Assembly (NCBI GenBank): GCA_965209085.1
Contig: OZ242376.1
Span: 704,001 to 768,000 of the forward strand
Direction of reading: 5' to 3'
Length of the DNA: 64,000 bases
Source of the DNA: Nitrosopumilaceae archaeon
Lineage (GTDB): Archaea; Thermoproteota; Nitrososphaeria; Nitrososphaerales; Nitrosopumilaceae
Position numbers and translations under genes: made by a program. How positions within the stretch are numbered: the first letter of the stretch is position 1; the number at the start of each line of letters is the position of its first letter. Shown here one piece after another: positions 1 to 64,000 of this stretch. The notes under the pieces were generated by a model, which did no database searches, was not told the origin of the DNA, and worked only from the letters and a program-made list of their open reading frames with translations.

Positions 1-3000
1 ATAACACAAGATAATCTTACAGGTGAGAACCTTATCATAGATACAATACCGCCCCTGTTATACCTGTATGGTGCAAACAATACAGTATCTCCCCTTGGTG
101 CCACATACGCCGATGATGGAGCATACTCGTACGATACATCATACGGCAAACAGAATGTATCAGGTACGGGTGCAGTTAATACAAACAGTGTTGCAGAATA
201 TGTGATAACATATGCCGTATCGGATTGGGCAGGCAACCAAAGGCAAATAACAAGAACCATCAGCGTGGAAATACTGCCAGAGATCTCACTGACAAATCAG
301 ATATACAGTTTCCTAGCATCCCCTACATCAAATGTAACAAAATCTGCAGCATATCCGCATCTAAAGGATCCGCGCAATCTTGAAATTGCCCAAATAGGCG
401 GCACTACATACGCACTGGCAATAGGTTATGGCGGTAGTAGCATTACAATCTTGGACATTAGTTACCCGCAATCACCTAGTCTGGTATTTAGCGCAAATAC
501 GAGCACTGCAAACTATGAAAACCTAAATGGCGTAATTGGCATATCTGTAATCCAAATACAATCTAAAACGTATGCAGTGACAGCATCATTGTTTTCCAAC
601 AGTGTTACAATGATGGATATTACAAACCCTGCCTCACCTATTGTAACATCTAGCATTGTAAACGGCACAAATTACCCGTTCCTTGATGTACCGTATTCAG
701 TCTCCACAGTCCATATAGATAACAACGCATATGCCCTGGTACCCTCGTATCCAAACAACTGGGTTGCAATTTTAGATATTACAAATCCTGCATCCCCCAT
801 ACACGTGGGAGTCATGAAAAACGGCACAGACTATGCATTAAATGGCGTACAATACGTTACAACAGTAAACATTGATGGCTCAACGTATGTCCTAGCTGCG
901 TCACGTAATGGAAATAATATTGCAATAATCAACATTAGCAATCCGGCATCCCCGGTCCAGGTGCATGTCATAAGTGATAGTAATGGTGTAGATTTGGAGC
1001 TATATCATGTTATTAGAATTGAGATTCTCCACCAAAATGGCCGCATATACGCCCTGGCAACAGGCGGTGATAATGGAGTGCAAATCATAGACATTACGCA
1101 TATAGAGTTGCCATTCCCCGTCTCAGCTGTACAAAACGAAAACGGATATCCGGCACTTGTCTTAGCGCAGGATATTGCAACAATACGTGTGGGAAATTCA
1201 ACATATGCCCTTGCACCATCCAAACCTGCCAATGCAGTACAAATCATCGATATTACAAATCCCCAATTGCCGCAACCAGTATCTGCCATAGGATCAAATA
1301 CGGATACATCATATCTTAACGATCCATATGCTATTGAAACTGTAACGATAAACGGCGATGCATACGCTGTTGTAACCTCACGTACAAGTAATGGCGTGCA
1401 AATCATAAAACTTGAACATGCGATAGAATCAATACCGTCGGCATTTTCAATTGCTAGCAACAACTCAAATAATGCGTACGCCAAAGCCGGAGATACAATT
1501 TCCATGCAACTTGCCGTAAACGATACCATATCCTCATATGCGGTGCAATTTGTAAACCCGTCAGTATCTGTCACTACAACCTCTGGTATAAACACGATAA
1601 ACGCACTAGTTACAATTCCAACTGTAAGCATACAAGGATATGCAAACTATACTGTTTCACTTGAAAACTCTCTCAAAGTAACGCTCAATCTGACACAAGA
1701 TGATATTATAGGCCAAAACGTGTTTGTTGATACAATACCTCCGGGAATAGAGTTGATTGGACCAGCACAGTATACAGTATTTGTAGGCACACAAAACCCA
1801 ACCATTCCAGGTGCCAAGGCACTAGATGAGAGTCCAGGTTATTCTGTATCAAATTATACTGTAGCATCAGACCCGCTTAATACAAGTAATATTGGAGATA
1901 CTGTCACATATACATACACAGCTAATGCTGATGCGGCAGGAAACTTGGGAGCTAGCATCAACCGCACAGTAACGGTGGTCGATTTTGATCCAATCATCTT
2001 CACATCACTGATCGTGAACAGTGACAATTCAAACTCTAGTTATGTAAAGTCTGGCGATGTGATAACAATCACGCTTGTAACTGACGGATCTGATATTGGA
2101 AACGCAACAGGTGACATACTTGGAGACAGCTTTACAGCATTTGCATCCGGCGGCAGCATATCCTTAACAAAGACTGTAACACAAAGTGATACAAACGGTA
2201 ACCTCACATTTGACATATATGTGACAAATTCCACAGACCATGCAATCCGTATAACACAAGATAATCTTACAGGCGAGAACCTTATCATAGATACCATACC
2301 GCCCCTGTTATACCTGTATGGTGCAAACAATACAGTATCTCCCCTTGGTGCCACATACGCCGATGATGGAGCATACTCGTACGATACATCATACGGCAAA
2401 CAGAATGTATCAGGTACGGGTGCAGTTAATACAAACAGTGTTGCAGAATATGTGATAACATATGCCGTATCGGATTGGGCAGGCAACCAAAGGCAAATAA
2501 CAAGAACCATCAGCGTGGAAATACTGCCAGAGATCTCACTGACAAATCAGATATACAGTTTCCTAGCATCCCCTACATCAAATGTAACAAAATCTGCAGC
2601 ATATCCGCATCTAAAGGATCCGCGCAATCTTGAAATTGCCCAAATAGGCGGCACTACATACGCACTGGCAATAGGTTATGGCGGTAGTAGCATTACAATC
2701 TTGGACATTAGTGACCCGCAATCACCTAGTCTGGTATTTAGCGCAAATACGAGCACTGCAAACTATGAAAACCTAAATGGCGTAATTGGCATATCTGTAA
2801 TCCAAATACAATCTAAAACGTATGCAGTGACAGCATCATTGTTTTCCAACAGTGTTACAATGATGGATATTACAAACCCTGCCTCACCTATTGTAACATC
2901 TAGCATTGTAAACGGCACAAATTACCCGTTCCTTAATGTACCGTATTCAGTCTCCACAGTCCATATAGATAACAACGCATATGCCCTGGTACCCTCGTAT

Positions 3001-4485
3001 CCAAACAACTGGGTTGCAATTTTAGATATTACAAATCCTGCATCCCCCATACACGTGGGAGTCATGAAAAACGGCACAGACTATGCATTAAATGGCGTAC
3101 AATACGTTACAACAGTAAACATTGATGGCTCAACGTATGTCCTAGCTGCGTCACGTAGTGGAAATAATATTGCAATAATCAACATTAGCAATCCGGCATC
3201 CCCGGTCCAGGTGCATGTCATAAGTGATAGTAATGGTGTAGATTTGGAGCTATATCATGTTATTAGAATTGAGATTCTCCACCAAAATGGCCGCATATAC
3301 GCCCTGGCAACAGGCGGTGATAGCGGAGTGCAAATCATAGACATTACGCATATGGAGTTGCCATTCCCCGTCTCAGCTGTACAAAACGAAAACGGATATC
3401 CGGCACTTGTCTTAGCGCGGGATATTGCAACAATACGTGTGGAAAATTCAACATATGCCCTTGCACCATCAGACTCTACCAATGCAGTACAAATCATCGA
3501 TATTACCAATCCCCAATTGCCGCAACCAGTATCTGCCATAGGATCAAATACGGATACATCATATCTTGCCGATCCATATGCTATTGAAACTGTAACGATA
3601 AACGGCGATGCATACGCTGTTGTAACCTCACGTACAAGTAATGGCGTGCAAATCATAAAACTTGAACATGCGATAGAATCAATACCGTCGGCATTTTCAA
3701 TTGCTAGCAACAACTCAAATAATGCGTACGCCAAAGCCGGAGATACAATTTCCATGCAACTTGCCGTAAACGATACCATATCCTCATATGCGGTGCAATT
3801 TGTAAACCCGTCAGTATCTGTCACTACAACCTCTGGTATAAACACGATAAACGCACTAGTTACAATTCCAACTGTAAGCATACAAGGATATGCAAACTAT
3901 ACTGTTTCACTTGAAAACTCTTTTGGAGTAGAGCTCAATCTGACACAAGATGATATTATAGGCCAAAACGTGTTTGTTGATACAATACCTCCAAGAATAG
4001 AGTTGATTGGACCAGCACAGTATACAGTATTTGTAGGCACACAAAACCCAACCATTCCAGGTGCCAAGGCACTAGATGAGAGTCCAGGTTATTCTGTATC
4101 AAATTATACTGTAACATTTGGCCCGCTTAATACAAGTAATATTGGAGATACTGTCACATATACATACACAGCTAATGCTGATGCGGCAGGAAACTTGGGA
4201 GCTAGCATCAACCGCACAGTAACGGTGGTCGATTTTGATCCAATCATCTTCACATCACTGATCGTGAACAGTGACAATTCAAACTCTAGTTATGTAAAGT
4301 CTGGCGATGTGATAACAATCACGCTTGTAACTGACGGATCTGATATTGGAAACGCAACAGGTGACATACTTGGAGACAGCTTTACAGCATTTGCATCCGG
4401 CGGCAGCATATCCTTAACAAAGACTGTAACACAAAGTGATACAAACGGCAACCTCACATTTGACATATATGTGACAAATTCCAGC
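1..4485 (+). repeat. 2250-bp (750-aa) tandem repeat, about two near-identical copies visible
   Basis: Base 1 (ataacacaagataatcttacagg) recurs at 2251. The copies differ at roughly 30 nt by eye. Confidence 0.95.
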
Positions 4486-7400
4486 GATTACGCAATCAGA
4501 GTTACACAAGATGACCTGACTAGTGGGAATATCATCATAGATACAACGGCGCCAAACATAACACTCAACGGTGCAAACAATACCGTATCCCTACTGAATC
4601 GTACGTATGCGGATAAAAATGCAACAGCATATGATCTCTCATACGGCTATAAAACCATCCTGCCAACAGGATCTGTGACCACAACTAGTGTGGGAAACTA
4701 TACCCTCACCTATACTGCACCTGATGATCCTGCAGGAAATCCAGGTAACACCATATCCCGTACTGTGATTGTTTCGGATGCGGCGCCGTTGGTGCTTGTA
4801 ACTAAATTTATCCACTCTCCGAGTGGAACACTAACAAGAGGTATTGATTTTCCAAACGCGATATTTACTAATAACATCAATCTGTTTGAAACAAGTGGTA
4901 AAACATATGTCTTGTTAGCGCATGGATCTAGCGGAGCATGGATTATTGCAGACGTTACAAATCCTGCATCACCTAGTGCAGTATTTAGTAATAACACTTT
5001 CGCATCTGCATACATAACATCAATCTTTACAATAGATAATAACCCATATGCCATAGCTGTAGGTAGTACCGGTACTACTCGTATAATTGACATTAGCTTA
5101 CCTGCATCCCCCTCTGTTATTGCAACACTTGTAAACGGCACAGAGTATCCGCGACTATACAATGCACTAGGCGTTACAACCGTAACAATAGGCGCCTCAA
5201 CTTTTGCACTGGTTGCATCAGGTAATCCTTCAAACGGCGTCCAAATCATAGACATTACAAACCCCCACAGCCCCTCACCTGTATCATACATCACCGATGA
5301 TACGGATGGTTATTTGGAACTAGGAGGCGCATTTGACATTACCACCGTAACTATAGGATCATCAGTTTATGCCTTGGTGGCATCCATCACTGATGATGGC
5401 GTCCAAATCATAAACATTACAGACCCATACAACCCATCAAATACATCAAGCGTAACAGACGGAAATGAAGGCTATGATAAACTAGATGGTGCATATGGCA
5501 TCACCACCGTAACTGTAGGATCATCAGTTTATGCCTTGGTGGCATCCTTTATTGATGATGGCGTCCAAATCATAAACATTACAGACCCATACAACCCATC
5601 AAATGCATCAAGTGCAACAGACGGAATAGGCGGCTATGATACACTAGATGGTCCAGACAGCATCACCACCGTAACTGTAGGATCATCAGTTTATGCCTTG
5701 GTGGTATCCATTTTTGATGAAGGCATCCAAACAATAGACATTACAAACCCCTACAACCCCAAACCTGCATATTCTTTCATAGATAATACTGATGGTTATG
5801 AAAATCTGAATCAACCACGAGATGTCATTACTGCAACCATAAATGGCGCAGCATATGCATTTATACCCGCAACTGAGGGTCTCCAAATAATAAAACTGGA
5901 ATCACCACCGGTTAACATAATTAGCAACAATACAAATCCAGCATATGCCAAAACAGGCGACACACTCACCATACAATTTACCATAAATGATACAATCTCA
6001 TCTCATACAAGCCAAATACTGGGATTAACCCCCGCCGTATCCATAAGCGGTGCAGATTTTAGTGCAACAATAACCGTACCTCCTGTACAAACTGAATCGT
6101 ATGCAACCTTTGCAGCAGAGGTTGTAAACAATGATGGCGCAACCCTATCTGTGACAGAAAACGACGTACCACTAGCCTCCAACGTATTCATCGACACAAT
6201 TGGACCTAGAATATCACTCATCGGCGCCTCATCTTTTACGGTAATTTTGAATTCAACTGATCCGTTCATCCCTGGTGCAATCATAACTGATGGGGACCCA
6301 AACTATCCGAATACCTTTACTATCACAATCAACGGCACTTTGGACACTGGCGTGATAAACTCTACAGTAACGTACACGTATACTGCTGCAGCAGATGGGG
6401 CAGGGAATGCCGGTTCTAGTGTAACACGAACAGTTACAGTGGTTGAGGCTGAACCAATTACAATCAACTCGCTGACTATTGCAAGCTCGTCAGGCACCAA
6501 TTATGCAAATGCAAACAAAACCATAACCGTCACACTTGCCACTGATGGTTCGGATCTTGGCAACTTTACTGGAACACTGCTTGGCAGATCATTTACAAAT
6601 ACTACAAACGGCGGCTCTGCTGAATTTACTGCCACTGTCGTATCCGGCGATGATGGAAATGCCACGTTTTCAATTACCGTGACAAACTCTAGTGGCAGCC
6701 AAATTTCAATAACAAATGCAAACATCACAGACGGCTCATATGTCACAATAGATACGATAAAACCCGTAATTGCCCTGACTGGAGGCAATGATTCTGTACT
6801 CCAGGGTGAGACATATCAGGATCCGGGCACCATAGTATCAGATAGTAACAATGCATCATATGCCGGTCCAGTATCTGCCTCATCAATTGACACCTCTACA
6901 CTTGGCGCAAAAACCATTACCTATACTGGCACAGCAGATGCGGCAGGTAACGAGCCGAATCAAATAACTAGAACAGTTACAGTATTGGCAAAACCTCTGG
7001 GTATAAATTCGCTGACAATTGAATCAAATAACAATGTAAACACCTCTTTTGCCAAAGACGGGGATGTGATTACAGTAACGCTTGTTGCAAACGGCACGAT
7101 TGGTAATGTTACAGGGGTAATTGCAGGCAATTCTGCTACATACACTGTCACCGGCAATAATGCATCAGCTACGGTAACAGTTGATGGAACCTTTACTGAT
7201 ACTGCCAGCGTCACATTTTCGATTACCGTATACAACGAGGATAATTCCACATTTAGAACATTTACAAATACAAATCTGACTGGATCAAATATTGCCATAG
7301 ATACAACTGCACCTAGTATAACATTAAACGGTGCAAACAACACCATTGTTATCATGAATCAACCATATGAGGATCCAAACGCCACAGCATCTGATACATC

Positions 7401-10400
7401 ATATGCAACAGGTAGCGTACAGGTATCCGGAGCTGGCAATGTAAATACCGCAATAGTTGGCAATTATACCCTCACCTATACTGCACCTGATGATTATGCA
7501 GGCAATACAGGACCTATCATAACACGGACTGTTATCGTACCGGATGCACCGACAATTAACATTACCAACTTTACCATAACATCTGACAATTCCAATACAT
7601 CATACGCTAAAGCCGGTGATACACTGACTCTAACGTTAAGTGTAAATGATACCATTACAAACTATACGGGTAAAATTCTAAATATTGCCCCTGATACTCA
7701 AACTCTTGGCAACAATGATCGTACATTCTCTCAAACTTTACTAGTTCCAACTAGTGCAACCGAATCATACGCCAACTTTACTGCTACGGTTGAAAATGTC
7801 AACGGAACAACACTGACTGTGACCGAAAACGATCTAACCGGTCCCAACGTATTTGTCGACACCATACCTCCAAACATAACCCTGATAGGACTTGCAGACA
7901 GTGACATAGTTTTAAACAGCGCATATACTGATCTAGGTGCCACTGCAAGAGACGGGGATCCAAACTATTCTGGCAATTATACCTCTACAATAAACGGCAC
8001 ATTTGGTACTGCAACACTTGGTGCAATCTACGAATACACGTATACAGCGGATGCTGATGCTGCAGGCAATCCTGGAGATAGCGTAAATAGAACTGTAACT
8101 GTAGTCAATCTCCCATTTGGACTGTACGACATACAATACAATCTTACAGTATACCCAATATACGACATACATGATAGTACGAGCGTCAACCCGACTGATT
8201 ATAACACATTAAAAGGTGCAATCGATTCAAGTATTGTACGGATAAACAATTCTATATACGTATTGGTTGCAGCATTCGTTGACGACGGCGTACAAATTAT
8301 AAATATCACAGATCCAGAATCTCCAGAATCAGTATATGATATAAATTCTGTTAATGGATTTGGAAACTTGGATCAAATTACAGACATTGTTACTACTCAA
8401 ATTGATGGTTTTACATACGCATTGACCATATCTAATGCCCTTAATGAAATTCAAATTATAAACATTACAAACATTTCATTACCTGTTTCACTGGACACCC
8501 TGCGTGATGATGCTAGTACCATACTTGATGACCCGCGCGGCATTGACGTTGCACAAATAGGAAATCACACATATGTGCTGGTGGCATCGAGTACTGATAA
8601 TGGCATACAAATCATAAACATCACAGATCCTACATCTTTGCAACCTGTATCTAACATAACTGACTCTGTTAACCTAAACTCTACATCAGCCGTTTCCATA
8701 GTCAAAATAGACGGCCACACATATGCCATAGTCGCCGCCCGTTATGCTAATGCCATACAAATCATAAACATTACAAATCCCAGCTCGCCGGACATTGTAT
8801 CTAATGCAACATATGCTGCAGGTTATGCGGGATTATCCGATGTATTTGATGTTGACACGATCAAAATAAATGGATTCACTTATGCGGTAACGACATCCAA
8901 GGGTAATAATGGAATTGAAATTATAAACATCACAGATCCTTTACTCCCTGCCCGTATTTCAAACATACCTAATCCTAGCGAATTTATATTTGGACACGAC
9001 ATTTCTACGATGCATCTAGATGGACTCTCGTATGTACTAGCATCGTCATTTAGGAACGATACTGTTGCAATATTGGACATATCAGATCCAACATCTCCAT
9101 TCATCGCGGCCAATATATCTGACGGGGAAGAATATCCTGGACTAGATGGTCCGCACAGCGTTATCCCAGTTGAAATAAATGGCTATTCATATGCTGTGGT
9201 GGCATCAGAATTTGACAATGGCGTACAAATTATACGCCTTGCACATAACACCACTGCCGTACAGCTGCCAAATTTCATTACCAACACCACTGCCGTACAG
9301 CTGCCAAATTTCATTACCAACACCAATGCCAACAGCTCGTATGCCAAAGCTGGCGATAATCTGACCATTCAAATAAATGCAAATTATGAGATAACCTCGC
9401 ACAATGTTACTATTTTAACTCCCGGATTAAATCATACAAATGTTAGCAATGGGGACCGTCTGAATGTATCAATAACAATACCTGACGACCCTCTGATAGA
9501 AAGCTACCTAAACTTTACAATTACAATTTCAAACTATAATTCATCACTTGTACTCACGCAAAACAATCTGACTGGAGGGGACATATTCATCGACAACATA
9601 CAGCCGACTATATCTTTGGTGAATTTTTCAAATTACACTGTACTTCGGAATGGCCTAAATCAGTCAATTCCGGGAGCTGTTGCAAATGACGGCAGCCCAG
9701 GATATGCGGGCAATTATACGGTAAAGACAAATGACACGCTTAATACAAGGATCTTGGATCACACTGTTCTTTACACGTATACAGCAGATGAGGATGCTGC
9801 AGGTAATCCTGGAGCAAGCATAGATAGAACGGTTACTGTAGTTAATCCATCAATTGGAGTGCACGACGTACAATATAATTTTACAGTATATCCTGTATCA
9901 GTTTTATTTGATGATAATCTGAATGCATTACAGGGCGTCAAAGATGTAAGCACTATAAAAATAAACGGTTCCACATATGCTTTGGTTACCGTATCTGGTG
10001 ACAACATCATACAAATTATCAACATTACCGACCCAGCATCTCCGGAAATTGTAACCGCGATAGCTAATACTGAAAATTTTGCGATTCGTACTTTTATTGA
10101 TGAAATTGTCACACTCCAAATTGATGGTTTTGCATATGCACTATATGCATCGTTTAATAATAATACATTACAAATTATAAACATTACAAATATTTCGTCT
10201 CCCAATACATTAAACGTCATACGCGATAATTCAACTTTGATCCTCAACCGCACTGGTCAAATTGACATCGCAATAATAGAAAATCATACGTATGCACTAG
10301 TAACATCACTTGAAGATAACGGTATTCAAATCATAAACATTACAAATCCTGAATTTCCTAGCATAACGTCTAACATAACTGGCCGTTTATTTGAAGAACC

Positions 10401-13400
10401 ATTTGCATTATCTGTAGTCAAAATAGATGACTACACATATGTTTTGACTGCCAATTTTCTCAGAGATAACATCCGTATCACAAACATCACCAATCCAAAA
10501 TTCCCTGAATTGGTAGGAGTGTATCCGAGTGTAATTGGTTATCACGGAATAGCTTCTATTGATTCGTATAATATAGATGGATCAACATATGCGGTAACAG
10601 GAGCATCCATTAGTAACAAAATTGAAATTATAAACATCACAAAACCATTATTCTATACGCATGATTTACAATTATTTGATGCCCCAGGTTACTTTTTGGA
10701 TATTAGCATAACACAACTAGATGGTCGTTCATACCTCATAGCATTATCGCCATATAATGACACCGTTACTATATTTGATATATCCGATCCGGAACTACCG
10801 TACGTTGCAGCTAGTATATCAGACGGATTAGAATACACAATACTGAATAAACCGTCTAGCCTTGACTTCTTTGAAATAAATGGCTATTCATATGCTTTGG
10901 TGACAGCAACAGATGACAACGGTATACAAATTATACGACTCGAGTATGCATCTAGTACCCCATTGCCAATTTTAATTACTAGTGATAACGCCAACAGCTC
11001 GTTTGCTAGAAGCGGCGATGTATTGACCGTCGAAATAAATGCAAACGACACCATAACCTCATATAATGCTGTAATTTTAGATCCTACGTTAAATACTACA
11101 GTTACATTAGTTGGGGAGAACCGCCTGATAGCATCAGTCATCGTACCGTTTGAGTATGCAGGAGGTAGCGCCACTTTTAACATTATAATTAGAAATCCTA
11201 CCTCGTCCTTTGCCGTAACTCAAAATGATCTTACAGGAAAAAATGTATTTATGGCCATTGCAGTGGTAAATTTGACAATATCTAGCAACAACCATGATCC
11301 ATCGTTTGCAAAGGTCGGAGATGTGATAGACATCACCCTGCAGGTAACAGCACAAATCCAAAATGCAACCCTGATAATTCTAAACAACACCATCAACATG
11401 AACGTAACAAATGATACAGCATCTGCAAACGTCACGATTCTGCAAAACTCTGTAAACGGACCTGTATCGTTTAACATTACTGCATATGATAATATCGGTA
11501 ACAGGTTTACCATAACGCAGGCCAATCTTACATCCAACAATGTTACAATCGATACAATCGATCCTCTTTTGGTAAACCTGACCATATACAGCGACAACTA
11601 CAACTCGTCGCTTGCAACCACGGGCAACACGCTAAACATTACAATTACTGCAAACGAGACCCTCTCTTTTGCAAACATTACGGTTCTAGGCAACACCCAT
11701 GTGATGAGTGTAAACGGCAGTACGGCAAATACAACCCTGACTGTAAATGACAGCCATGCAGAAGGACCTGTAACATTCAACATTACCGCATTTGATCTTG
11801 CAGGAAACAGCCTTGTAACAAACCAGACGCAGATAAACTCCTCAAATGTCACAATAGACAAAAGTACACCTGGCGTGAGCAATCTAACCGTATACAGCAG
11901 CAATCAGAATACGTCGCTTGCAAAGGCCGGAGATGTGATAAACATCACCCTGCGTGCATCTGAGCAAATCAACAATGTGACCCTGTCAATCCTCAACAGC
12001 ACCATTGCCATGAGCATAACAAACGATACTGCCACTGCAAACTATACGGTTGAACAAAATGACACAAACGGACCTGTATCATTTAGCATTACAGCATATG
12101 ATAACACTGGCAATACGCTTACCGTAACACAAAGCGACCTCACATCCGAGAATGTCATAACCGATACAATCAATCCGCAACTGGCAAACCTAACCATATA
12201 CAGCAGCAACCCTGATGCATCACTTGCAACCACAGGCGACACACTAAACATTACAATCACCGCAAACGAGGCACTACAGGGGGCAAACGTCACTGTTCTA
12301 AATGCCACATATGTGATGACCATAACCGGCACCTCAGCAAACATATCCCTGACGGTAAACCCTGCTCATCTGGATGGACAAGTCACCTTTAACATCACAA
12401 TCTTTGATCTTGCAGGAAACAGCCTGACGGCAAACCAGACAAATCTAAACTCCTCAAACGTCACAATTGACAGCACAAATCCACAGCTGACAAATCTAAC
12501 CGTATACAGCGGCAATCCGAATACATCGCTTGCAAAGGCCGGAGATGTGATAAACATCACCCTGCGTGCATCTGAGCAAATCAACAATGTGACCCTGTCA
12601 ATCCTCAACAGCACCATTGCCATGAGCATAACAAACGATACTGCCACTGCAAACTATACGGTTGCACAAAATGACACAAACGGACCTGTATCATTTAGCA
12701 TTGCAGCATATGATAACACTGGCAATACGCTTACCGTAACACAAAGCGACCTCACATCCGAGAATGTCATAACAGATACAATCAATCCGCAACTGGCAAA
12801 CCTAACCATATACAGCAGCAACCCTGATGCATCACTTGCAACCACAGGCGACACACTAAACATTACAATCACCGCAAACGAGGCACTACAGGGGGCAAAC
12901 GTCACTGTTCTAAATGCCACATATGTGATGACCATAAACGGCACCTCAGCAAACGTATCCCTGACGGTAAACCCTGCTCATCCGGATGGACAAGTCACCT
13001 TTAACATCACAGCCTTTGATCTTGCAGGAAACAGCCTTGTAACAAACCAGACGCAGCTAAACTCCTCAAATGTCACAATAGACAACACAAACCCCGAACT
13101 GACAAACCTGACCATATACAGCAGCAACCCTGATGCATCACTTGCAACCACAGGCGACACACTAAACATTACAATCACCGCAAACGAGGCACTACAGGGG
13201 GCAAATGTCACTGTTCTAAATGACACATATGTGATGACCATAAACGGCACCACGGCAAACGCATCCCTGACTGTAAATGCAAACAATACGGACGGACAAG
13301 TCACATTTAACATCACAGCATTTGATCTTGCAGGAAACAGCCTGACTGCAAACCAGACAAATCTAAACTCCTCAAACGTCACAATAGACAACACAAACCC

Positions 13401-16400
13401 CGAACTGACAAACCTGACCATATACAGCAGCAACTCTGATGCATCACTTGCAACCACAGGCGACACACTAAACATTACAATCACCGCAAACGAGGCACTA
13501 CAGGGGGCAAACGTCACTGTTCTAAATGCCACATATATGATGACCATAAACGGCACCACGGCAAACGCATCCCTGATTGTAAATGATACACATCCTGAAG
13601 GAATAGTGACCTTTAACATCACAGCATTTGATCTTGCAGGAAACAGCCTTGTAACAAACCAGACGCAGCTAAACTCATCAAACGTCACAATAGACAAAAG
13701 TATACCTGGCGTGAGCAATCTAACCGTATACAGTAGCAATCAGAATGCATCGTTTGCAAAGGCCGGAGATGTGATAAACATTACCCTGCGTGCATCAGAG
13801 CAAATCAACAATGTGACCCTGTCAATCCTCAACAGCGCCATCAACATGAGCATAACAAACGATACTGCCACTGCAAACTATACGGTTGAACAAAATGACA
13901 CAAACGGACCTGTATCATTTAACATTACAGCATATGATAATACTGGCAACAAGTTTATCGTAACACAAAGTAGCATTATAACCGGCAGCGTTACAATTGA
14001 TACAGCAGATCCGCAGCTGCAAACCCTGACCATATACAGCAGTAACTCTGATGCATCACTTGCAACCACAGGCGACACACTAAACATTACAATCACCGCA
14101 AACGAGGCACTACAGGGGGCAAACGTCACTGTTCTAAATGCCACATATGTGATGACCATAAACGGCACCACGGCAAACGCATCCCTGACTGTAAATGCAA
14201 ACAATACGGACGGACAAGTCACATTTAACATCACAGCATTTGATCTTGCAGGAAACAGCCTTGTAACAAACCAGACGCAGCTAAACTCCTCAAACGTCAC
14301 AATAGACAAAAGTATACCTGGCGTGAGCAATCTAACCGTATACAGCAGCAATCAGAATGCATCGTTTGCAAAGGCCGGAGATGTGATAAACATTACCCTG
14401 CGTGCATCAGAGCAAATCAACAATGTGACCCTGTTAATCCTCAACAGCGCCATCAACATGAACATAACAAACGATACTGCCACTGCAAACTATACGGTTG
14501 AACAAAATGACACAAACGGACCTGTATCATTTAACATTACAGCATATGATAATACTGGCCACGAGTTTATCGTAACACAAAGCAGCATTACAACCGGCAG
14601 CGTTACAATTGATACAGCAGATCCGCAGTTGCAAACCCTGACCATATACAGCAACAACCCCATAACCGATCATGCAAAAACGGGACATTTGCTAAACATT
14701 ACAATCACCGCAAACGAGGCACTACGGGGGGCAAACGTCACTGTTCTAAATGCCACATATGTGATGACCATAAACGGCACCACGGCAAACGCATCCCTGA
14801 CTGTAAATGCAAACAATACGGACGGACAAGTCACATTTAACATCACAGCATTTGATCTTGCAGGAAACAGCCTTGTAACAAACCAGACGCAGCTAAACTC
14901 CTCAAACGTCACAATAGACAACACAAACCCCGAACTGACAAACCTGACCATATACAGCAGCAACCCTGATGCATCACTTGCAACCACAGGCGACACACTA
15001 AACATTACAATCACCGCAAACGAGGCACTACAGGGGGCAAACGTCACTGTTCTAAATGCCACATATGTGATGACCATAAACGGCACCACGGCAAACGCAT
15101 CACTGACTGTAAATGCAAACAATACGGACGGACAAGTCACATTTAACATCACAGCATTTGATCTTGCAGGAAACAGCCTTGTAACAAACCAGACGCAGCT
15201 AAACTCCTCAAACGTCACAATAGACAAAAGTATACCTGGCGTGAGCAATCTAACCGTATACAGCAGCAATCAGAATGCATCGTTTGCAAAGGCCGGAGAT
15301 GTGATAAACATTACCCTGCGTGCATCAGAGCAAATCAACAATGTGACCCTGTTAATCCTCAACAGCGCCATCAACATGAACATAACAAACGATACTGCCA
15401 CTGCAAACTATACGGTTGAACAAAATGACACAAACGGACCTGTATCATTTAACATTACAGCATATGATAATACTGGCAACGAGTTTATCGTAACACAAAG
15501 CAGCATTACAACCCGCAGCGTTACAATTGATACAGCAGATCCGCAGTTGCAAACCCTGACCATATACAGCAACAACCCCATAACCGATCATGCAAAAACG
15601 GGACATTTGCTAAACATTACAATCACCGCAAACGAGGCACTACGGGGGGCAAACGTCACTGTTCTAAATGCCACATATGTGATGACCATAAACGGCACCA
15701 CGGCAAACGCATCCCTGACTGTAAATGCAAACAATACGGACGGACAAGTCACATTTAACATCACAGCATTTGATCTTGCAGGAAACAGCCTTGTAACAAA
15801 CCAGACGCAGCTAAACTCCTCAAACGTCACAATAGACAACACAAACCCCGAACTGACAAACCTGACCATATACAGCAGCAACCCTGATGCATCACTTGCA
15901 ACCACAGGCGACACACTAAACATTACAATCACCGCAAACGAGGCACTACAGGGGGCAAATGTCACTGTTCTAAATGACACATATGTGATGACCATAAACG
16001 GCACCACGGCAAACGCATCCCTGACTGTAAATGCAAACAATACGGACGGACAAGTCACATTTAACATCACAGCATTTGATCTTGCAGGAAACAGTCTGAC
16101 GACAAATCAGACGCATCTGGACTCTTCAAACGTCACAATAGATCACAGCATACCTGGAGTGGGCAGCCTGACCATATACAGCAGCAACGCCAATCAATCG
16201 CTTGCAAAAGCTGGAGACGTGATAAACATTACCCTGCAGGCAACAAAGCCAATCCAAAATGCAATCCTGATAATTCTAAACGACACCATCAACATGAACG
16301 TAACAAATGATACAGCCTCTGCCATCATCACGGTTCTACAAATCACCGCAAACGGACCTGTATCATTCAACATTACTGCGCATGACATTGTAGGCAACGC

Positions 16401-19206
16401 ATTTACAGTATCAGAGAACAGTCTCCCATCCGGCAGCGTCACAATCGATACAATCAATCCAGAGCTGACAAACCTGACCATATACAGCGACAATTTCAGA
16501 ACAGATTATGCAAAAACAAACCACATGCTAAACATTACAATTACTGCAAACGAGACCCTCTCTTTTGCAAACATTACGGTTCTAGGCAACACCCATGCGA
16601 TGAGCGTAAACGGCAGTACTGCAAATACAACCCTGACTGTAAATGACAGCCATGCAGAAGGGCCTGTAACATTCAACATTACCGCATTTGATCTTGCAGG
16701 AAACAGTCTGATGACAAATCAGACGCATCTGGACTCTTCAAACGTCACAATAGACAAAACAGATCCGCATCTGACAAACCTGACCATATACAGCGACAAC
16801 TCCAACTCGTCACTTGCAAAGGCAGGAAATGTGATAAACATAACTCTTCAGGCATCAGAAAAAATCTGGAATGCAACTTTGATAATTCTAAACAACACCA
16901 TAGACATGAGCGTAACAAACGATACCGCTTTTGCAAACATTACGGTTTTGCAAAACACCACAAACGGATTGGTGGAATTTAACATTATCATATATGATAA
17001 TGCAGCCAACACGCTTGATGTGACGCACGCTGACCTTGCATCCGATAACGTCGTAATAGACACAATCGACCCGAGTCTGGTAAACCTGACCATATACAGC
17101 GACAACCCCAATCCATCCTATGCAAAAGCAGGCGATCTGATAACCATCACGTTAACTACAACTGAGCCAATCGGCAGCGTAAATGCCACCATACTAGGCA
17201 AAACCGCCAACACATCCATCAACGGTAGTGTATCTATTGCAAGTATTTTGATCGAACAGGATGCCACAAACGGTCAGATCGAATTCAAGATGGACGTATT
17301 TGACAACACTGGCAATGTATACGTGACTACATACACCCAATACAATCTACGGACTGGTAATGTATTTGTAGACACGGAAATACCAGTAATTGAGCTCATA
17401 CTTGATGCACATTCAGCTAGTGATCTTGATGGCAACGTTGGCGACAGAGTGAAAATAAACAACACATACAATGATCCTGGATCTCGTGTATACGATAATG
17501 ATCCCAATTATGATGGTGTAGCAAACACCACGTCAAACGTAAACGTATCTGTTATTGGAGTATATCATGTTAAATACGATGCAACAGATAATGCAGGCAA
17601 TACTGCGCAATTAGTGTACAGGACAGTATCTGTGCTAACTATTAACGGTTCAGTAAACGTAGTATTGTCATTACCCATACCAACTCCTGTAATATATTCG
17701 CACATTGCATACCTAAATACTACAAAATGGAATGAAAATAATGCTACATCTTTTAACCATAATCTAATAATATTGATAAACAACACGATGGTGATAAAAA
17801 TTGAAAATTCTACCGTATTTGATACAAACACGCAGAACATTAGAAACCTTGATTTTGACAATTTCCTCATCCACGGCTCTGTATTAAACAACAGCCGCAC
17901 AGTATCACTTGGCCATAATAATATTAAATACGATATTTCATCTAGTGCCGTAATGATTACGTTCATTAACGTTCGGGATCTATCCAATGTGCCATTTTAT
18001 TGGGAAACTTTGAACGGGCCTACCACAAATATAGCGCGATATTACAGTGACGATATCCAAAATGGCACTATCGCACATCAAATTTTATCTGATAATTCGA
18101 CATTAAATGGCAGTATGTATACGGTGGATGCTGAGAATAGGCGTATAACAGTTTGGACAACCCATCTTACCAGCTATGCAATTAATGATATTGTTATTGG
18201 CAGTAATGGCGAATCTGACAATGATAATTCTGCGCCGACCATGGGACTTGGCAGCATTGGAAACCGCCTCGTAGAGAACGGCTTTGAGTATAACGGTCTT
18301 GCCGTAAACGCAAACAGGTATTATACGGAATTCCCGTTAATTGGCACAAACGTAGGAGCATTAAACACGCTGAAAATGAAATTCTACGACAGTGCCGGAC
18401 CTGCTGGCATAAAACGGGTGGAGATTGCATTTGGCGTACCAGACATCGGATTATACCACGAGGCTGAAGCATTTGTAGAGATTTGGATGCAACGAGACGC
18501 ACTTGCAGTACAAGAGATCGTAATTGAAGACAAACTAAACATACTTGAAGATTCGGACATATCGGTAACAATTTCCGAGACGTCGTGTTCAGGTGATGCA
18601 GAACAATGCTTGTTGGTGGATCTAAAATATTCATACAAGGAATCCCCCGCATATGAGACTGTTGCAATCAAACCCGTAGACTGGGATAATGACGCCTTTC
18701 AGTTTTACTTTAACGATGGAATACACGTTTATGGGGATTCGTTAAACCTTCCAAAAGAAATTATAATAAGCAACTCGCATGCCATATCTGACAATCGGGA
18801 ACAACTGCACTTGATTCAAACTGACAGAATAAACGGAATCTGGGTGGATCAGTATGGATCAACTTGGGCGATAAACGAGAATAACATAAGACAAATTACT
18901 ACCCTGTATGAAGAGCAAAGGAGTGAAAAGAGTGCTGGCATCCTGCACGGTCCGAATCGTCATCATGAGAGTTTTGAATCTGTAAAACAGCTCGAAGTTC
19001 AAAAAGCGCAAATAGTTGTAGCAGAGTTGCTTGGTTCAGCGTACCATCTAAATCCGTTGCCCGAGCACGATAAGGGCATCTACTTTTATGCCTCGGATTC
19101 AAACGGTGATAAAGCATTTATCACGATCTTAAAACTTGAAAACGAACGCATGCAAAAACTTGCAGATGAAATGTACGGAAACCTGCACGATGATGGCGAA
19201 GACTAA
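1..19206 (+). CDS. Giant surface/adhesin-like protein, 5'-partial (>6400 aa): five visible LVIVD-type beta-propellers, DUF5011-like and other Ig-like domains, a 20-unit stalk and a globular C-terminal domain
   Basis: Frame 1 is open from base 1 (ITQDNLTGEN...) to TAA at 19204-19206. The GTG at 202 is an internal codon of the repeat. Recurrent motifs are 'YALV....DGVQIIDITNPxSP' blades and 'YTYTA.AD.AGN.G....RTVTV' Ig-like domains. Confidence 0.9.
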   Translation: MTQDNLTGENLIIDTIPPLLYLYGANNTVSPLGATYADDGAYSYDTSYGKQNVSGTGAVNTNSVAEYVITYAVSDWAGNQRQITRTISVEILPEISLTNQIYSFLASPTSNVTKSAAYPHLKDPRNLEIAQIGGTTYALAIGYGGSSITILDISYPQSPSLVFSANTSTANYENLNGVIGISVIQIQSKTYAVTASLFSNSVTMMDITNPASPIVTSSIVNGTNYPFLDVPYSVSTVHIDNNAYALVPSYPNNWVAILDITNPASPIHVGVMKNGTDYALNGVQYVTTVNIDGSTYVLAASRNGNNIAIINISNPASPVQVHVISDSNGVDLELYHVIRIEILHQNGRIYALATGGDNGVQIIDITHIELPFPVSAVQNENGYPALVLAQDIATIRVGNSTYALAPSKPANAVQIIDITNPQLPQPVSAIGSNTDTSYLNDPYAIETVTINGDAYAVVTSRTSNGVQIIKLEHAIESIPSAFSIASNNSNNAYAKAGDTISMQLAVNDTISSYAVQFVNPSVSVTTTSGINTINALVTIPTVSIQGYANYTVSLENSLKVTLNLTQDDIIGQNVFVDTIPPGIELIGPAQYTVFVGTQNPTIPGAKALDESPGYSVSNYTVASDPLNTSNIGDTVTYTYTANADAAGNLGASINRTVTVVDFDPIIFTSLIVNSDNSNSSYVKSGDVITITLVTDGSDIGNATGDILGDSFTAFASGGSISLTKTVTQSDTNGNLTFDIYVTNSTDHAIRITQDNLTGENLIIDTIPPLLYLYGANNTVSPLGATYADDGAYSYDTSYGKQNVSGTGAVNTNSVAEYVITYAVSDWAGNQRQITRTISVEILPEISLTNQIYSFLASPTSNVTKSAAYPHLKDPRNLEIAQIGGTTYALAIGYGGSSITILDISDPQSPSLVFSANTSTANYENLNGVIGISVIQIQSKTYAVTASLFSNSVTMMDITNPASPIVTSSIVNGTNYPFLNVPYSVSTVHIDNNAYALVPSYPNNWVAILDITNPASPIHVGVMKNGTDYALNGVQYVTTVNIDGSTYVLAASRSGNNIAIINISNPASPVQVHVISDSNGVDLELYHVIRIEILHQNGRIYALATGGDSGVQIIDITHMELPFPVSAVQNENGYPALVLARDIATIRVENSTYALAPSDSTNAVQIIDITNPQLPQPVSAIGSNTDTSYLADPYAIETVTINGDAYAVVTSRTSNGVQIIKLEHAIESIPSAFSIASNNSNNAYAKAGDTISMQLAVNDTISSYAVQFVNPSVSVTTTSGINTINALVTIPTVSIQGYANYTVSLENSFGVELNLTQDDIIGQNVFVDTIPPRIELIGPAQYTVFVGTQNPTIPGAKALDESPGYSVSNYTVTFGPLNTSNIGDTVTYTYTANADAAGNLGASINRTVTVVDFDPIIFTSLIVNSDNSNSSYVKSGDVITITLVTDGSDIGNATGDILGDSFTAFASGGSISLTKTVTQSDTNGNLTFDIYVTNSSDYAIRVTQDDLTSGNIIIDTTAPNITLNGANNTVSLLNRTYADKNATAYDLSYGYKTILPTGSVTTTSVGNYTLTYTAPDDPAGNPGNTISRTVIVSDAAPLVLVTKFIHSPSGTLTRGIDFPNAIFTNNINLFETSGKTYVLLAHGSSGAWIIADVTNPASPSAVFSNNTFASAYITSIFTIDNNPYAIAVGSTGTTRIIDISLPASPSVIATLVNGTEYPRLYNALGVTTVTIGASTFALVASGNPSNGVQIIDITNPHSPSPVSYITDDTDGYLELGGAFDITTVTIGSSVYALVASITDDGVQIINITDPYNPSNTSSVTDGNEGYDKLDGAYGITTVTVGSSVYALVASFIDDGVQIINITDPYNPSNASSATDGIGGYDTLDGPDSITTVTVGSSVYALVVSIFDEGIQTIDITNPYNPKPAYSFIDNTDGYENLNQPRDVITATINGAAYAFIPATEGLQIIKLESPPVNIISNNTNPAYAKTGDTLTIQFTINDTISSHTSQILGLTPAVSISGADFSATITVPPVQTESYATFAAEVVNNDGATLSVTENDVPLASNVFIDTIGPRISLIGASSFTVILNSTDPFIPGAIITDGDPNYPNTFTITINGTLDTGVINSTVTYTYTAAADGAGNAGSSVTRTVTVVEAEPITINSLTIASSSGTNYANANKTITVTLATDGSDLGNFTGTLLGRSFTNTTNGGSAEFTATVVSGDDGNATFSITVTNSSGSQISITNANITDGSYVTIDTIKPVIALTGGNDSVLQGETYQDPGTIVSDSNNASYAGPVSASSIDTSTLGAKTITYTGTADAAGNEPNQITRTVTVLAKPLGINSLTIESNNNVNTSFAKDGDVITVTLVANGTIGNVTGVIAGNSATYTVTGNNASATVTVDGTFTDTASVTFSITVYNEDNSTFRTFTNTNLTGSNIAIDTTAPSITLNGANNTIVIMNQPYEDPNATASDTSYATGSVQVSGAGNVNTAIVGNYTLTYTAPDDYAGNTGPIITRTVIVPDAPTINITNFTITSDNSNTSYAKAGDTLTLTLSVNDTITNYTGKILNIAPDTQTLGNNDRTFSQTLLVPTSATESYANFTATVENVNGTTLTVTENDLTGPNVFVDTIPPNITLIGLADSDIVLNSAYTDLGATARDGDPNYSGNYTSTINGTFGTATLGAIYEYTYTADADAAGNPGDSVNRTVTVVNLPFGLYDIQYNLTVYPIYDIHDSTSVNPTDYNTLKGAIDSSIVRINNSIYVLVAAFVDDGVQIINITDPESPESVYDINSVNGFGNLDQITDIVTTQIDGFTYALTISNALNEIQIINITNISLPVSLDTLRDDASTILDDPRGIDVAQIGNHTYVLVASSTDNGIQIINITDPTSLQPVSNITDSVNLNSTSAVSIVKIDGHTYAIVAARYANAIQIINITNPSSPDIVSNATYAAGYAGLSDVFDVDTIKINGFTYAVTTSKGNNGIEIINITDPLLPARISNIPNPSEFIFGHDISTMHLDGLSYVLASSFRNDTVAILDISDPTSPFIAANISDGEEYPGLDGPHSVIPVEINGYSYAVVASEFDNGVQIIRLAHNTTAVQLPNFITNTTAVQLPNFITNTNANSSYAKAGDNLTIQINANYEITSHNVTILTPGLNHTNVSNGDRLNVSITIPDDPLIESYLNFTITISNYNSSLVLTQNNLTGGDIFIDNIQPTISLVNFSNYTVLRNGLNQSIPGAVANDGSPGYAGNYTVKTNDTLNTRILDHTVLYTYTADEDAAGNPGASIDRTVTVVNPSIGVHDVQYNFTVYPVSVLFDDNLNALQGVKDVSTIKINGSTYALVTVSGDNIIQIINITDPASPEIVTAIANTENFAIRTFIDEIVTLQIDGFAYALYASFNNNTLQIINITNISSPNTLNVIRDNSTLILNRTGQIDIAIIENHTYALVTSLEDNGIQIINITNPEFPSITSNITGRLFEEPFALSVVKIDDYTYVLTANFLRDNIRITNITNPKFPELVGVYPSVIGYHGIASIDSYNIDGSTYAVTGASISNKIEIINITKPLFYTHDLQLFDAPGYFLDISITQLDGRSYLIALSPYNDTVTIFDISDPELPYVAASISDGLEYTILNKPSSLDFFEINGYSYALVTATDDNGIQIIRLEYASSTPLPILITSDNANSSFARSGDVLTVEINANDTITSYNAVILDPTLNTTVTLVGENRLIASVIVPFEYAGGSATFNIIIRNPTSSFAVTQNDLTGKNVFMAIAVVNLTISSNNHDPSFAKVGDVIDITLQVTAQIQNATLIILNNTINMNVTNDTASANVTILQNSVNGPVSFNITAYDNIGNRFTITQANLTSNNVTIDTIDPLLVNLTIYSDNYNSSLATTGNTLNITITANETLSFANITVLGNTHVMSVNGSTANTTLTVNDSHAEGPVTFNITAFDLAGNSLVTNQTQINSSNVTIDKSTPGVSNLTVYSSNQNTSLAKAGDVINITLRASEQINNVTLSILNSTIAMSITNDTATANYTVEQNDTNGPVSFSITAYDNTGNTLTVTQSDLTSENVITDTINPQLANLTIYSSNPDASLATTGDTLNITITANEALQGANVTVLNATYVMTITGTSANISLTVNPAHLDGQVTFNITIFDLAGNSLTANQTNLNSSNVTIDSTNPQLTNLTVYSGNPNTSLAKAGDVINITLRASEQINNVTLSILNSTIAMSITNDTATANYTVAQNDTNGPVSFSIAAYDNTGNTLTVTQSDLTSENVITDTINPQLANLTIYSSNPDASLATTGDTLNITITANEALQGANVTVLNATYVMTINGTSANVSLTVNPAHPDGQVTFNITAFDLAGNSLVTNQTQLNSSNVTIDNTNPELTNLTIYSSNPDASLATTGDTLNITITANEALQGANVTVLNDTYVMTINGTTANASLTVNANNTDGQVTFNITAFDLAGNSLTANQTNLNSSNVTIDNTNPELTNLTIYSSNSDASLATTGDTLNITITANEALQGANVTVLNATYMMTINGTTANASLIVNDTHPEGIVTFNITAFDLAGNSLVTNQTQLNSSNVTIDKSIPGVSNLTVYSSNQNASFAKAGDVINITLRASEQINNVTLSILNSAINMSITNDTATANYTVEQNDTNGPVSFNITAYDNTGNKFIVTQSSIITGSVTIDTADPQLQTLTIYSSNSDASLATTGDTLNITITANEALQGANVTVLNATYVMTINGTTANASLTVNANNTDGQVTFNITAFDLAGNSLVTNQTQLNSSNVTIDKSIPGVSNLTVYSSNQNASFAKAGDVINITLRASEQINNVTLLILNSAINMNITNDTATANYTVEQNDTNGPVSFNITAYDNTGHEFIVTQSSITTGSVTIDTADPQLQTLTIYSNNPITDHAKTGHLLNITITANEALRGANVTVLNATYVMTINGTTANASLTVNANNTDGQVTFNITAFDLAGNSLVTNQTQLNSSNVTIDNTNPELTNLTIYSSNPDASLATTGDTLNITITANEALQGANVTVLNATYVMTINGTTANASLTVNANNTDGQVTFNITAFDLAGNSLVTNQTQLNSSNVTIDKSIPGVSNLTVYSSNQNASFAKAGDVINITLRASEQINNVTLLILNSAINMNITNDTATANYTVEQNDTNGPVSFNITAYDNTGNEFIVTQSSITTRSVTIDTADPQLQTLTIYSNNPITDHAKTGHLLNITITANEALRGANVTVLNATYVMTINGTTANASLTVNANNTDGQVTFNITAFDLAGNSLVTNQTQLNSSNVTIDNTNPELTNLTIYSSNPDASLATTGDTLNITITANEALQGANVTVLNDTYVMTINGTTANASLTVNANNTDGQVTFNITAFDLAGNSLTTNQTHLDSSNVTIDHSIPGVGSLTIYSSNANQSLAKAGDVINITLQATKPIQNAILIILNDTINMNVTNDTASAIITVLQITANGPVSFNITAHDIVGNAFTVSENSLPSGSVTIDTINPELTNLTIYSDNFRTDYAKTNHMLNITITANETLSFANITVLGNTHAMSVNGSTANTTLTVNDSHAEGPVTFNITAFDLAGNSLMTNQTHLDSSNVTIDKTDPHLTNLTIYSDNSNSSLAKAGNVINITLQASEKIWNATLIILNNTIDMSVTNDTAFANITVLQNTTNGLVEFNIIIYDNAANTLDVTHADLASDNVVIDTIDPSLVNLTIYSDNPNPSYAKAGDLITITLTTTEPIGSVNATILGKTANTSINGSVSIASILIEQDATNGQIEFKMDVFDNTGNVYVTTYTQYNLRTGNVFVDTEIPVIELILDAHSASDLDGNVGDRVKINNTYNDPGSRVYDNDPNYDGVANTTSNVNVSVIGVYHVKYDATDNAGNTAQLVYRTVSVLTINGSVNVVLSLPIPTPVIYSHIAYLNTTKWNENNATSFNHNLIILINNTMVIKIENSTVFDTNTQNIRNLDFDNFLIHGSVLNNSRTVSLGHNNIKYDISSSAVMITFINVRDLSNVPFYWETLNGPTTNIARYYSDDIQNGTIAHQILSDNSTLNGSMYTVDAENRRITVWTTHLTSYAINDIVIGSNGESDNDNSAPTMGLGSIGNRLVENGFEYNGLAVNANRYYTEFPLIGTNVGALNTLKMKFYDSAGPAGIKRVEIAFGVPDIGLYHEAEAFVEIWMQRDALAVQEIVIEDKLNILEDSDISVTISETSCSGDAEQCLLVDLKYSYKESPAYETVAIKPVDWDNDAFQFYFNDGIHVYGDSLNLPKEIIISNSHAISDNREQLHLIQTDRINGIWVDQYGSTWAINENNIRQITTLYEEQRSEKSAGILHGPNRHHESFESVKQLEVQKAQIVVAELLGSAYHLNPLPEHDKGIYFYASDSNGDKAFITILKLENERMQKLADEMYGNLHDDGED
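9247..9325 (+). repeat. 36-bp in-frame tandem duplication (NTTAVQLPNFIT x2)
   Basis: aacaccactgccgtacagctgccaaatttcattacc occurs at 9247 and 9283. Confidence 0.95.
11260..17390 (+). repeat. Array of 20 x ~306-bp (102-aa) Ig-like repeats of two types
   Basis: Type A is AKAGDVINITL...AYDNTGN and type B is ATTGDTLNITITANE...AFDLAGN. A 918-bp higher-order period is visible (14341 vs 15259). Confidence 0.9.
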
Positions 19207-19276
19207 GTATGATGACGCATTTTATAAACAAATATTTTACAAACAAAACTCTCTATCATTCGAGTACGCAGTTGCA

Positions 19277-19440
19277 TAACCTGCCTAACCTGCACATTTG
19301 ACAATAATCTCATCTAAACAAATAGATCACCCCCCGGATATGGTGATTATCGTTGAAAACAAAACCTGCCAGAGATGATTCCGTATTGGAGTGAAAACAT
19401 GTAAGCAAGTCCGATGCACTTGAAGTGTTGGCAGACCCTA
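19277..19440 (+). pseudogene. IS5-family transposase relic
   Basis: It shares patches with the relic at 47120-47260 (aacctgcctaa, tagatca, gagatgat) and translates as 'RDDS...LEVLADP', a DDE-like segment. Confidence 0.4.
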
Positions 19441-20616
19441 GGGTTCGTGATCCTTGAGACCTTTGGAGTGAGTGGGGGTATCTGAGCTGCTGTGTTTCTT
19501 GGCTTTGAGCCCTGATAGGTGAGTGCAGCTTTTCAGCCGACAAAGGAAAAAGGAGGTGAAAAACATTGGAATTGACATTGGAAAAAAGACATGCGTAGTG
19601 TGTATTGTAGATGATTTTGGTAAAATACTAGAGGAGACAAAATACAACAATACCAGAAAAGATGCCAAAAAATTTGCCATACGTGTCAAAAAAAAAAGTA
19701 CAAAGCGTGCAGAGCAGTATGCGAATCCACCGCCAACATGTGGATAAAGACATCGAAGAATTTGAAGTTCAGAAAATATCTATAAAACTAGCAAATCCGT
19801 TTAAAACAAAGGCTATAGCACAGGCAAAAATAAAGACCGACAAGCTTGATGCAAGAGTCTTGGCACAACTGTGCAGAACGGATTTTGTGGCCGAATGCTA
19901 TGTGGTATCTATAAGAAATCCTGCGAAAATCGGGATCTTCTCAGGCATAGAATACGACTAGTGGAAGATCAGACAAAAGTAAAAGCAAGAGTAATCAGCA
20001 TACTGGACAAATACGACTTAACCAATACAGAAAAGCACGTTTGGCGTACATGGTATTGCATGGCTCAAAAAACAACAATACGATAACGGCAAAGGCAAGG
20101 CGATAATATTATCATGCATAAGACAGATTGAGCATATAGATTCAGAGATTGGTATGACAGAAGAACTCATCAGAGCAGAAGCAAAACATGACCAGTACGC
20201 CAAAACAATGAGTATGATCGGATTTGATTATTTTGGAGCCATGCTGCTTGCAACGGAAATTGATCGCATTGACAGATTTGATACGCCAAAACAACTTGTC
20301 TCATGGTCTGGTATGTGTCCTACAGTACACCAGTCTGGAGATTCGTTATATCATGGCAAGATGAAAAAAGATTCAAACCGTAAAGTGAACTGGATGTTGA
20401 CGCAGGCTGCAAACTCTGCGATAAGAGCGGATGGGAGGATGAAAAAATACTATCAACGCATACACAAAAAACATCCACACTCGGTGGCAGTAACACACGT
20501 TGCAAACAAAATGATAACGATAATCTGGCACATGCTGACAAACGATAAACCATACGATGTAAAACCAAAACTCTACGCTCAAAAGATCAACTGTGCATAA
20601 GGATTAGGCTGATTGG
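19441..20616 (+). mobile_element. IS110-family element A with a frameshifted transposase (about 19556-20600) and a non-coding left end
   Basis: DEDD motifs IGIDIGK and KTDKLDA, plus C-terminal 'SGMCPTVHQSG...GKMKKDSN', are split over four ORFs. Confidence 0.85.
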
Positions 20617-20985
20617 CAACGAGGAATCAACCATTGTGTCCGGATTGCTTACATAGGTGTTTTTCTGAAAGATGGCATTCTCTGCCAAGATGTTTATGTT
20701 GTATATGGAGGTTAGCCCATCCTCCATTACCCTGTATGAGTCATTGGCATATTGTTGTCTCTTTTACACCAAATTCCTCGCCAATCTCCTCCATTGTTTT
20801 GCCCTGTTTTCTTTTAATCCATGAGAGAAGACGCTGTTTTTGCAACTGGAATCTTTTCTTTTGCATGACAATTTCCAAGATATGCGTTGAGTTGTTTGCT
20901 TAGATTGTCCATATTGTGATGGATGTTGTACCGATCAAAAAGTTTTACTGTTTATGCAATATGAAAAGACTTTTGCTCATGACTA
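20617..20985 (-). pseudogene. IS630-family left end and N-terminal HTH relic
   Basis: The minus strand reads KQRLLSWIKRKQGKTMEEIGEEFGVKETTICQ*...GR..LS. The end is TA|TAGTCATGAGCAAAAG. Confidence 0.6.
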
Positions 20986-21046
20986 TAGGGTCTGCCAACA
21001 CTTCAAGTGCATCGGACTTGCATGTTTTCAGTCCATTAAACGGACA

Positions 21047-22375
21047 TTATGCGGTAGGATCTGAGATTCGACCCATAAATAAAATGGTTTCAGTCTGATC
21101 ATCCCATATTGCAAATATAAACGGATGATCCGCTTTGAATATGATTGAGGAGAATCTCAAAACATCCTCCATCGCAGCAGGTGGATCCGCTGGAACGGTT
21201 CCTTTTTCATGCACGTTTAAAAATGCTCTGTGAATCATATCGTCGATGCTTAATTCAGGTGCAGGTGACATATTCAACATGTTGGAATTTTTTTTATCAA
21301 ATGCATCAGTTATTCCAAGTTTTTTTAATGATGATATTAACGATCCAGAATATTCTGTATCTAATTTGAATGTTGGTATGATCACTTGAATGCTGTTCTG
21401 TAGCTCTGTGCTATCTATCCACGCAACAAATATCTCTGCTGTAAGTCTTTCTTCAAGTTTAGCAATACCGTACCTCTCTTCGGGAAGAACTATTACCATA
21501 GACAGACGTTGCGGATCAGACTTGTACGGGAGTTTTAGTATTTGTACATTGTCGATTTGTCTGTATTGTACATTCTCAATTTGTCTGTATTGTGCACCAC
21601 CGGCACGCACCATCACGTTAGTTTTTACAGATTCAACATTGTTTATCCAAAAATCAACGTAGCCTATTCTATCTTCTGCTATGAATTCATCCATCCAGGA
21701 TCCATAAAAAAAAATCGTGTTGACAATCATGAAATTCAAATCAGGATCCGATAGTGTCGTATAGTTTACTATTTTAGGTATCTTTCCCCTTGTTGAATCA
21801 TTCATCCATTTGTTAATTTTATCAGAACTTTGTGCATTAAATGAACCAACGGTATTGTTGTAATGGACAGCCATCGTATCGGTGTATTCGGGGAGTATTG
21901 GAAAACTATCTCTAACCCACAGGGAGTTTTTTATGTCCAAATCATAATCTGAGTTTGGGTTTGTAAGGCTCTCCACTAGATCTATTATTTCATTTCTGCG
22001 TGAATTATCATCAGAAGATATGTCAAGTGCGTCTTCCATCTGCAATGCAGTATTGTTTCTTGTACCCTCGTATGCCATCATCATGCCTACAAATATGCTT
22101 GTGGGTGAAAAAAAGATATTTTTATTACCGTCGGATTCGAGCATTTTGTACAAATTTATGGCAAGTATATTGTTTGCTTTGGAAACAGATTGTTCTGTAT
22201 TGTTTGCTTTGGAGATATATTGTTCTATATTGTTTGTTTCAGAAACAGATTGTTCTGTATTATCTTCAAGCTGTAATTTTAAATCGTATTCTGATATTAG
22301 AAATACAAAACCAAATGCGGCCGATATGATAATCCCTACTATGATAATTGAGAGTTTATCGTACGTTGAGACCAT
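21047..22375 (-). CDS. Serpin with N-terminal membrane anchor/signal and an atypical hinge
   Basis: Motifs NIFFSPTSI, INKWMNDSTRGKIP, NTIFFYGSW, FKADHPFIFAI and LFMGRISDP. There are 30-bp repeats near 22170-22260 and a 24-bp duplication near 21545-21595. Confidence 0.93.
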   Translation of the reverse strand: MVSTYDKLSIIIVGIIISAAFGFVFLISEYDLKLQLEDNTEQSVSETNNIEQYISKANNTEQSVSKANNILAINLYKMLESDGNKNIFFSPTSIFVGMMMAYEGTRNNTALQMEDALDISSDDNSRRNEIIDLVESLTNPNSDYDLDIKNSLWVRDSFPILPEYTDTMAVHYNNTVGSFNAQSSDKINKWMNDSTRGKIPKIVNYTTLSDPDLNFMIVNTIFFYGSWMDEFIAEDRIGYVDFWINNVESVKTNVMVRAGGAQYRQIENVQYRQIDNVQILKLPYKSDPQRLSMVIVLPEERYGIAKLEERLTAEIFVAWIDSTELQNSIQVIIPTFKLDTEYSGSLISSLKKLGITDAFDKKNSNMLNMSPAPELSIDDMIHRAFLNVHEKGTVPADPPAAMEDVLRFSSIIFKADHPFIFAIWDDQTETILFMGRISDPTA

Positions 22376-23001
22376 TTTTTACGTTTTCCCATGCGCTGAA
22401 GAATTTATAATATGTATCTTCGTAATTACTATTTTGAGATGTAATAATAATATTTGAATTACAAAATGATGAATTACTGACATCTATAGTGTTGGTATCT
22501 TCGGGTGTAAATATACAAACAGAACCAACATGTACACCCACAAGTACGGCGCCATCCCCATGATAAACAATAGGAGCCCCATTATCGCCAATTCTAGATT
22601 TATAATTGTCAATTCCCATTTCAGTGTATGTTCCTTGAATACTATCTATTGTTACGTTTTTGAAAACAAGACTCCCATCATTATTATTATATTGACCGTA
22701 TATGTTAATCGTGGACAAAACTTCCACGTCAGATAAAGTGCCATGAGTTACAGTGAATATAGTACCGTTTAACATTCGTACGTGGTTTAATGGTGCAGTT
22801 GTGTCACTATTACTTGTCCGAATAAATGCCGCGTCATAATTTCCAATAGTACCAATTCCATTCAATGTGGAAAATACTACTGTATTATTTAAATCACCTA
22901 TATGTGGTAATGGAATTACGTGCGTTGGTTCGTAAAAGTTGCGTGATGCGTTTATGGTATGACCTGCCACTACAACACCATGATGGCCATTAGTGGTTGT
23001 A
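22356..23001 (-). pseudogene. Chymotrypsin-fold (S1-like) protease domain, 5'-truncated by IS3, with the catalytic Ser replaced by Asn
   Basis: Motifs VVAGH, DAAFI, GDNGAP and GVHVG. The stop overlaps the serpin start by 20 nt. Confidence 0.7.
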
Positions 23002-24322
23002 TGGTGCGGACCCCTGTACAATGAGAACGTTTTTTGCATTAAAAATGATAGGATCGGAGGGCTTATTTTATCATTGCCCTCCGTGCGAGACCAAATTCTG
23101 ATGGCACCACACATCCTATTGCAGTGTACCTGGTTCTGATTGTAATCCTCAAAGGCGTATGATATTGCATTCTCTGCGTCCTGGAACGGCTCAAAGTCGC
23201 GCGGCCAGACATACTCTTTCTTGAGATTCTTGTGGAAGGATTCCACATGAGCATTTTGCTCTGACGTGTGATAGTGGATGAATTCCTGCCTCACACCGTA
23301 TACTTTTACAGCCTTGTCAAATTGCGCTAAAATATACTGGGAGCCGTTGTCGGTTCTTAAAACAAGCTTTGAGCAGTCTGGTTTCTTGGATGCCAAAGCT
23401 TCAGTTAATGCTGCAATTGCACCGTCGGTAATAGCTCTTGACTCAAACGCATATCCGACCCATTCGCGGGTAAATGCAAAGGATGTTGAATAGGTAACAC
23501 CATCTGTCCTGACCGCACCAAATGTACGTCATGTCAGCTTTCCAGAGCTGATCCGGTCCTGCAGGTTTTAGGCGCTTCCTTGAGCGAATAATCTCTTTTT
23601 TGGGTTTTGCAGACACACTCCGGCCCAGATAATGGTATATTTTCTTCACTTTTTTGCAGTTTACTGGTTTGCCTGTAATACGGGACATGGTGGCAGCCAT
23701 TCTTCGTGTTCCATATGTGGGTCTGCTCTGAGCAACCTGTTGCACCATCTTTGAGATTTCCTTGTCGATTTGAATAATGCGTGGTTTTTTCGGAGCGTAC
23801 AGCATATTGTTTGATATTCCGGTATAACGTATGGATTTGCGTGTACTGAGGCCTTGTTTTTGCATGAGGGTCAATGCTTTCATTTTGTGCTCTCCTCTAA
23901 CGTTTTTTTTAAAGCATCATTGGCTATGGTTAGATCTCCAATGATTCTCTTCAACTTGTCCATCTCATGATCGTGCTTTTTACTCTCATTACGATTATAC
24001 GGTTTTTTTATGCCTGCCTTGCCACATTCAAAGAATATGTCCCTCCACCGGGTAAAGGATGCCGGATTTATGTTATGTTTGCGACACAGTTCTGCAGGAG
24101 TGATGTGCGTGTTTATTGACTCCATGACGATACGCACCTTTTCGTCTGGAGCATGATGTGGTCTTTTCATTAGACCTCATGCATAATCATTAAAATCAGT
24201 CATTTTTATTCGTAAAAATTGTGAATTTGGTCCATTATGCATGAAGTCTATTGATGGATACCTCCAAGACTGGGTAAAATTTGTTTCACTTTGGGTGTTC
24301 TCATTTTATGGGGTCCACTCCA
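23002..24322 (-). mobile_element. IS3-family element (orfA 23880-24170; orfB from 23883, frameshifted)
   Basis: Ends are TGGTGCGGACCCC.TACAATGAGAAC and TGGAGTGGACCCCATAAAATGAGAAC. Motifs are WKADMTYI, TDNGSQY and NAHVESFH. Confidence 0.9.
24172..24249. mobile_element. 78-bp MITE with 16-bp TIRs and 3-bp target duplication
   Basis: ATT|AGACCTCATGCATAAT...ATTATGCATGAAGTCT|ATT. It is absent from the related IS3 left end at 50130-50272, and a second copy starts at 47039. Confidence 0.9.
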
Positions 24323-24592
24323 ATGCTTGATATCATATTTTGTATGCTAAAGGATAGGAGTGAATTTGAAATACATCATAGTTAAAGCAACAACCCGCGG
24401 GTTAGACTTTGGGGATGTTACCCCGGCTGCATAACTGCGGTAAGCTTTAACATGTAGATGAAGATGGTTGTGGGATTAAATCCTGAATGGATAGATGTCT
24501 TTTCATCTTTTGACTGGAAACAGACACATAGTGAAAGCCATACCGCATGACACAAAAAAGCAAGAAACCTTTAAAAAGTATTCACATGGATA
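24323..24592 (+). mobile_element. IS110/IS1111-type right-end relic (last 20 codons plus non-coding right end)
   Basis: MLDIIFCMLKDRSEFEIHHS* aligns with MLKVIYWLLKENRDFEQNYS* of element B. It ends in CACATGGATA like element B. Confidence 0.85.
24390..24510 (+). ncRNA. Putative bridge/seek RNA of the IS110 relic
   Basis: Two stem-internal loop-hairpin modules are conserved with 28415-28532 and show compensatory base changes. Confidence 0.75.
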
Positions 24593-24599
24593 AACTCTA

Positions 24600-25250
24600 T
24601 TATTCAAAGAGTTTATTCTTGCTAATCGTACTATCTTCGCCTATTAATCTATCACCATTTACTTTGTACATACCATACATGTCAGCCAAAGGCCACCATG
24701 CATCTGGAAAAATACGATGAGCTCTATCCACCATGATAAATACTTGATCTCCCTCATCATATAGTATCCTTGTAGAAGGAAATCTGCTTACAATCTCAAT
24801 TGTATCGTGTTCATATTCTTCTGTACCTCCTAGTATTTCATCAACATTGAGAAAATATTTAGTGTATGATAATTCACATCTAGATGTACAATTTTCTTTC
24901 GTGACTGTTCCTTTTTCCATCGAAGTTATTGTGCCGATCATTACGAGTTGTGCGTCATCTTTTATTTCATACGGATCTGTTGTAGTAAATGAACCAATAG
25001 ATACAATAGAGTTTGAATTAATTTCCGATGCATCAGTCAAATTCAATGCGTGTGGATTGTCACTTGAGGTTTCTGATTTTTTAGTATTTTTCAAATCATC
25101 ATTGTTCGTATGTATTTCCGAATTACTCGTATTCATGTTGTTGGCAGATACTAGTACATCATTACCAATTATGGTATCAGAACTGATAACAAAAACAACA
25201 GCTAGACCTGCAAACAATACGGTTAATGATAGTACAAGTTTTATATTCAT
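24600..25250 (-). CDS. Secreted or membrane-anchored hypothetical protein
   Basis: 216-aa ORF with an N-terminal hydrophobic helix followed by a low-complexity linker. Confidence 0.7.
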   Translation of the reverse strand: MNIKLVLSLTVLFAGLAVVFVISSDTIIGNDVLVSANNMNTSNSEIHTNNDDLKNTKKSETSSDNPHALNLTDASEINSNSIVSIGSFTTTDPYEIKDDAQLVMIGTITSMEKGTVTKENCTSRCELSYTKYFLNVDEILGGTEEYEHDTIEIVSRFPSTRILYDEGDQVFIMVDRAHRIFPDAWWPLADMYGMYKVNGDRLIGEDSTISKNKLFE

Positions 25251-25311
25251 TAGTACAACCTCATTGCGATCTTACGATCATCTTCATCGATATATGTGTT
25301 ATTATCATTCA

Positions 25312-26169
25312 GGCTCTGTCCATGAATAAAATCAAAAACATACCATAAAGCTTTTAGATCATGAACGTAAACAACCGAAAAAGCTTTGGATCAGTAGATC
25401 CGAGCCAATTTAATGAAATCAACAAAGCACAAACGACGAGGAAATCTTGCCAGATCATACCAAATGTTAACCTCGATTATAATGAAAGCAAAAAATCAAG
25501 TGATAAAGCCATGGAAACCAAGTCCGTTAGGACAAACCGGCTTTGACCACCTTGGGAATGACTGCGTGTATTGCCCTAAAAACAATGTAACAACTGTCAT
25601 ACGATGAACTCGTAGATTATCTTGAAGATTCACCACGTTTACTATCAATACTGGGCTTGAAAAGAGTGCCGTCAAGGTCGGCGTTGCAAGTAGCATCTAC
25701 TAGAATTGATGTACATTTCATCACATGAGTGATAAATTCTGCGAGCTGACCTGGAATGAAAGGTACGCTATACGGGGATTCTACAGGAATTGCAATAAAC
25801 GGGCATAACACATGGCTTGATGCAAAAAATGGATCAAGGTCCAGACGGGATTATCGCAAATTGCATATTGTAACTGCTGAAAACGGCATAATCATATCAT
25901 ATGATATTACCCATGCACGATGCCATGATGTACCAATATTTGAGCAAATATGTGGCACGCTGCCGCACGGTTCCGGCCACGTGATGCTTGATGCAGCATA
26001 TCTTTCACGTAATATATGCACGCTCATAGAAAAGATCGGACAAATTCCTGTAATAATGCCAAGAAAAGGTGTTCGCGTACGTGGATTTGACGCAATGGGA
26101 AAGATGCTTCGATGGCATCGTGATAATCCTGATGAATTTCGATCCACATACCACAAACGCAGCAACGTA
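25312..26169 (+). mobile_element. IS5-family (IS903-like) element, degraded and 3'-truncated
   Basis: TIR GGCTCTGTCCATGAAT. Motifs GDSTG, YRKLHI, HD, LDAAY and YHKRSNV, with internal stops. Highly similar to 46432-47038 and 52880-53433. Confidence 0.85.
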
Positions 26170-27145
26170 ACCATATGTGCCCAAGAAATCAAGGAATTCA
26201 GATGGTTGCTTAAATGATAAATCCGTATCAGTCAACAAACGCAAGCCCAAAAACAAAGCTCAAAATGCAAACAAAAACACTAGGGTGTTTAAGAGCAAGT
26301 CCATGTTTGTTGGAATTGACGCCCATAAAGAATTTCTCCAGATAGCAGCAATTGACGGCAAAGGCAAACTGATCTTAAACACGCGTGTTGAAAACAGACA
26401 CGCGGACATTAGAAAGTTTTTCCAAACAAGCATACCCGAGGGTTTAAAGATGGTAATGGAGTCATCATCTGTCTGGTACGGACTGTTCCGATACATGACC
26501 GACAGACTGGATCTTGATGTGATTCTCTCAAACCCATATCAGACAAAGGCCATTGCCGCATCCACTAAAAAAACAGACAAAGTTGATGCGCAAATTTTGG
26601 CAAATTTGCTGCGAGGAGGATATATCAACGAGTGCCATGTTCCAGGTAAAAAGATTGTAGAGCAAAGACAACTGGTCCGATACAGGCACAAACTTGTACA
26701 GGCGAGAACAAATATGAAAAATTCCATACATGGAATACTGCTCCAAAAAGGAATTAAAATTCCAGGACGTACGTTTTCGTACAAATACATTGCAAGCCTT
26801 TAAGCCATAAACGACTATCGAATAGACGGTTTTCTTGCATCCATTGGCCTTTATGATAATCAGATACAAAAAGCCAATGTACTGATCTACAAGAGTGCAC
26901 GTACAAGCCGGTATGCCGATATACTCAAAACTGTCCCCGGAATTGCAGATTTTACGGCATTAACGATTGCATCTGAGATTGATAATGTTGAGAGATTCTC
27001 TGATCCTGAAAAGCTAAAATCATACGCAGGACTTGCACCATCGGTCCGCAATTCTGCCAATCTCGTACATCATGGACACATAACAAAAAGAGGAAGCAGA
27101 ATGCTCAGGTGGGTTCTAGTTGAGGCAATACACTCGCACGTACTA

Positions 27146-28255
27146 TACCTGCAAGCATAAATTCGTTTAAAAATCCACCATTACACAGTAGCAACGTTTT
27201 TTGATCACGACATCGGAACCAATTCATGCAAGTTAGCAATGAGGATCTCCTCCAGGCTTATAATGACTGCAAAGATTCTCGCGTAGAAACAAGACTGCAT
27301 GCGATGTGTCTGGTGCAAATACGCGGCTACGACATACAAGAAACCGCGGATCTCGTATTCCGAACGTACCAGTTTGTACACAAATGGCACGTTCGATACG
27401 AAAAATACGGACTCATAGGCCTGGAGGAAGGGTCCTGATGCGGACGACCGCCAAAGATTTCACCAAATATCATGATGCAGATAGAAAAAAAGTTTACAAA
27501 AATCGGAACCATTACGCTTCCAAAGCAGGTCCGTGATTACATTAAAAATATGACAGGAATAACATATCATATTACGCATATATGCAGACTGATGCGGGAA
27601 TGGAAACTAAAATCAAAGGTACCGCAAAAAATACACGCTAATGCCTGCATCATACGCTGAGTGTTATGCATGGTATAGGCGCATAATGTGCATTATTGCC
27701 CACGAAATGGCAAGAGGGACAAAGATCTTTGTCCAGGATGAGACCATAGTGAGCAGTGATGGTAAACCGACTAAAAAATACTGGTGTAATGAGAATGAAC
27801 GTCCCATCTATACATGGAAGGGGGATCGCAGAAAATTCATAACATACGGAATGATTTCAGTTTCAGGGGAGAAATTTTTTAGATCATACGACAAGTTTGA
27901 TGGTCTGACGTTTTTATGATACATAAAAGATGCAGTAGCAAAATACGGCAGAATACTGGTAATCGTAGACAGAGCCCGGCAGCATAAAACGATAAAGCTT
28001 GAAGAATACATCAAAGAGAACAAGGATAAGATTCAGATAGAACACCTCCCAAGAGCATCACCACAACACAACACCATGGAGACGATCTGGCTTGTCGCCA
28101 AGCAGGATATGGATCATTCAGAATATTATCCCCAACTTGAAGAGAAGAGGGTTAGGTTTATGGAATATCTGCGTACGAGAAAACTGCCGGGTAATGTCAT
28201 TGATTATTTTAAACCAGAGTGGGTTAATTTTTAAACGAATTTATGATCTGGGGTA
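27146..28255 (+). mobile_element. IS630-family element (pseudogenised) inserted in the IS110-B transposase
   Basis: TIRs TACC......CATAAATTCGTTTAAAAAT with TA duplication (27144-45, 28256-57). Removing it restores HVLHAPKSD. Motifs QDET, VDRA and NTMETIW. Confidence 0.92.
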
Positions 28256-28414
28256 TACATGCACCAAAAAGTGACATTTCAATATTTTACAAGCGGCTTG
28301 CAAGAAAGAGAGGAAACTCCAAGGCTGCAGTTGCAGCAGCTGGAAAAATGCTAAAGGTGATTTACTGGTTACTAAAGGAGAATCGGGATTTTGAACAAAA
28401 TTACAGTTAGTTGC

Positions 28415-28532
28415 ACGACCGCGGCGCAGTATATGGAGATAGTGCTCCGAGATTGTAACTGCGGTAAGCTCTAACAAGTGGATGAAGATGGTTGTGGGGA
28501 TAATGCCCCGAATGGATATATGTCTCTCATTC
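28415..28532 (+). ncRNA. Putative bridge/seek RNA of IS110 element B
   Basis: The target-loop guide CGCAGTATA is complementary to the right junction. The donor-loop guides AGATGGTTG and AATGGATA match the element's own ends. Confidence 0.8.
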
Positions 28533-28617
28533 TTTAATTGGAAAAATAGCCCCTAGTGGATACTGTACAAAAATATGGAAAAACGCAAGGAATACTTAAA
28601 AAAGAGGCACATGGATA

Positions 28618-29733
28618 TACTGCGGATCAAAAGTAACTGCAATCTACAGCTTTTCTCATAACAAAATCCATTATTGATACTTTGAATCGTACAGTTCTAA
28701 AATATTCTGAAATTGTATATTTCATATTCTCAAATGTTTCATAATATTCAGTGACGGCCAACGCACGTTTGGCCTGATACCAACATTCTTCAACGGCACT
28801 CAGAAACGGTGAACTTGTAGGGAAAAACAAAAGCTTTACCTCATCTTTATTCTCAGATATATATTTTTTAATAATTTTGGATTTTCTGTGTTGTGCAGCT
28901 CTATCCGTAATTATGCAAATTTTTCCAAATTTTTGATGAGCCATTTTTAAAAACTTGAGAAATGATTTTGCATCAAACAAATCATAGCTTGCAAACATCT
29001 GCCTGCCATCAGATAAGAATAATCCAAAGACAACAACTTTTTTGTGAAAACCTGTGGATTTTACGTAACAATTTTTGCTTATTTCAATCCAGAGTTTCTT
29101 GCCGGATAATGAATCGTATTTTATTATACATTCATCCTGAACGCCTACTGCAAATCCACGCTCTTCAAGTAGGCGTATTTGACGCCTAGTGTTTTGCGAC
29201 CAGTTGTAGCAGACTGATGCCGGCGCTGCATTGACATGAATTCTTTTTGGAGCCTTGCTGACAAATGAGAATTTGTGAAGTCTTTTTCTGATGTTTGATA
29301 TGTGATATTTTACTTCGGTTTTGCGTTTAATGTTGTGCATTACCTGTTTTGGATCAACTGAACCGTTCTCTCGTCTTGTCATGTCAATAATTTTTTTAAA
29401 TCGTATATTTGATAATAATAAAGGCCTGCCCGATTTGGGCAGGGTTTTAAGACCGTCTAATCCAAGCTCGTCATATCGTTGCATGCATTCTTTGCCCCAG
29501 TTGTAGCTTTTCATCAATAATTCAGAAGCTTTAGCTATGGATATGTTTTGGTATTTGACCATGCTTACAAGATATATTTTTGATATCTCTTTTCTGTCTT
29601 TGACATGCCTGCTTGCATTATACAGTTCCTGATGTTCTTTGTTCATGATTGATTCATACCCGAGGTGATCCAAATATCTTGCGGTTACATTGTGTCTAGA
29701 GTCATAAATTGCAGTTACTTTTGCGTGTCAGTA
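28618..29733 (-). mobile_element. IS630-family element with an intact-looking transposase (28627-29673)
   Basis: TIRs TACTG.....CAAAAGTAACTGCAAT flanked by TA on both sides. Single 348-aa ORF with QDE, TDRA and SP...AVEECW. Confidence 0.92.
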
Positions 29734-29735
29734 TA

Positions 29736-30028
29736 GTACGCAGGATTTGGCACCTCCTGTACTAGTATCTGCCATTTCAACAACCACAACTGAAATAATC
29801 CTCACGTTTAGCGAACCGATAACTGAGCAATCTGGCAATGAGATAAACTATGCAATAACAGGAGCAGAGATCCGGGACATTACAAAGATCGGCTCAAATA
29901 CTGTGTTAATATCTGCAAGCCCGTTCATTATTGCAATAGTTCAGACTGCCCCCCTCTCAAACATACAGGACTTTTCTGGCAACACCGCAGAAAGAGGGTT
30001 AGACCAGAACGTCTTTAAAAGTGGTTAA
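29736..30028 (+). pseudogene. C-terminal fragment of a surface protein (Ig-like domain) cut by IS630
   Basis: APPVLVSA...IILTFSEPI...IQDFSGN is Ig-like. It has no proper start and abuts the IS end. Confidence 0.55.
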
Positions 30029-30617
30029 AGATAACCCATGTATGAGATCCGCACCTCGTGCTAATTTGTGCCTACATCTTCATTTATTGCATAAATTCTA
30101 GGCATGATGTGACCTCATACTAACACATCATCTAGTAGTAAAACTACACCCGTATGGAACTGCATCTAAAAAATCTCATACTGTAAGAAAAACTATACCT
30201 GAATTGCTTGCATCAAAAACGATCAAGATAAACGCATACGATACACGTAGTTTTTTGCAGCAATATGGGGGGCTCTAATGGAGCGCAGATTGTCGATTCA
30301 AAAGATACCGTTACAATCCTGCCTGAAATTAAACGCCAACCAAAATTCCTCGCATTTTGTAAAACCTGTAAAACACATCCGTAAACCCTGTAAATCCGGC
30401 ATAAAAAACAAAAGATTTGATCTGCAAACCGTAGATTCACTCTATAATTTTGATCGCAAACTCTTCAAAAAACTCTCAATTACACACTAGAGAATTCACA
30501 TTTTACCTGACTGCGTATTTTCCAAAGCCGTGTGCAAATAACAGCCAACATTTTGTCGCCAATAGTCAAAAAATATTGTTTATCATAGTCTATGATACGG
30601 TACATCGTATACAATAC

Positions 30618-33600
30618 ATGGTACACATCCGTAAAGTGGAGATATTTGGTTTCAAATCGTTTGGTTTTCGCAATACGGTTGTGGATTTTAGACCCGGACT
30701 TGTTTCAATATCCGGACCCAACGGTTCGGGAAAAAGCAACATACTTGATGCGATCATATTTGCAAGCGGCGAGATGCGCCCAAAAGTAATGAGAGTCGAT
30801 AAAATCCGATCCCTCATACACGATGTCTCATCCTCTGGCGGGGGTTCCCGCATGGCCCGGGTGAGCGTCCATTTTGATAATTCAGACAGAAAGATACCCT
30901 TTGATTCAGACTCTGTAGAGATAACGCGCGAGCTCTCCCCTGACGGTGAGAATACCTATTACATTAACAAGAAAAAAACCCAGCGAACGCACGTGGTGGA
31001 CCTGCTAGAGATGGCAAACGCGGGACTGCACCAGCTAAACGCGGTCCAGCAGGGAACTGTCACGAGGATATCTGAATTTACCGCCGAGGAAAAACGCCAC
31101 GCCATAGAGGATTTGGTGGGCATGTCAATGTTTGATGAGAAAAAAACAGCGGCACAAAACCAGCTAGAAGCGGCTGATAACAAACTCAACGTGGCGTTTG
31201 CCACAATGGTGCAGATAAAAAAACAGATAGATGATTTGGAATTGCAAAGAAATCTGCAGATGCGGCATGTCTATATGCAAAACGAGCTTGCAAGACTGCA
31301 GGCAGAGTCTGCTGCCGGAAAAATCTACCGCCTAAATAACACAAAACAGGAAAAATCGCAGACACTCCTGTCAGTATCCGAAGAGATAAACTCTACCAAA
31401 GAAAATCTTGGAAAAATACGCGCAGTAATAAAAACAGTAGAGGATGAAAAATCTCAATTTCTTGCAAAGATGAACGAGTATAATAGGGAAAAAGCGCAGA
31501 CTGACAAACAACTAGCCGATGCTATGGGATCCTTTGAGGAGACGCGCGCAATCCTTGCGGTTTCAAAAAAACGCACAGACCAGATTGATGCGCGCACAAA
31601 CGATCTACACATACAGTCTAAAAATGCAGCAAAACTCAAAGATGAAGCAAAATCAAACCTGCATACAAAACATGAATCACTTGAAAAACTTGAATCAGAA
31701 AAAAAACGCATCGCAGGCAATGTTACATCATCTGATGAGCGCCGAATGAAAATACTGCAAAGACAGTCAGCTGAATCTGAGCGCCGTCGGCAAGTGGATG
31801 AAAAACTGCAAGAGATGACCTCTGCATTTCATGATGAGGAGCTAGCGGCAATAAAGGCTAAAAACACACTCTCAGAGTATGATGCAAAAATTAACACAAA
31901 CAAAACAAAAATGACACAATGCATGCAAAACATTGAAAAACTGCAAAATCTAAAAAACAGCGTATCTGCCATTTGGCAGGGACGAAAAGATGATGTGCAG
32001 AAAATCACATCTTATTTGAACTCATTAAAGGCCAAAAAGGCAAAAGCTGAACGCGATTTGGAGGATTTGGAGATTATACTTGAAAAATCCACCAAAGCTG
32101 GAGCCAAATACGACTCAAAGATACAAACGGTACGCAATTTTATGCACGAGGATTATTCGGTTGCAAAGCTAAAAGAGCACGCAACCCGGCTTGGAATACT
32201 TGGATTGGTGTACGAGCTTCTTTCATGGGATAAGGAATACGAGCGGGCAATCATGGCTTCTGGCTCTGAGTGGATAAAGGCAATCGTGGTAAAAGATTTT
32301 GAAACTTTAGTGGCGTTAGCTGAGCATGTTCGGGCACAAAAACTGCCCAAAGTCAAGATAATCCCTCTTGATGCACTCACCACTATAGGGAATGCAAATT
32401 CAGAGGGCGGGCCACACCGGATGCTCTCATCTCATATACGGTGCTCAAATGATCACCGATATTTGGCAGAATTTTTATTTGGAAGTATAGCCGTGGTCAA
32501 ATCCAACAAAGAGGCCTTTGAGGCTTCAAACTCTGGATACAAGGTGGTTACGATGGATGGCAACTTTGTACAGCCACACTCGTCCGGCGTTGTAATTGAC
32601 ATAAACTCCCGTATCTCAAAAATTGCTAGAATAATCTCAATGAGCATGTCAGTTCAGGGGCTGCTTGAATCAGTATCAGTGCTGAAAAAACATACAATTT
32701 CTAAAAAATCTGCCATACAAAAGGCATCTTTGAGAATCTCTGAGAGAGAAGCCCTGCTTCGTACCTTAGTATCTGGAATGGAAAAAGCACAGGGCAGCGG
32801 GGCAGACTTGGAAGATAGCATTAAAAACGCCTCCACACTGTACAATTCAATCAAAGAGCGCATGAATGTAATTGATAAAGAGCGCGCCTCCTCTCAGATG
32901 CAAATGAGCGAGTGCGCTCCAAAACTGGAGTCATTAAAATCTGAAATTTCATCCTTGAAAGTGAGCCGTACTGGAATTGACATTGAATCAATAGAGGCAG
33001 ATTTGCAAAAAGCAAACAAGGAAAAATCAGTAATTAATGTACAATACTCTGCCATACTTGAAGAGTATGGCAGCATCTTTGCATTATCTGCCAAACTTGA
33101 CGCTGAAATTTTACGGCACGATGAGTCAATATCACTTGCAGAAAAAGAAATGCAATCGCTTGCATCTGAGAAAATAACACTCTCTGAGCGTATCATATCA
33201 CTTGACGTACAATTAATTGATCAAAATAAAATCCTAGTATCGCTGCGCGAGGGCGAGCAGCGGCTCATTGAGGGACAGGGCGGTTCAGCTTCTGAGATTG
33301 AGGTGTATGATGAGCAGACGCAGCAGATGCGCATAAAGGAGAATGAATTTACAGATTCCAAGACAAAGGCTGTGCGGCGCTCAGATGGCCTAAACCGTGA
33401 CATCTCCGAGTTGTCCATAAGAGTTGATGCACTCAAAAAGGCGCTAAACTCATACCGCGGGGAGATTGCATACGATCCAAACTTTGATCCGGAACCTTTG
33501 CTGCGAGGATTGGATGCTGAACTGCGCACCCTTGGGGATTTGAATGCGACAGCTCCTGCCACATACGTGGAGATATCTACTGGATACCGTTCAATGTCCA

Positions 33601-34151
33601 TGCGCAAAAATATGCTCGAAGGGGAGCGCAACTCTATAGTGCGGTTTATAGAAGATGTGGAGCGCGACAAAAAACAGACATTTTTGGACGCATTTGACAT
33701 TGTGGACAAACAGGTGCGGGAGACATTCTCAATGATGACCAGCGGGAGCGCGTGGCTGGAACTGCAAAACGAGGATGATATTTTCAATTCGGGCATATCG
33801 TACATGCTCCAGTTTCCAAACAAACCAAAGCGCGAATCAACATCAATCAGCGGAGGCGAGAAAACGCTTGCTGCAATCGTATTTGTTTTGGCGCTGCAAA
33901 AACTCAAACCATCCCCATTTTATTTATTTGATGAAGTTGATGCTCACCTTGATGCTCCAAACGCTGAGCGGCTCTCAAAGATATTGGAGATTCGCTCAAG
34001 GGACAGCCAGTTTATCATGGTCTCGCTAAAAGATTCAGTCGTGTCAAAAGCGTCTCTCATATATGGCGTGTATCCGCGCAAAGGGGATGCTGCCTCCCAG
34101 GTGGTCCGCTACAAGGATAAACGGCTGCCATCAGTTGATAATAACTCTTAA
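30618..34151 (+). CDS. smc: Chromosome segregation ATPase SMC
   Basis: GFKSF, GPNGSGKSN, long coiled coils with a hinge, SGGEK and LFDEVDAHLD. The start was moved to MVHIRKVE. Confidence 0.95.
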   Translation: MVHIRKVEIFGFKSFGFRNTVVDFRPGLVSISGPNGSGKSNILDAIIFASGEMRPKVMRVDKIRSLIHDVSSSGGGSRMARVSVHFDNSDRKIPFDSDSVEITRELSPDGENTYYINKKKTQRTHVVDLLEMANAGLHQLNAVQQGTVTRISEFTAEEKRHAIEDLVGMSMFDEKKTAAQNQLEAADNKLNVAFATMVQIKKQIDDLELQRNLQMRHVYMQNELARLQAESAAGKIYRLNNTKQEKSQTLLSVSEEINSTKENLGKIRAVIKTVEDEKSQFLAKMNEYNREKAQTDKQLADAMGSFEETRAILAVSKKRTDQIDARTNDLHIQSKNAAKLKDEAKSNLHTKHESLEKLESEKKRIAGNVTSSDERRMKILQRQSAESERRRQVDEKLQEMTSAFHDEELAAIKAKNTLSEYDAKINTNKTKMTQCMQNIEKLQNLKNSVSAIWQGRKDDVQKITSYLNSLKAKKAKAERDLEDLEIILEKSTKAGAKYDSKIQTVRNFMHEDYSVAKLKEHATRLGILGLVYELLSWDKEYERAIMASGSEWIKAIVVKDFETLVALAEHVRAQKLPKVKIIPLDALTTIGNANSEGGPHRMLSSHIRCSNDHRYLAEFLFGSIAVVKSNKEAFEASNSGYKVVTMDGNFVQPHSSGVVIDINSRISKIARIISMSMSVQGLLESVSVLKKHTISKKSAIQKASLRISEREALLRTLVSGMEKAQGSGADLEDSIKNASTLYNSIKERMNVIDKERASSQMQMSECAPKLESLKSEISSLKVSRTGIDIESIEADLQKANKEKSVINVQYSAILEEYGSIFALSAKLDAEILRHDESISLAEKEMQSLASEKITLSERIISLDVQLIDQNKILVSLREGEQRLIEGQGGSASEIEVYDEQTQQMRIKENEFTDSKTKAVRRSDGLNRDISELSIRVDALKKALNSYRGEIAYDPNFDPEPLLRGLDAELRTLGDLNATAPATYVEISTGYRSMSMRKNMLEGERNSIVRFIEDVERDKKQTFLDAFDIVDKQVRETFSMMTSGSAWLELQNEDDIFNSGISYMLQFPNKPKRESTSISGGEKTLAAIVFVLALQKLKPSPFYLFDEVDAHLDAPNAERLSKILEIRSRDSQFIMVSLKDSVVSKASLIYGVYPRKGDAASQVVRYKDKRLPSVDNNS

Positions 34152-34438
34152 ATGTACGCGCCGCTCTTATCAGCCTTTAAATCAATATTCAATACAGCGC
34201 CTGTGATAAATGAGTCGTTGCGTATGGTGCGAACTTTACTTACCTCCAAATGGTGGGGCCATATTTTTACGACAATCTCCCCCACTTTGATGTTCTCTGG
34301 CGCATCTGTAATCTTTATGTCATCATTTTTTACCCCGTATTTTTGCAGCTTTTCCATGCTGTGCTTTAAGAGCGGCTCTGGATTGTTGTTATCTATTAGC
34401 CATACTGTTCCCTCATATTTGATACTCTCTGAGCTCAT
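34148..34438 (-). CDS. Hypothetical protein
   Basis: 96-aa ORF with ATGA overlap to the upstream Lrp-like gene. Confidence 0.7.
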   Translation of the reverse strand: MSSESIKYEGTVWLIDNNNPEPLLKHSMEKLQKYGVKNDDIKITDAPENIKVGEIVVKIWPHHLEVSKVRTIRNDSFITGAVLNIDLKADKSGAYI

Positions 34439-34680
34439 GCTGCCATGTCCGAATTTGTAATGTTTAAAGTCATGGTGCTAACTACTCTGGATAGTGCGCG
34501 CATTTTTTGCGCAACTGTATCATCAAATTTACTTTGATCTTTTGCATGAACTTTAACTATAATATAGTATGCGCCAAAAGTAAGCTGAACTTTTGATACT
34601 TGGGGAATCTTGTGTATCTCATCTACAACACACTCCTCAGCTCCAAGATCGCAATTTACCATGACATACCCTACGTACAT
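34435..34680 (-). CDS. Lrp/AsnC ligand-binding (RAM) domain protein
   Basis: YVMVNCDLGAE...TFGAYYIIVKV...VVSTMTL. Confidence 0.85.
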   Translation of the reverse strand: MYVGYVMVNCDLGAEECVVDEIHKIPQVSKVQLTFGAYYIIVKVHAKDQSKFDDTVAQKMRALSRVVSTMTLNITNSDMAA

Positions 34681-34716
34681 TATGAAAATACTTGCATCTA
34701 ATCCATCTTTAAATCT

Positions 34717-35904
34717 TCATACATTGGGCGTACTATTCCTGCAGTCATCATTGGAATATTTTGTACCCCTCCATGAGACGCTGCCGCCGTTTGGAACAAG
34801 CGAGCCGGCCAAAAATCCAAGAGTGATGATTGCGCCTCCAAGGGGGGCAAATGCCGAATACCATACCCTGCTCTTCATTATCTTTGAGTTTACTGCAGCT
34901 GATACAAACGCTGCCGTAACTGCTGCCATTGATGTTGCAAACAGTACGTATGAGTCAATTCCATACACTAGGAGCGCAAACGCATAAGGGGCAAGAGCAA
35001 ATGGGACCATCATGAGGAATGCGACAGCTATTGTTATTCCCACTGCCTGTTTTTGATTTGATGATGCAATGGGCACCATTAGTCTTTTTATGGCATTCCA
35101 GAGGGTATGAGAGTCGCGTGCCCAGACTGCCGTTACATTCTCAGTACCTGACACTATGAGCATTTTGTATTTTGAATTTTTAACAATCCTGCCCAAAACC
35201 CCATCCTCGACAATCTCCCCACGTGTCCTGTAATGCCCGCCCACATCATCGTATACGTCTGCATTTATGATGAAAAAACTTCCGTAAAAATATCCCGCAC
35301 TCTTTGATGGGTCATTTACCTTTGAGGCCGAATATATGGTGTTTAAAAATACTGTAATCATGGGCATTGTAACAGCAGTCCAAAAATCCAAAGTTAGCAG
35401 CCGGGGCATGATGGTTATTGCGTCAAGTTTTTTCATATCCATGTGCGAGAGAGCCCTTGATAATGCCTGCGGCGAATGCACAGTGTCAGCATCCGTAAAA
35501 AATAACATCTCCCCTGTGGCTCGTTTGCGGCCCTGCGCGCACGGCCAGTTTTTTCCAACCCATCCTTTAGGTTTAGGACCTGCTTGCACGTGTATGATGT
35601 TTTTGTATATTTTTGCCATCTCGTTTATTATCTGCCCTGTTCCATCATCTGATGAATCATCAATGGCGATAATCTCCAAATTTTCATAATCTTGTTCTGC
35701 AAGCGATTTGAGGCATCTTTTGATGTGATCTTTTTCATTGCGTGCCGGCAGTATAACTGAGACTCTCTGCCCTTTTGTGATTTTCTCCTTTGTGAGTTTT
35801 GGCGTTGCTGCATGATCTTTTATCATGGTTTTGCATAAATGCAGCCACGTGAAAAAAACTAGAATCATAAAACCTGCGAGTACATAGTTTATAACATCTA
35901 GCAA
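34717..35904 (-). CDS. GT2 glycosyltransferase, membrane-bound
   Basis: VILPARNE, IDDSSDDGT, GWVGKNW, FTDAD and VED motifs. The start is probably TTG at 35904, because the longer ORF overlaps the next gene. Confidence 0.88.
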   Translation of the reverse strand: MLDVINYVLAGFMILVFFTWLHLCKTMIKDHAATPKLTKEKITKGQRVSVILPARNEKDHIKRCLKSLAEQDYENLEIIAIDDSSDDGTGQIINEMAKIYKNIIHVQAGPKPKGWVGKNWPCAQGRKRATGEMLFFTDADTVHSPQALSRALSHMDMKKLDAITIMPRLLTLDFWTAVTMPMITVFLNTIYSASKVNDPSKSAGYFYGSFFIINADVYDDVGGHYRTRGEIVEDGVLGRIVKNSKYKMLIVSGTENVTAVWARDSHTLWNAIKRLMVPIASSNQKQAVGITIAVAFLMMVPFALAPYAFALLVYGIDSYVLFATSMAAVTAAFVSAAVNSKIMKSRVWYSAFAPLGGAIITLGFLAGSLVPNGGSVSWRGTKYSNDDCRNSTPNV

Positions 35905-36326
35905 GAACTTTTGCCTTCTGCATCGTTTTTTATCGCGTAAAGAGCCTGTTCGGTACCGCCTTTGATGTGTTTTTTGAGCATACAGGTAAACAATCCAAAC
36001 ATACCTGTCATCTTTATGTCCCATATTACGCCAAGAACTGTCATCTGGCCGCTCTTTTTCACGGTGATGGTTTTTGTTCCAACTATAACTCCGGCAGTAA
36101 ACGTGATTTTTATCGACTCTTCTGGTATAATCTGCACTGTCTGCTCGCATTTTTTGTCCCTGAATGCTATGACTACTTCGCGGCGGATGGTATCTCCATC
36201 AGAAGATACGGTTTTGACGCTTTTTGTACCCTTCCAGTATTTTGGTTCAGCATCCAAATCTGCAACTAAATCCCACACTGTTTTTGGAGGGGCTGCTATC
36301 TTTATTGATGATTCTATGAGTGCCAT
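35898..36326 (-). CDS. SRPBCC/polyketide cyclase family protein
   Basis: IKIAAPPKTVWDLVAD...PKYW pattern with a C-terminal helix. Confidence 0.85.
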   Translation of the reverse strand: MALIESSIKIAAPPKTVWDLVADLDAEPKYWKGTKSVKTVSSDGDTIRREVVIAFRDKKCEQTVQIIPEESIKITFTAGVIVGTKTITVKKSGQMTVLGVIWDIKMTGMFGLFTCMLKKHIKGGTEQALYAIKNDAEGKSSC

Positions 36327-36553
36327 GGATGTAACCTGTATCAATTATTATATATCATTATGCGCTGTCAGGTTTGCCTATTGGGTAATGTTGCAGGTTT
36401 TATTCATAAACGGGTATTTTTTATGTGAAAATTTGATAAAATCCATTTAAAATCATGCCATATGGCTGATACTTGATAGGAAATTAACCCTCGCAGGTTG
36501 AACCGCGCCAAATATGGATCAACTTATTAATGGATATTTTGTATAGATATAAC

Positions 36554-36646
36554 ATGGCAGATGAAGACGTAAAAAACATCAAAAAGATAGCAGAGAAATG
36601 CATAAAAGATAACGAATTAATCTTTAAAGCACTATCTAAAATATGA
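36554..36646 (+). CDS. Putative minimal antitoxin for Doc (30 aa, not in the ORF track)
   Basis: MADEDVKNIKKIAEKCIKDNELIFKALSKI*. The ATGA overlaps the doc start, and TATA-like TTATTAA lies about 25-30 nt upstream. Confidence 0.7.
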   Translation: MADEDVKNIKKIAEKCIKDNELIFKALSKI

Positions 36647-37278
36647 TAAAATATCTTACTGTTGACTCGGTACTAGATTTACACTCTGTCGTAAAGGAAC
36701 ATTTTCATGATCATACAACAAGCGGTAAAATTGATGAATATAAGATTCAATCGATTTTAGACAAACCGGGAAGAAAATTTGGAAATAAAGAAATGTATCC
36801 GACAATATATGAAAAGGCAGCATGTATTTTAGAATCATTTTGCAGGGAGCATATATTTACAGATGGCAACAAGCGAACTGCAGTACTTGCAATGTTTGTA
36901 TTTCTTACAATCAATAACCACAATATTGTATTGCCACTTTCTATTACCAAATATGCTGCAGGAATTACAAAATGTATGGATCAAAAACCCGAAGATATTG
37001 AAGCCTTGATAAAAGACATCAGTAAATGGATTGAAAAAAGATCATCTACAAATAGCAAAAACCACAAAAAGAAATTAATACGATATTTATACTTGCCATG
37101 GCTTGGCATGGTTTTATTATTATTTTCAATAATTGGTGCCCCAATACAGTATGTGATAATTCAAGATTGGTTTCAAACCAAAATGCATCCTGAATATGAG
37201 AGCAAGATAAAATTACAATTTGATTTTATTCTTGTAGTCCCTTTTAAACTCAAACAACATTTAAAACAACAGGCATGA
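36643..37278 (+). CDS. Doc/Fic-family toxin with a hydrophobic C-terminal extension
   Basis: YPTIYEKAA and HIFTDGNKRTA (Doc-type HxFxDGNKR). Confidence 0.88.
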   Translation: MIKYLTVDSVLDLHSVVKEHFHDHTTSGKIDEYKIQSILDKPGRKFGNKEMYPTIYEKAACILESFCREHIFTDGNKRTAVLAMFVFLTINNHNIVLPLSITKYAAGITKCMDQKPEDIEALIKDISKWIEKRSSTNSKNHKKKLIRYLYLPWLGMVLLLFSIIGAPIQYVIIQDWFQTKMHPEYESKIKLQFDFILVVPFKLKQHLKQQA

Positions 37279-37604
37279 CATGATTATGGGCAAAAGTCAT
37301 TTCGTGTTGCATAAATAGTAAAATTTTTTGATTGATACAATATCCATTCTGATAAAAACAACAAGCAAACAACTCAAAAACATGTACGATGAAATTCTTG
37401 CGATACACTAGTCTCAAAGCTGAATCTGACTGGCTTTAGCACTCCATCATATGCCATCATTTATCTCCAAAGTATTACGATATTGGATTTTAGGGCATAT
37501 GTGTTTGAATCGTATCTGATACAAACAGTGTCAGAACCATTTTCATCGTTCATGGGCGAAATTTGACAAGGTGTATTTTAATATAAAAATAATGTATCAT
37601 ATTT

Positions 37605-38459
37605 ATGATAAAGTGTCAAATTTTACTCGTAATCATCTTGTCTGTATCATTACTAGTAATTGCAACTGGTGTTGCATCCGCACAGCCCCTGGAGAGCATA
37701 CAGAGTCCAAAACAGCAGCTTGACCGCGGGATTACCCCATATGATGTAATTTGCAGAAACGGACTAATACTTGTGGAAAGATCTAGTGATAAAATCGCAT
37801 GCGTGTATGAAACGACCGCACAAAAAATGGGATGGAATGTAATATCTCTCCCAGCCTCAATTTTGGATAAAACCCCAAATAATCAATTAAACATGGATAA
37901 TTCAAATAAAATAATCCATGAAACATATGGCACTCTTATTACCACTGCTGCCAAACTTAATGCAAGTTTGAGTGCAACAATTCCAAACTCTGTATCCATA
38001 AATGAAACTTTTGATATACAATATGTCTGGACTGAAGATCCCGTCTATGGATATTTTTCAAACACTGTGGAAAACGACTATAATATTTTAAGCATGGCCA
38101 CATCCGAAGTTGAATTTGTTAATGCCAAAAATAATTGGGATTTTGACAATTGCGTTAAAGGGGCACTTGATAAAATCAATCAAACGTCTAAAAATGCATC
38201 TGATAGGACTGGCACTTTTAGTTACAAATTTGTCAAATCCCCCGGAGTTGTTTTCACATATCCGTCAATTATCATATTTGGCACTGATTCATCACACGTT
38301 TCCATATATGCCATTGATGATGGGAACGGAACAATAATCCTAGAAAAGATGAATAATCATGGAAAAATACCGTATGATCCTCCGTGTGCACAAGATGAAA
38401 TGATTCAATCTATAGTTGCAGCATTTGAAAACAATGCACATAATTTAACGGTGCCATAA
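37605..38459 (+). CDS. Secreted hypothetical protein
   Basis: Signal peptide followed by SPKQQ...VIC..GL.L...ACV..TAQKMGW, a module typical of thaumarchaeal secreted proteins. Confidence 0.75.
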   Translation: MIKCQILLVIILSVSLLVIATGVASAQPLESIQSPKQQLDRGITPYDVICRNGLILVERSSDKIACVYETTAQKMGWNVISLPASILDKTPNNQLNMDNSNKIIHETYGTLITTAAKLNASLSATIPNSVSINETFDIQYVWTEDPVYGYFSNTVENDYNILSMATSEVEFVNAKNNWDFDNCVKGALDKINQTSKNASDRTGTFSYKFVKSPGVVFTYPSIIIFGTDSSHVSIYAIDDGNGTIILEKMNNHGKIPYDPPCAQDEMIQSIVAAFENNAHNLTVP

Positions 38460-39106
38460 ATACATCCCATTGGATAAAAAAACCTGGTTGTATATGCGGA
38501 CTCGTGTGTAACGAAAATAAATTCAATCCATAATATATTCTGCAGATTATAGTTTATTTCCAGGCCATAAATATTTGAAAAGATCGGGCATGTGTGATAA
38601 TTTGAGTGCGGTACGAGAATTTATAAAACCATGCAAATTTTCGACATGAAATAAATTTATCTGACCGTGACCGTCAATTGTTGTATATCTTTTTTACAGA
38701 TATCTGATCCTCAATTGGTGATTTCTTTTTCATCCATGTCAACATTCACTATTAAATCACAATCGACAGAATTGGGTGTCTCTTTTACAAGTTTAAATCC
38801 GATTTTTGATGATCTTTTAAAACTTTTGAGTAAACTCTGCTACTCAAACATCATACTCTCCATTCTGTTTTCAATTGGCTTACATATTTGCCCCAGCGTT
38901 ATATTTAATAAATTTTTTTAATACTTGCCCCATCCTAAAGGCAGCATTCTCTTATTTGACACCATTCTTCCACAGCTTGTATCAATACTCATTTCACCCT
39001 GTTCTAGTATTTTACTTGGAAATATCTTCATGGATTGAACAATATTGCCAAATACAGCACCGCCCGATTTATTAACCAAACCTTACCATTTACACTCGTA
39101 AGCATC

Positions 39107-39316
39107 ATGAGATCCTCAAGATATCTTCCAAAAATAGAGACATTTAATGCCAATAAATTCTGGGAAAATTCTTTTGCTGATGCGCGCGCAAAACTGCTCA
39201 GGCTAGTTGACATACCTGAAGATAAGATATCTGAGATGATATCTGTAAAATACGCCAAACTTCCATCGGATCTCCGCTACAAGATGGAAACATCTGATAT
39301 TAGAGAAAAATTATAA
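39107..39316 (+). CDS. Small hypothetical protein
   Basis: 3' part of ORF 39035-39316. The start is uncertain. Confidence 0.55.
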   Translation: MRSSRYLPKIETFNANKFWENSFADARAKLLRLVDIPEDKISEMISVKYAKLPSDLRYKMETSDIREKL

Positions 39317-39360
39317 AATACAAGAAACAGTTTATAGAATGGTGCACATTTGCATACAAT

Positions 39361-39684
39361 GTGACAATAACGTATGATGATTTTGCAAAACTGGAAATCC
39401 GCACCGTCAAAATAACCAATGTTGAAGCAATAGAGGGAAAGTCGCGCATAGCTCTTGGAACAATTAGTGATGGGACACGTACGATGAAAGTTATCATAGG
39501 GGGCGCTGACAAGTTTGATCCTCAAAGTTTGATTGGAGTGCAGGCAATAGCTGTTACAAATTTGGAGCCAAAAAACATTGCGGGTATAAATTCTGAGGCG
39601 ATGCTTCTTGCAGCAGACGTGGATGGAATGCCTTTTTGGCTTGCACCGCGCGGCGAGGTACCTGACGGTACTTTGATTAAATAA
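39361..39684 (+). CDS. tRNA-binding OB-fold protein (Trbp111/CsaA/MetRS C-terminal-like)
   Basis: ITYDDFAKLEIR...NLEPK..AGINSEAMLLAA...GT.IK. Confidence 0.9.
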   Translation: MTITYDDFAKLEIRTVKITNVEAIEGKSRIALGTISDGTRTMKVIIGGADKFDPQSLIGVQAIAVTNLEPKNIAGINSEAMLLAADVDGMPFWLAPRGEVPDGTLIK

Positions 39685-39715
39685 ACAACAATAACAATAA
39701 TTATAATTATATTAT

Positions 39716-39780
39716 ATTTTATTTTATTTTATTTTATTTTATTTTATTTTATTTTATTTTATTTTATTTTATTTTATTTT
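39716..39780 (+). repeat. (ATTTT)13 microsatellite
   Basis: Perfect pentamer run ending in the tbp stop codon. Confidence 0.97.
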
Positions 39781-40339
39781 ATGTGTATACCATTAGATTC
39801 TTCTCTTCAAGCATTGCATGAAGATTATTTACAGATCTGTACACATCTGGTTCTTTTTTAGCACCAGTGCAGACAAGCTTGCCGGATGAGAATACTAGTA
39901 TCACAGTTTTTGGATCAACCACCCTGTGTATGAGTCCTGGAAACTGTTCAGGCTCGTACATGCTACGGGGTAGGGTTCTTGCAGCATCCTCTAGATGAAT
40001 TTTCCCGCCAAGATTTACCGATGCTACGATATTTTGAATGTCAACTTTGGCATTTTTTTTAATCTTTATCCCTCCTTTACGCAATTTCTCCACGACCGTT
40101 TTTACTGCCTTTCTTGCCAACGCTTCGGATTTTGAGCCTGTACACACCATCTTGCCTGAAGTGAACACCAAAGTGGCAGTTTTTGGAGTCGCCAACCTAA
40201 AGACCAATCCTGGAAACTGATCCGGATGGTATTCCACGTCTGGAAATTTTTTCGTAATCTCATTTAAATCCATTTTTTGATCAACTGACGCTGACGCCAC
40301 CACGTTTTCTATGCTAATAATGGGTTTTGTCTGCGGCAT
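39779..40339 (-). CDS. tbp: TATA-box binding protein
   Basis: IENVVAS/IQNIVAS duplicated halves, YEPEQFPGL and FSSGKLVCTGAK. The start is at MPQTK. Confidence 0.97.
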   Translation of the reverse strand: MPQTKPIISIENVVASASVDQKMDLNEITKKFPDVEYHPDQFPGLVFRLATPKTATLVFTSGKMVCTGSKSEALARKAVKTVVEKLRKGGIKIKKNAKVDIQNIVASVNLGGKIHLEDAARTLPRSMYEPEQFPGLIHRVVDPKTVILVFSSGKLVCTGAKKEPDVYRSVNNLHAMLEEKNLMVYT

Positions 40340-40488
40340 GATCCCACTAATCTGCTCTATAATAAAAAGAATGCACGCACAGATTGAGATAAAACCGCAC
40401 ATTTCAAATGTAATCCTCATTATGGCCATATCCTTGCAAAAGGGGGTAATCTGCGAATAGTTTAATTTGGAATAAACGCCGGCGGCAA

Positions 40489-41604
40489 TTGATGAATTTA
40501 ACCCTTCCTGAATTGGGCGATCTTTTTGGACCCTCCGACTCTGACCTGCTTTTGACGCTCATATGGATTCTCCCTTTGTTCATATTTGTCATGTACGGGC
40601 AGCGCATACAGCTCTCAGTGACATCCAGGGAGCTACAGAAAAACATTAAAAAACTCTCCACCATGCGCAGTAAATCCAGATCATATCTTGTATCATACGC
40701 GCAAAGCATATCCGATGATTGCAATCCAAAAAATGCAGCAATGCTTGCCGATTATTTTACAATCTCTCCAATAAGCTTGGATCCTGCAGGATTGGTTCCA
40801 AAGATTCAGCATATAGTGCGCTCAAAAGAGGATGCAATACGCGCAAAAATCCTTGATATTTTACCAAATGCAAATGATGTGCAGATATCGAAGATACAAA
40901 CGATTGCAGAGCTTGCCGCCACGCTTCAAATGGTGCACAAGATAGTAAACCATTTGTTCCTTACTGCAAAAAAACAGCACAACTATCCGCTCATTTTACC
41001 TTTGCAGATGGTACTGCCCACCATAATGGAGGAGGCTAGTGCAATGTATGATGCCCTTGATGCACTCAAACTTGGCCAGCCGATAGGGGATGGCATAGGA
41101 CCGCTTGTTGCAGCAACACTGATGGACGGTAATGAGAGAATCACATCGATGAGGGAAACTGACATGTGCCGGATGGAGATTGACGGGCGCAAAGTATGCG
41201 TGATAAAGGCGCGCGGGCCCATGTCAACTGTGGGTAGGATTGCCGATGCCTTAGACTTTGCAGTATCTGAATACGGAAAACCTGACGCAATCATAACTAT
41301 AGATGCTGCAAAAAAACTCGAAGGCGAGAATTCTGGCGAAATTGCGGCAGGATTTGGAGTTGCAATGGGCGGGATTGGAACTGAGAGATTTCAAATAGAA
41401 GAGACTGCTGCAAACTTGGGCATCATAACGCATGCAGTGGTGGTAAAACAGTCGGTAAAAGAATCCCTTACACTGATGAGCAAAGAGATTTCAGATAGGA
41501 CCGATGATGCATATGATAGGACAAAGCAGGCCCTGTTTGATGCTGTACCCAAAGGCGGTATGGCCATCATTATAGGTGTCGGGAATACCTCGGGGGTGCC
41601 ATAG
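40489..41604 (+). CDS. DUF1512-family protein
   Basis: PIGDGIGP, IDAA.KLEGE.SG and IGVGNT.G motifs with an N-terminal TM helix. Confidence 0.85.
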   Translation: MMNLTLPELGDLFGPSDSDLLLTLIWILPLFIFVMYGQRIQLSVTSRELQKNIKKLSTMRSKSRSYLVSYAQSISDDCNPKNAAMLADYFTISPISLDPAGLVPKIQHIVRSKEDAIRAKILDILPNANDVQISKIQTIAELAATLQMVHKIVNHLFLTAKKQHNYPLILPLQMVLPTIMEEASAMYDALDALKLGQPIGDGIGPLVAATLMDGNERITSMRETDMCRMEIDGRKVCVIKARGPMSTVGRIADALDFAVSEYGKPDAIITIDAAKKLEGENSGEIAAGFGVAMGGIGTERFQIEETAANLGIITHAVVVKQSVKESLTLMSKEISDRTDDAYDRTKQALFDAVPKGGMAIIIGVGNTSGVP

Positions 41605-41787
41605 ATGTTTTGGAAAAAGAAAAAAATTGTACGCGATGCCAAAACGGTTGAAAAATGTACCGTTTGCAAAACAGAGCGCATACGTGATTATACGGAAGGG
41701 GATGTGATATTTGGTACAGCTGATTTTTGTAAATTATGTAAAAAACCTGCCCGTATTGAGCGAATTTATGCGCAGATTAGAGGGTAG
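41605..41787 (+). CDS. Small zinc-ribbon protein
   Basis: Two CxxC pairs (CTVC, CKLC), directly following the DUF1512 stop. Confidence 0.75.
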   Translation: MFWKKKKIVRDAKTVEKCTVCKTERIRDYTEGDVIFGTADFCKLCKKPARIERIYAQIRG

Positions 41788-42661
41788 TAATAATTGCACC
41801 ATCAGTTTGCGGAATAAACGTGTGTTCTGCCTGGGCAACTTTTTTGCCGTTTGCCTCCACTAGTATGGGGTATGCCCTCACGCATTTCTTTTTTACAAGA
41901 AACTGCAGCAGATCTCCTGTTTTATCCCATTCTTTTCTGAGCCATCTTTCGGCAAACGGCAGCATGTTGTAATTGTCCCAAATGTACCCTAGCATGCGGT
42001 CAGCGTTTTCATCTTTTGTTTTTTTACGGTTTGATATGGCATAAATGTTTTTGATTTTTCCCTCCTTGACAAATCCCATACCATCCGCATACGTGACAAA
42101 CGGCTCGCATGCATATGCAGCATCCTTTTCAAGGGAAAACGATCCTATGGACCACATGTTTGGTATCGTTCTGCCGGCATGTATGGTATATTTTCCAAGT
42201 GAATGGCCGCTTAGGTTGGCTATGGGTTTGAATCCGGCATTTGTAATTGATTTTTCTATGGTTTTTCCCACATCTTTTGATTTTACATCCTCTGCAACCA
42301 TGGACATTGCCGCCTTTAGGGCGTTCTCTGCTGCATCAAGTAAGGATATGTGGCGGGCATCGGTGCAGACAGTTACTGCAGTATCTGCAATGTATCCGTT
42401 TATCTGTGCACCCATGTCAAGTTTTACAAGATCGCCCTCTTTGATGACTGTCTCATCGTCCGGTTCCGCAGTATAGTGCGCCGCTGTTTCATTTATGCTG
42501 ACATTGACTGGAAACGCGCATTTGGCGCCCATCTTTATTATGGATGATTCTATATGCTCGCACACCTCTAAAACGGTTTTACCGTCATGATCCGTGTTGC
42601 GCGCCTCTTCGCGCACGGTGGCTGCAATTTTCCCCGCCGCCTTGTAATCTTCTATGGACAC
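41777..42661 (-). CDS. map: Methionine aminopeptidase type II
   Basis: AFPVNVSINETAAHYT, GYIADTA, NLSGH, CEPF and AQAEHT. The start is GTG (VSIEDYK), and the longer ORF runs into an IS relic. Confidence 0.95.
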   Translation of the reverse strand: MSIEDYKAAGKIAATVREEARNTDHDGKTVLEVCEHIESSIIKMGAKCAFPVNVSINETAAHYTAEPDDETVIKEGDLVKLDMGAQINGYIADTAVTVCTDARHISLLDAAENALKAAMSMVAEDVKSKDVGKTIEKSITNAGFKPIANLSGHSLGKYTIHAGRTIPNMWSIGSFSLEKDAAYACEPFVTYADGMGFVKEGKIKNIYAISNRKKTKDENADRMLGYIWDNYNMLPFAERWLRKEWDKTGDLLQFLVKKKCVRAYPILVEANGKKVAQAEHTFIPQTDGAIITTL

Positions 42662-42715
42662 AGACTGTGTATGCGATGTGTCAAATAAAAAGGATGCAGT
42701 GGATTTTACAGTATA

Positions 42716-42950
42716 TGACAGGAACTGATAATCTTTGGCAGGCTGAGATGACGTACGTTTGGCGCGGTCCGGACAGATGGCGTTGCATATTTTACGTATT
42801 GGATGCATTTGCTTGCAAATATGTACACTCTGCAATGGGATGTGTAATGCCATCAGAATTTGGTCTCGCGTGGAGACAAACAAAAATGAGTTCTCTGATC
42901 CTTTCACTTTTAATGCAAAAAACGTTCTCCCTCTATAAGGGTCTGCATCA
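42716..42950 (+). mobile_element. Internally deleted IS3 orfB relic with right end
   Basis: LWQAEMTYVWRG jumps to VHSAMG..PSEF. The end ...GGGTCTGCATCA resembles the 23002 end. Confidence 0.8.
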
Positions 42951-43017
42951 TTATGCATAACCTCTATGGATTAAAAACATACAAAATTTATTATGTATAA
43001 TATAAAATTCAAATATT

Positions 43018-44469
43018 ATGCAACTGTTAAAAAATACTCGTAAAACCCATTATGCATTTTTGCTGATCATACTTGTTTTATCAGCATACGTTCACTTGTG
43101 GAATCCTGTTGGATTTCCGGATATATTTTTTGATGAAGGCATTTACATGCGCAGAGCAATGAACATGTTGGAAACTGGTAATCCTCAGGAAGGGTATTTT
43201 TATGATCATCCTTACTTTGGACAGATAATTCTTGCAGGAGTTTTAAAAATTACTGGATTTCCACAATCCGTAGAGCAGTCATTAGATCTGTCTTACATGG
43301 TTCCACGATTGTTTATTGGAATAATTGCGGTTCTGGACACTTTTCTAGTGTTTAAAATAGCGGGAAAAAAATTTAATAATAAAATAGCATTATTGGCTGC
43401 AATATTATTTGCAGTCATGCCTATTACATGGCTGTTGAGAAGAATTCTTCTTGATACGATACTGCTGCCACTTGTACTCTTGTCGATATTATTGGCTCTG
43501 TATTCGGGAAATACACAACGAAAAAATTTACTGATATTTGCATCTTCGATATTTTTAGGACTGGCAATTTTTACAAAAATTACCGCAATTACGATGATAC
43601 CTGTGGTAGCATATGTCATATTCTCAAATCATCAAAGTAAAAAATATCGCATATCATGGTTTGCGCCAATATTTTTGATTCCAATGATATGGCCTGCGGT
43701 CAGTATTAGCCTTGGCCAGTTTGATCTGTGGTTAAAAGACATACTTTGGCAATCAAGTCGTAGCACTGGGGATTTTCTTACAGTAACAGGATACATCTTT
43801 AGTATTGATCCGGTATTTATCGCGCTTGGATTTGTATCGTTTGTATTTGCATCTATTAAAAAGAAATGGTTTCTAGTATTGTGGTTTGCGCCGTTTTTAC
43901 TTTTTGTTTCAAATGTGGGGTTTTTGCAGTATTTTCATTTTGTTTTATTGTTGCCGGTATTTTGTATTGCTGCTGCATTCATGATGTACGATATATTCAA
44001 AAATACAAAAATGTGCAATTATATCCTTGTCGGCATTGGTGCAGGCTTACTCGTATACGGTACCGGCATATCAAGTATTCTAATAAATACGGATGTGAGC
44101 TCTGCTCAGATTGCAGCACTAGAGTTTGCATTGGAGAATTTTGATGACTCTAATTCCACATTGCTTGCAAGTCCTGTTTATTCGTGGATATTCAATTTCG
44201 TATATGATAAAAACAACGTCTCTCCTGATTATTCTGTAATTTTATTCGAGTCAATCAAAACTAAAGACATGATGTTGATTGCTGATCCTCATTTCATGTT
44301 GGACATTCAACGGGGTATTGAACTGCAAAACGCATACGATGATTCACATCTCATATATGAGATAAATGGCTCCATTAATCAAATAAATACAACCATTTTT
44401 CCATTTCAAAGCATGATGTTTACCGGAGAAGGAAAATTTATCGAGATAAAACGGACTAGCATGCCATGA
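43018..44469 (+). CDS. GT-C (PMT/ArnT, GT39-like) membrane glycosyltransferase
   Basis: FFDEGIY, YDHP and GLAIFTK motifs with many TM helices. Confidence 0.88.
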   Translation: MQLLKNTRKTHYAFLLIILVLSAYVHLWNPVGFPDIFFDEGIYMRRAMNMLETGNPQEGYFYDHPYFGQIILAGVLKITGFPQSVEQSLDLSYMVPRLFIGIIAVLDTFLVFKIAGKKFNNKIALLAAILFAVMPITWLLRRILLDTILLPLVLLSILLALYSGNTQRKNLLIFASSIFLGLAIFTKITAITMIPVVAYVIFSNHQSKKYRISWFAPIFLIPMIWPAVSISLGQFDLWLKDILWQSSRSTGDFLTVTGYIFSIDPVFIALGFVSFVFASIKKKWFLVLWFAPFLLFVSNVGFLQYFHFVLLLPVFCIAAAFMMYDIFKNTKMCNYILVGIGAGLLVYGTGISSILINTDVSSAQIAALEFALENFDDSNSTLLASPVYSWIFNFVYDKNNVSPDYSVILFESIKTKDMMLIADPHFMLDIQRGIELQNAYDDSHLIYEINGSINQINTTIFPFQSMMFTGEGKFIEIKRTSMP

Positions 44470-45572
44470 AAATTAGCATTGTAATTCCCACATATAATGA
44501 GGCAAAAAACATTGTAAATCTTTTAGATCAAATCCTACCGTTGGTTGCAGATGATACGGAAATTATAATTGTAGATGATAACTCGCCTGATGGAACCTCT
44601 GATATTGTACAAAAATACAGTCAGAATATTTCCCCAAAAATACATCTGATTGTGCGTGAGAATAAAGATGGTCTAAGCTCGGCAATACTAAAAGGTGTTT
44701 CAAGCGCATCAAATGAAATTATTGTTGTAATGGATGCAGACAATAGCCACCCCCCTCATGTAATTCCGCAGATGATTCGGGAAATTGCCAATCATGATTT
44801 GGTTATTGCATCAAGATACATGCCTGGCGGATTGATCAGTAATTGGTCTACAAAAAGAAAAATTCTCAGTAAAACTGGAACACTGGTTGCCAAAACCGGA
44901 TTGGGCATAAAACAAAAAGATCCATTGTCCGGCTTTTTTGCTTTTAAAAAAAACATTATACAAAAAATCGATTTTGATGCTATAGGTTACAAAATATTGT
45001 TGGAAATTCTGGTCAAAACGGATGGAATCCGCATAAAAGAAATTCCTTATGAATTCTCTGATAGAAAATTGGGTCAGAGCAAGCTTGGATTTTCCACCGT
45101 ACTTGATTTTATCAAAGCTACATGGAAGCTGTACAGATATGGCAAAACCTATCATGAGAGCAGAACATCTGTCAGATTTATTTCAAAGAGCGCAAGATTT
45201 TTCACCGTTGGTGCTACAGGACTTTTGGTAAATCTTCTTACAATAACTGCAATATTGGAATTGGCACCAATATGGTATATACATGCAAATATAATTGGAA
45301 TATTTGTATCTATGAGTAGCAATTTTCTGCTGAACAAATGCTGGACTTTTGAGGATCTAAGTTTTAAAACGAAAAAAACTTTGCAACAATACGCAAAATT
45401 TTTACTGTTTAGCTCTGCTGGAGCCGCAGTTCAATTATCCCTGATATACTATCTAGTAGACGTACATGAGGTCGATTATACCGTATCTTTGATCTTGGCA
45501 GTACTTGCTGCCGGATTTGGTAATTTTATACTAAACAAGAAATTTACATTTAACGAATTAGTTTGGTCATAA
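44466..45572 (+). CDS. Polyprenol-phosphate mannosyltransferase (GT2) fused to a GtrA domain
   Basis: IPTYNE, VDDNSPDGT, MDAD.SHPP and DPLSGFF, with C-terminal RFFTVG...NFLLNK.WTF. Confidence 0.92.
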   Translation: MKISIVIPTYNEAKNIVNLLDQILPLVADDTEIIIVDDNSPDGTSDIVQKYSQNISPKIHLIVRENKDGLSSAILKGVSSASNEIIVVMDADNSHPPHVIPQMIREIANHDLVIASRYMPGGLISNWSTKRKILSKTGTLVAKTGLGIKQKDPLSGFFAFKKNIIQKIDFDAIGYKILLEILVKTDGIRIKEIPYEFSDRKLGQSKLGFSTVLDFIKATWKLYRYGKTYHESRTSVRFISKSARFFTVGATGLLVNLLTITAILELAPIWYIHANIIGIFVSMSSNFLLNKCWTFEDLSFKTKKTLQQYAKFLLFSSAGAAVQLSLIYYLVDVHEVDYTVSLILAVLAAGFGNFILNKKFTFNELVWS

Positions 45573-45704
45573 TGAATATTGGTATTGCAAAATTTATAGA
45601 AAACTTGCAAAATTACATGAAAGTAAAGTTAGATATCCGGATAAATATAGGTACAGTCAATCGATCCTGTAATATTTGAAGAATTTTGTGGTTATAGTAA
45701 ATCT

Positions 45705-45944
45705 ATGATATCGTATATCAATACAATTCTTAAAAAATCTGGCTATAATGATACTGAATGCAGAGAATTAGCAGACAAATTTGTTTATCAATTTCCAATG
45801 CATGATTTTGTAATTGATAAAAACATGGAAACCGATATTGGATTACATGTTGAATCTTATGATGTGGATGTTGAAGAATGGGATCTTGTGAGAAATTGGT
45901 TCAGTAAATACATTGCAAAAGAAACAGGAAATCATTTCATTTGA
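45705..45944 (+). CDS. Hypothetical protein or gene fragment
   Basis: 79-aa ORF in AT-rich DNA with no recognised motif. Confidence 0.4.
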   Translation: MISYINTILKKSGYNDTECRELADKFVYQFPMHDFVIDKNMETDIGLHVESYDVDVEEWDLVRNWFSKYIAKETGNHFI

Positions 45945-46219
45945 TATTGTATTCCAAACAAAGATGTATTGAACTAAAAAAATACAAAATAATTATTCAG
46001 CGTATGCATCGGATGCCGATGTATCTTTAATACCATCAAATTTTATTATCACTTTAATTGATTCTGACATGTTGAAATTACAACATGGCATAAACATATA
46101 ACATTAGATCGTAGGCTATGATTCATCTGTCCATTTTAATAGAGCTTCTTCAACTGTTATTGACAAATTTCCCCCATAAGCGATCCCTTTAATTGTGGTC
46201 TACTCAAACTCACACCGCT

Positions 46220-46293
46220 GGGGTTGTAGTCTAGCATGGTATGATTCTGGTTTTGGGTACCAGGGGTCGCAGGTTCAAGTCCTGCCAACCCCA
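46220..46293 (+). tRNA. tRNA-Pro (UGG), no intron, CCA not encoded
   Basis: Acceptor GGGGTTG/CAACCCC, anticodon arm CTGGT-TTTGGGT-ACCAG and T arm GCAGG-TTCAAGT-CCTGC. Confidence 0.97.
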
Positions 46294-47038
46294 CTCTTAA
46301 AGATTATAACACTCCTCACCATATAAAACACACAAGCAATGATGATGAGTTAGAGTAAATGATTTATGATTTGATCTAATGGCTCTGAGCTTGATTATAT
46401 CTCTAGCATTAAAATGACACAAACTGCACATAGCTCTGTCCATGAATGAGCATTTTTTATAAAATCCGATCAAATTCATTCAAAATCATGCAACATGTCC
46501 ACCAATTCATCATTATCAAGCCCTGCTCATCTTGTCAGCATTGCAAATATTGGGTTTTAGAGTATAGCATACGCTAGGATCATATCTGACACAAAGTGTC
46601 AGAATCTAGACTACGGCAGCTAGAATGTGAATATTATAACACGACAAAAAAGCCCAATTCAATTTTCTGTGTTGCAAATTTGCGTGTACTTGAAGTGGAA
46701 GAAAACCTTCTCTTCATGGATGAAAACGTGGTCTCTACGTTGCTGCGTTTGTAGTATATGGATAGAAATTCATCAGGATTATCACGATGCCATCTAAGCA
46801 TCTTTCCCATTGCGTCAAATCCACGTACACGAACACCTTTTCTTGGCATTATTACAGGAATTCGTCCAATCTTTTCTACGAATGTGCATATGTTGCATGA
46901 AAGATATGCTGCATCAAGCATCACATGACCGGAACCGTGCGGCAGTGTGTCACATATTTGCTCAAATATTGGTGCATCATGGCATCGTGCATGGGTAATA
47001 TCATATGATATGATTATGCCGTTTTCAGCAGTTACAAT

Positions 47039-47113
47039 AGACTTCATGCATAATGGGCCAAATTCACAATTTTTACGAATAAAAATGATCGATTTGAACG
47101 ATTATGTAGGTCA
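47039..47113. mobile_element. Second MITE copy with a decayed inner end
   Basis: AGACTTCATGCATAATGGGCCAAATTCACAATTTTTACGAATAAAAATGA is nearly identical to the reverse complement of the 24172-24249 element. Confidence 0.88.
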
Positions 47114-47119
47114 TGTCAC

Positions 47120-47641
47120 AACCTGCCTAATTCTGACATTTTGACTAAAACGATATTAAAATATCTAATTTGGCGACAATTTTGATTCCAAAGATTTAGA
47201 TCATCCCACAAAGTAGACGAATTATGAGAAACACCCACGAGATGATCCATTATGAGTAAAAAGCACTAATAAAAATATCGAATGCAGAGACCAAAGAAGC
47301 GGATAAAAAAATGATTGCCGAGAAAAACCTGAAAAGCCTCACTGCATCCATATTGTTTGGCCATCTGAGCTAGTTTGCAGTCCCAAAATAACACAAAAAA
47401 GAACTCAAATGCATGAACAAATGTAAGAACGGCAGATGTTTCAATCTAAAAACGAAAGGAAAATCTAAAAAAATGGAAAAAAGATATAGAGTATGGAAAA
47501 AGATGGCACTCTAAAATTGTTTTTGCAGTATTCAAAGAAAGGTTTGGAGAACATGTACGATCAAGACATATGAAAAACATAAAGCAAGAAATTGGCATGA
47601 AAATCCTAGTGTACAATTTGTTAATATGTGCTGCATACTGA
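47120..47641 (+). pseudogene. IS5-family transposase C-terminal relic
   Basis: KWKKDIEYGKRW....F..FK.RFGE.V.SR.......E....LVYN. Confidence 0.7.
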
Positions 47642-47917
47642 CACAAAACTGCAACAAGCCTAGCGGACGCTGTATGCAGATGTGTGAATTTTTGAAGATT
47701 TTTGTGTGAAATTATGGTTTGATAACAAATGGGTCCTGATATCGATGACAGATGTATGTTTTTGGAAGATTTACTGTCATTTTTGATGGAATTTCCAATA
47801 GAATTTTCAATAGTTGTGAAATGACCTACATAATCTGCAACATTTTTATATGAATGTTCATTATTTACAGCGTTGGATAGTAAGAAATGGACAATGTTGC
47901 CCTTATTTGCATTATTG

Positions 47918-49451
47918 GTAACTGTCTAGAGTTTTGAAGTTAAATTGGATAGATATTCTTCCAAATAATCATGAAAGTTCAGATTCCTCAACCTGCACGT
48001 CTCCTTTATGCTCATCAATATCTTGTGAGCTTTGACACCATCCTCTGAGCGATGACCATTTGTAATTTTACGTATTACGACATTTGGTCGAATCCCCCTC
48101 TCGGCGGTATTGTTGTGCCAGTCAGTACCCGTTTTTAGAAACGTAAAGAGCATATCTTTTTCTCGCCTGATTCTTTTTACAAATCTGATACAGTTTTTCT
48201 CCTTGTACGGCTTTGAGATCAGTCTGTCAATTCTTACCTCTAGATTTTTCTTGATTTTAAGCCTCTTGATCTTGCTTTGTATCTTTGCAGCATCCTGTGA
48301 GTCGTAGAGTATTTTTTGCAGACGTTTTGCAAATGGTTCAAACTCTTTGCCGGGGTTTTTATGATCTATTGTACCCAGGATCTCTCTTTTATAGTGAACA
48401 TGGCAACGCTGATGTGTTTTACCAGCATAATTCCATGCCGGCCCGGAATCGCTTGTAACGTTTCCCTTGTATTCTTTTAATATTTTTTTTGGTACCTCGC
48501 GTCCACGTGATTTGTCAATTTCATATATGATGGTCCATTTTCCAACAAACACCCACAACCAGTGGTTGATGCCATCAATCCGCCAGCTGGTCTCATCTCC
48601 GTGTATGTTTAATTCTTGGTTTAATTCCTTTATCATCTGCTCGTACAGCGAACCAAACGCTGTCGCCATTTTTGTTATCGCATGATTTATGGTGGAAGGT
48701 GTCACGTGTATCGAATACATTGTATTTACCAGTCGTGATATTTTTACATATGAAATTCCCAATAATTTGAGTGAGACGATAAACACTCCCAATCTGATCC
48801 CAAACCTACTGTTTGGAAGTGCGGTGTATATTTTTGGTGTGATTGTCTTTTTACAGTGTTTGCAATATCTTCGATATATCGTATATTCTGTATTGTACGT
48901 CTTTGCTGGAATAATATCCTCCACCGTACGGGTGTATTTGTCGATGATTTTTGAGAGCTTGTTTCCACATCCACTGCACATCTTTTGATCCACATTTGTT
49001 TTATTGTCGATTCTGATGGGTTTTTTTCTGCTGGTTCTTGTATGATCAGAGTATTTTCTTTCTGCTGGTTCTTGTATGATCAGAGTATTTTCTTTCTGTA
49101 AGAGTTTTGGAAATGTTGGGTTTTGCATGGATATTCTTTGCGACAAGTTCTTTTACTGCAAATTTTAGATCATCTATTTCTTTTTGTTGATCTGCAGATT
49201 TTTTTTCAAGCATGGAACATTTTTCCTCAGATGCAGAATATTTGCTTTTCAGATCTGTAATCTCGCTTTTCTGTCGTTTATTGATACGTTGTAACTGCGC
49301 AATTTCTTGCGATACATAATGTGACCTTTGGTTGTGGTCATTTTGGTCACGTTCTGACAACAATTCGTTATGTTTGTGCCCGATCCATAAAGATCACGGT
49401 GGAAAATACTCGATCATATGATCAAATCGCTTCAAAACTCTAGACAGTTAC
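47918..49451 (-). mobile_element. IS66-family (single-ORF, ISBst12-like) element, frameshifted
   Basis: Perfect 22-bp TIR GTAACTGTCTAGAGTTTTGAAG. Motifs HGDETSW, HQRCHVH and NNTAERGIRP. No target duplication is seen. Confidence 0.92.
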
Positions 49452-50126
49452 AATGGATCTAATAGATGGATTCTTACATTACATAAATGTAGTCCGCATG
49501 AATTAAAGAAAATGCCGTATGTTCAAAAACGTATTAAAGCTGTTGTAAAATTCAGAAAAAATAGTAAAAAAAAATCTACACGTGAATTAGCAAAAACCCC
49601 CACAGTATTTGATCATATTATGATTCCTACAATGCCATTTTTATTAATTCCTAGTACATCGTCGATCAGGCGTAATTATGTACCAATGGCATACATGAAA
49701 CCTCCTATTATACCAAGTAAAGCTACAATGATAATAGAAAATGCAACTATAGAATTATTTGGACTTATAACTTCAAAAATGCACATGGTGTGGTTACGAA
49801 CAATTGGTGGAAAGTTAAAGAATGATTTTAGATATTCTGGCGGTATGATTTACAACACATTCCCTGTCCCATCAAATTACACATCTCTCAAACCATATGC
49901 TCAAAAAATCTTGGATGTGAGAACTAACTATACGGATTCAACATTGGCAGATCTATATGATCCAAATACAATGCCGGCAGACCTTCTAAAATCACATCAA
50001 TCCCTAGATCGTGTAGTTGATAAGATGTATACCAAAAAACCATTTAAATCCGATTCAGAACGAATAGAGTTTTTGCTAGAAAAATATGAAGAATTAGTAT
50101 CTAAAAATGAGACACCTATAGGATAA
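49452..50126 (+). pseudogene. C-terminal fragment of an MmeI-like type IIL restriction-modification enzyme
   Basis: SKMHMVW...GG.LK.DFRYS...YNTFP...LADLYDP..MP..L...H..LD..VD. The frame is open back to the IS66 end. Confidence 0.85.
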
Positions 50127-50129
50127 CTA

Positions 50130-50272
50130 GGGTAATGCGTGTGTTTATTGACTCCATGATGATACGCACCTTTTCATCTGGAGCACGATGTGGTTTTTTC
50201 ATTAACAAATCCACTCCAGAGGGGTAAAATTTGTAACACTTGGAGTGTTCTCCTTTTATGGGGTCCACTCCA
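50130..50272 (-). mobile_element. IS3 left end plus orfA start relic
   Basis: TGGAGTGGACCCCATAAAAGGAGAAC and MKKPHRAPDEKVRIIMESIN match the element at 23002-24322. Confidence 0.88.
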
Positions 50273-50320
50273 GTAAGGGATACAGAAAACCATAAATACA
50301 GCATTTTATAATTAAAATTA

Positions 50321-51616
50321 TTGTTGCTTAACAAATTAACAATAATTGTAATTATAACAATTATAGCTATAACATCTACGCTTGTAATTGTAATTCCTGC
50401 TGACGATATTAACGTACAGTCTACAATCCATCATGAAAAATCCTTGGTTAATCCTACATGGTCATTTAACCAATCAGTTTCTGTTTCAGAGGCAAACAAC
50501 CAAGTAGCCATAAATTTGTTCAAACTGTTGGAAAATGATACACAAAAAAACATCTTTTTTTCACCTTTTAGTATTCTTACGGCCATGACGATAGAGTACG
50601 AGGGGGCACGGAGCAATACTGCATTAGAAATGGAAAAAGCACTGGGCATATCCTCTGATGATAATACACGTAGATTGAGACTGCAAAATATAACGCAAAG
50701 CCTAACGAATGAAAATCTAGATTATGAATTAAACGTGGCAAACGCCCTGTGGATTAGAGATGACTATAAAGTCCGTCCTGAATATGCAGGTATAGTAAAT
50801 ATCCATTATGACGGTGTTGTAGATTCATTTAACAGTAAAAGTGCTGATAAAATCAACAAATGGGCAAATGATTCAACAAGAGGAAAAATATCCAAAATAG
50901 TTGATGATGAAAGATTATTCGATGATGCTTTGAAAGTTATCATAACCAACGCAGTGTATTTTAACGCCTCTTGGATGCATGAATTTGACGTATTAGATAC
51001 CAAAAAAAGTGATTTTTGGGTTAATGATAAAAAAAGTTTGGATGTAGATATGATGAAGCAAGTTATTAGACAAATACATTATGCAAAAATAGATGGCGTG
51101 CAGATATTAAAAATTCCATACAAATCGGATTCGGACAGACTATCAATGATAATAGCACTACCCGAAGACAAGGACGGTATAGAAGATTTAGAGAATAATC
51201 TGACATATGATATGTTTACAGCATGGACTAGAAACACAGAACCTCATCTTGTGCAGATGTATATTCCAAAATTTAAAATAGAAACCAAATATGACGGCTC
51301 TAAAACAATACCCGCATTTAAGAATCTTGGAATATCTGATGCATTTTACCCCAGTAGTGCTAATTTATCAGGCATGGCATTCGATGCTGATGGTTTGTAT
51401 ATTAGCGATATTGTTCACAATGCATTTGTGAATGTAGATGAAATAGGAACCGAAGCTGCAGCTATAACAACAATATTTAATAGGCCAGAAAGTTCCACAG
51501 CATATCTTGGAGATACAATAACATTCAGGGCGGATCATCCATTTATATTTACAATTTGGGATGATGAGACAAATATCATACTATTTATGGGTAGAATCTC
51601 AGATCCAACCGCATAA
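50321..51616 (+). CDS. Serpin with N-terminal anchor and a canonical inhibitory hinge
   Basis: NIFFSPFSI, NAVYFNASW, DEIGTEAAAIT and FRADHPFIF. P1-P1' counts to Glu-Ser. Confidence 0.95.
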   Translation: MLLNKLTIIVIITIIAITSTLVIVIPADDINVQSTIHHEKSLVNPTWSFNQSVSVSEANNQVAINLFKLLENDTQKNIFFSPFSILTAMTIEYEGARSNTALEMEKALGISSDDNTRRLRLQNITQSLTNENLDYELNVANALWIRDDYKVRPEYAGIVNIHYDGVVDSFNSKSADKINKWANDSTRGKISKIVDDERLFDDALKVIITNAVYFNASWMHEFDVLDTKKSDFWVNDKKSLDVDMMKQVIRQIHYAKIDGVQILKIPYKSDSDRLSMIIALPEDKDGIEDLENNLTYDMFTAWTRNTEPHLVQMYIPKFKIETKYDGSKTIPAFKNLGISDAFYPSSANLSGMAFDADGLYISDIVHNAFVNVDEIGTEAAAITTIFNRPESSTAYLGDTITFRADHPFIFTIWDDETNIILFMGRISDPTA

Positions 51617-51622
51617 TATAGT

Positions 51623-52879
51623 AGATGTCTTGCGTAATAAAAAATTCGGCATAACAATATATTGTGCCTAATAATTAAAGTGTTATGTTAAAAAATCACA
51701 TTCTGGAATATGATTTACAGTTAATCTAAGACAATACGCCACATGTCAATTATGTGATCACCGTTTGCAGTAATTCATGTTGGAACAATGTAGGTTTGCA
51801 AATCCACGCGACAACATGTACATCTGGTCAATATCGGGCGTGCAGTATGATGTTATAATGAGCGTGCCCACTCATTTTTGTAATTTATTAATCCGTTTAC
51901 AACCTGCACGATTCCATCATATTTATCAAATCGTGATCGGAATACATCTCGGCGTATGTTGAATTTCTTAATTCTGCTGTAAACATGTTCTATCCGTACA
52001 CGTACGCTTGAGAGTAATTTATTGTGAAATATTTGTTCGCGGGTTCTCTTTTTATTTTTATATTTTTTACAGGGTATGATCGAATTTGCTTGTGGAAACG
52101 CGTCATGTATTCCCTGATATGCACTATCATAGAGATTTGAAACAGAATTCAACAGATCCTGCGTAATTTTGTTTTCACACTGCAGTGGGTGGTTCTCTTT
52201 TACAATGGCATAATCGTGTACACTGCCAGGATATGACATTGAGCTATACAAGATCATTCCGTTTCCGTTTATGACTTCTGTTGTTTTTCTGGTATGTGTT
52301 TTGTGCTTGCCAGAATAGTTTTTCTTTTGTTCTTCCTTGTCACTTGGACGCCATACCCGTTGTTCGGTAGCATCTGTAACGCAATAATTGTCAGGAAAAT
52401 TCTTTTCAAGATCTTTGGAAGATTTTATTTCTAAAACTTGTTTGTGTAGTTTATGTGGAGTTGGAAGAATATCTGCCAATATCTTTAGAATCATGCCTAT
52501 GTTTCGTTGTACATTACTTTGATCCAAGTCAAACATGTATCCTATTTTTTCATACGACTGGTATTCTCGTAAATAAACAAGCGTCATTATTAACCGATCT
52601 GGCAGTGACAAGTGATGTTTCATGCCTCCTCCTGGACTTCGTTGTCTTTCTGCTGCATTTGCAACATCCAGCTGGCATTCAAGATATTTTTTACGTATGC
52701 CAGGAATCAAGGAATCAAATTCTTCGACCGTAAGACCGGTAAACGCCTTGAATGCACGCGGTTTTTTGCGCATTGTCGTTTCTGAGAACACAAAACACAG
52801 TAAACATGCATGAAAATAGATCGATGTGATCTAAAAGTTTGGACTGCATGATTGAATTTCTTTATTACGCAAGGCATCT
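51623..52879 (-). mobile_element. IS5-family ISL2-like element with an intact-looking transposase (51853-52791)
   Basis: TIRs AGATG(T/C)CTTGCGTAATAAA. Motifs FTGLT..EF, DATEQ..RP, YSGK, GSVHD, DSAYQG and RVRIEH. Confidence 0.9.
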
Positions 52880-53499
52880 AATATGCAATTTGCGATAATC
52901 CCGTCTGGACCTTGATCCATTTTTTGCATAAAGCCATGTGTTATGCCCGTTTATTGCAATTCCTGTAAAATCCCCGTACAATGTACCTTTCATTCCAGGT
53001 CTGCCTGCAGAATTTATCATCCATGTGATGAAATGTACATCAATTCTAGATGCTACATGCAACGCCGACCTTGATGGTACTCTTTTCAAGCCCTGCATTG
53101 ATAGTAAACGTGATGAATCTTCAAGATAATCTCCGAGTTCATTGTATGACAATTGTTGCATTGTTTTTAGGGCAATACACGCAGTCATTCCCAGGGGGTC
53201 AAAGCCGTGTTGTCCTAATGGATTCTGTTTCCATGGCTTTACCCCATGATTTTTTGCTTTCATTATAATCGAGGTTAACATTTGGTGTGATCTGGCAAGA
53301 TTTCCTCATCGTTTGTGCTTTGTTGATTTCCTTAAATTGGCTCTGATCTACTGATCCAAAGCTTTTTCGGCCATTTACGTTCATGATCTAGAATCTTTAT
53401 GGTATGTTTTGGATTTTATTCGTGGACAGAGCCACCGCACATGAAAGATTTTTAATACAAACACTGCGCAGTTAAAATCTGAGATTTTATAAAAAAGAT

Positions 53500-53700
53500 T
53501 TGGTACTGCTGGCAGGATGCTCCCTTATGGGAGCCGGTTCTGCCATATACCTCCCACCTATACTGGCAGTTGCATTATCTGCTGGAATTTTTCTAGGGAT
53601 AAAGACATTCATGAGTAAAAGCTCACAGGTGTTATTGAATGCATCAAAGGGCGGAATATGTGTCCAATGCGGCCACAAAGCCGACGAATGCTCATGCTAG
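53500..53700 (+). CDS. Small membrane protein with a Cys-rich tail
   Basis: Two hydrophobic segments followed by CVQCGHKADECSC. The start is uncertain. Confidence 0.6.
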   Translation: MVLLAGCSLMGAGSAIYLPPILAVALSAGIFLGIKTFMSKSSQVLLNASKGGICVQCGHKADECSC

Positions 53701-53840
53701 CCGTGATTTTAACCGCCATATCCAATTTACGATTATTTTTAACACTGTGCATGACTATTGGGCACGCATAGTTGATCATTTGATCAGCTTTTACCTCATA
53801 TCAATTTATAATGGCTTTTACTGGCATATTTGGACATAGC

Positions 53841-56657
53841 ATGAACAAAAACTTGCCAGTATTTGCATTCGGCATTCTTCTGATAGCATGCCTTGCTGGA
53901 AATGCGCATGCACAAACCATGGAACTTGCCAATAATGTTGTGATAAACGAGGTGGAAATCGGAGAGGATATGCAAAACGACTGGGTAGAGCTGTACAATC
54001 CAACAGATGAGACAGTAAACATTGGCGGCTGGATAATTACATCATTTGTACTGGGCGGTCCGCCTTTTACAATCCCACTTGATACAATGTTAAATCCTGG
54101 AGAATTTATCGTATATGAGCAGCACGGAGACTGGTTTTCATTTAATGCATCACTGCTGCAACTTCACGACGATGAGATACTTGTGGATTATTCTACACTA
54201 ATCGCTGATAGAGATCTTGATTCACAAACATGGTTTAGATCATATGATGGAGTACACGCCCCGAATGAAGGATATTGGAAGTATGGCAATTCCACAAAGA
54301 ATACATCAAACCACAATACAGACGATGATACCCCACAAGAGATTGAAATTAATACCGATCTTGATTTGTATTCGTTTGGAAATTCGGCACTGATAACTGG
54401 CACGGTTCCTGAAATTGCCGCGGATCCGAACTTTTATGGCGTTCCATCGTCTCTAACACTTGTTGTCTCTAGCCTTGACTTTGAGCGAACAATAAACCTA
54501 TACCCTGATAATAACAATCTTGGATTTACATACGATCTAAATCTGAATCCGGTATTGGGATTTAATGTCGGCACGTATACAATCAATGCCTCTTACGGAC
54601 AATTGTATGCTGTGACATCTTTTAATCTTGTAGAGGCACAAGAGGAACCTGCCCCCGTATCTGCAACAAAATTCCTCCAGATACAAACTGACGCCTCTGT
54701 TTACAATCCCGGTCAAACAGTAATGATGTCTGGTAGTACAAATGTGTATGTCCCATACAAGGCTGTCACGTATTCCATTATTGACCCAAATGGGAGTTTG
54801 TACAAATCCGGAACGCTGTTCCCAAGCGAGGATGGAACGTTTGCAGCTGATTTCCAGATTATACATCTAGATGCCCTGACTGGAATGTATCGTGTGACAT
54901 TTGAGTATTCAGTATATACAGCAGATCATACATTCGAGGTCGCAGAGGTGGACACCTCTGATAACCCAATTGACATATCATTTGACAAAAATGCATACGG
55001 TCTAAGTGATAAAGTAAAGATAACTGGAACCATAAACGATGTGGCACTAACCACCATTGAGATTGTAATACAGCAGATAACTTATGCGCCAGAATCACTT
55101 ACAATGCATCTTGACAAAGTATCTAATTCAATCCGTACGGTAAATTCAAAGGATTTCTCATACGAGTATCTCATACATGATAATACTGACCGACTGGGAA
55201 AATACAAAGTCACATTTACAAGCTCAGATATCCATGAAGAGAGAGTTTTTGCCGTAGTTTTGGATCCTGAAAATTATATCATAGATACAACGCCGTTCAC
55301 AATCGCCTCGGACATGCAGATATACAACGTGGGGGATGATATTACATTTACCGGAGTGATAAACGGAGAAAAAACCGACATTACTGGGGGGCAGGTTGTA
55401 ATAACAATGACGGATCCTGGCGGAAACAAACTCACCACGGCATCAGCAAAGGAAGGATCTGATCATGTAACTAAAACTGTCGATTATGCACTCACCGTCA
55501 TTCCAAACGGAGTTGGAGAATACACCATATCTGGCACACTGCACCGCTCTCTTTTCACCTCTGGCATATACGAGGCAACGGCAAACTATGCTGATAATCT
55601 GTACGTTGCAACCATGACATTTGAAGTGGTTGACCCGATACAGGACGGATCCCCGTTTGTACTGCATGTGGATAAGAGCATCCATGATGAAGGCTCGACT
55701 GTACTGATAACTGCAGAGGCGCCCGGACTTGAGCTTGGCAGCAAAGTTACAATTGAACTGCAAAAACCCGACGGTGAAATAGAATCATTTGAAATACTCT
55801 CAGATGAATCCTCCTTTGACTGGTCGTGGATCACGCCAAATCTGATTGATGATTCAAACCGCGGAGTGTACAGTGCCGCATTTACAAACAGACTGGGAAC
55901 AGAATCTGTAGAATTTACCGTGGGTGCAGAACCTGTAATGCAGCCTCTGAGTGTTGCAATAGATGCCAGTTTTGAATCCGGCAGCATTGCGAAAATAACT
56001 GGATTCACACCAGATGGTGGGCAATCTGTTGCAATTACCATACATGATGTAGAAAATTCTGAAAACATACTATACATGAATTCTGTTACAGCCGATGGAC
56101 AGGGCGCGTTTGCATTAGATATTCCTCTTGTATCAGCATTATGGGGTGAGGGATCTTACATGGTGAGCGCATCAAATGGGGATGAATCTGCAATTGCAGA
56201 ATTTGAATTACTCTCCGGGGCTGATGAGATACGGCATACTGCAAAGTTTCCAAACATACGCCAAACAAGCGTCATGATTGATACTGCCGCAATTGATCGT
56301 ACAGGGGAGGCATACCCTAGAATTATCCAAGGTACTTTGGTGGCAGGTCCCTACGGTACAGGGCAGGCTGCAGGAATATCCTTATCCACTCCAAGCGGCA
56401 TATGCATTGTAGGATATGATGATTCATGTATCGTACATGATATGACAGTGGTTACATCCGATGGTCCGTACGTAATAGCGGACGTTGATGGTACATCATA
56501 CAAAGTCCGGTACAGCGGTCCTGATGCAAACATTGAGACATTCACCGTACTTTCAGCATTTGCGGGCCAGGTTTTTGATGATTCATCATGGAATGCTGAA
56601 ATATATGATGCAGGATTGCCAACAAAATTCCATTATGAAATAACATACGTGGGATGA
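53841..56657 (+). CDS. Secreted lamin-tail-domain protein with tandem Ig-like domains
   Basis: Signal peptide, VVINEVE...DWVELYNPT...IGGW and repeated TD..Y..G..V.I.G domains. Confidence 0.88.
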   Translation: MNKNLPVFAFGILLIACLAGNAHAQTMELANNVVINEVEIGEDMQNDWVELYNPTDETVNIGGWIITSFVLGGPPFTIPLDTMLNPGEFIVYEQHGDWFSFNASLLQLHDDEILVDYSTLIADRDLDSQTWFRSYDGVHAPNEGYWKYGNSTKNTSNHNTDDDTPQEIEINTDLDLYSFGNSALITGTVPEIAADPNFYGVPSSLTLVVSSLDFERTINLYPDNNNLGFTYDLNLNPVLGFNVGTYTINASYGQLYAVTSFNLVEAQEEPAPVSATKFLQIQTDASVYNPGQTVMMSGSTNVYVPYKAVTYSIIDPNGSLYKSGTLFPSEDGTFAADFQIIHLDALTGMYRVTFEYSVYTADHTFEVAEVDTSDNPIDISFDKNAYGLSDKVKITGTINDVALTTIEIVIQQITYAPESLTMHLDKVSNSIRTVNSKDFSYEYLIHDNTDRLGKYKVTFTSSDIHEERVFAVVLDPENYIIDTTPFTIASDMQIYNVGDDITFTGVINGEKTDITGGQVVITMTDPGGNKLTTASAKEGSDHVTKTVDYALTVIPNGVGEYTISGTLHRSLFTSGIYEATANYADNLYVATMTFEVVDPIQDGSPFVLHVDKSIHDEGSTVLITAEAPGLELGSKVTIELQKPDGEIESFEILSDESSFDWSWITPNLIDDSNRGVYSAAFTNRLGTESVEFTVGAEPVMQPLSVAIDASFESGSIAKITGFTPDGGQSVAITIHDVENSENILYMNSVTADGQGAFALDIPLVSALWGEGSYMVSASNGDESAIAEFELLSGADEIRHTAKFPNIRQTSVMIDTAAIDRTGEAYPRIIQGTLVAGPYGTGQAAGISLSTPSGICIVGYDDSCIVHDMTVVTSDGPYVIADVDGTSYKVRYSGPDANIETFTVLSAFAGQVFDDSSWNAEIYDAGLPTKFHYEITYVG

Positions 56658-56780
56658 TCATATCATATGCTCCATCTTGCACAAATCATGCATAATATGG
56701 TGTACAATTTTACGTTAAATCCTGTCAGTCTTGATTATGCCTAACTAGACTTATTTAACGTGGTTTTTGAGCCTAAAGGC

Positions 56781-57887
56781 ATGGGCAGAATAAAATTCGG
56801 CATACAAAACGGGTTAAACATAGCGCGGGCCGGCTATTCTGAAGAGCAGATATTCACCTCGTGCATACTTGCCGATAGGGTAGGGTATGATTCCATATGG
56901 TATATGGATCATACCAACGTTCCACAATGGCCAAAGGCAACCGTGGTAGATCCCTGGGTGATGCTTCCGGCAATAGCTGCGCAGACACGACACGTGGAGC
57001 TTGGAACATGCGTTACTGATGCAATCCGGCGCCATCCATCAAACATTGCACTTGCAACTATAACACTTGATAGAATATCCGGAGGCCGGGCGATTCTTGG
57101 CATAGGAGCTGGAGAGGCGCAAAACCTCAAGGAATTTTGCATTCCGTTTGAAAAACCCGTTGGAAAGTGGGAAGAGCAGATACACGTAATCAAAAAATGT
57201 TTTGAATCATCCCCTGAAAATCCCGTCGATTACGAGGGCAAATACTATAAACTGGAAAAAGCATGTTTGCAGGCAAAATCTGTCAGAAAACCGCACCCTC
57301 CGATATACATGGCAGCTGGCGGCAAGCGCACGCTTGCAATGTGTGGAAAATACGGCGATGGGTGGCTGCCGATAGGATACACGCCGGAACTGTTTGAGGA
57401 TCACAAGTCGATTATAGAAAAATCCCGCAAGGAAAACAACAGAAACGATTCTGATTACGGGTATGGTTTGGATATAGACGTGTACTTTTCAGAGGATGCT
57501 GAAGCCTCGTGGGCAAGAATGAAGGAAGCTGTAAAGGTGAGCCTCTTTAAACCGGAAATACTGCGGGTTCACGGATTAAAAGAGATTGAAGGATTTGATT
57601 TTAGAAAATACTTTACAGAATATTCAATGTCCAATCAGGACTGGATTGTAAAGATGCGCGAGGCGGCAACAAAGATACCTGACATCATAGCGCGCTCTTC
57701 CGTTGCAGTCGGAACACCTGATGATGTAATTCCAGTATTTGAGCGGTTTATGAAATCTGGCGTCAACCACTTTGTCATACGGTTTTGGGGCAAAAACATC
57801 TTTGGCAGCATTGATTCGTTTGCAAGCAAGGTAATGCCATACTTGAAGGAAAAATCAGACCAGTGCGATACTGCCTTTAAGGATTAG
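56781..57887 (+). CDS. LLM-class flavin/F420-dependent oxidoreductase
   Basis: GYDSIWYMDH, DPW, LGTCVTD..RRHP and TLD.ISGGRAILGIGAG. Confidence 0.92.
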   Translation: MGRIKFGIQNGLNIARAGYSEEQIFTSCILADRVGYDSIWYMDHTNVPQWPKATVVDPWVMLPAIAAQTRHVELGTCVTDAIRRHPSNIALATITLDRISGGRAILGIGAGEAQNLKEFCIPFEKPVGKWEEQIHVIKKCFESSPENPVDYEGKYYKLEKACLQAKSVRKPHPPIYMAAGGKRTLAMCGKYGDGWLPIGYTPELFEDHKSIIEKSRKENNRNDSDYGYGLDIDVYFSEDAEASWARMKEAVKVSLFKPEILRVHGLKEIEGFDFRKYFTEYSMSNQDWIVKMREAATKIPDIIARSSVAVGTPDDVIPVFERFMKSGVNHFVIRFWGKNIFGSIDSFASKVMPYLKEKSDQCDTAFKD

Positions 57888-58110
57888 ATTGTGAGCTTTT
57901 TCTTGTATTCTCCTCAATGCGTTTGAGAATCTCGTATATATCGTCAATCTTTGAGATTTTTGTCTTTATCTCATCTAGTGCGCCATCTATGCTCTCGACA
58001 GATTCTGCAATCTCATCCAACGTATCTGCAATATCATCTAGCACATCCTCCTCTTCATCCTCATCCTCTTCATCTAATTCATCATCAATTTTCTCAATCT
58101 CATCTGGCAT
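57877..58110 (-). CDS. Small acidic coiled-coil protein
   Basis: D/E-rich N-terminus, heptad C-terminus and TATA-like ATAAATA upstream. Confidence 0.7.
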   Translation of the reverse strand: MPDEIEKIDDELDEEDEDEEEDVLDDIADTLDEIAESVESIDGALDEIKTKISKIDDIYEILKRIEENTRKSSQSNP

Positions 58111-58219
58111 GAATCAAATGCACCCATGATGTATTTATGACTGTTGTAAAAATTCAAAACCGCCCATGATCGCACATTTTGCATTTTATATTTATAACGC
58201 CATTTGAAAACCTGCACTG

Positions 58220-59887
58220 TTGAATTTACTAGAACACTTTCCAACAGGGTTTACACCAAGGGTTGCACAAAAGGAGATACTACAAGAGATCGGCGAATAT
58301 CTTGATTCTGGATATAAAAAAATCATACTCTCTGCACCCACCGGAATTGGAAAATCCCTTGTGGCAGTGGCATTGGCTCGATCGCTTGAAACCTCGTTTA
58401 TAGTTACAAATTCAAAACATCTGCAGGATCAATACGTGCAGGATATCCCATACCTTGTCTCAGTTAAGGGCAAGTCAAATTATGCGTGCCTTAAAATCAT
58501 GAAAAAACAGGGAATGGAGGGGGATAGGACAGGTGCAATACGCATGGGCATGACGTGCGAGAAAGGCGAATGCGTTGAAAATATAACAAAGAATGGAAAA
58601 AAAATACAGCAAAACTGCATGTATAAACCAACGATAAAAGAATACGCGGAGAAAAAATTCGAAGGTACGGTATGCCCGTATTACGAGCAAAAGTATTCCG
58701 GATTGATAGAGCCGCATTCGATATGGAATTACGCATCATACCTGCAGATAATGAAGTACAATCAGAAAAACTATGGGCATTATCTGAACAAACAGGTTGT
58801 CATATTTGATGAGGCGCACAAACTTGAGGATCAAATCGTGGATTTTGTGGGCGTGGATTTGTACGAGGGGGCGCTGCGCGAATGCCATATACAGCCTGAC
58901 GAGTTCAAGCTTGACGATATAGGTGAAATTATATCTTTGCTTGATTCAATGTGCAATCATTATGCAGCAGAACTGCGCCGCATGGAAGAATCCGGATTAG
59001 AGACTGAAGTTGAAAAACGCGCGCACGCTGAGTCGCGCTACAAATCACTGGCAAACTCTAAAACCGACATTGAAGAGTCAAAGGGTAATTTTGTCGTAAA
59101 CCGGCCGGAAACTGACGGGGATGGCAATTTTAAAAAAATCTCGGTAAAACCTGTGGCAATATCAAAATACATCCAGTCGTTCATACGGTCCCCGTACCAG
59201 TTTTTCATGTCAGCTACAATCTCAAAAAAACCATTTTGTGCAAATATCGGTCTTGATCCTGAAGAGGTGGCAATAGTGGACGTGCCCCACTCGCCATTCA
59301 AACCTGAAAACCGCCAGGTGGAATTTTGCAACACGCGCTGGCTAAGCTACAAAAGCGGCCCCGATGATGAGCTAGCGGTAATAAAAGAGATTGACCGTAT
59401 AATGAGCCATCATGCAAAAGAAAAAGGACTAATCCTAACCTCATCAAAGAACAGGTGCTATCAGATATTAAACAACCTCTCAGAGGAGAACTCGCAGCGC
59501 ATCATCGTATGCCATTCAAAAAACCCGGGGGGTAAAACGCAGGATGATATGATTAAAAAACACGCAGAGCCGGGAAATTCAGTCCTCTTATCATCCTCTT
59601 TGTGGGAGGGTGTGGATTTAAAAGATGATTTGTCCAGGTTTCAAATAATCGCAAAGGTCCCGTATCCAAACTCGACTGAAAACTGGGTGAAAAAAAAGAT
59701 GAACCTTTTTCCATTTTGGTACCGCTCTGTTGCCATGACAAAACTTTTGCAGGGGACCGGCAGATCCGTTCGCAACATGGATGATTGGGCAAAAACTTAC
59801 ATGCTTGATTCAAACATTGAGCACATGCTTTTGCACAACAAACATCTTGTCCCAAAAGCATACTGTGACATGCTAAATCTCGTTTAG
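58220..59887 (+). CDS. XPD/Rad3/DinG-family SF2 helicase
   Basis: APTGIGKS, KGKSNYAC...CPY, DEAH, MSAT, WEGVD and QGTGRSVR. Confidence 0.9.
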   Translation: MNLLEHFPTGFTPRVAQKEILQEIGEYLDSGYKKIILSAPTGIGKSLVAVALARSLETSFIVTNSKHLQDQYVQDIPYLVSVKGKSNYACLKIMKKQGMEGDRTGAIRMGMTCEKGECVENITKNGKKIQQNCMYKPTIKEYAEKKFEGTVCPYYEQKYSGLIEPHSIWNYASYLQIMKYNQKNYGHYLNKQVVIFDEAHKLEDQIVDFVGVDLYEGALRECHIQPDEFKLDDIGEIISLLDSMCNHYAAELRRMEESGLETEVEKRAHAESRYKSLANSKTDIEESKGNFVVNRPETDGDGNFKKISVKPVAISKYIQSFIRSPYQFFMSATISKKPFCANIGLDPEEVAIVDVPHSPFKPENRQVEFCNTRWLSYKSGPDDELAVIKEIDRIMSHHAKEKGLILTSSKNRCYQILNNLSEENSQRIIVCHSKNPGGKTQDDMIKKHAEPGNSVLLSSSLWEGVDLKDDLSRFQIIAKVPYPNSTENWVKKKMNLFPFWYRSVAMTKLLQGTGRSVRNMDDWAKTYMLDSNIEHMLLHNKHLVPKAYCDMLNLV

Positions 59888-59917
59888 GCTTTAAATTCTG
59901 CCATAATCTTATCACAC

Positions 59918-61867
59918 ATGATGCAGTCAAAGTATGAAATATTCTCTGAATTTGCACCTGCCGGTGATCAGCCGCAGGCCATAGCAAAGCTTCTCAAAGG
60001 TGAAAAGCGGGGAATTGCACAGACCCTTCTTGGCGTGACCGGCTCCGGAAAGACGTTTTCGATGGCAAATGTTATTGCAAAAACTGGTAAAAACGCACTA
60101 ATAATCTCACACAACAAGACTCTTGCAGCGCAACTGTACGCTGAATTAAAACAGTTTTTCCCAAAAAACAACGTTGGATACTTTGTATCATACTATGACT
60201 ATTACCAGCCGGAAAGTTACATGCCACAGTCTGACACGTATATAGAAAAAGACACGCAGATCAATGAAAAAATAGAGAGATTAAGACTGCAGGCTACTGC
60301 GATGATACTCTCAGGTCAGCCTACGATTATAATCTCAACTGTATCGTGCATTTACTCGCTTGGAAATCCAGAAGACTGGTATGATATGGCAATACGCCTC
60401 AAGGTGGGCCAAAATATCGATAGGATGCAGCTGGTAAAGGCGTTAATTGACGCCCGCTATGAGCGAAACGACACTGAAGTTGCGCCTGGAAAATTCAGAG
60501 TGAGGGGTGGGACAATTGATGTAACGGAGGCGTATTCGGAAGATGTCATACGCATAGTGCTGTATGAGGATGTGGTTGAATCAGTATCCAGACTTTATCA
60601 TCCAAGTATGAATGAGAAAGACTCGATTCAAAATGTGATAATATTTCCGGCAAAACACTATCTTGTAGCCAAAGATGTCAGAGGTAAAGCCGTAAAGTCT
60701 ATAAAAAAAGAGCTCAAAGAGTGCCTTGCAAAACTCCCAGAGCTTGAAAAGCAGAGGTTGAAGACTAGAACGGCGCACGATTTGGAGATGATTGAGGAGC
60801 TAGGATACTGTTCGGGAATTGAAAATTATTCGCGGCACTTTGATGGGCGCGCGCGGGGAGAAAAGGCGTTTTGTCTTTTGGATTTTTTCAAGTCTGAGAA
60901 CTTTATGCTAATTATTGATGAATCACACGTTACACTGCCTCAATTGAGGGCAATGTACAAGGGGGATCATTCAAGAAAAACACAGCTAATCGATTACGGA
61001 TTCCGGCTCCCAAGCGCGTACGATAATAGGCCATTGATGTTTGAAGAGTTTGAAGAGTATGCAAAATGTGCAATATTTGTCTCAGCTACTCCCGGCGAAT
61101 ATGAAAAATCACATTCGGGGCAGATTGTAGAGCAGTTGGTGCGCCCCACAGGTTTGGTTGACCCATCTGTTGAGGTGCGTCAAAGTGCCGGCCAGATGGA
61201 TGCACTTGTAAAGGATATTCAGGCGAGGGCAAAACGCAAAGAGCGCACCCTAGTTACCGTATTGACTAAAAGAATGGCCGAAGATGTAGCTGAATACCTC
61301 TCAAAGCGGGGCGTTGCAGTACGGTATATGCATTCAGAGATAGTCGGTTTGCAAAGAACGGAGCTGATTAGGCAGATGCGCCTTGGCGAATTTGATGCAA
61401 TGGTTGGAATAAACCTGCTCCGGGAGGGCCTTGACATCCCAGAGGTATCGCTTGTCTGCATACTAGATGCTGACAAGGAGGGATTTTTGCGCAACGCGAC
61501 AAGCCTCATACAGACGTTTGGGCGCGCCGCTAGAAATTCATCAGGTTCTGTCGTACTGTATGCAGATAAAATGACTGATTCAATAAAGACTGCAATATCT
61601 GAAACAAACAGACGCCGAATACGCCAAGAGGCATACAATAAGCGCCACAATATAACCCCATGTACAATAGTAAAGGCTGTCCCTGCCGGAGAGACAAGAC
61701 TTGATGAGGTGAAAAACATGTCGGTGCACGATTTGAATACCATGAGCATAACTTTGGATGCGCAGATGAAAGATTATGCGCATGATTTGGATTTTGAGCG
61801 GGCCATTGAATGCCGCGATAGAATAAAATCAATAGGCAGGGAGATTGAATACAAGAATGAAAAATGA
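59918..61867 (+). CDS. uvrB: Excinuclease ABC subunit B
   Basis: GVTGSGKT, HNKTLAAQL, YYDYYQPE, DESH and INLLREGLD. Confidence 0.97.
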   Translation: MMQSKYEIFSEFAPAGDQPQAIAKLLKGEKRGIAQTLLGVTGSGKTFSMANVIAKTGKNALIISHNKTLAAQLYAELKQFFPKNNVGYFVSYYDYYQPESYMPQSDTYIEKDTQINEKIERLRLQATAMILSGQPTIIISTVSCIYSLGNPEDWYDMAIRLKVGQNIDRMQLVKALIDARYERNDTEVAPGKFRVRGGTIDVTEAYSEDVIRIVLYEDVVESVSRLYHPSMNEKDSIQNVIIFPAKHYLVAKDVRGKAVKSIKKELKECLAKLPELEKQRLKTRTAHDLEMIEELGYCSGIENYSRHFDGRARGEKAFCLLDFFKSENFMLIIDESHVTLPQLRAMYKGDHSRKTQLIDYGFRLPSAYDNRPLMFEEFEEYAKCAIFVSATPGEYEKSHSGQIVEQLVRPTGLVDPSVEVRQSAGQMDALVKDIQARAKRKERTLVTVLTKRMAEDVAEYLSKRGVAVRYMHSEIVGLQRTELIRQMRLGEFDAMVGINLLREGLDIPEVSLVCILDADKEGFLRNATSLIQTFGRAARNSSGSVVLYADKMTDSIKTAISETNRRRIRQEAYNKRHNITPCTIVKAVPAGETRLDEVKNMSVHDLNTMSITLDAQMKDYAHDLDFERAIECRDRIKSIGREIEYKNEK

Positions 61868-64000
61868 TATTTTAAAGATAAGGGGTGCGCGGCAACACAA
61901 TCTTGCGGGAATCAACGTTGATTTGCCAAAAAACCGCATTGTTGTGATAACAGGATTATCCGGTTCCGGCAAATCCACGCTTGCATTTGATACAATTTAC
62001 GCTGAAGGGCAGCGCCGCTATGTTGAATCACTTTCAGCGTATGCTAGGCAATTCCTTGACATGATGGACAAGCCTGACCTTGATTCAATCGAAGGTTTGT
62101 CTCCGGCAATATCCATACAGCAAAAGACAACGAGCAAAAACCCGCGCTCAACTGTGGGGACCATTACTGAAATATACGACTATATGCGCCTGCTTTATGC
62201 GCGTGTGGGAAAAATGCACTGCCCAAAATGCAACCGCAGCATATCAAGTCAGTCAGTTGATGCAATATGCCTCTTAATTTTGCGTGATTTTGCCTCAAAG
62301 CCGATTGTAATCTTGTCCCCAATGGTGCGCCGTAAAAAAGGCACGCACGAGAAGATTTTTGAGAAAATGCGGCAGGATGGATACTCCAAAGTGCGCGTAA
62401 ATGGTGAAATTCTTGCATTAAATGATAAAATGGATGCACTTGACAGGCAAAAATGGCACAATATTGAGACCGTAGTTGATTCAATACGGGTGAATGTTGC
62501 GCAAAAACCGCGGCTCTTTGAGGCATTACAAACTGCATTATCTGCATCTGACGGATACGTTACAGTACTGTACAGTGAACATGAGACTGTATTTTCACAA
62601 AATAACGCATGCCCGCACTGTAACATTACCATAGGTGAGATGGAGCCTAGGGTGTTTTCATTCAACTCCCCCTTTGGAATGTGCCCCTCTTGCAGCGGGC
62701 TTGGGGTAAAGATGGAGTTTGATGCAGATCTTGTAATCCCGGACAAGTCAAAATCAATCCTTGATGGCGCCATTGTTCCATGGAATGGAAGGTTTGCATC
62801 ATTTCGCAGACAGTCTTTGCGTTCTGTTGGAAAAAAATTCGGATTTGACTTGATGACTTTGATATCGGATTTGAGTAAAAAACAGCTTGATGTGATTTTA
62901 TACGGTACTAAGACACTTGTGGATTTTAATTATGAATCACGCTCCGGCAGTACATGGGGGAGAACTGATTCCTTTGAGGGAGTCATTGCAAGTTTGCAGA
63001 GGCATTTTTCAGAGACTGAATCTGAATCAAAAAGAGAGTGGCTTGGCAGGTTTATGCGCGATACTCCGTGCATAAAGTGCAGGGGTAGAAAACTAAAACC
63101 TGAATCCTTGGCGGTAAGAATTGACAATATGGGGATAATGGATGTGTGCGATTTGTCGATAAACGCATGCTGGAAGTTTTTCAAAGAGATAAAACTCTCT
63201 AAAACTGAACAGTACATTGCAAAGGATGTATTCAAGGAGATACGCGCAAGACTTGATTTTCTCTTAAACGTCGGGTTGGGATATTTAACACTCAACCGGT
63301 CAAGTGCAACCCTCTCTGGCGGTGAATCACAAAGAATACGGCTTGCAACGCAGATTGGATCAAATCTTACAGGCGTACTGTACGTGCTTGATGAGCCTAC
63401 AGTAGGATTGCACCAGAGGGATAATGACCGTTTAATTTCAACACTTGAGAGGCTGCGGGATTTGGGAAATACCGTCATAGTTGTAGAGCATGATGAGGAG
63501 ATTATACGCAGCTCTGACTGGCTGCTTGATCTTGGACCCGGAGCCGGCGTTCACGGGGGTAAAGTGGTATTTGAGGGAACCCCATCGATGATTTTAAAAT
63601 CAAAAAAATCAATTACCGGCGCATACCTTGCAAAGAGGCTGAAAATTACACTAGATGGGAAGATACGCAAACAGTACGGCTGGCTAGAGGTGCACGGGGC
63701 ATCTGAGAACAATCTTAAAAATATAGACGTGAAATTTCCCCTTGGATTATTCACTGCCGTAACTGGAGTTTCCGGTTCTGGAAAATCCACCCTGGTAAAT
63801 CAGATATTATTGCAGGCAATGGCTGCGAAAATTTACAAATCACAAACAAGGCCGGGCAAACATGATAAAATCAAAGGGGCATCTGGCATTGACAAAGTTG
63901 TGGCAATAGATCAGTCCCCGATAGGGCGCACGCCCCGATCAAATCCGGCAACATACATTGGAGTCTTTGCCCCCATACGGGACCTGTATGCCTCAACTGA
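61857..64000 (+). CDS. uvrA: Excinuclease ABC subunit A, 3'-partial
   Basis: MKNDILKIRGARQHNL, TGLSGSGKS, LSGGESQRI, LDEP and TGVSGSGKS. It is open to the window end, so it is missing from the ORF track. Confidence 0.97.
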   Translation, partial: MKNDILKIRGARQHNLAGINVDLPKNRIVVITGLSGSGKSTLAFDTIYAEGQRRYVESLSAYARQFLDMMDKPDLDSIEGLSPAISIQQKTTSKNPRSTVGTITEIYDYMRLLYARVGKMHCPKCNRSISSQSVDAICLLILRDFASKPIVILSPMVRRKKGTHEKIFEKMRQDGYSKVRVNGEILALNDKMDALDRQKWHNIETVVDSIRVNVAQKPRLFEALQTALSASDGYVTVLYSEHETVFSQNNACPHCNITIGEMEPRVFSFNSPFGMCPSCSGLGVKMEFDADLVIPDKSKSILDGAIVPWNGRFASFRRQSLRSVGKKFGFDLMTLISDLSKKQLDVILYGTKTLVDFNYESRSGSTWGRTDSFEGVIASLQRHFSETESESKREWLGRFMRDTPCIKCRGRKLKPESLAVRIDNMGIMDVCDLSINACWKFFKEIKLSKTEQYIAKDVFKEIRARLDFLLNVGLGYLTLNRSSATLSGGESQRIRLATQIGSNLTGVLYVLDEPTVGLHQRDNDRLISTLERLRDLGNTVIVVEHDEEIIRSSDWLLDLGPGAGVHGGKVVFEGTPSMILKSKKSITGAYLAKRLKITLDGKIRKQYGWLEVHGASENNLKNIDVKFPLGLFTAVTGVSGSGKSTLVNQILLQAMAAKIYKSQTRPGKHDKIKGASGIDKVVAIDQSPIGRTPRSNPATYIGVFAPIRDLYAST

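What the first reader, a model, noticed from the sequence alone, without database searches (positions are those of the whole stretch)
24390..28624. Two archaeal IS110/IS1111 right ends reveal a bridge-type RNA with readable, reprogrammed guides
Seen: 24390-24510 and 28415-28532 share a two-module scaffold. Loop 1 is CCGCGG-[9 nt variable]-hairpin-[8 nt variable]-ACTGCGG. Loop 2 is GATGA-AGATGGTTG-hairpin-AATGGATA. The inner hairpins covary (GGGG/CCCC vs GGAG/CTCC; GGGA/TCCT vs GGGG/CCCC). The constant loop-2 segments fit the predicted circle junction ATGGA-TA-ACCATAT (28611-17 plus 26168-76): AATGGATA has the same sense as the right end, and ATGGTTG pairs with TAACCAT. The variable loop-1 segments fit each copy's own flank: CGCAGTATA vs TATACTGCG (9/9), and TAGACTTTG vs TAAACTCTA at 24591-99 (7 pairs, 1 G-T, 1 mismatch, register shifted by 2). 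Known: IS621 bridge RNA and IS1111 seekRNA work this way. Inference: a compact thaumarchaeal programmable recombinase with a TA core, whose enzyme could be rebuilt by removing the IS630 and reverting one TAA.
Basis: partly seen in the sequence, partly recalled or inferred. Interest (0 to 1): 0.85.

Follow-up and report, generated by a model that had tools for sequence, protein, structure and literature searches.

The report
Archaeal IS1111-type element with guide RNA
Two copies of an insertion sequence in an ammonia-oxidising-archaeon-like genome carry, after the transposase gene, a small two-loop RNA gene whose variable stretches match the DNA beside each insertion, which makes it a new archaeal member of the already known RNA-guided IS110/IS1111 family.

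Summary
Window 24323-24592 is a 3' fragment of one subfamily (A). Window 26168-28617 is a full copy of a second subfamily (B), broken by a nested IS630-like element and an in-frame TAA. Both belong to one IS110-family element. The genome holds about 16 A and 4 B right ends. A covariance model finds the RNA in 13 of 151 genomes of the same family. Stems covary: 20 of 28 pairs change on both sides. The 5' segment of loop 1 is complementary to the right flank and the 3' segment has the sense of the left flank plus TA. Both exceed 5000 of 5000 shuffles. Guide variants GAC and GAG go with flanks GTC and CTC inside this one genome. The 3' segment of loop 2 copies the right end (33 of 44 identical 7-mers). 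The guide order is that published for IS1111 seekRNA. Verdict: a new, well-documented archaeal member of a known kind. No RNA or recombination data exist. Rebuilding B is unnecessary, because A copies A1 and A8 encode an intact 331-aa enzyme. One feature is unexplained: a same-sense copy of the loop-2 5' segment in the left end that covaries with it.

The parts
24323..24592 (+). 3' fragment of a subfamily-A element: last transposase codons, RNA gene and right end. The 5' part is lost.
   Evidence: blastn to full A copies covers query 1884-2161 only. Alignment of 21 right ends. Contig loose ends at 24323 and 24592.
24381..24511 (+). RNA gene, copy A, from P1 to the T-run. Contains target loop 24395-24440 and donor loop about 24456-24507.
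   Evidence: Model R1 hit at genome 728378-728517, E 3e-34. Folds.
24401..24410 (+). [quoted passage not shown]
24425..24434 (+). Target guide g2 of copy A (GGCTGCATAA). TGCA-TA has the sense of the left flank plus core seen in full A copies.
24464..24493 (+). Donor loop of copy A: ATGGTTGT (complementary to left end ACCAT plus core), hairpin, GAATGGATA (same sense as right end ATGGATA).
24570..24577 (+). A/T box TTTAAAAA, 22 nt before the right end. Candidate archaeal TATA box firing outward.
   Evidence: Box found at 21-24 nt from the end in 21 of 33 distinct right-end tails. Function is inferred.
24586..24601 (+). Right terminus ATGGA-TA (to 24592) and right flank AACTCTATT.
   Evidence: loose end at 24592.
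24179..24253 (.). About 75-nt palindromic repeat (MITE-like) whose end TTATGCA-TG-AAGTCTAT is an unoccupied variant of the A target.
   Evidence: Loose end at 24242 continuing as the A left end in other copies.
25756..26169 (+). Truncated IS5-type DDE transposase gene that forms the left flank of B2.
   Evidence: PF01609, E 2e-12. Other copies continue past 26169 (loose ends).
26168..28617 (+). Subfamily-B element B2. Left junction is TA + ACCATATGTG, right end is CACATGGA-TA. It is 2450 nt including the nested element.
26199..26209 (+). Left-end internal motif CAGATGGTTGC, same sense as the donor-loop 5' segment. Unexplained.
26303..26803 (+). Transposase, N-terminal part, ending in the in-frame TAA (26801-26803) seen in all three B copies whose translation was printed (B2, B3, B4) and consistent with the same 166-aa ORF in B1.
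   Evidence: PF01548, E 3e-26..
26804..27143 (+). Transposase, middle part (PF02371).
   Evidence: Insertion point.
27144..28255 (+). Nested, decayed IS630-like element (1112 nt, TA..TA) that interrupts the B2 transposase.
   Evidence: Contigs join 27143 to 28256 in 3 of 4 runs. B1 comparison. HTH_23 hit.
28256..28410 (+). Transposase, C-terminal part, with stop TAG at 28408-28410 inside P1.
28406..28535 (+). RNA gene, copy B. Guides: g1 28425-28434, g2 28449-28458, donor 5' 28488-28495, donor 3' 28510-28518.
   Evidence: R1 hit at genome 732403-732541, E 1e-24. Fold z -2.2.
28596..28603 (+). A/T box TTAAAAAA, 22 nt before the right end.
   Evidence: Function is inferred.
28618..29736 (-). IS630-like element (DDE_3 transposase at 28627-29673). 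Its terminal repeat TACTGCGGATC plus the abutting TA is the B target.

Best explanation
Both stretches are right ends of one IS110-family element of the IS1111 type. It has a DEDD/serine transposase of 331 aa, then a roughly 130-nt RNA gene, then the right end.

Proposed RNA structure: an outer stem and two internal loops.
- Loop 1 selects the target. [quoted passage not shown] - Loop 2 holds the element's own joined ends. Its 5' segment ATGGT pairs with ACCAT at the left end. Its 3' segment AATGGATA has the sense of the right end.

Proposed cycle: the enzyme-RNA complex recombines a circular copy (junction ...CACATGGA-TA-ACCATATG...) with the target at the shared T(A/G) dinucleotide, without target duplication.

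Targets in this genome:
- Subfamily A aims at the terminal repeat of another IS and its MITEs: TTATGCA-TA-xGGTCTAAT, or -AACTCTAAT for a retargeted lineage.
- Subfamily B aims at the TA beside the terminal repeat of an IS630-like element.

Only A1 and A8 encode an intact enzyme. The defective lineages still spread, presumably supplied in trans, each steered by its own RNA.

Shown here: the anatomy, the covariation, the guide-flank and guide-end matches, the empty sites and the family membership of the protein. Inferred: that the RNA is made (probably as the 3' part of the transposase transcript), that it binds the enzyme, and that it is required.
For: Protein:
- PF01548 + PF02371.
- NCBIfam NF033542 'IS110 family RNA-guided transposase', 219 bits against a cut-off of 140.
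- Matches ISCro4 and IS621 chains.

Copies:
- 13 full elements (9 A, 4 B) plus solo right ends.
- A1 and A8 are 99.7% identical. B copies are 98.2-99.3% identical.

RNA:
- Model R1 matches 13 of 151 genomes of the family.
- On 46 aligned matches, 90.1% of cells pair, against 82.4% shuffled and 35-48% slid. 20 of 28 pairs have changes on both sides. 0 of 500 shuffles reach this.

Target loop, right side:
- 50 distinct guide/flank pairs have a mean longest match of 4.98 nt. 1918 non-cognate pairs give 2.99.
- 22 of 50 pairs reach 6 nt or more, against 26 of 1918 non-cognate pairs.
- 0 of 5000 shuffles reach the observed mean.

Target loop, left side:
- 31 pairs match for a mean of 2.29 nt beyond TA, against 0.29 for non-cognate pairs.
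- 14 of 31 reach 3 nt or more, against 11 of 798.
- 0 of 5000 shuffles reach the observed mean.

Within this genome: 4 of 4 GAG-guide copies sit at CTC flanks, and 6 of 9 GAC-guide loci sit at GTC flanks.

Examples in relatives:
- L037: 9/9.
- L063 against L064: ACG and AAG change in guide and flank together.
- L030 and L038: left match of 7 nt.

Empty sites:
- TTATGCATAAACTCTAAT (2 sites) and other variants.
- 3 IS630-like ends without B reading xxTA|TACTGCGG (one of them TATTGCGG), against 4 with B.

Donor loop:
- The 3' segment equals the right-end 7-mer in 33 of 44 copies.
- The G/A at position 3 is concordant in 42 of 44.
- L032 and L039 change ACCAT to GTCAT at the left end, and ATGGT to ATGAC or ATGGC in the RNA.

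Guide order equals that of IS1111 seekRNA (PMC11187229, section 9). The RNA lies in the right end, as Durrant et al. predict for IS1111 (PMC11208160, passages).
Against: - No expression or activity data. No RNA run was listed and only contigs could be laid, so neither the RNA nor a circle junction was seen.
- Single-sequence folds are only weakly better than shuffles (z -1.4 and -2.2).
- Copies within a genome and between kin are not independent, so the shuffle tests overstate significance.
- The A3 alignment was fitted to the model.
- Some copies do not match their own guide: 3 of 9 GAC loci, L060, L061, and B's left side, which matches 0-1 nt beyond TA. This needs trans action or weak left-side reading to explain.
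- The left terminus ACCAT is nearly invariant, so the loop-2 5' pairing rests on one lineage (L032 and L039).
- The 2 nt after ATGGT in the RNA do not pair with the TA core in most subfamilies. They track an internal left-end motif instead. The simple bridge model does not predict this.
- The closing stem of loop 2 is unresolved.
Confidence: 0.88

Rival explanations
1. Only loop 1 works as a guide (a plain seekRNA). Loop 2 is a protein-binding scaffold, and its likeness to the ends is inherited repeat sequence (all are ATGG(A/T)T-like), not base pairing with the donor.
For: - The short 82-nt seekRNA of ISEc11 suffices for movement (PMC11187229, section 10).
- The left terminus is almost invariant, so pairing with it is barely tested.
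- The variable dinucleotide of the 5' segment does not fit the core.
- The left end holds a further same-sense copy of the motif.
Against: - The 3' segment follows right-end changes at three positions: ATGGATA, ATAGATA, ATAGATG and ATGGGT, with 33 of 44 identical 7-mers.
- L032 and L039 show matched changes at the left end.
- The geometry mirrors loop 1: the 5' segment is complementary to the top strand and the 3' segment has the same sense.
Confidence: 0.07
2. The conserved right-end structure is a 3' UTR, terminator or transposase-binding end. Target choice is made by the protein, and the matches to flanks arise because all copies sit in the same few repeats.
For: - Most targets are repeated elements, so flanks are alike by descent.
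- Fold z-scores are modest.
Against: - Guide and flank change together between lineages that keep the same scaffold: GAC/GTC against GAG/CTC, L047 against L050, L063 against L064, and A against B.
- Non-cognate pairings score at background.
- The matching segments lie about 160-190 nt inside the element, so they are not misplaced boundaries.
- The family is experimentally RNA-guided (PMC11208160, PMC11187229).
Confidence: 0.03
3. The system is a fossil. All copies here are inactive relics, and the matches record past events only.
For: - 11 of 13 full copies have stops, frameshifts or insertions.
- The window's own two copies are both dead.
Against: - A1 and A8 have open 331-aa frames with the DEDD and serine positions aligned to ISCro4. 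They are 99.7% identical.
- Defective lineages have several distinct insertion sites.
Confidence: 0.15

Closest known systems
IS1111-group elements with seekRNA (ISEc11, ISPa11, ISKpn4; Siddiquee et al. 2024, PMC11187229)
   Same: - The RNA is encoded downstream of the transposase.
- The top-strand match lies 5' of the bottom-strand match.
- Natural retargeting occurs by changing the two short segments.
- Targets are repeats or ends of other mobile elements.
- Subterminal inverted repeats are present.
- The transposase is about 330-350 aa.
- The RNA is thought to be co-transcribed with the transposase and then processed.
   Different: - The host is archaeal.
- A whole A/T box (TATA-like) sits in the right end, instead of a -35/-10 promoter split across the junction (inferred).
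- The motif reads GLAPSVRNSA, with SA where the family has S(t)G.
- The subterminal repeat is short and has a 2-nt offset.
- The left non-coding end is long (135 nt) and carries a same-sense copy of the loop-2 5' segment.
IS621 bridge RNA (IS110 group; Durrant et al. 2024, PMC11208160; Hiraizumi et al. 2024, PMC11208158)
   Same: - There are two internal loops, one for the target and one for the donor.
- Each loop reads both strands around a shared core dinucleotide.
- The recombinase is DEDD + serine (sequence match to 8wt6, E 6e-6).
- The guide extends by one base onto the donor side of the right junction (A-TA-...), which recalls handshake pairing.
   Different: - The RNA is in the right end, not the left.
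- The order of strand reading within each loop is reversed.
- The core is T(A/G), not CT.
- The RNA is about 130 nt against 177 nt (the IS621 length is recalled, not from a call).
- Where donor and target cores differ, the junctions suggest exchange within the core. IS621 cuts the top strand after the core (passage read).
Archaeal IS110-family transposases in general (662 archaeal homologues counted in bioRxiv 10.1101/2024.06.21.599552; ISHvo9 and ISHvo10 in ISfinder, named in PMC11187229)
   Same: Same protein family in archaea. Several archaeal clades are known.
   Different: In the passages read, those works treat the proteins and do not describe the RNA, targets or retargeting of a Nitrosopumilaceae clade. 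Their supplements could not be seen and may list such elements.

Membership tests
IS110 family (DEDD transposase) | N-terminal DEDD RuvC-like domain and C-terminal Tnp domain | tested here: met
   PF01548 (98 bits) and PF02371 (77 bits) on the intact A1 protein. Both are also found on the B pieces. NF033542 equivalog scores 219 bits against a cut-off of 140.
IS110 family (DEDD transposase) | Catalytic D, E, D, D and serine present | tested here: inconclusive
   In the alignment to ISCro4, D of GMDVHK, E of VMESSS, both D of KTDKRDA and S of VRNSA align with identical residues. That these are the catalytic positions is taken from IS621 numbering (D11, E60, D102, D105, S241; PMC11208158 passage). 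It was not mapped residue by residue here.
IS110 family (DEDD transposase) | Site-specific insertion without target duplication, with a shared core dinucleotide | tested here: met
   Empty sites carry one TA where occupied sites have TA at both junctions.
IS1111 group | Longer non-coding region and RNA downstream of the transposase | tested here: met
   About 207 nt downstream against 135 nt upstream. The RNA model matches downstream of the stop codon in all copies.
IS1111 group | Subterminal inverted repeats of 7-17 bp | tested here: inconclusive
   Left CCAT(AT)GTGAA against right TTCACATGG gives 9 matched positions with a 2-nt offset. The inner part covaries between A (GTGAA/TTCAC) and B (GTGCC/GGCAC). 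This is short and imperfect compared with the definition.
IS1111 group | Transposase of 330-350 aa with a GL-P----S(t)G motif | tested here: inconclusive
   Length is 331 aa. The motif reads GLAPSVRNSA, so the serine is kept but the following residue is A. The definition comes from PMC11187229, section 6.
IS1111 group | seekRNA order: top-strand match 5' of the bottom-strand match | tested here: met
   against PMC11187229 section 9.
Bridge RNA (two-loop, target and donor) | Target loop segments covary with both target halves | tested here: met
   (both sides, 0 of 5000 shuffles). Within-genome GAC and GAG variants.
Bridge RNA (two-loop, target and donor) | Donor loop segments match both element ends around the core | tested here: inconclusive
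   The right-end side is well supported (33 of 44 identical; 42 of 44 concordant at the variable position). The left-end side has 5 nt that are nearly invariant, with matched change in one lineage only. The next 2 nt do not fit the core.
Bridge RNA (two-loop, target and donor) | The RNA is expressed, binds the recombinase and is required for recombination | not testable with these tools
   No RNA run was available. Contigs only.
Rfam RNA families | Match to a curated model | tested here: not met
   Nothing relevant at E up to 10 in window 20000-32000.

The most novel reading that the evidence does not exclude
The left end carries a hairpin-less, same-sense replica of the donor-binding loop (AGATGGTnn, followed by a weak copy of the 3' segment), 28-34 nt inside the terminus. 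It co-varies with the RNA encoded 1.2 kb away through five different dinucleotides. If functional, it is a part that the published bridge/seekRNA models lack. Three possibilities follow.
- A mimic of the loop in the transposase mRNA leader that binds the enzyme, giving autoregulation or loading in cis.
- A target of an antisense transcript that sequesters the RNA.

Together with the outward TATA-like box and the spread of enzyme-dead copies that keep their own guides, this would describe an archaeal variant of the system with its own control layer.
Probability: 0.25. Interest if true: 0.65.

Novelty: new member of a known kind. Interest (0 to 1): 0.45.

Why it matters
RNA-guided IS110/IS1111 recombinases are being developed as programmable DNA-insertion tools. 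Almost all studied examples are bacterial. This locus offers several things.
- A compact archaeal, mesophile-type enzyme (331 aa) with an RNA of about 130 nt.
- Readable rules: about 6-10 nt on the right side and 3-7 nt plus TA on the left.
- A natural experiment in one genome. Sister lineages differ by one guide base and sit in targets that differ by the matching base.
- Enzyme-dead copies that still spread with their own guides.
- IS-on-IS targeting as a shaper of these small genomes. Four of seven ends of one IS630-like element carry a B copy.

The principle itself was published in 2024. NCBI's family model already names the protein an RNA-guided transposase. A specialist would therefore find the case useful rather than surprising.

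Tried and rejected
- Rfam scan of 20000-32000 at E up to 10: only three chance-level hits, none on the RNA.
- The look-up of sequencing runs: no RNA holder listed. Four DNA-type contig sets were returned.
- Read laying on window 23000-30000 used contigs only. It gave the nested-element joint and loose ends from other copies of the repeats. It gave no circle junction and no information on transcripts. The runs may be the source organism and are not independent support.
- Finding left ends by the reverse complement of the right subterminal 7-mer gave mostly chance hits. I replaced it with anchoring on the transposase N-terminus by tblastn. This found a left end for 31 distinct guide/flank pairs. 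Loci without an N-terminal match were left out of the left-side test.
- Rows dropped from the right-side test: matches without a recognisable right end or with a guide shorter than 8 nt (L039, L070, L005, L045, L058 second hit, L054), plus duplicates. 53 pairs became 50 unique pairs.
- The search for related loci in genome contigs returned one locus only, a Nitrosopumilus MAG at 54% identity.
- A phylum-wide search with R1 found nothing outside the family, 0 of 131 genomes. The model is narrow and strict filters were used, so this is not evidence of absence.
- I tried to explain the variable dinucleotide after ATGGT by pairing with the core, with the last bases of the left target, with the first bases of the right target, with the bases after the subterminal repeat and with neighbours in the RNA. 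None fitted across subfamilies (by eye).
- A 7-nt match of the L038 left end to the reverse complement of its target guide was judged part of the weak 3'-segment copy or chance.
- RNAalifold on the loop-2 region picked the proximal stem only because the distal strand does not align in register. A per-sequence helix search favoured the distal one. This is left open.
- A regex mis-parsed the RNA segment, so its '6 of 18' is wrong. The 13 of 15 subfamilies given in the report was read by eye.
- The script failed on a pattern and was corrected.
- No structure or complex prediction was run, because the family assignment did not need it.

Full report
**What is in the window**

Window 24340-24620 and 28365-28645 align over 282 columns at 81% identity. 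The alignment starts in the last codons of an IS110-family transposase and ends at CACATGGATA.

Copy B is a whole element, 26168-28617. Its features are:
- left junction TA + ACCATATGTG;
- transposase start at 26303;
- an in-frame TAA at 26801-26803;
- a nested IS630-like element at 27144-28255;
- transposase stop at 28408-28410;
- the RNA region at 28406-28535;
- right end ...CACATGGA-TA at 28617.

Copy A (24323-24592) is only the last 270 nt of a second subfamily. Rfam has no match there.

The window lies in a 1.69-Mb single-contig genome. blastn finds 16 loci with an A-type right end. It also finds 4 full B-type right ends and some fragments. The 21 copies are aligned.

Thirteen elements are full length, 9 A and 4 B. 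Their coding state is:
- Only A1 and A8 have an open 331-aa frame.
- A3 and A9 share a stop at codon 38.
- A6 and A7 share a frameshift.
- B2, B3 and B4 show the same TAA at codon 167, and all four B copies give the same 166-aa ORF. B1 also has a 2-nt deletion.

A1 and A8 are 99.7% identical in DNA. B copies are 98.2-99.3% identical. The A and B proteins share 60% identity over 327 residues.

The intact protein has PF01548 and PF02371. It scores 219 bits on NCBIfam NF033542, 'IS110 family RNA-guided transposase', against a cut-off of 140. It matches the solved ISCro4 and IS621 recombinases.

**Targets and boundaries**

*Subfamily A.* All A left junctions read ...(T)TATGCA-TA|ACCATATG, except A6, which reads ...CAGTTA-TA. 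Right flanks read xGGTCTAAT or AACTCTA(A/T)T.

These two halves are the end of another IS. That IS has a DDE-type transposase and is seen as a 370-nt repeated tail. They are also the end of a roughly 75-nt palindromic MITE-like repeat.

The tail's end was read at 15 places: 14 listed copies plus the query's own copy upstream of A2. Seven unoccupied ends read TTATGCATAAGGCCTA(A/T)T. Five read TTATGCATGAACTCTA(A/G)T. Two read TTATGCATAAACTCTA(A/T)T. One carries element A3.

So the target has one TA and an occupied site has TA at both junctions. There is no duplication beyond the shared core.

*Subfamily B.* All four copies abut the terminal repeat TACTGCGGATC... of an IS630-like element. Three further copies of that end have no B and read xxTA|TACTGCGG, one of them TATTGCGG. 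B's left flanks differ from each other. These are therefore four separate insertions beside four copies of the same end.

**The RNA scaffold**

Single folds give an outer stem P1, a stem P2 (CCGCGG/CUGCGG) and an inner hairpin P3. A second module follows with an inner hairpin P5.

A covariance model built from 14 own-genome sequences matches 13 of 151 genomes of the same taxonomic family. That is 12 of 150 genomes besides the own genome, in 8 of 27 genera. The same-genus genome G019 has 21 matches and G079 has 9.

In a phylum-wide sample the model matches only that family: 2 of 19 genomes there and 0 of 131 in other families. The model is narrow and strict filters were used.

On 46 matches from relatives:
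- 90.1% of cells form standard pairs, against 82.4% after shuffling and 35-48% when partners are slid.
- 20 of 28 pairs show changes on both sides.
- 0 of 500 shuffles reach these values.

Helices P1, P2, P3 and P5 carry the signal. The alignment was fitted to the model and kin are not independent, so I treat this as strong but not as a probability.

The closing stem of loop 2 is not settled:
- The proximal partner (GGAUG with UGUCC) is chosen by RNAalifold. It has one lineage with a double change, L034.
It reaches 10 bp in L027, and L033 has GGGACAA/UUGUCCU.

A run of T follows the distal strand. The transposase stop codon lies inside P1.

**Loop 1 reads the target**

The 5' segment is the 10 nt before P3. 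It is the reverse complement of the right flank, usually including the core and the last base of the element. The 3' segment, after P3, ends in TA(A/G). Upstream of that TA it has the sense of the left flank.

Right side:
- 50 distinct guide/flank pairs give a mean longest exact match to the flank alone of 4.98 nt.
- 1918 pairings between unrelated guide classes give 2.99 nt.
- 22 of 50 pairs reach 6 nt or more, against 26 of 1918.
- 0 of 5000 shuffles reach the observed mean.

Left side:
- 31 distinct pairs match for 2.29 nt beyond TA on average, against 0.29 nt for non-cognate pairs.
- 14 of 31 reach 3 nt or more, against 11 of 798.
- 0 of 5000 shuffles reach the observed mean.

The most telling cases are single-base switches on one scaffold.
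- In this genome, the four copies with guide TTAGAG all sit at CTCTA flanks.
- Of nine independent loci with guide TTAGAC, six sit at GTCTA or GTCCA flanks and three at CTCTA flanks.
- In G019, guides ...AAATATAT and ...AAATGTAT go with flanks TATTTAC and CATTTAC.
- L063 and L064 change ACG/AAG in guide and flank together.
- L037 has a different guide and matches its flank 9 of 9.
- A6 changes TGCATA to TGTATA where its left flank has T at that place.

The window's copy A is one of the three GAC copies at a CTC site. Either a sibling RNA directed that insertion, or the guide changed later.

Misfits exist and are listed under evidence against:
- L060 and L061 sit at sites that match another lineage's guide.
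- B's left segment matches only 0-1 nt beyond TA.

**Loop 2 reads the element's ends**

The 3' segment AATGGATA or AATAGATA has the sense of the right end. The 7-mer is identical in 33 of 44 copies. The G/A at its third position agrees in 42 of 44. The last base agrees in 37 of 44. L029 has ATGGGT in both places.

The 5' segment ATGGT is complementary to ACCAT at the left end. That end is nearly invariant. In L032 and L039 it is GTCAT, and the RNA reads ATGAC and ATGGC.

The layout mirrors loop 1 and fits a junction ...CATGGA-TA-ACCAT.... I consider donor reading likely but less well tested than target reading.

**Comparison with the literature**

- Siddiquee et al. report that IS1111-type elements carry the RNA downstream of the transposase. 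The top-strand match lies 5' of the bottom-strand match, the reverse of the IS110 type. They also describe natural retargeting between ISEc11 and ISXne4 (PMC11187229; sections 6, 9, 10 and 13 and passages read).
- Durrant et al. place the bridge RNA of IS1111 members in the right end. They predict one in 93% of ISfinder IS1111 entries. [quoted passage not shown]
- The element here follows the IS1111 order.
- Archaeal IS110-family proteins are known. A preprint counts 662 (10.1101/2024.06.21.599552, passages). ISHvo9 and ISHvo10 are named in PMC11187229.
- Three full-text searches listed no paper whose title or abstract start, as listed, describes this RNA in ammonia-oxidising archaea. The ranking was not specific, and supplements were closed.
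- The best named relative of the protein is an 'IS110 family transposase' of a Nitrosopumilus MAG, at 54% identity. 1459 proteins match at E of 1e-10 or better. The best non-self match is 59% identical.

**Things the simple model does not cover**

1. *Left-end internal motif.* Every left end carries (C/T)AGATGGTnn, 28-34 nt inside the terminus, with the same sense as the loop-2 5' segment. The two bases after ATGG(T/C) differ between subfamilies (TG, AC, GC, AA, AG). They are the same in the RNA and in this motif in 13 of 15 subfamilies, read by eye. In some lineages a weak copy of the 3' segment follows, for example L068 AGATAAATG against AGATAAGTG. These two bases do not pair with the TA core except by wobble for TG. 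I could not find their partner.
2. *A/T box in the right end.* A box (YTTAWAAA) starts 21-24 nt before the right end in 21 of 33 distinct tails, with near variants in most others. By the usual archaeal spacing, which I recall rather than take from a call, it would start transcription a few bases past the end. In a circle that means into the left end and the transposase. This matches the published idea of co-transcription of transposase and RNA from a junction promoter (PMC11187229 discussion passage). Here, though, the whole box lies in one end.
3. *Where the strands exchange.* Sometimes the target core is TG and the donor core is TA. Examples are G019 group 1, whose empty site GTTC-TG-CATTCAC lies inside L054, and the own-genome fragment at 670144. 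In G019 group 1 the left junction reads TA and the right junction reads TG; the fragment at 670144 lacks its left end and shows only the right junction, which reads TG. This suggests exchange inside the dinucleotide. IS621 cuts its top strand after the core (PMC11208158 passage).

**Verdict**

The finding is correct and well founded. It concerns a kind of system described in 2024, and the protein model used by NCBI already names it. It is a new archaeal member with unusually clear natural evidence for retargeting. The left-end replica is the one feature that might be new. Nothing here shows expression or activity.

Noticed in passing
window 26199-26209; genome-wide in all A and B left ends; L024-L069 left ends: Same-sense copy of the donor-loop 5' segment (AGATGGTnn) lies 28-34 nt inside the left end. 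Its variable dinucleotide agrees with the RNA in 13 of 15 subfamilies. It also forms an inverted repeat with the terminus ACCATATG.
   Followed up: partly
window 24570-24577 and 28596-28603: A positionally fixed A/T box sits 21-24 nt before the right end (21 of 33 distinct tails by a strict pattern). It is a candidate outward archaeal promoter that would read into the left end in a circle.
   Followed up: partly
window 28618-29736 and genome copies at 667870, 856437, 1172113, 1091053, 1361699, 580712: An IS630-like element with terminal repeat TACTGCGGATC and TA duplication. Four of seven copies of this end carry a B element exactly at the TA.
   Followed up: yes
window 24179-24253; many genome sites (query 741-816): A roughly 75-nt palindromic MITE-like repeat. 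Its ends (ATTAGACCGTATGCATAAT...) equal the terminal repeats of a larger IS with a 384-aa DDE transposase. Both serve as the A target. It also lies directly upstream of the IS3-like orfA at 23880-24170.
   Followed up: partly
window 23443-24170 (-): IS3-family orfA/orfB remnants (HTH_Tnp_1, HTH_21, start of rve). orfB is truncated.
   Followed up: no
G019 loci L047, L050, L053, L054; own genome 670144 region: With TG-core targets the left junction reads TA and the right junction reads TG. The second core base is therefore donor-derived on the left and target-derived on the right.
   Followed up: partly
L024 (G019 C1 27985-31123), L042, L033: Tandem or nested partial right ends. L024 has two RNA genes 355 nt apart. 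L042 has a right end followed by a repeated right-end tail. L033 has a duplicated CCACATGGATA. These suggest insertion of one copy into or beside another.
   Followed up: no
window 21047-22375 (-): A 442-aa ORF that looks like a serpin-type protein by eye (ending ...FIFAIWDDQTETILFMGRISDP). It was not tested with any tool.
   Followed up: no
window 22356-23396 (-): An ORF whose first part looks like the C-terminal end of an integrase-type transposase, fused to an unrelated C-terminal region. This is probably a read-through of an IS remnant. Not tested.
   Followed up: no

What the first reader, a model, noticed from the sequence alone, without database searches (positions are those of the whole stretch)
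28425..28645. RNA guide of IS110-B appears programmed against the terminus of an IS630 transposon
Seen: the 9-nt target TATACTGCG (28616-24) is exactly the TA duplication plus the first 7 nt of the adjacent IS630 inverted repeat. The other end of that IS630 (TATACTGAC) matches 7/9. The left flank is IS5 sequence ...CAACGTA, whose natural continuation (GAGACC in the other copy) does not fit the guide. The order is therefore inferred as IS630 into IS5, then IS110 precisely at the IS630 end, leaving the TIR and TA intact. The second guide (GATTGTA) fits the left flank over only about 4 nt, as expected if that side varies with each IS630 insertion. Known precedent: IS4321/IS5075 target Tn21-family TIRs. 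Inference: a transposon-on-transposon homing strategy that uses a self-multiplying safe site. I do not know of this being described in archaea.
Basis: partly seen in the sequence, partly recalled or inferred. Interest (0 to 1): 0.85.

Follow-up and report, generated by a model that had tools for sequence, protein, structure and literature searches.

The report
RNA-guided IS110 homing to IS630 ends
In this archaeal genome a small RNA-guided jumping gene carries a guide that matches the very tip of a second, unrelated jumping gene, and all four of its copies sit exactly at that tip, which extends a known kind of transposon-on-transposon homing to a new target and host.

Summary
IS110-B (window 26170-28615) is an IS1111-type element whose non-coding RNA lies 3' of its DEDD transposase gene. 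The RNA has two loops. A 9-nt segment of the first loop (28425-28433) is perfectly complementary to the 9 nt just beyond the element's right end (28616-28624). Those 9 nt are the TA plus the first 7 nt of the inverted repeat of an IS630-family element.

- All 4 of 4 genomic IS110-B copies abut this same IS630 end, in the same orientation, with four different left flanks.
- None of the 6 opposite IS630 ends (7/9 match) is occupied. Two full IS630 copies have the matching end empty.
- None of 18 unrelated genomic copies of the 9-mer is occupied.
- In related elements, the same RNA position changes together with the right flank.
- The second guide does not fit the variable left flanks, so this is a natural half-site target.

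Caveats:
- All four copies share one in-frame stop codon, so they are probably mobilised in trans or now dead.
- The window copy is also split by another IS.
- The proposed "IS630 into IS5" step is not shown by the flanks.

It is a new variant of known IS1111 homing to repeats and transposon ends.

The parts
25312..26167 (+). Left flank: 5' part of an IS4/IS5-type element, cut off at ...CAACG. Its natural continuation (GAGACC/GAGGCC...) is missing from this locus.
   Evidence: BLAST to more than 10 genome copies, all of which stop matching at 26169. Pfam DDE_Tnp_1 on 25756-26217. Continuation in other copies.
26168..26169 (.). Left copy of the TA core dinucleotide at the IS110-B left junction.
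   Evidence: The same TA|ACCATATG junction is seen in all 4 copies, each with a different upstream sequence.
26170..27145 (+). IS110-B left segment. It holds the left end ACCATATGTGCC and the transposase frame from ATG 26303. A shared in-frame TAA lies at 26801-26803. The frame then continues to the break.
   Evidence: Pfam DEDD_Tnp_IS110 (26177-26803) and Transposase_20 (26807-27142). The same TAA is present in all 4 copies. An intact relative in G001 has Lys at this position.
27146..28255 (+). Nested insertion of a different IS630-family element (degenerate frames) inside the IS110-B transposase gene. It is flanked by TA at 27144-45 and TA at 28256-57.
   Evidence: The other three IS110-B copies are continuous across this point. 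Contigs of runs X1-X3 join 27143 to 28256, 'skips 1112, TA..TA'. HTH_23 hit on 27226-27438. Genome copies at 85-98% identity.
28256..28615 (+). IS110-B right segment: the end of the transposase frame (stop at 28408-28410), the non-coding RNA region, and the right end ...GGCACATGGA.
   Evidence: Sequence. Alignment of the 4 copies.
28407..28541 (+). Bridge/seek RNA core, made of two stem / internal-loop / hairpin modules.
   Evidence: RNAalifold consensus over 7 relatives: 34 pairs, 4 of them with compensatory changes. Covariance model R1 scores this stretch at 146.7 bits. No Rfam family matches.
28425..28433 (+). Target loop, 5' guide CGCAGTATA. It is complementary to the top strand of core TA plus 7 nt of right target.
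   Evidence: 9/9 match to 28616-28624. The homologous position covaries with the right flank in relatives.
28450..28457 (+). Target loop, 3' guide AGATTGTA (AGATTCTA in two copies). It has the same sense as the left target plus core. Here it fits only the TA and 1-3 of the 4 preceding bases.
   Evidence: In relatives this segment equals left flank plus core: GTTC-TA in G001 and TGCA-TA in the IS110-A family. The four IS110-B left flanks are compared.
28486..28494 (+). Donor loop, 5' guide AGATGGTTG. It is complementary to core plus left end (TA)ACCAT...
   Evidence: Sequence comparison with the left end. It occupies the same position in the second module as the target guide does in the first.
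28511..28518 (+). Donor loop, 3' guide AATGGATA. It has the same sense as right end plus core (C)ATGGA-TA.
   Evidence: It covaries with the right end: ATGGA guide with CACATGGA end in G000, and ATAGA guide with CACATAGA end in G001.
28616..28624 (+). Target site TATACTGCG: the TA (core, and IS630 target duplication) plus the first 7 nt of the IS630-X inverted repeat.
   Evidence: The same 18 nt (TATACTGCG plus the next 9) stand at 5 IS630-X ends in the genome. One search prints the junctions.
28618..29734 (-). IS630-X, an IS630/Tc1-mariner-type element. Its inverted repeats are 28618-28643 and 29709-29734. Its transposase frame is 28627-29673 on the minus strand, so IS110-B sits at the 3' (stop-codon) end of that gene.
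   Evidence: Pfam DDE_3 6.3e-15 and HTH_32. Six full copies with TA on both sides. An intact 339-aa ATG frame in the window copy and in both solo copies.
29735..29736 (.). TA at the right end of IS630-X. Turned, this end reads TATACTGAC (7/9 to the guide). It is unoccupied in all 6 copies.

Best explanation
IS110-B is an IS1111-type member of the IS110 family. Its non-coding RNA lies downstream of the DEDD transposase gene and has two loops.

- **Donor loop.** It reads the element's own joined ends: ...CATGGA-TA-ACCAT...
- **Target loop.** Its 9-nt 5' guide pairs with TA plus the first 7 nt of the inverted repeat of IS630-X. Recombination takes place at that TA.

IS110-B therefore lands between the flanking DNA and the IS630 tip. 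It regenerates the TA and leaves the IS630 repeat untouched.

An IS630 element can insert at any TA, so the left half of the target differs at every site. The short 3' guide (4 nt plus core) does not match these left halves. It looks like a leftover from an ancestral repeat target (GTTC-TA). In effect the element homes on a half-site: core plus right arm.

**Shown:**
- the anatomy of the element and its RNA;
- the complementarity between guide and target;
- four separate junctions with four different left flanks;
- covariation of guide and flank in relatives.

**Inferred:**
- that the RNA is made and used as in studied IS1111/IS621 elements;
- that the left arm is dispensable in vivo;
- that the four copies, which share one in-frame stop codon, were moved by a transposase supplied in trans. 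The most likely source is the intact IS110-A family, which has the same ends and the same donor loop.
For: **Guide and target**
- The guide at 28425-33 is the exact reverse complement of 28616-24.

**Distribution of the copies**
- All 4 of 4 IS110-B copies in the 1.69-Mb genome abut the same IS630-X end: the window copy, 666534-667867, 857774-856440 and 1173451-1172110.
- Each starts at the identical left end, TA|ACCATATG.
- The four left flanks differ: CAACG, GATAC, ATACTC, CATACC.
- The DNA beyond the IS630 also differs at all four.
- 0 of 6 opposite IS630-X ends is occupied.
- The 9-mer occurs 27 times in the genome:
  - 4 are the guide DNA itself;
  - 3 are occupied IS630 ends, and the fourth occupied junction has lost 2 nt;
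  - 2 are empty IS630 ends;
  - 18 are unrelated sites, none occupied.
- Fisher tests give p = 0.0056 for 3/5 against 0/18, and p = 0.0014 for 4/6 against 0/18.

**The guide code in relatives**
- In the same-genus genome G001, guide GTAAATGTA goes with flank TGCATTTAC.
- GTAAATATA goes with TGTATTTAC, a change on both sides.
- GCCACTATA goes with TATAGTGGT.
- The 3' guide ATGTTCTA equals the left flank GTTC-TA.
- Over 40 distinct guide/flank pairs, the element's own guide matches at 7/9 or better in 21 of 40. With guides from other subfamilies the figure is 1 of 590.
- The donor-loop guide covaries with the right end, ATGGA against ATAGA.

**Structure and family**
- The two-module fold has compensatory pairs.
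- Model R1 finds 21 copies in G000 and 33 in G001. It hits 11 of 101 genomes of the family.
- Transposase domains PF01548 and PF02371 are present.

**Agreement with published work**
- The layout matches the published IS1111 seekRNA: the RNA lies downstream of tnp, the top-strand match is 5' of the bottom-strand match, and the two matches overlap in the target (PMC11187229, sections 6 and 9 read).
- Recombination at a substrate that matches only the core and one arm is reported for IS621 in a 2026 preprint (10.64898/2026.08.31.748434, passages read).
Against: - **Shared stop codon.** All four copies share an in-frame TAA at 26801-26803. An intact relative has Lys at this position. The lineage spread after losing its own full-length transposase, or the stop spread by gene conversion. 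No transposition or RNA has been observed.
- **Empty 9-mer sites.** 18 other exact 9-mer sites are empty. One of them shares 12 nt with the IS630 end. So either the 9-mer is not sufficient, or insertions elsewhere are lost by selection, or events are very rare.
- **Non-contiguous flanks.** In 2 of 4 copies (window and 666 kb) the left flank is the truncated interior of another IS. Its continuation is not found beyond the IS630. These loci are therefore not simple nested insertions.
- **Remnants away from IS630-X.** Two degraded IS110-B-like remnants are not next to IS630-X. One is a right-end remnant at 329539-329674. Its target loop is deleted and its flank reads T+TATACTCC inside a MITE. The other is a left-end fragment at 672890-673083.
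- **Small, related sample.** There are only four events, in one genome. IS630-X was not found at over 70% identity in the 40 relatives searched.
- **Unexplained register shift.** The guide pairs from the first core base in the IS110-B clade. In the IS110-A family it pairs from the second core base or later.
Confidence: 0.85

Rival explanations
1. IS110-B and IS630-X form one composite or 'expanded' element that moves as a block. A single original juxtaposition would then explain the 4 of 4 association.
For: The association is 4 of 4. A 2026 preprint reports IS110 elements that grow by additions and use half-matched boundaries (10.64898/2026.08.14.744561, abstract only). The 1.17-Mb copy is the most diverged in both its IS110-B part and its IS630 part.
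Against: - If the block moved by the IS110 route, the guide should match the DNA beyond the IS630. Those outer flanks (GTACGCA, CTTGGGG, GAGTCAA, GTAGATG) do not match TACTGCG. The internal junction matches 9/9.
- If it moved by the IS630 route, an IS630 inverted repeat would be needed at the IS110-B left end. That end instead reads ACCATATGTGCC, the same as in the IS110-A family.
- Solo IS630-X copies share variants with different occupied copies, so the occupied copies do not form one group.
Confidence: 0.04
2. The order of events is the reverse. IS110-B inserted first at four unrelated sites, and IS630-X later inserted at the TA next to its right end through a local target preference.
For: IS630-family elements insert at TA, and the IS110-B right end is followed by TA.
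Against: - This leaves the 9/9 complementarity between the guide and the IS630 tip unexplained.
- It would also leave all four elements with a guide that matches nothing at their original sites.
- The two solo IS630-X copies show no similar left context: AATAG-TA and ACAAC-TA.
- In relatives, the same guide position predicts the right flank.
Confidence: 0.03
3. Targeting is looser than it appears. IS110-B inserts at many TA-containing near-matches, and only insertions next to an IS630 end survive because they harm nothing. The pattern would be mostly survivorship, not homing.
For: The 18 other exact 9-mer sites are empty. The left arm is clearly not read. Half-match insertion is reported for IS621.
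Against: The 9/9 match is perfect in the three intact junctions, and the guide is identical in all four copies. Selection alone would not create complementarity. Several of the 18 empty sites may lie in genes, so the two ideas are compatible rather than exclusive.
Confidence: 0.06
4. The four loci are segmental duplications of one locus, not independent insertions.
For: The genome has large duplications. For example, window 21000-25310 recurs at 955953-960182 with 97-98.6% identity.
Against: Similarity between the four loci begins exactly at the IS110-B left end and stops exactly at the IS630-X right end. The flanks are unrelated on both sides.
Confidence: 0.01

Closest known systems
[quoted passage not shown]
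   Same: An IS1111-type element that homes to the inverted repeat of another transposon, in a fixed position and orientation.
   Different: I saw only the title of Partridge & Hall 2003, in two reference lists. The paper itself is not held, so details of that case are from recall.

Here the target is the boundary between the TA duplication and the repeat of an IS630/Tc1-mariner-type IS. Half of the site is therefore arbitrary flanking DNA, and the repeat itself stays whole. The host is an archaeon.
IS1111-family seekRNA elements (ISEc11, ISPa11, ISKpn4; Siddiquee et al. 2024, PMC11187229)
   Same: - The non-coding region lies downstream of tnp.
- There are two short target matches, the top-strand match 5' of the bottom-strand match, and they overlap at the crossover.
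- Each IS group has its own target.
- The GL-P motif region is present in the transposase (GLAPSVRNSA).
   Different: - The sub-terminal repeats here are short and imperfect (CCAT(AT)GTGCC).
- The terminal extension is 1 nt, not the 7 and 3 bp described for IS1111.
- The left-arm match is missing at all four sites.
- No experiment has been done here.
IS621 bridge RNA (Durrant et al. 2024, PMC11208160) and half-match recombination (Xie et al. 2026 preprint)
   Same: - The RNA has two loops, one for the target and one for the donor.
- Both loops include the core dinucleotide.
- One long and one short target arm.
- Recombination at substrates that match the core plus one arm.
   Different: - The RNA sits at the opposite end of the element and the arm order is mirrored.
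- The core is TA (TG is tolerated in relatives), not CT.
- Here the half-match is the element's regular natural target, not an off-target event.
IS110/IS1111 elements that home to repeats: ISPpu9/ISPpu10 in REP sequences, and IS1111 with the MITEs of Coxiella
   Same: The target is a multi-copy, selectively neutral sequence. In this same genome, the sister family IS110-A sits in the inverted repeat of an ~88-bp MITE.
   Different: For those papers I saw only search listings and the start of their abstracts. The target here is an autonomous, protein-coding IS that can still make new copies of the site.

Membership tests
IS110 family (DEDD transposase IS) | Transposase with an N-terminal DEDD/RuvC-like domain (PF01548) and a C-terminal Transposase_20 domain (PF02371). 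| tested here: met
   PF01548 at 2.8e-26 and PF02371 at 2.5e-22 on the two halves of the frame. Genome-wide hits. The frame is broken by a TAA and, in the window copy, by a nested IS.
IS110 family (DEDD transposase IS) | No terminal inverted repeats of the usual kind and no target duplication beyond a shared core dinucleotide. | tested here: met
   The ends are ACCATATGTGCC... and ...GGCACATGGA, with TA on both sides in all four copies.
IS1111 group / seekRNA type | The long non-coding region lies downstream of the transposase gene. | tested here: met
   205 nt lie between the stop (28408-10) and the right end (28615). Only about 130 nt precede the ATG at 26303. The criterion is taken from PMC11187229, section 6.
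IS1111 group / seekRNA type | Sub-terminal inverted repeats of about 7-17 bp, with terminal extensions of 7 bp (left) and 3 bp (right). | tested here: inconclusive
   An imperfect sub-terminal repeat, CCAT(AT)GTGCC / GGCACATGG, is present. It starts 1 nt from each end, so the extensions differ from those described.
Bridge RNA / seekRNA | RNA with separate target and donor loops. Each loop has one guide complementary to the top strand and one to the bottom strand, overlapping at the core. | tested here: met
   Two-module consensus fold. The target 5' guide matches 9/9. The donor guides match the left and right ends and covary with them between genomes. The 3' target guide matches in relatives but not in IS110-B.
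Bridge RNA / seekRNA | The RNA is expressed, binds the transposase and is required for transposition. | not testable with these tools
   No run on record as RNA holds the stretch. No Rfam family matches.
IS630 / Tc1-mariner family (the target element) | DDE_3 transposase with an N-terminal helix-turn-helix, terminal inverted repeats and a TA target duplication. | tested here: met
   DDE_3 at 6.3e-15 and HTH_32. Imperfect 26-nt inverted repeats. TA on both sides of all six full copies.
Transposon-end homing IS (IS4321/IS5075-like behaviour) | Repeated, independent insertions at one position and orientation in the inverted repeat of another mobile element. | tested here: met
   4 of 4 copies lie at the same IS630-X end with different outer flanks, and 0 of 6 at the other end. 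This is a small sample from one genome.

The most novel reading that the evidence does not exclude
IS110-B may be a non-autonomous 'guide satellite'. It has lost its own transposase to a stop codon shared by all copies. It keeps the same ends and donor loop as the intact IS110-A family, and it carries a differently programmed target loop.

On this reading, one transposase in this archaeon serves two RNA programmes:
- one aimed at a MITE repeat;
- one aimed at the tip of an autonomous IS630.

The second programme would work in vivo through a single arm (core plus 7 nt), with a vestigial left guide. That would be a natural example of trans-acting, half-site bridge recombination, and of layered parasitism among insertion sequences.
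Probability: 0.3. Interest if true: 0.7.

Novelty: new variant of a known kind. Interest (0 to 1): 0.55.

Why it matters
Bridge and seek RNAs are being developed as programmable recombinases. How much of the guide is really needed in vivo is an open practical question.

This locus is a natural case in which the same guide has been used at least four times on sites that share only the core and one arm. It suggests that in this clade a 9-nt arm carries the specificity and the short arm can be ignored.

It also shows how such an element can retarget. The right guide differs at 4 of 9 positions from that of the nearest relatives in the sister genome, while the left guide stayed almost unchanged.

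For genome biology, it adds an archaeal example of one insertion sequence using another, still mobile, insertion sequence as its landing pad. This matches what IS4321/IS5075 do with Tn21-family ends in bacteria. In the four literature searches I ran, no listed title or abstract described IS110/IS1111 homing to IS630 ends or to IS ends in archaea. Those searches cover only the held library. Supplementary tables of the large IS110 surveys could not be opened and may list such targets.

Tried and rejected
- **Rfam.** A scan of window 24300-28700 at E up to 1 gave no match.
- **Single-sequence fold.** The fold of 28405-28615 is no more stable than shuffles (z = -0.98). The structure rests on the alignment, not on energy.
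- **Public pattern scans.** I scanned for the target-loop scaffold with a free 10-nt guide. Genome contigs gave 1 hit and metagenome contigs gave 2. All three lie in high-GC bacterial DNA with no IS110 features, so they are chance matches. The window's own genome and near relatives may be left out of these collections.
- **Empty-site test with G001.** One flank of the 857-kb copy has no match. The other matches at 68%, far from the junction, so this was uninformative.
- **Reading-frame test across that copy's flanks.** No frame truly spans the junction.
- **Contiguity of flanks.** It fails for the window and 666-kb copies. It is unknown for the other two.
- **IS630-X in relatives.** Only a 68% relative was found in G001, and short fragments elsewhere.
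- **Sequencing runs.** No RNA holder is listed. Contigs of X1-X4 show the un-nested IS110-B form. One 151-nt contig of X4 bridges the IS110-B/IS630 junction. The contigs give no new insertion sites. These runs may be the source sample, so they are not independent.
- **A G049 element (L051).** It has a similar guide and a 9/9 flank, TATACTGGCGG. I checked it for an IS630 next door. The flanking frames have no Pfam hit, so it does not count as a second case.
- **G095/G015 relatives.** They sit at TACTG... sites in unrelated DNA, not at IS ends.
- **Left-arm fit.** 7 of 16 positions match over the four copies, against 4 expected. This is not significant, so I make no claim of left-arm reading.
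- **Closed or missing sources.** Partridge & Hall 2003 is not held.
- **First hand-in.** I sent it again with the same content.
Full report
**What is at the locus**

The window is part of a single-contig 1.69-Mb genome. Its rRNA genes score best with the archaeal models. The region 25.3-30.1 kb is a pile of mobile elements, laid out as follows.

- **25312-26167:** the 5' part of an IS4/IS5-type element (DDE_Tnp_1).
- **26168-69:** TA.
- **26170-28615:** IS110-B. Its transposase frame carries PF01548 and PF02371. The frame is split at 27146-28255 by a different IS630-family element flanked by TA.
- **28616-17:** TA.
- **28618-29734:** IS630-X, an IS630-type element with DDE_3 and HTH_32 domains. 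Its transposase gene is on the minus strand, and its imperfect inverted repeats are 26 nt long.
- **29735-36:** TA.
- **Beyond 29736:** a fragment of a repeated gene, then an ~80-bp MITE.

**The observation**

The 9 nt at 28616-24 read TATACTGCG. The 9 nt at 28425-33 read CGCAGTATA, the exact reverse complement. The other IS630-X end, turned, reads TATACTGAC, a 7/9 match. The IS5 sequence ends CAACGTA and continues GAGACC in the window's other copy.

**Is the 9-mer a guide?**

The 135 nt from 28407 fold, together with six relatives, into two similar modules. Each module has an outer stem, an internal loop and an inner hairpin. Four pairs change on both sides.

- **First module.** The loop strands are CGCAGTATA on the 5' side and AGATTGTA on the 3' side.
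- **Second module.** The loop strands are AGATGGTTG and AATGGATA. The first is complementary to TA-ACCAT..., the core plus the left end. The second has the sense of ...CATGGA-TA, the right end plus the core.

The second module is therefore a donor loop. It covaries with the right end: G000 elements end CACATGGA and carry ATGGA in the loop, while G001 elements end CACATAGA and carry ATAGA.

By position, the first module is the target loop. Relatives in the same-genus genome G001 are 75-78% identical to IS110-B. They show the following pairings:

| 5' guide | Right flank |
|---|---|
| GTAAATGTA | TGCATTTAC |
| GTAAATATA | TGTATTTAC |
| GCCACTATA | TATAGTGGT |

In G001 the 3' loop strand ATGTTCTA also repeats the left flank, GTTC-TA.

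I pooled every element of this RNA type that I had fetched and kept one row per distinct guide/flank pair. The element's own guide fits its flank at 7/9 or better in 21 of 40 pairs. Guides from other subfamilies do so in 1 of 590. Rows within a subfamily are related and often hit the same repeat family. The independent evidence is therefore the roughly six different guide/target classes, not 40 events.

The layout matches what Siddiquee et al. describe for IS1111-family seekRNAs (PMC11187229, sections 6 and 9):
- the RNA lies downstream of tnp;
- the top-strand match is 5' of the bottom-strand match;
- both matches overlap the crossover.

Durrant et al. predict bridge RNAs in the right end of IS1111 elements (passages). 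No Rfam family matches.

**Does IS110-B home to IS630-X ends?**

The genome holds four IS110-B copies, 98-99.5% identical to each other. In every one the right end runs straight into the same end of an IS630-X. Three junctions read ...CACATGGA-TATACTGCGGATC.... The fourth has lost 2 nt.

All four copies begin at the same base, TA|ACCATATG. Upstream of that point the DNA is unrelated: CAACG, GATAC, ATACTC, CATACC. Downstream of the IS630 it is unrelated as well. This excludes segmental duplication.

It also argues against the pair moving as a block.
- A block moved by the IS110 route should carry a guide that matches the DNA beyond the IS630. It does not.
- A block moved by the IS630 route would need an IS630 repeat at the IS110-B left end. 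There is none.

The reverse order, IS630 landing next to IS110-B, would leave the perfect complementarity unexplained.

Occupancy counts are as follows.
- Two more full IS630-X copies have this end empty.
- One degenerate partial copy reads TATATTGCG there and is empty.
- None of the six opposite ends is occupied.
- The 9-mer occurs 27 times in the genome, against about 13 expected from base composition.
- After setting aside the four guide copies and the five IS630 ends, 18 sites remain. All are empty, including one that shares 12 nt with the IS630 end.
- IS630 ends are therefore used more than the bare 9-mer would predict (Fisher p = 0.0056 or 0.0014).

Three explanations for that excess are possible: recognition reaches further than the 9-mer, insertions elsewhere are selected against, or four events are too few to say.

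**The left arm**

In relatives the 3' guide reads four bases plus the core. In IS110-B it reads ATTG-TA or ATTC-TA, and it fits the four left flanks at 7 of 16 positions, which is not significant. It differs by one or two bases from the G001 guide GTTC-TA.

A degraded IS110-B-like left-end fragment at 672890 has GTTC-TA as its left flank. I read the left guide as a leftover from an ancestral repeat target. Only the right guide has been reprogrammed, at 4 of its 9 positions relative to GTAAATATA.

A target whose left half is arbitrary is what an IS630 end must be, because IS630 elements insert at any TA. A 2026 preprint reports that IS621 can recombine substrates that match only the core and one arm (passages). 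Here that would be the normal mode.

**Effect on the IS630**

IS110-B lies outside the inverted repeat and restores the TA. It sits at the stop-codon end of the IS630 transposase gene. The IS630-X copy in the window keeps an intact 339-aa frame, as do both solo copies. The other three occupied copies are broken by indels or by an insertion.

**Complications**

1. **Shared stop codon.** All four IS110-B copies share an in-frame TAA at 26801-03. The intact 362-aa relative in G001 has Lys at this position. At least three of the insertions therefore followed the loss of a full-length transposase, unless gene conversion spread the stop. The IS110-A family has intact frames (375-aa open frame), 59.5% identity to IS110-B, the same terminal sequences and the same donor-loop guides. 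Supply in trans is plausible but untested.

2. **Non-contiguous flanks.** The DNA right of the IS630 is a different repeat, and every IS5 right part in the genome is attached to its own left part. The 666-kb copy has the same problem with another IS. Recombination among the many IS copies may be the cause, since the variant pattern among IS630-X copies is mosaic. I could not show this.

3. **Remnant away from IS630-X.** A right-end remnant at 329539-329674 is 85% identical to IS110-B. It lies in a MITE, not at an IS630. Its flank is T+TATACTCC and its target loop is deleted, so its guide is unknown.

4. **Register shift.** In the IS110-A family the 9-nt guide pairs with the bases after the TA core rather than from its first base. 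I cannot explain this two-base shift.

**Wider picture**

The RNA model finds 21 copies in this genome and 33 in G001. It also hits nine other genomes, for 11 of the 101 searched in the family.
- IS110-A sits in the inverted repeat of an ~88-bp MITE, at TTATGCA-T[AG]-A[AG][GC]TCTA. Many copies of that site are empty.
- Most G001 elements sit inside or at the end of MITEs.

Homing to small repeats is thus the habit of this clade. The IS630 end is a new target within it. IS630-X itself was not found above 70% identity in the 40 relatives searched. Scans of the public genome and metagenome collections gave only chance hits. The case therefore rests on one genome.

**Comparison and verdict**

By domains, architecture and RNA, IS110-B is a member of the IS110 family of the IS1111 type. 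Its sub-terminal repeats are atypically placed.

Its behaviour is closest to IS4321/IS5075 on Tn21-family ends, known to me here only from the title of Partridge & Hall 2003. It is also close to the REP, attC and MITE homing of other family members.

Three things are new:
- the target class, which is the boundary of an IS630/Tc1-mariner-type IS;
- the archaeal host;
- the built-in half-site.

I rate it a new variant of a known kind and of moderate interest. The most interesting open point is whether a stop-bearing element is being moved by a sister family's enzyme under its own guide.

Noticed in passing
window 24323-24601 (also G000 260077-261423, 694893-693548 and others): This is a 3' remnant of a second family, IS110-A. 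In G000 it has at least 13 RNA-bearing copies and two copies with an intact 375-aa open frame. Its guide GTTAGACTT/GTTAGAGTT and 3' guide GCTGCATA place it in the inverted repeat of an ~88-bp MITE, at TTATGCA-T[AG]-A[AG][GC]TCTA. Many copies of that site are empty. The 9-nt guide pairs two bases further into the right flank than in IS110-B.
   Followed up: partly
window 27146-28255: A different IS630-family element, with inverted repeats starting TACCTGCAAGC and degenerate frames, is inserted at a TA inside the IS110-B transposase gene. The genome holds at least 7 related copies at 85-98% identity.
   Followed up: partly
window 26163-26169 and 29737-30039; G000 666136-666535: In 2 of 4 IS110-B loci the left flank is the truncated interior of another IS, cut at a TA. 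The rest of that IS is not found on the far side of the IS630 or elsewhere as an orphan. A deletion or recombination step is implied but not identified.
   Followed up: partly
G000 1172110-1172120 (the 1.17-Mb copy): The junction reads ...CACATGGATAACTGCGG. It lacks 2 nt (TA) compared with the other three junctions. This copy is also the most diverged in both its IS110-B part and its IS630 part.
   Followed up: no
G000 329539-329674: A right-end remnant 85% identical to IS110-B, with its target loop deleted. It lies inside a MITE with flank T+TATACTCC, which resembles the IS630-X target at 7 of 9 positions. It may be a trace of an older target from which the IS630 end was reached.
   Followed up: partly
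G000 672890-673083: A 170-nt left-end fragment 91% identical to IS110-B, with left flank GTTC|TA. It is followed by an inverted copy of the first 32 nt of the left end.
   Followed up: no
L017 3282-3640 (G001:C1:29693-30051): One G001 element carries a tandem second copy of its last 360 nt, including the whole RNA module. The join lies at an internal ...ACA-TG-CACC... site. The window copy of IS110-B is split by its nested IS at the equivalent position of the element.
   Followed up: no
L051 1239-1465 (G049:C140): An element from another genus has a guide CGCCAGTAT, close to that of IS110-B. Its flank is TATACTGGCGGTTGC, a 9/9 match from the second core base. The flanking frames have no Pfam hit, so it is unknown whether this is a transposon end.
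   Followed up: partly
window 11264-17172: About 20 head-to-tail repeats of 306 nt (60-100% identity to the reference copy), apparently inside one very long coding region. More repeat families lie at 1-10400.
   Followed up: no
window 21000-25310: This stretch recurs at G000 955953-960182 at 97-98.6% identity. It is a 4.3-kb segmental duplication that includes the IS110-A remnant.
   Followed up: no
window 30040-30120 and 24166-24253: Two MITE families of about 80-88 bp, each with dozens of copies in the genome. Both are used as landing sites by IS110-type elements in G000 or G001.
   Followed up: partly
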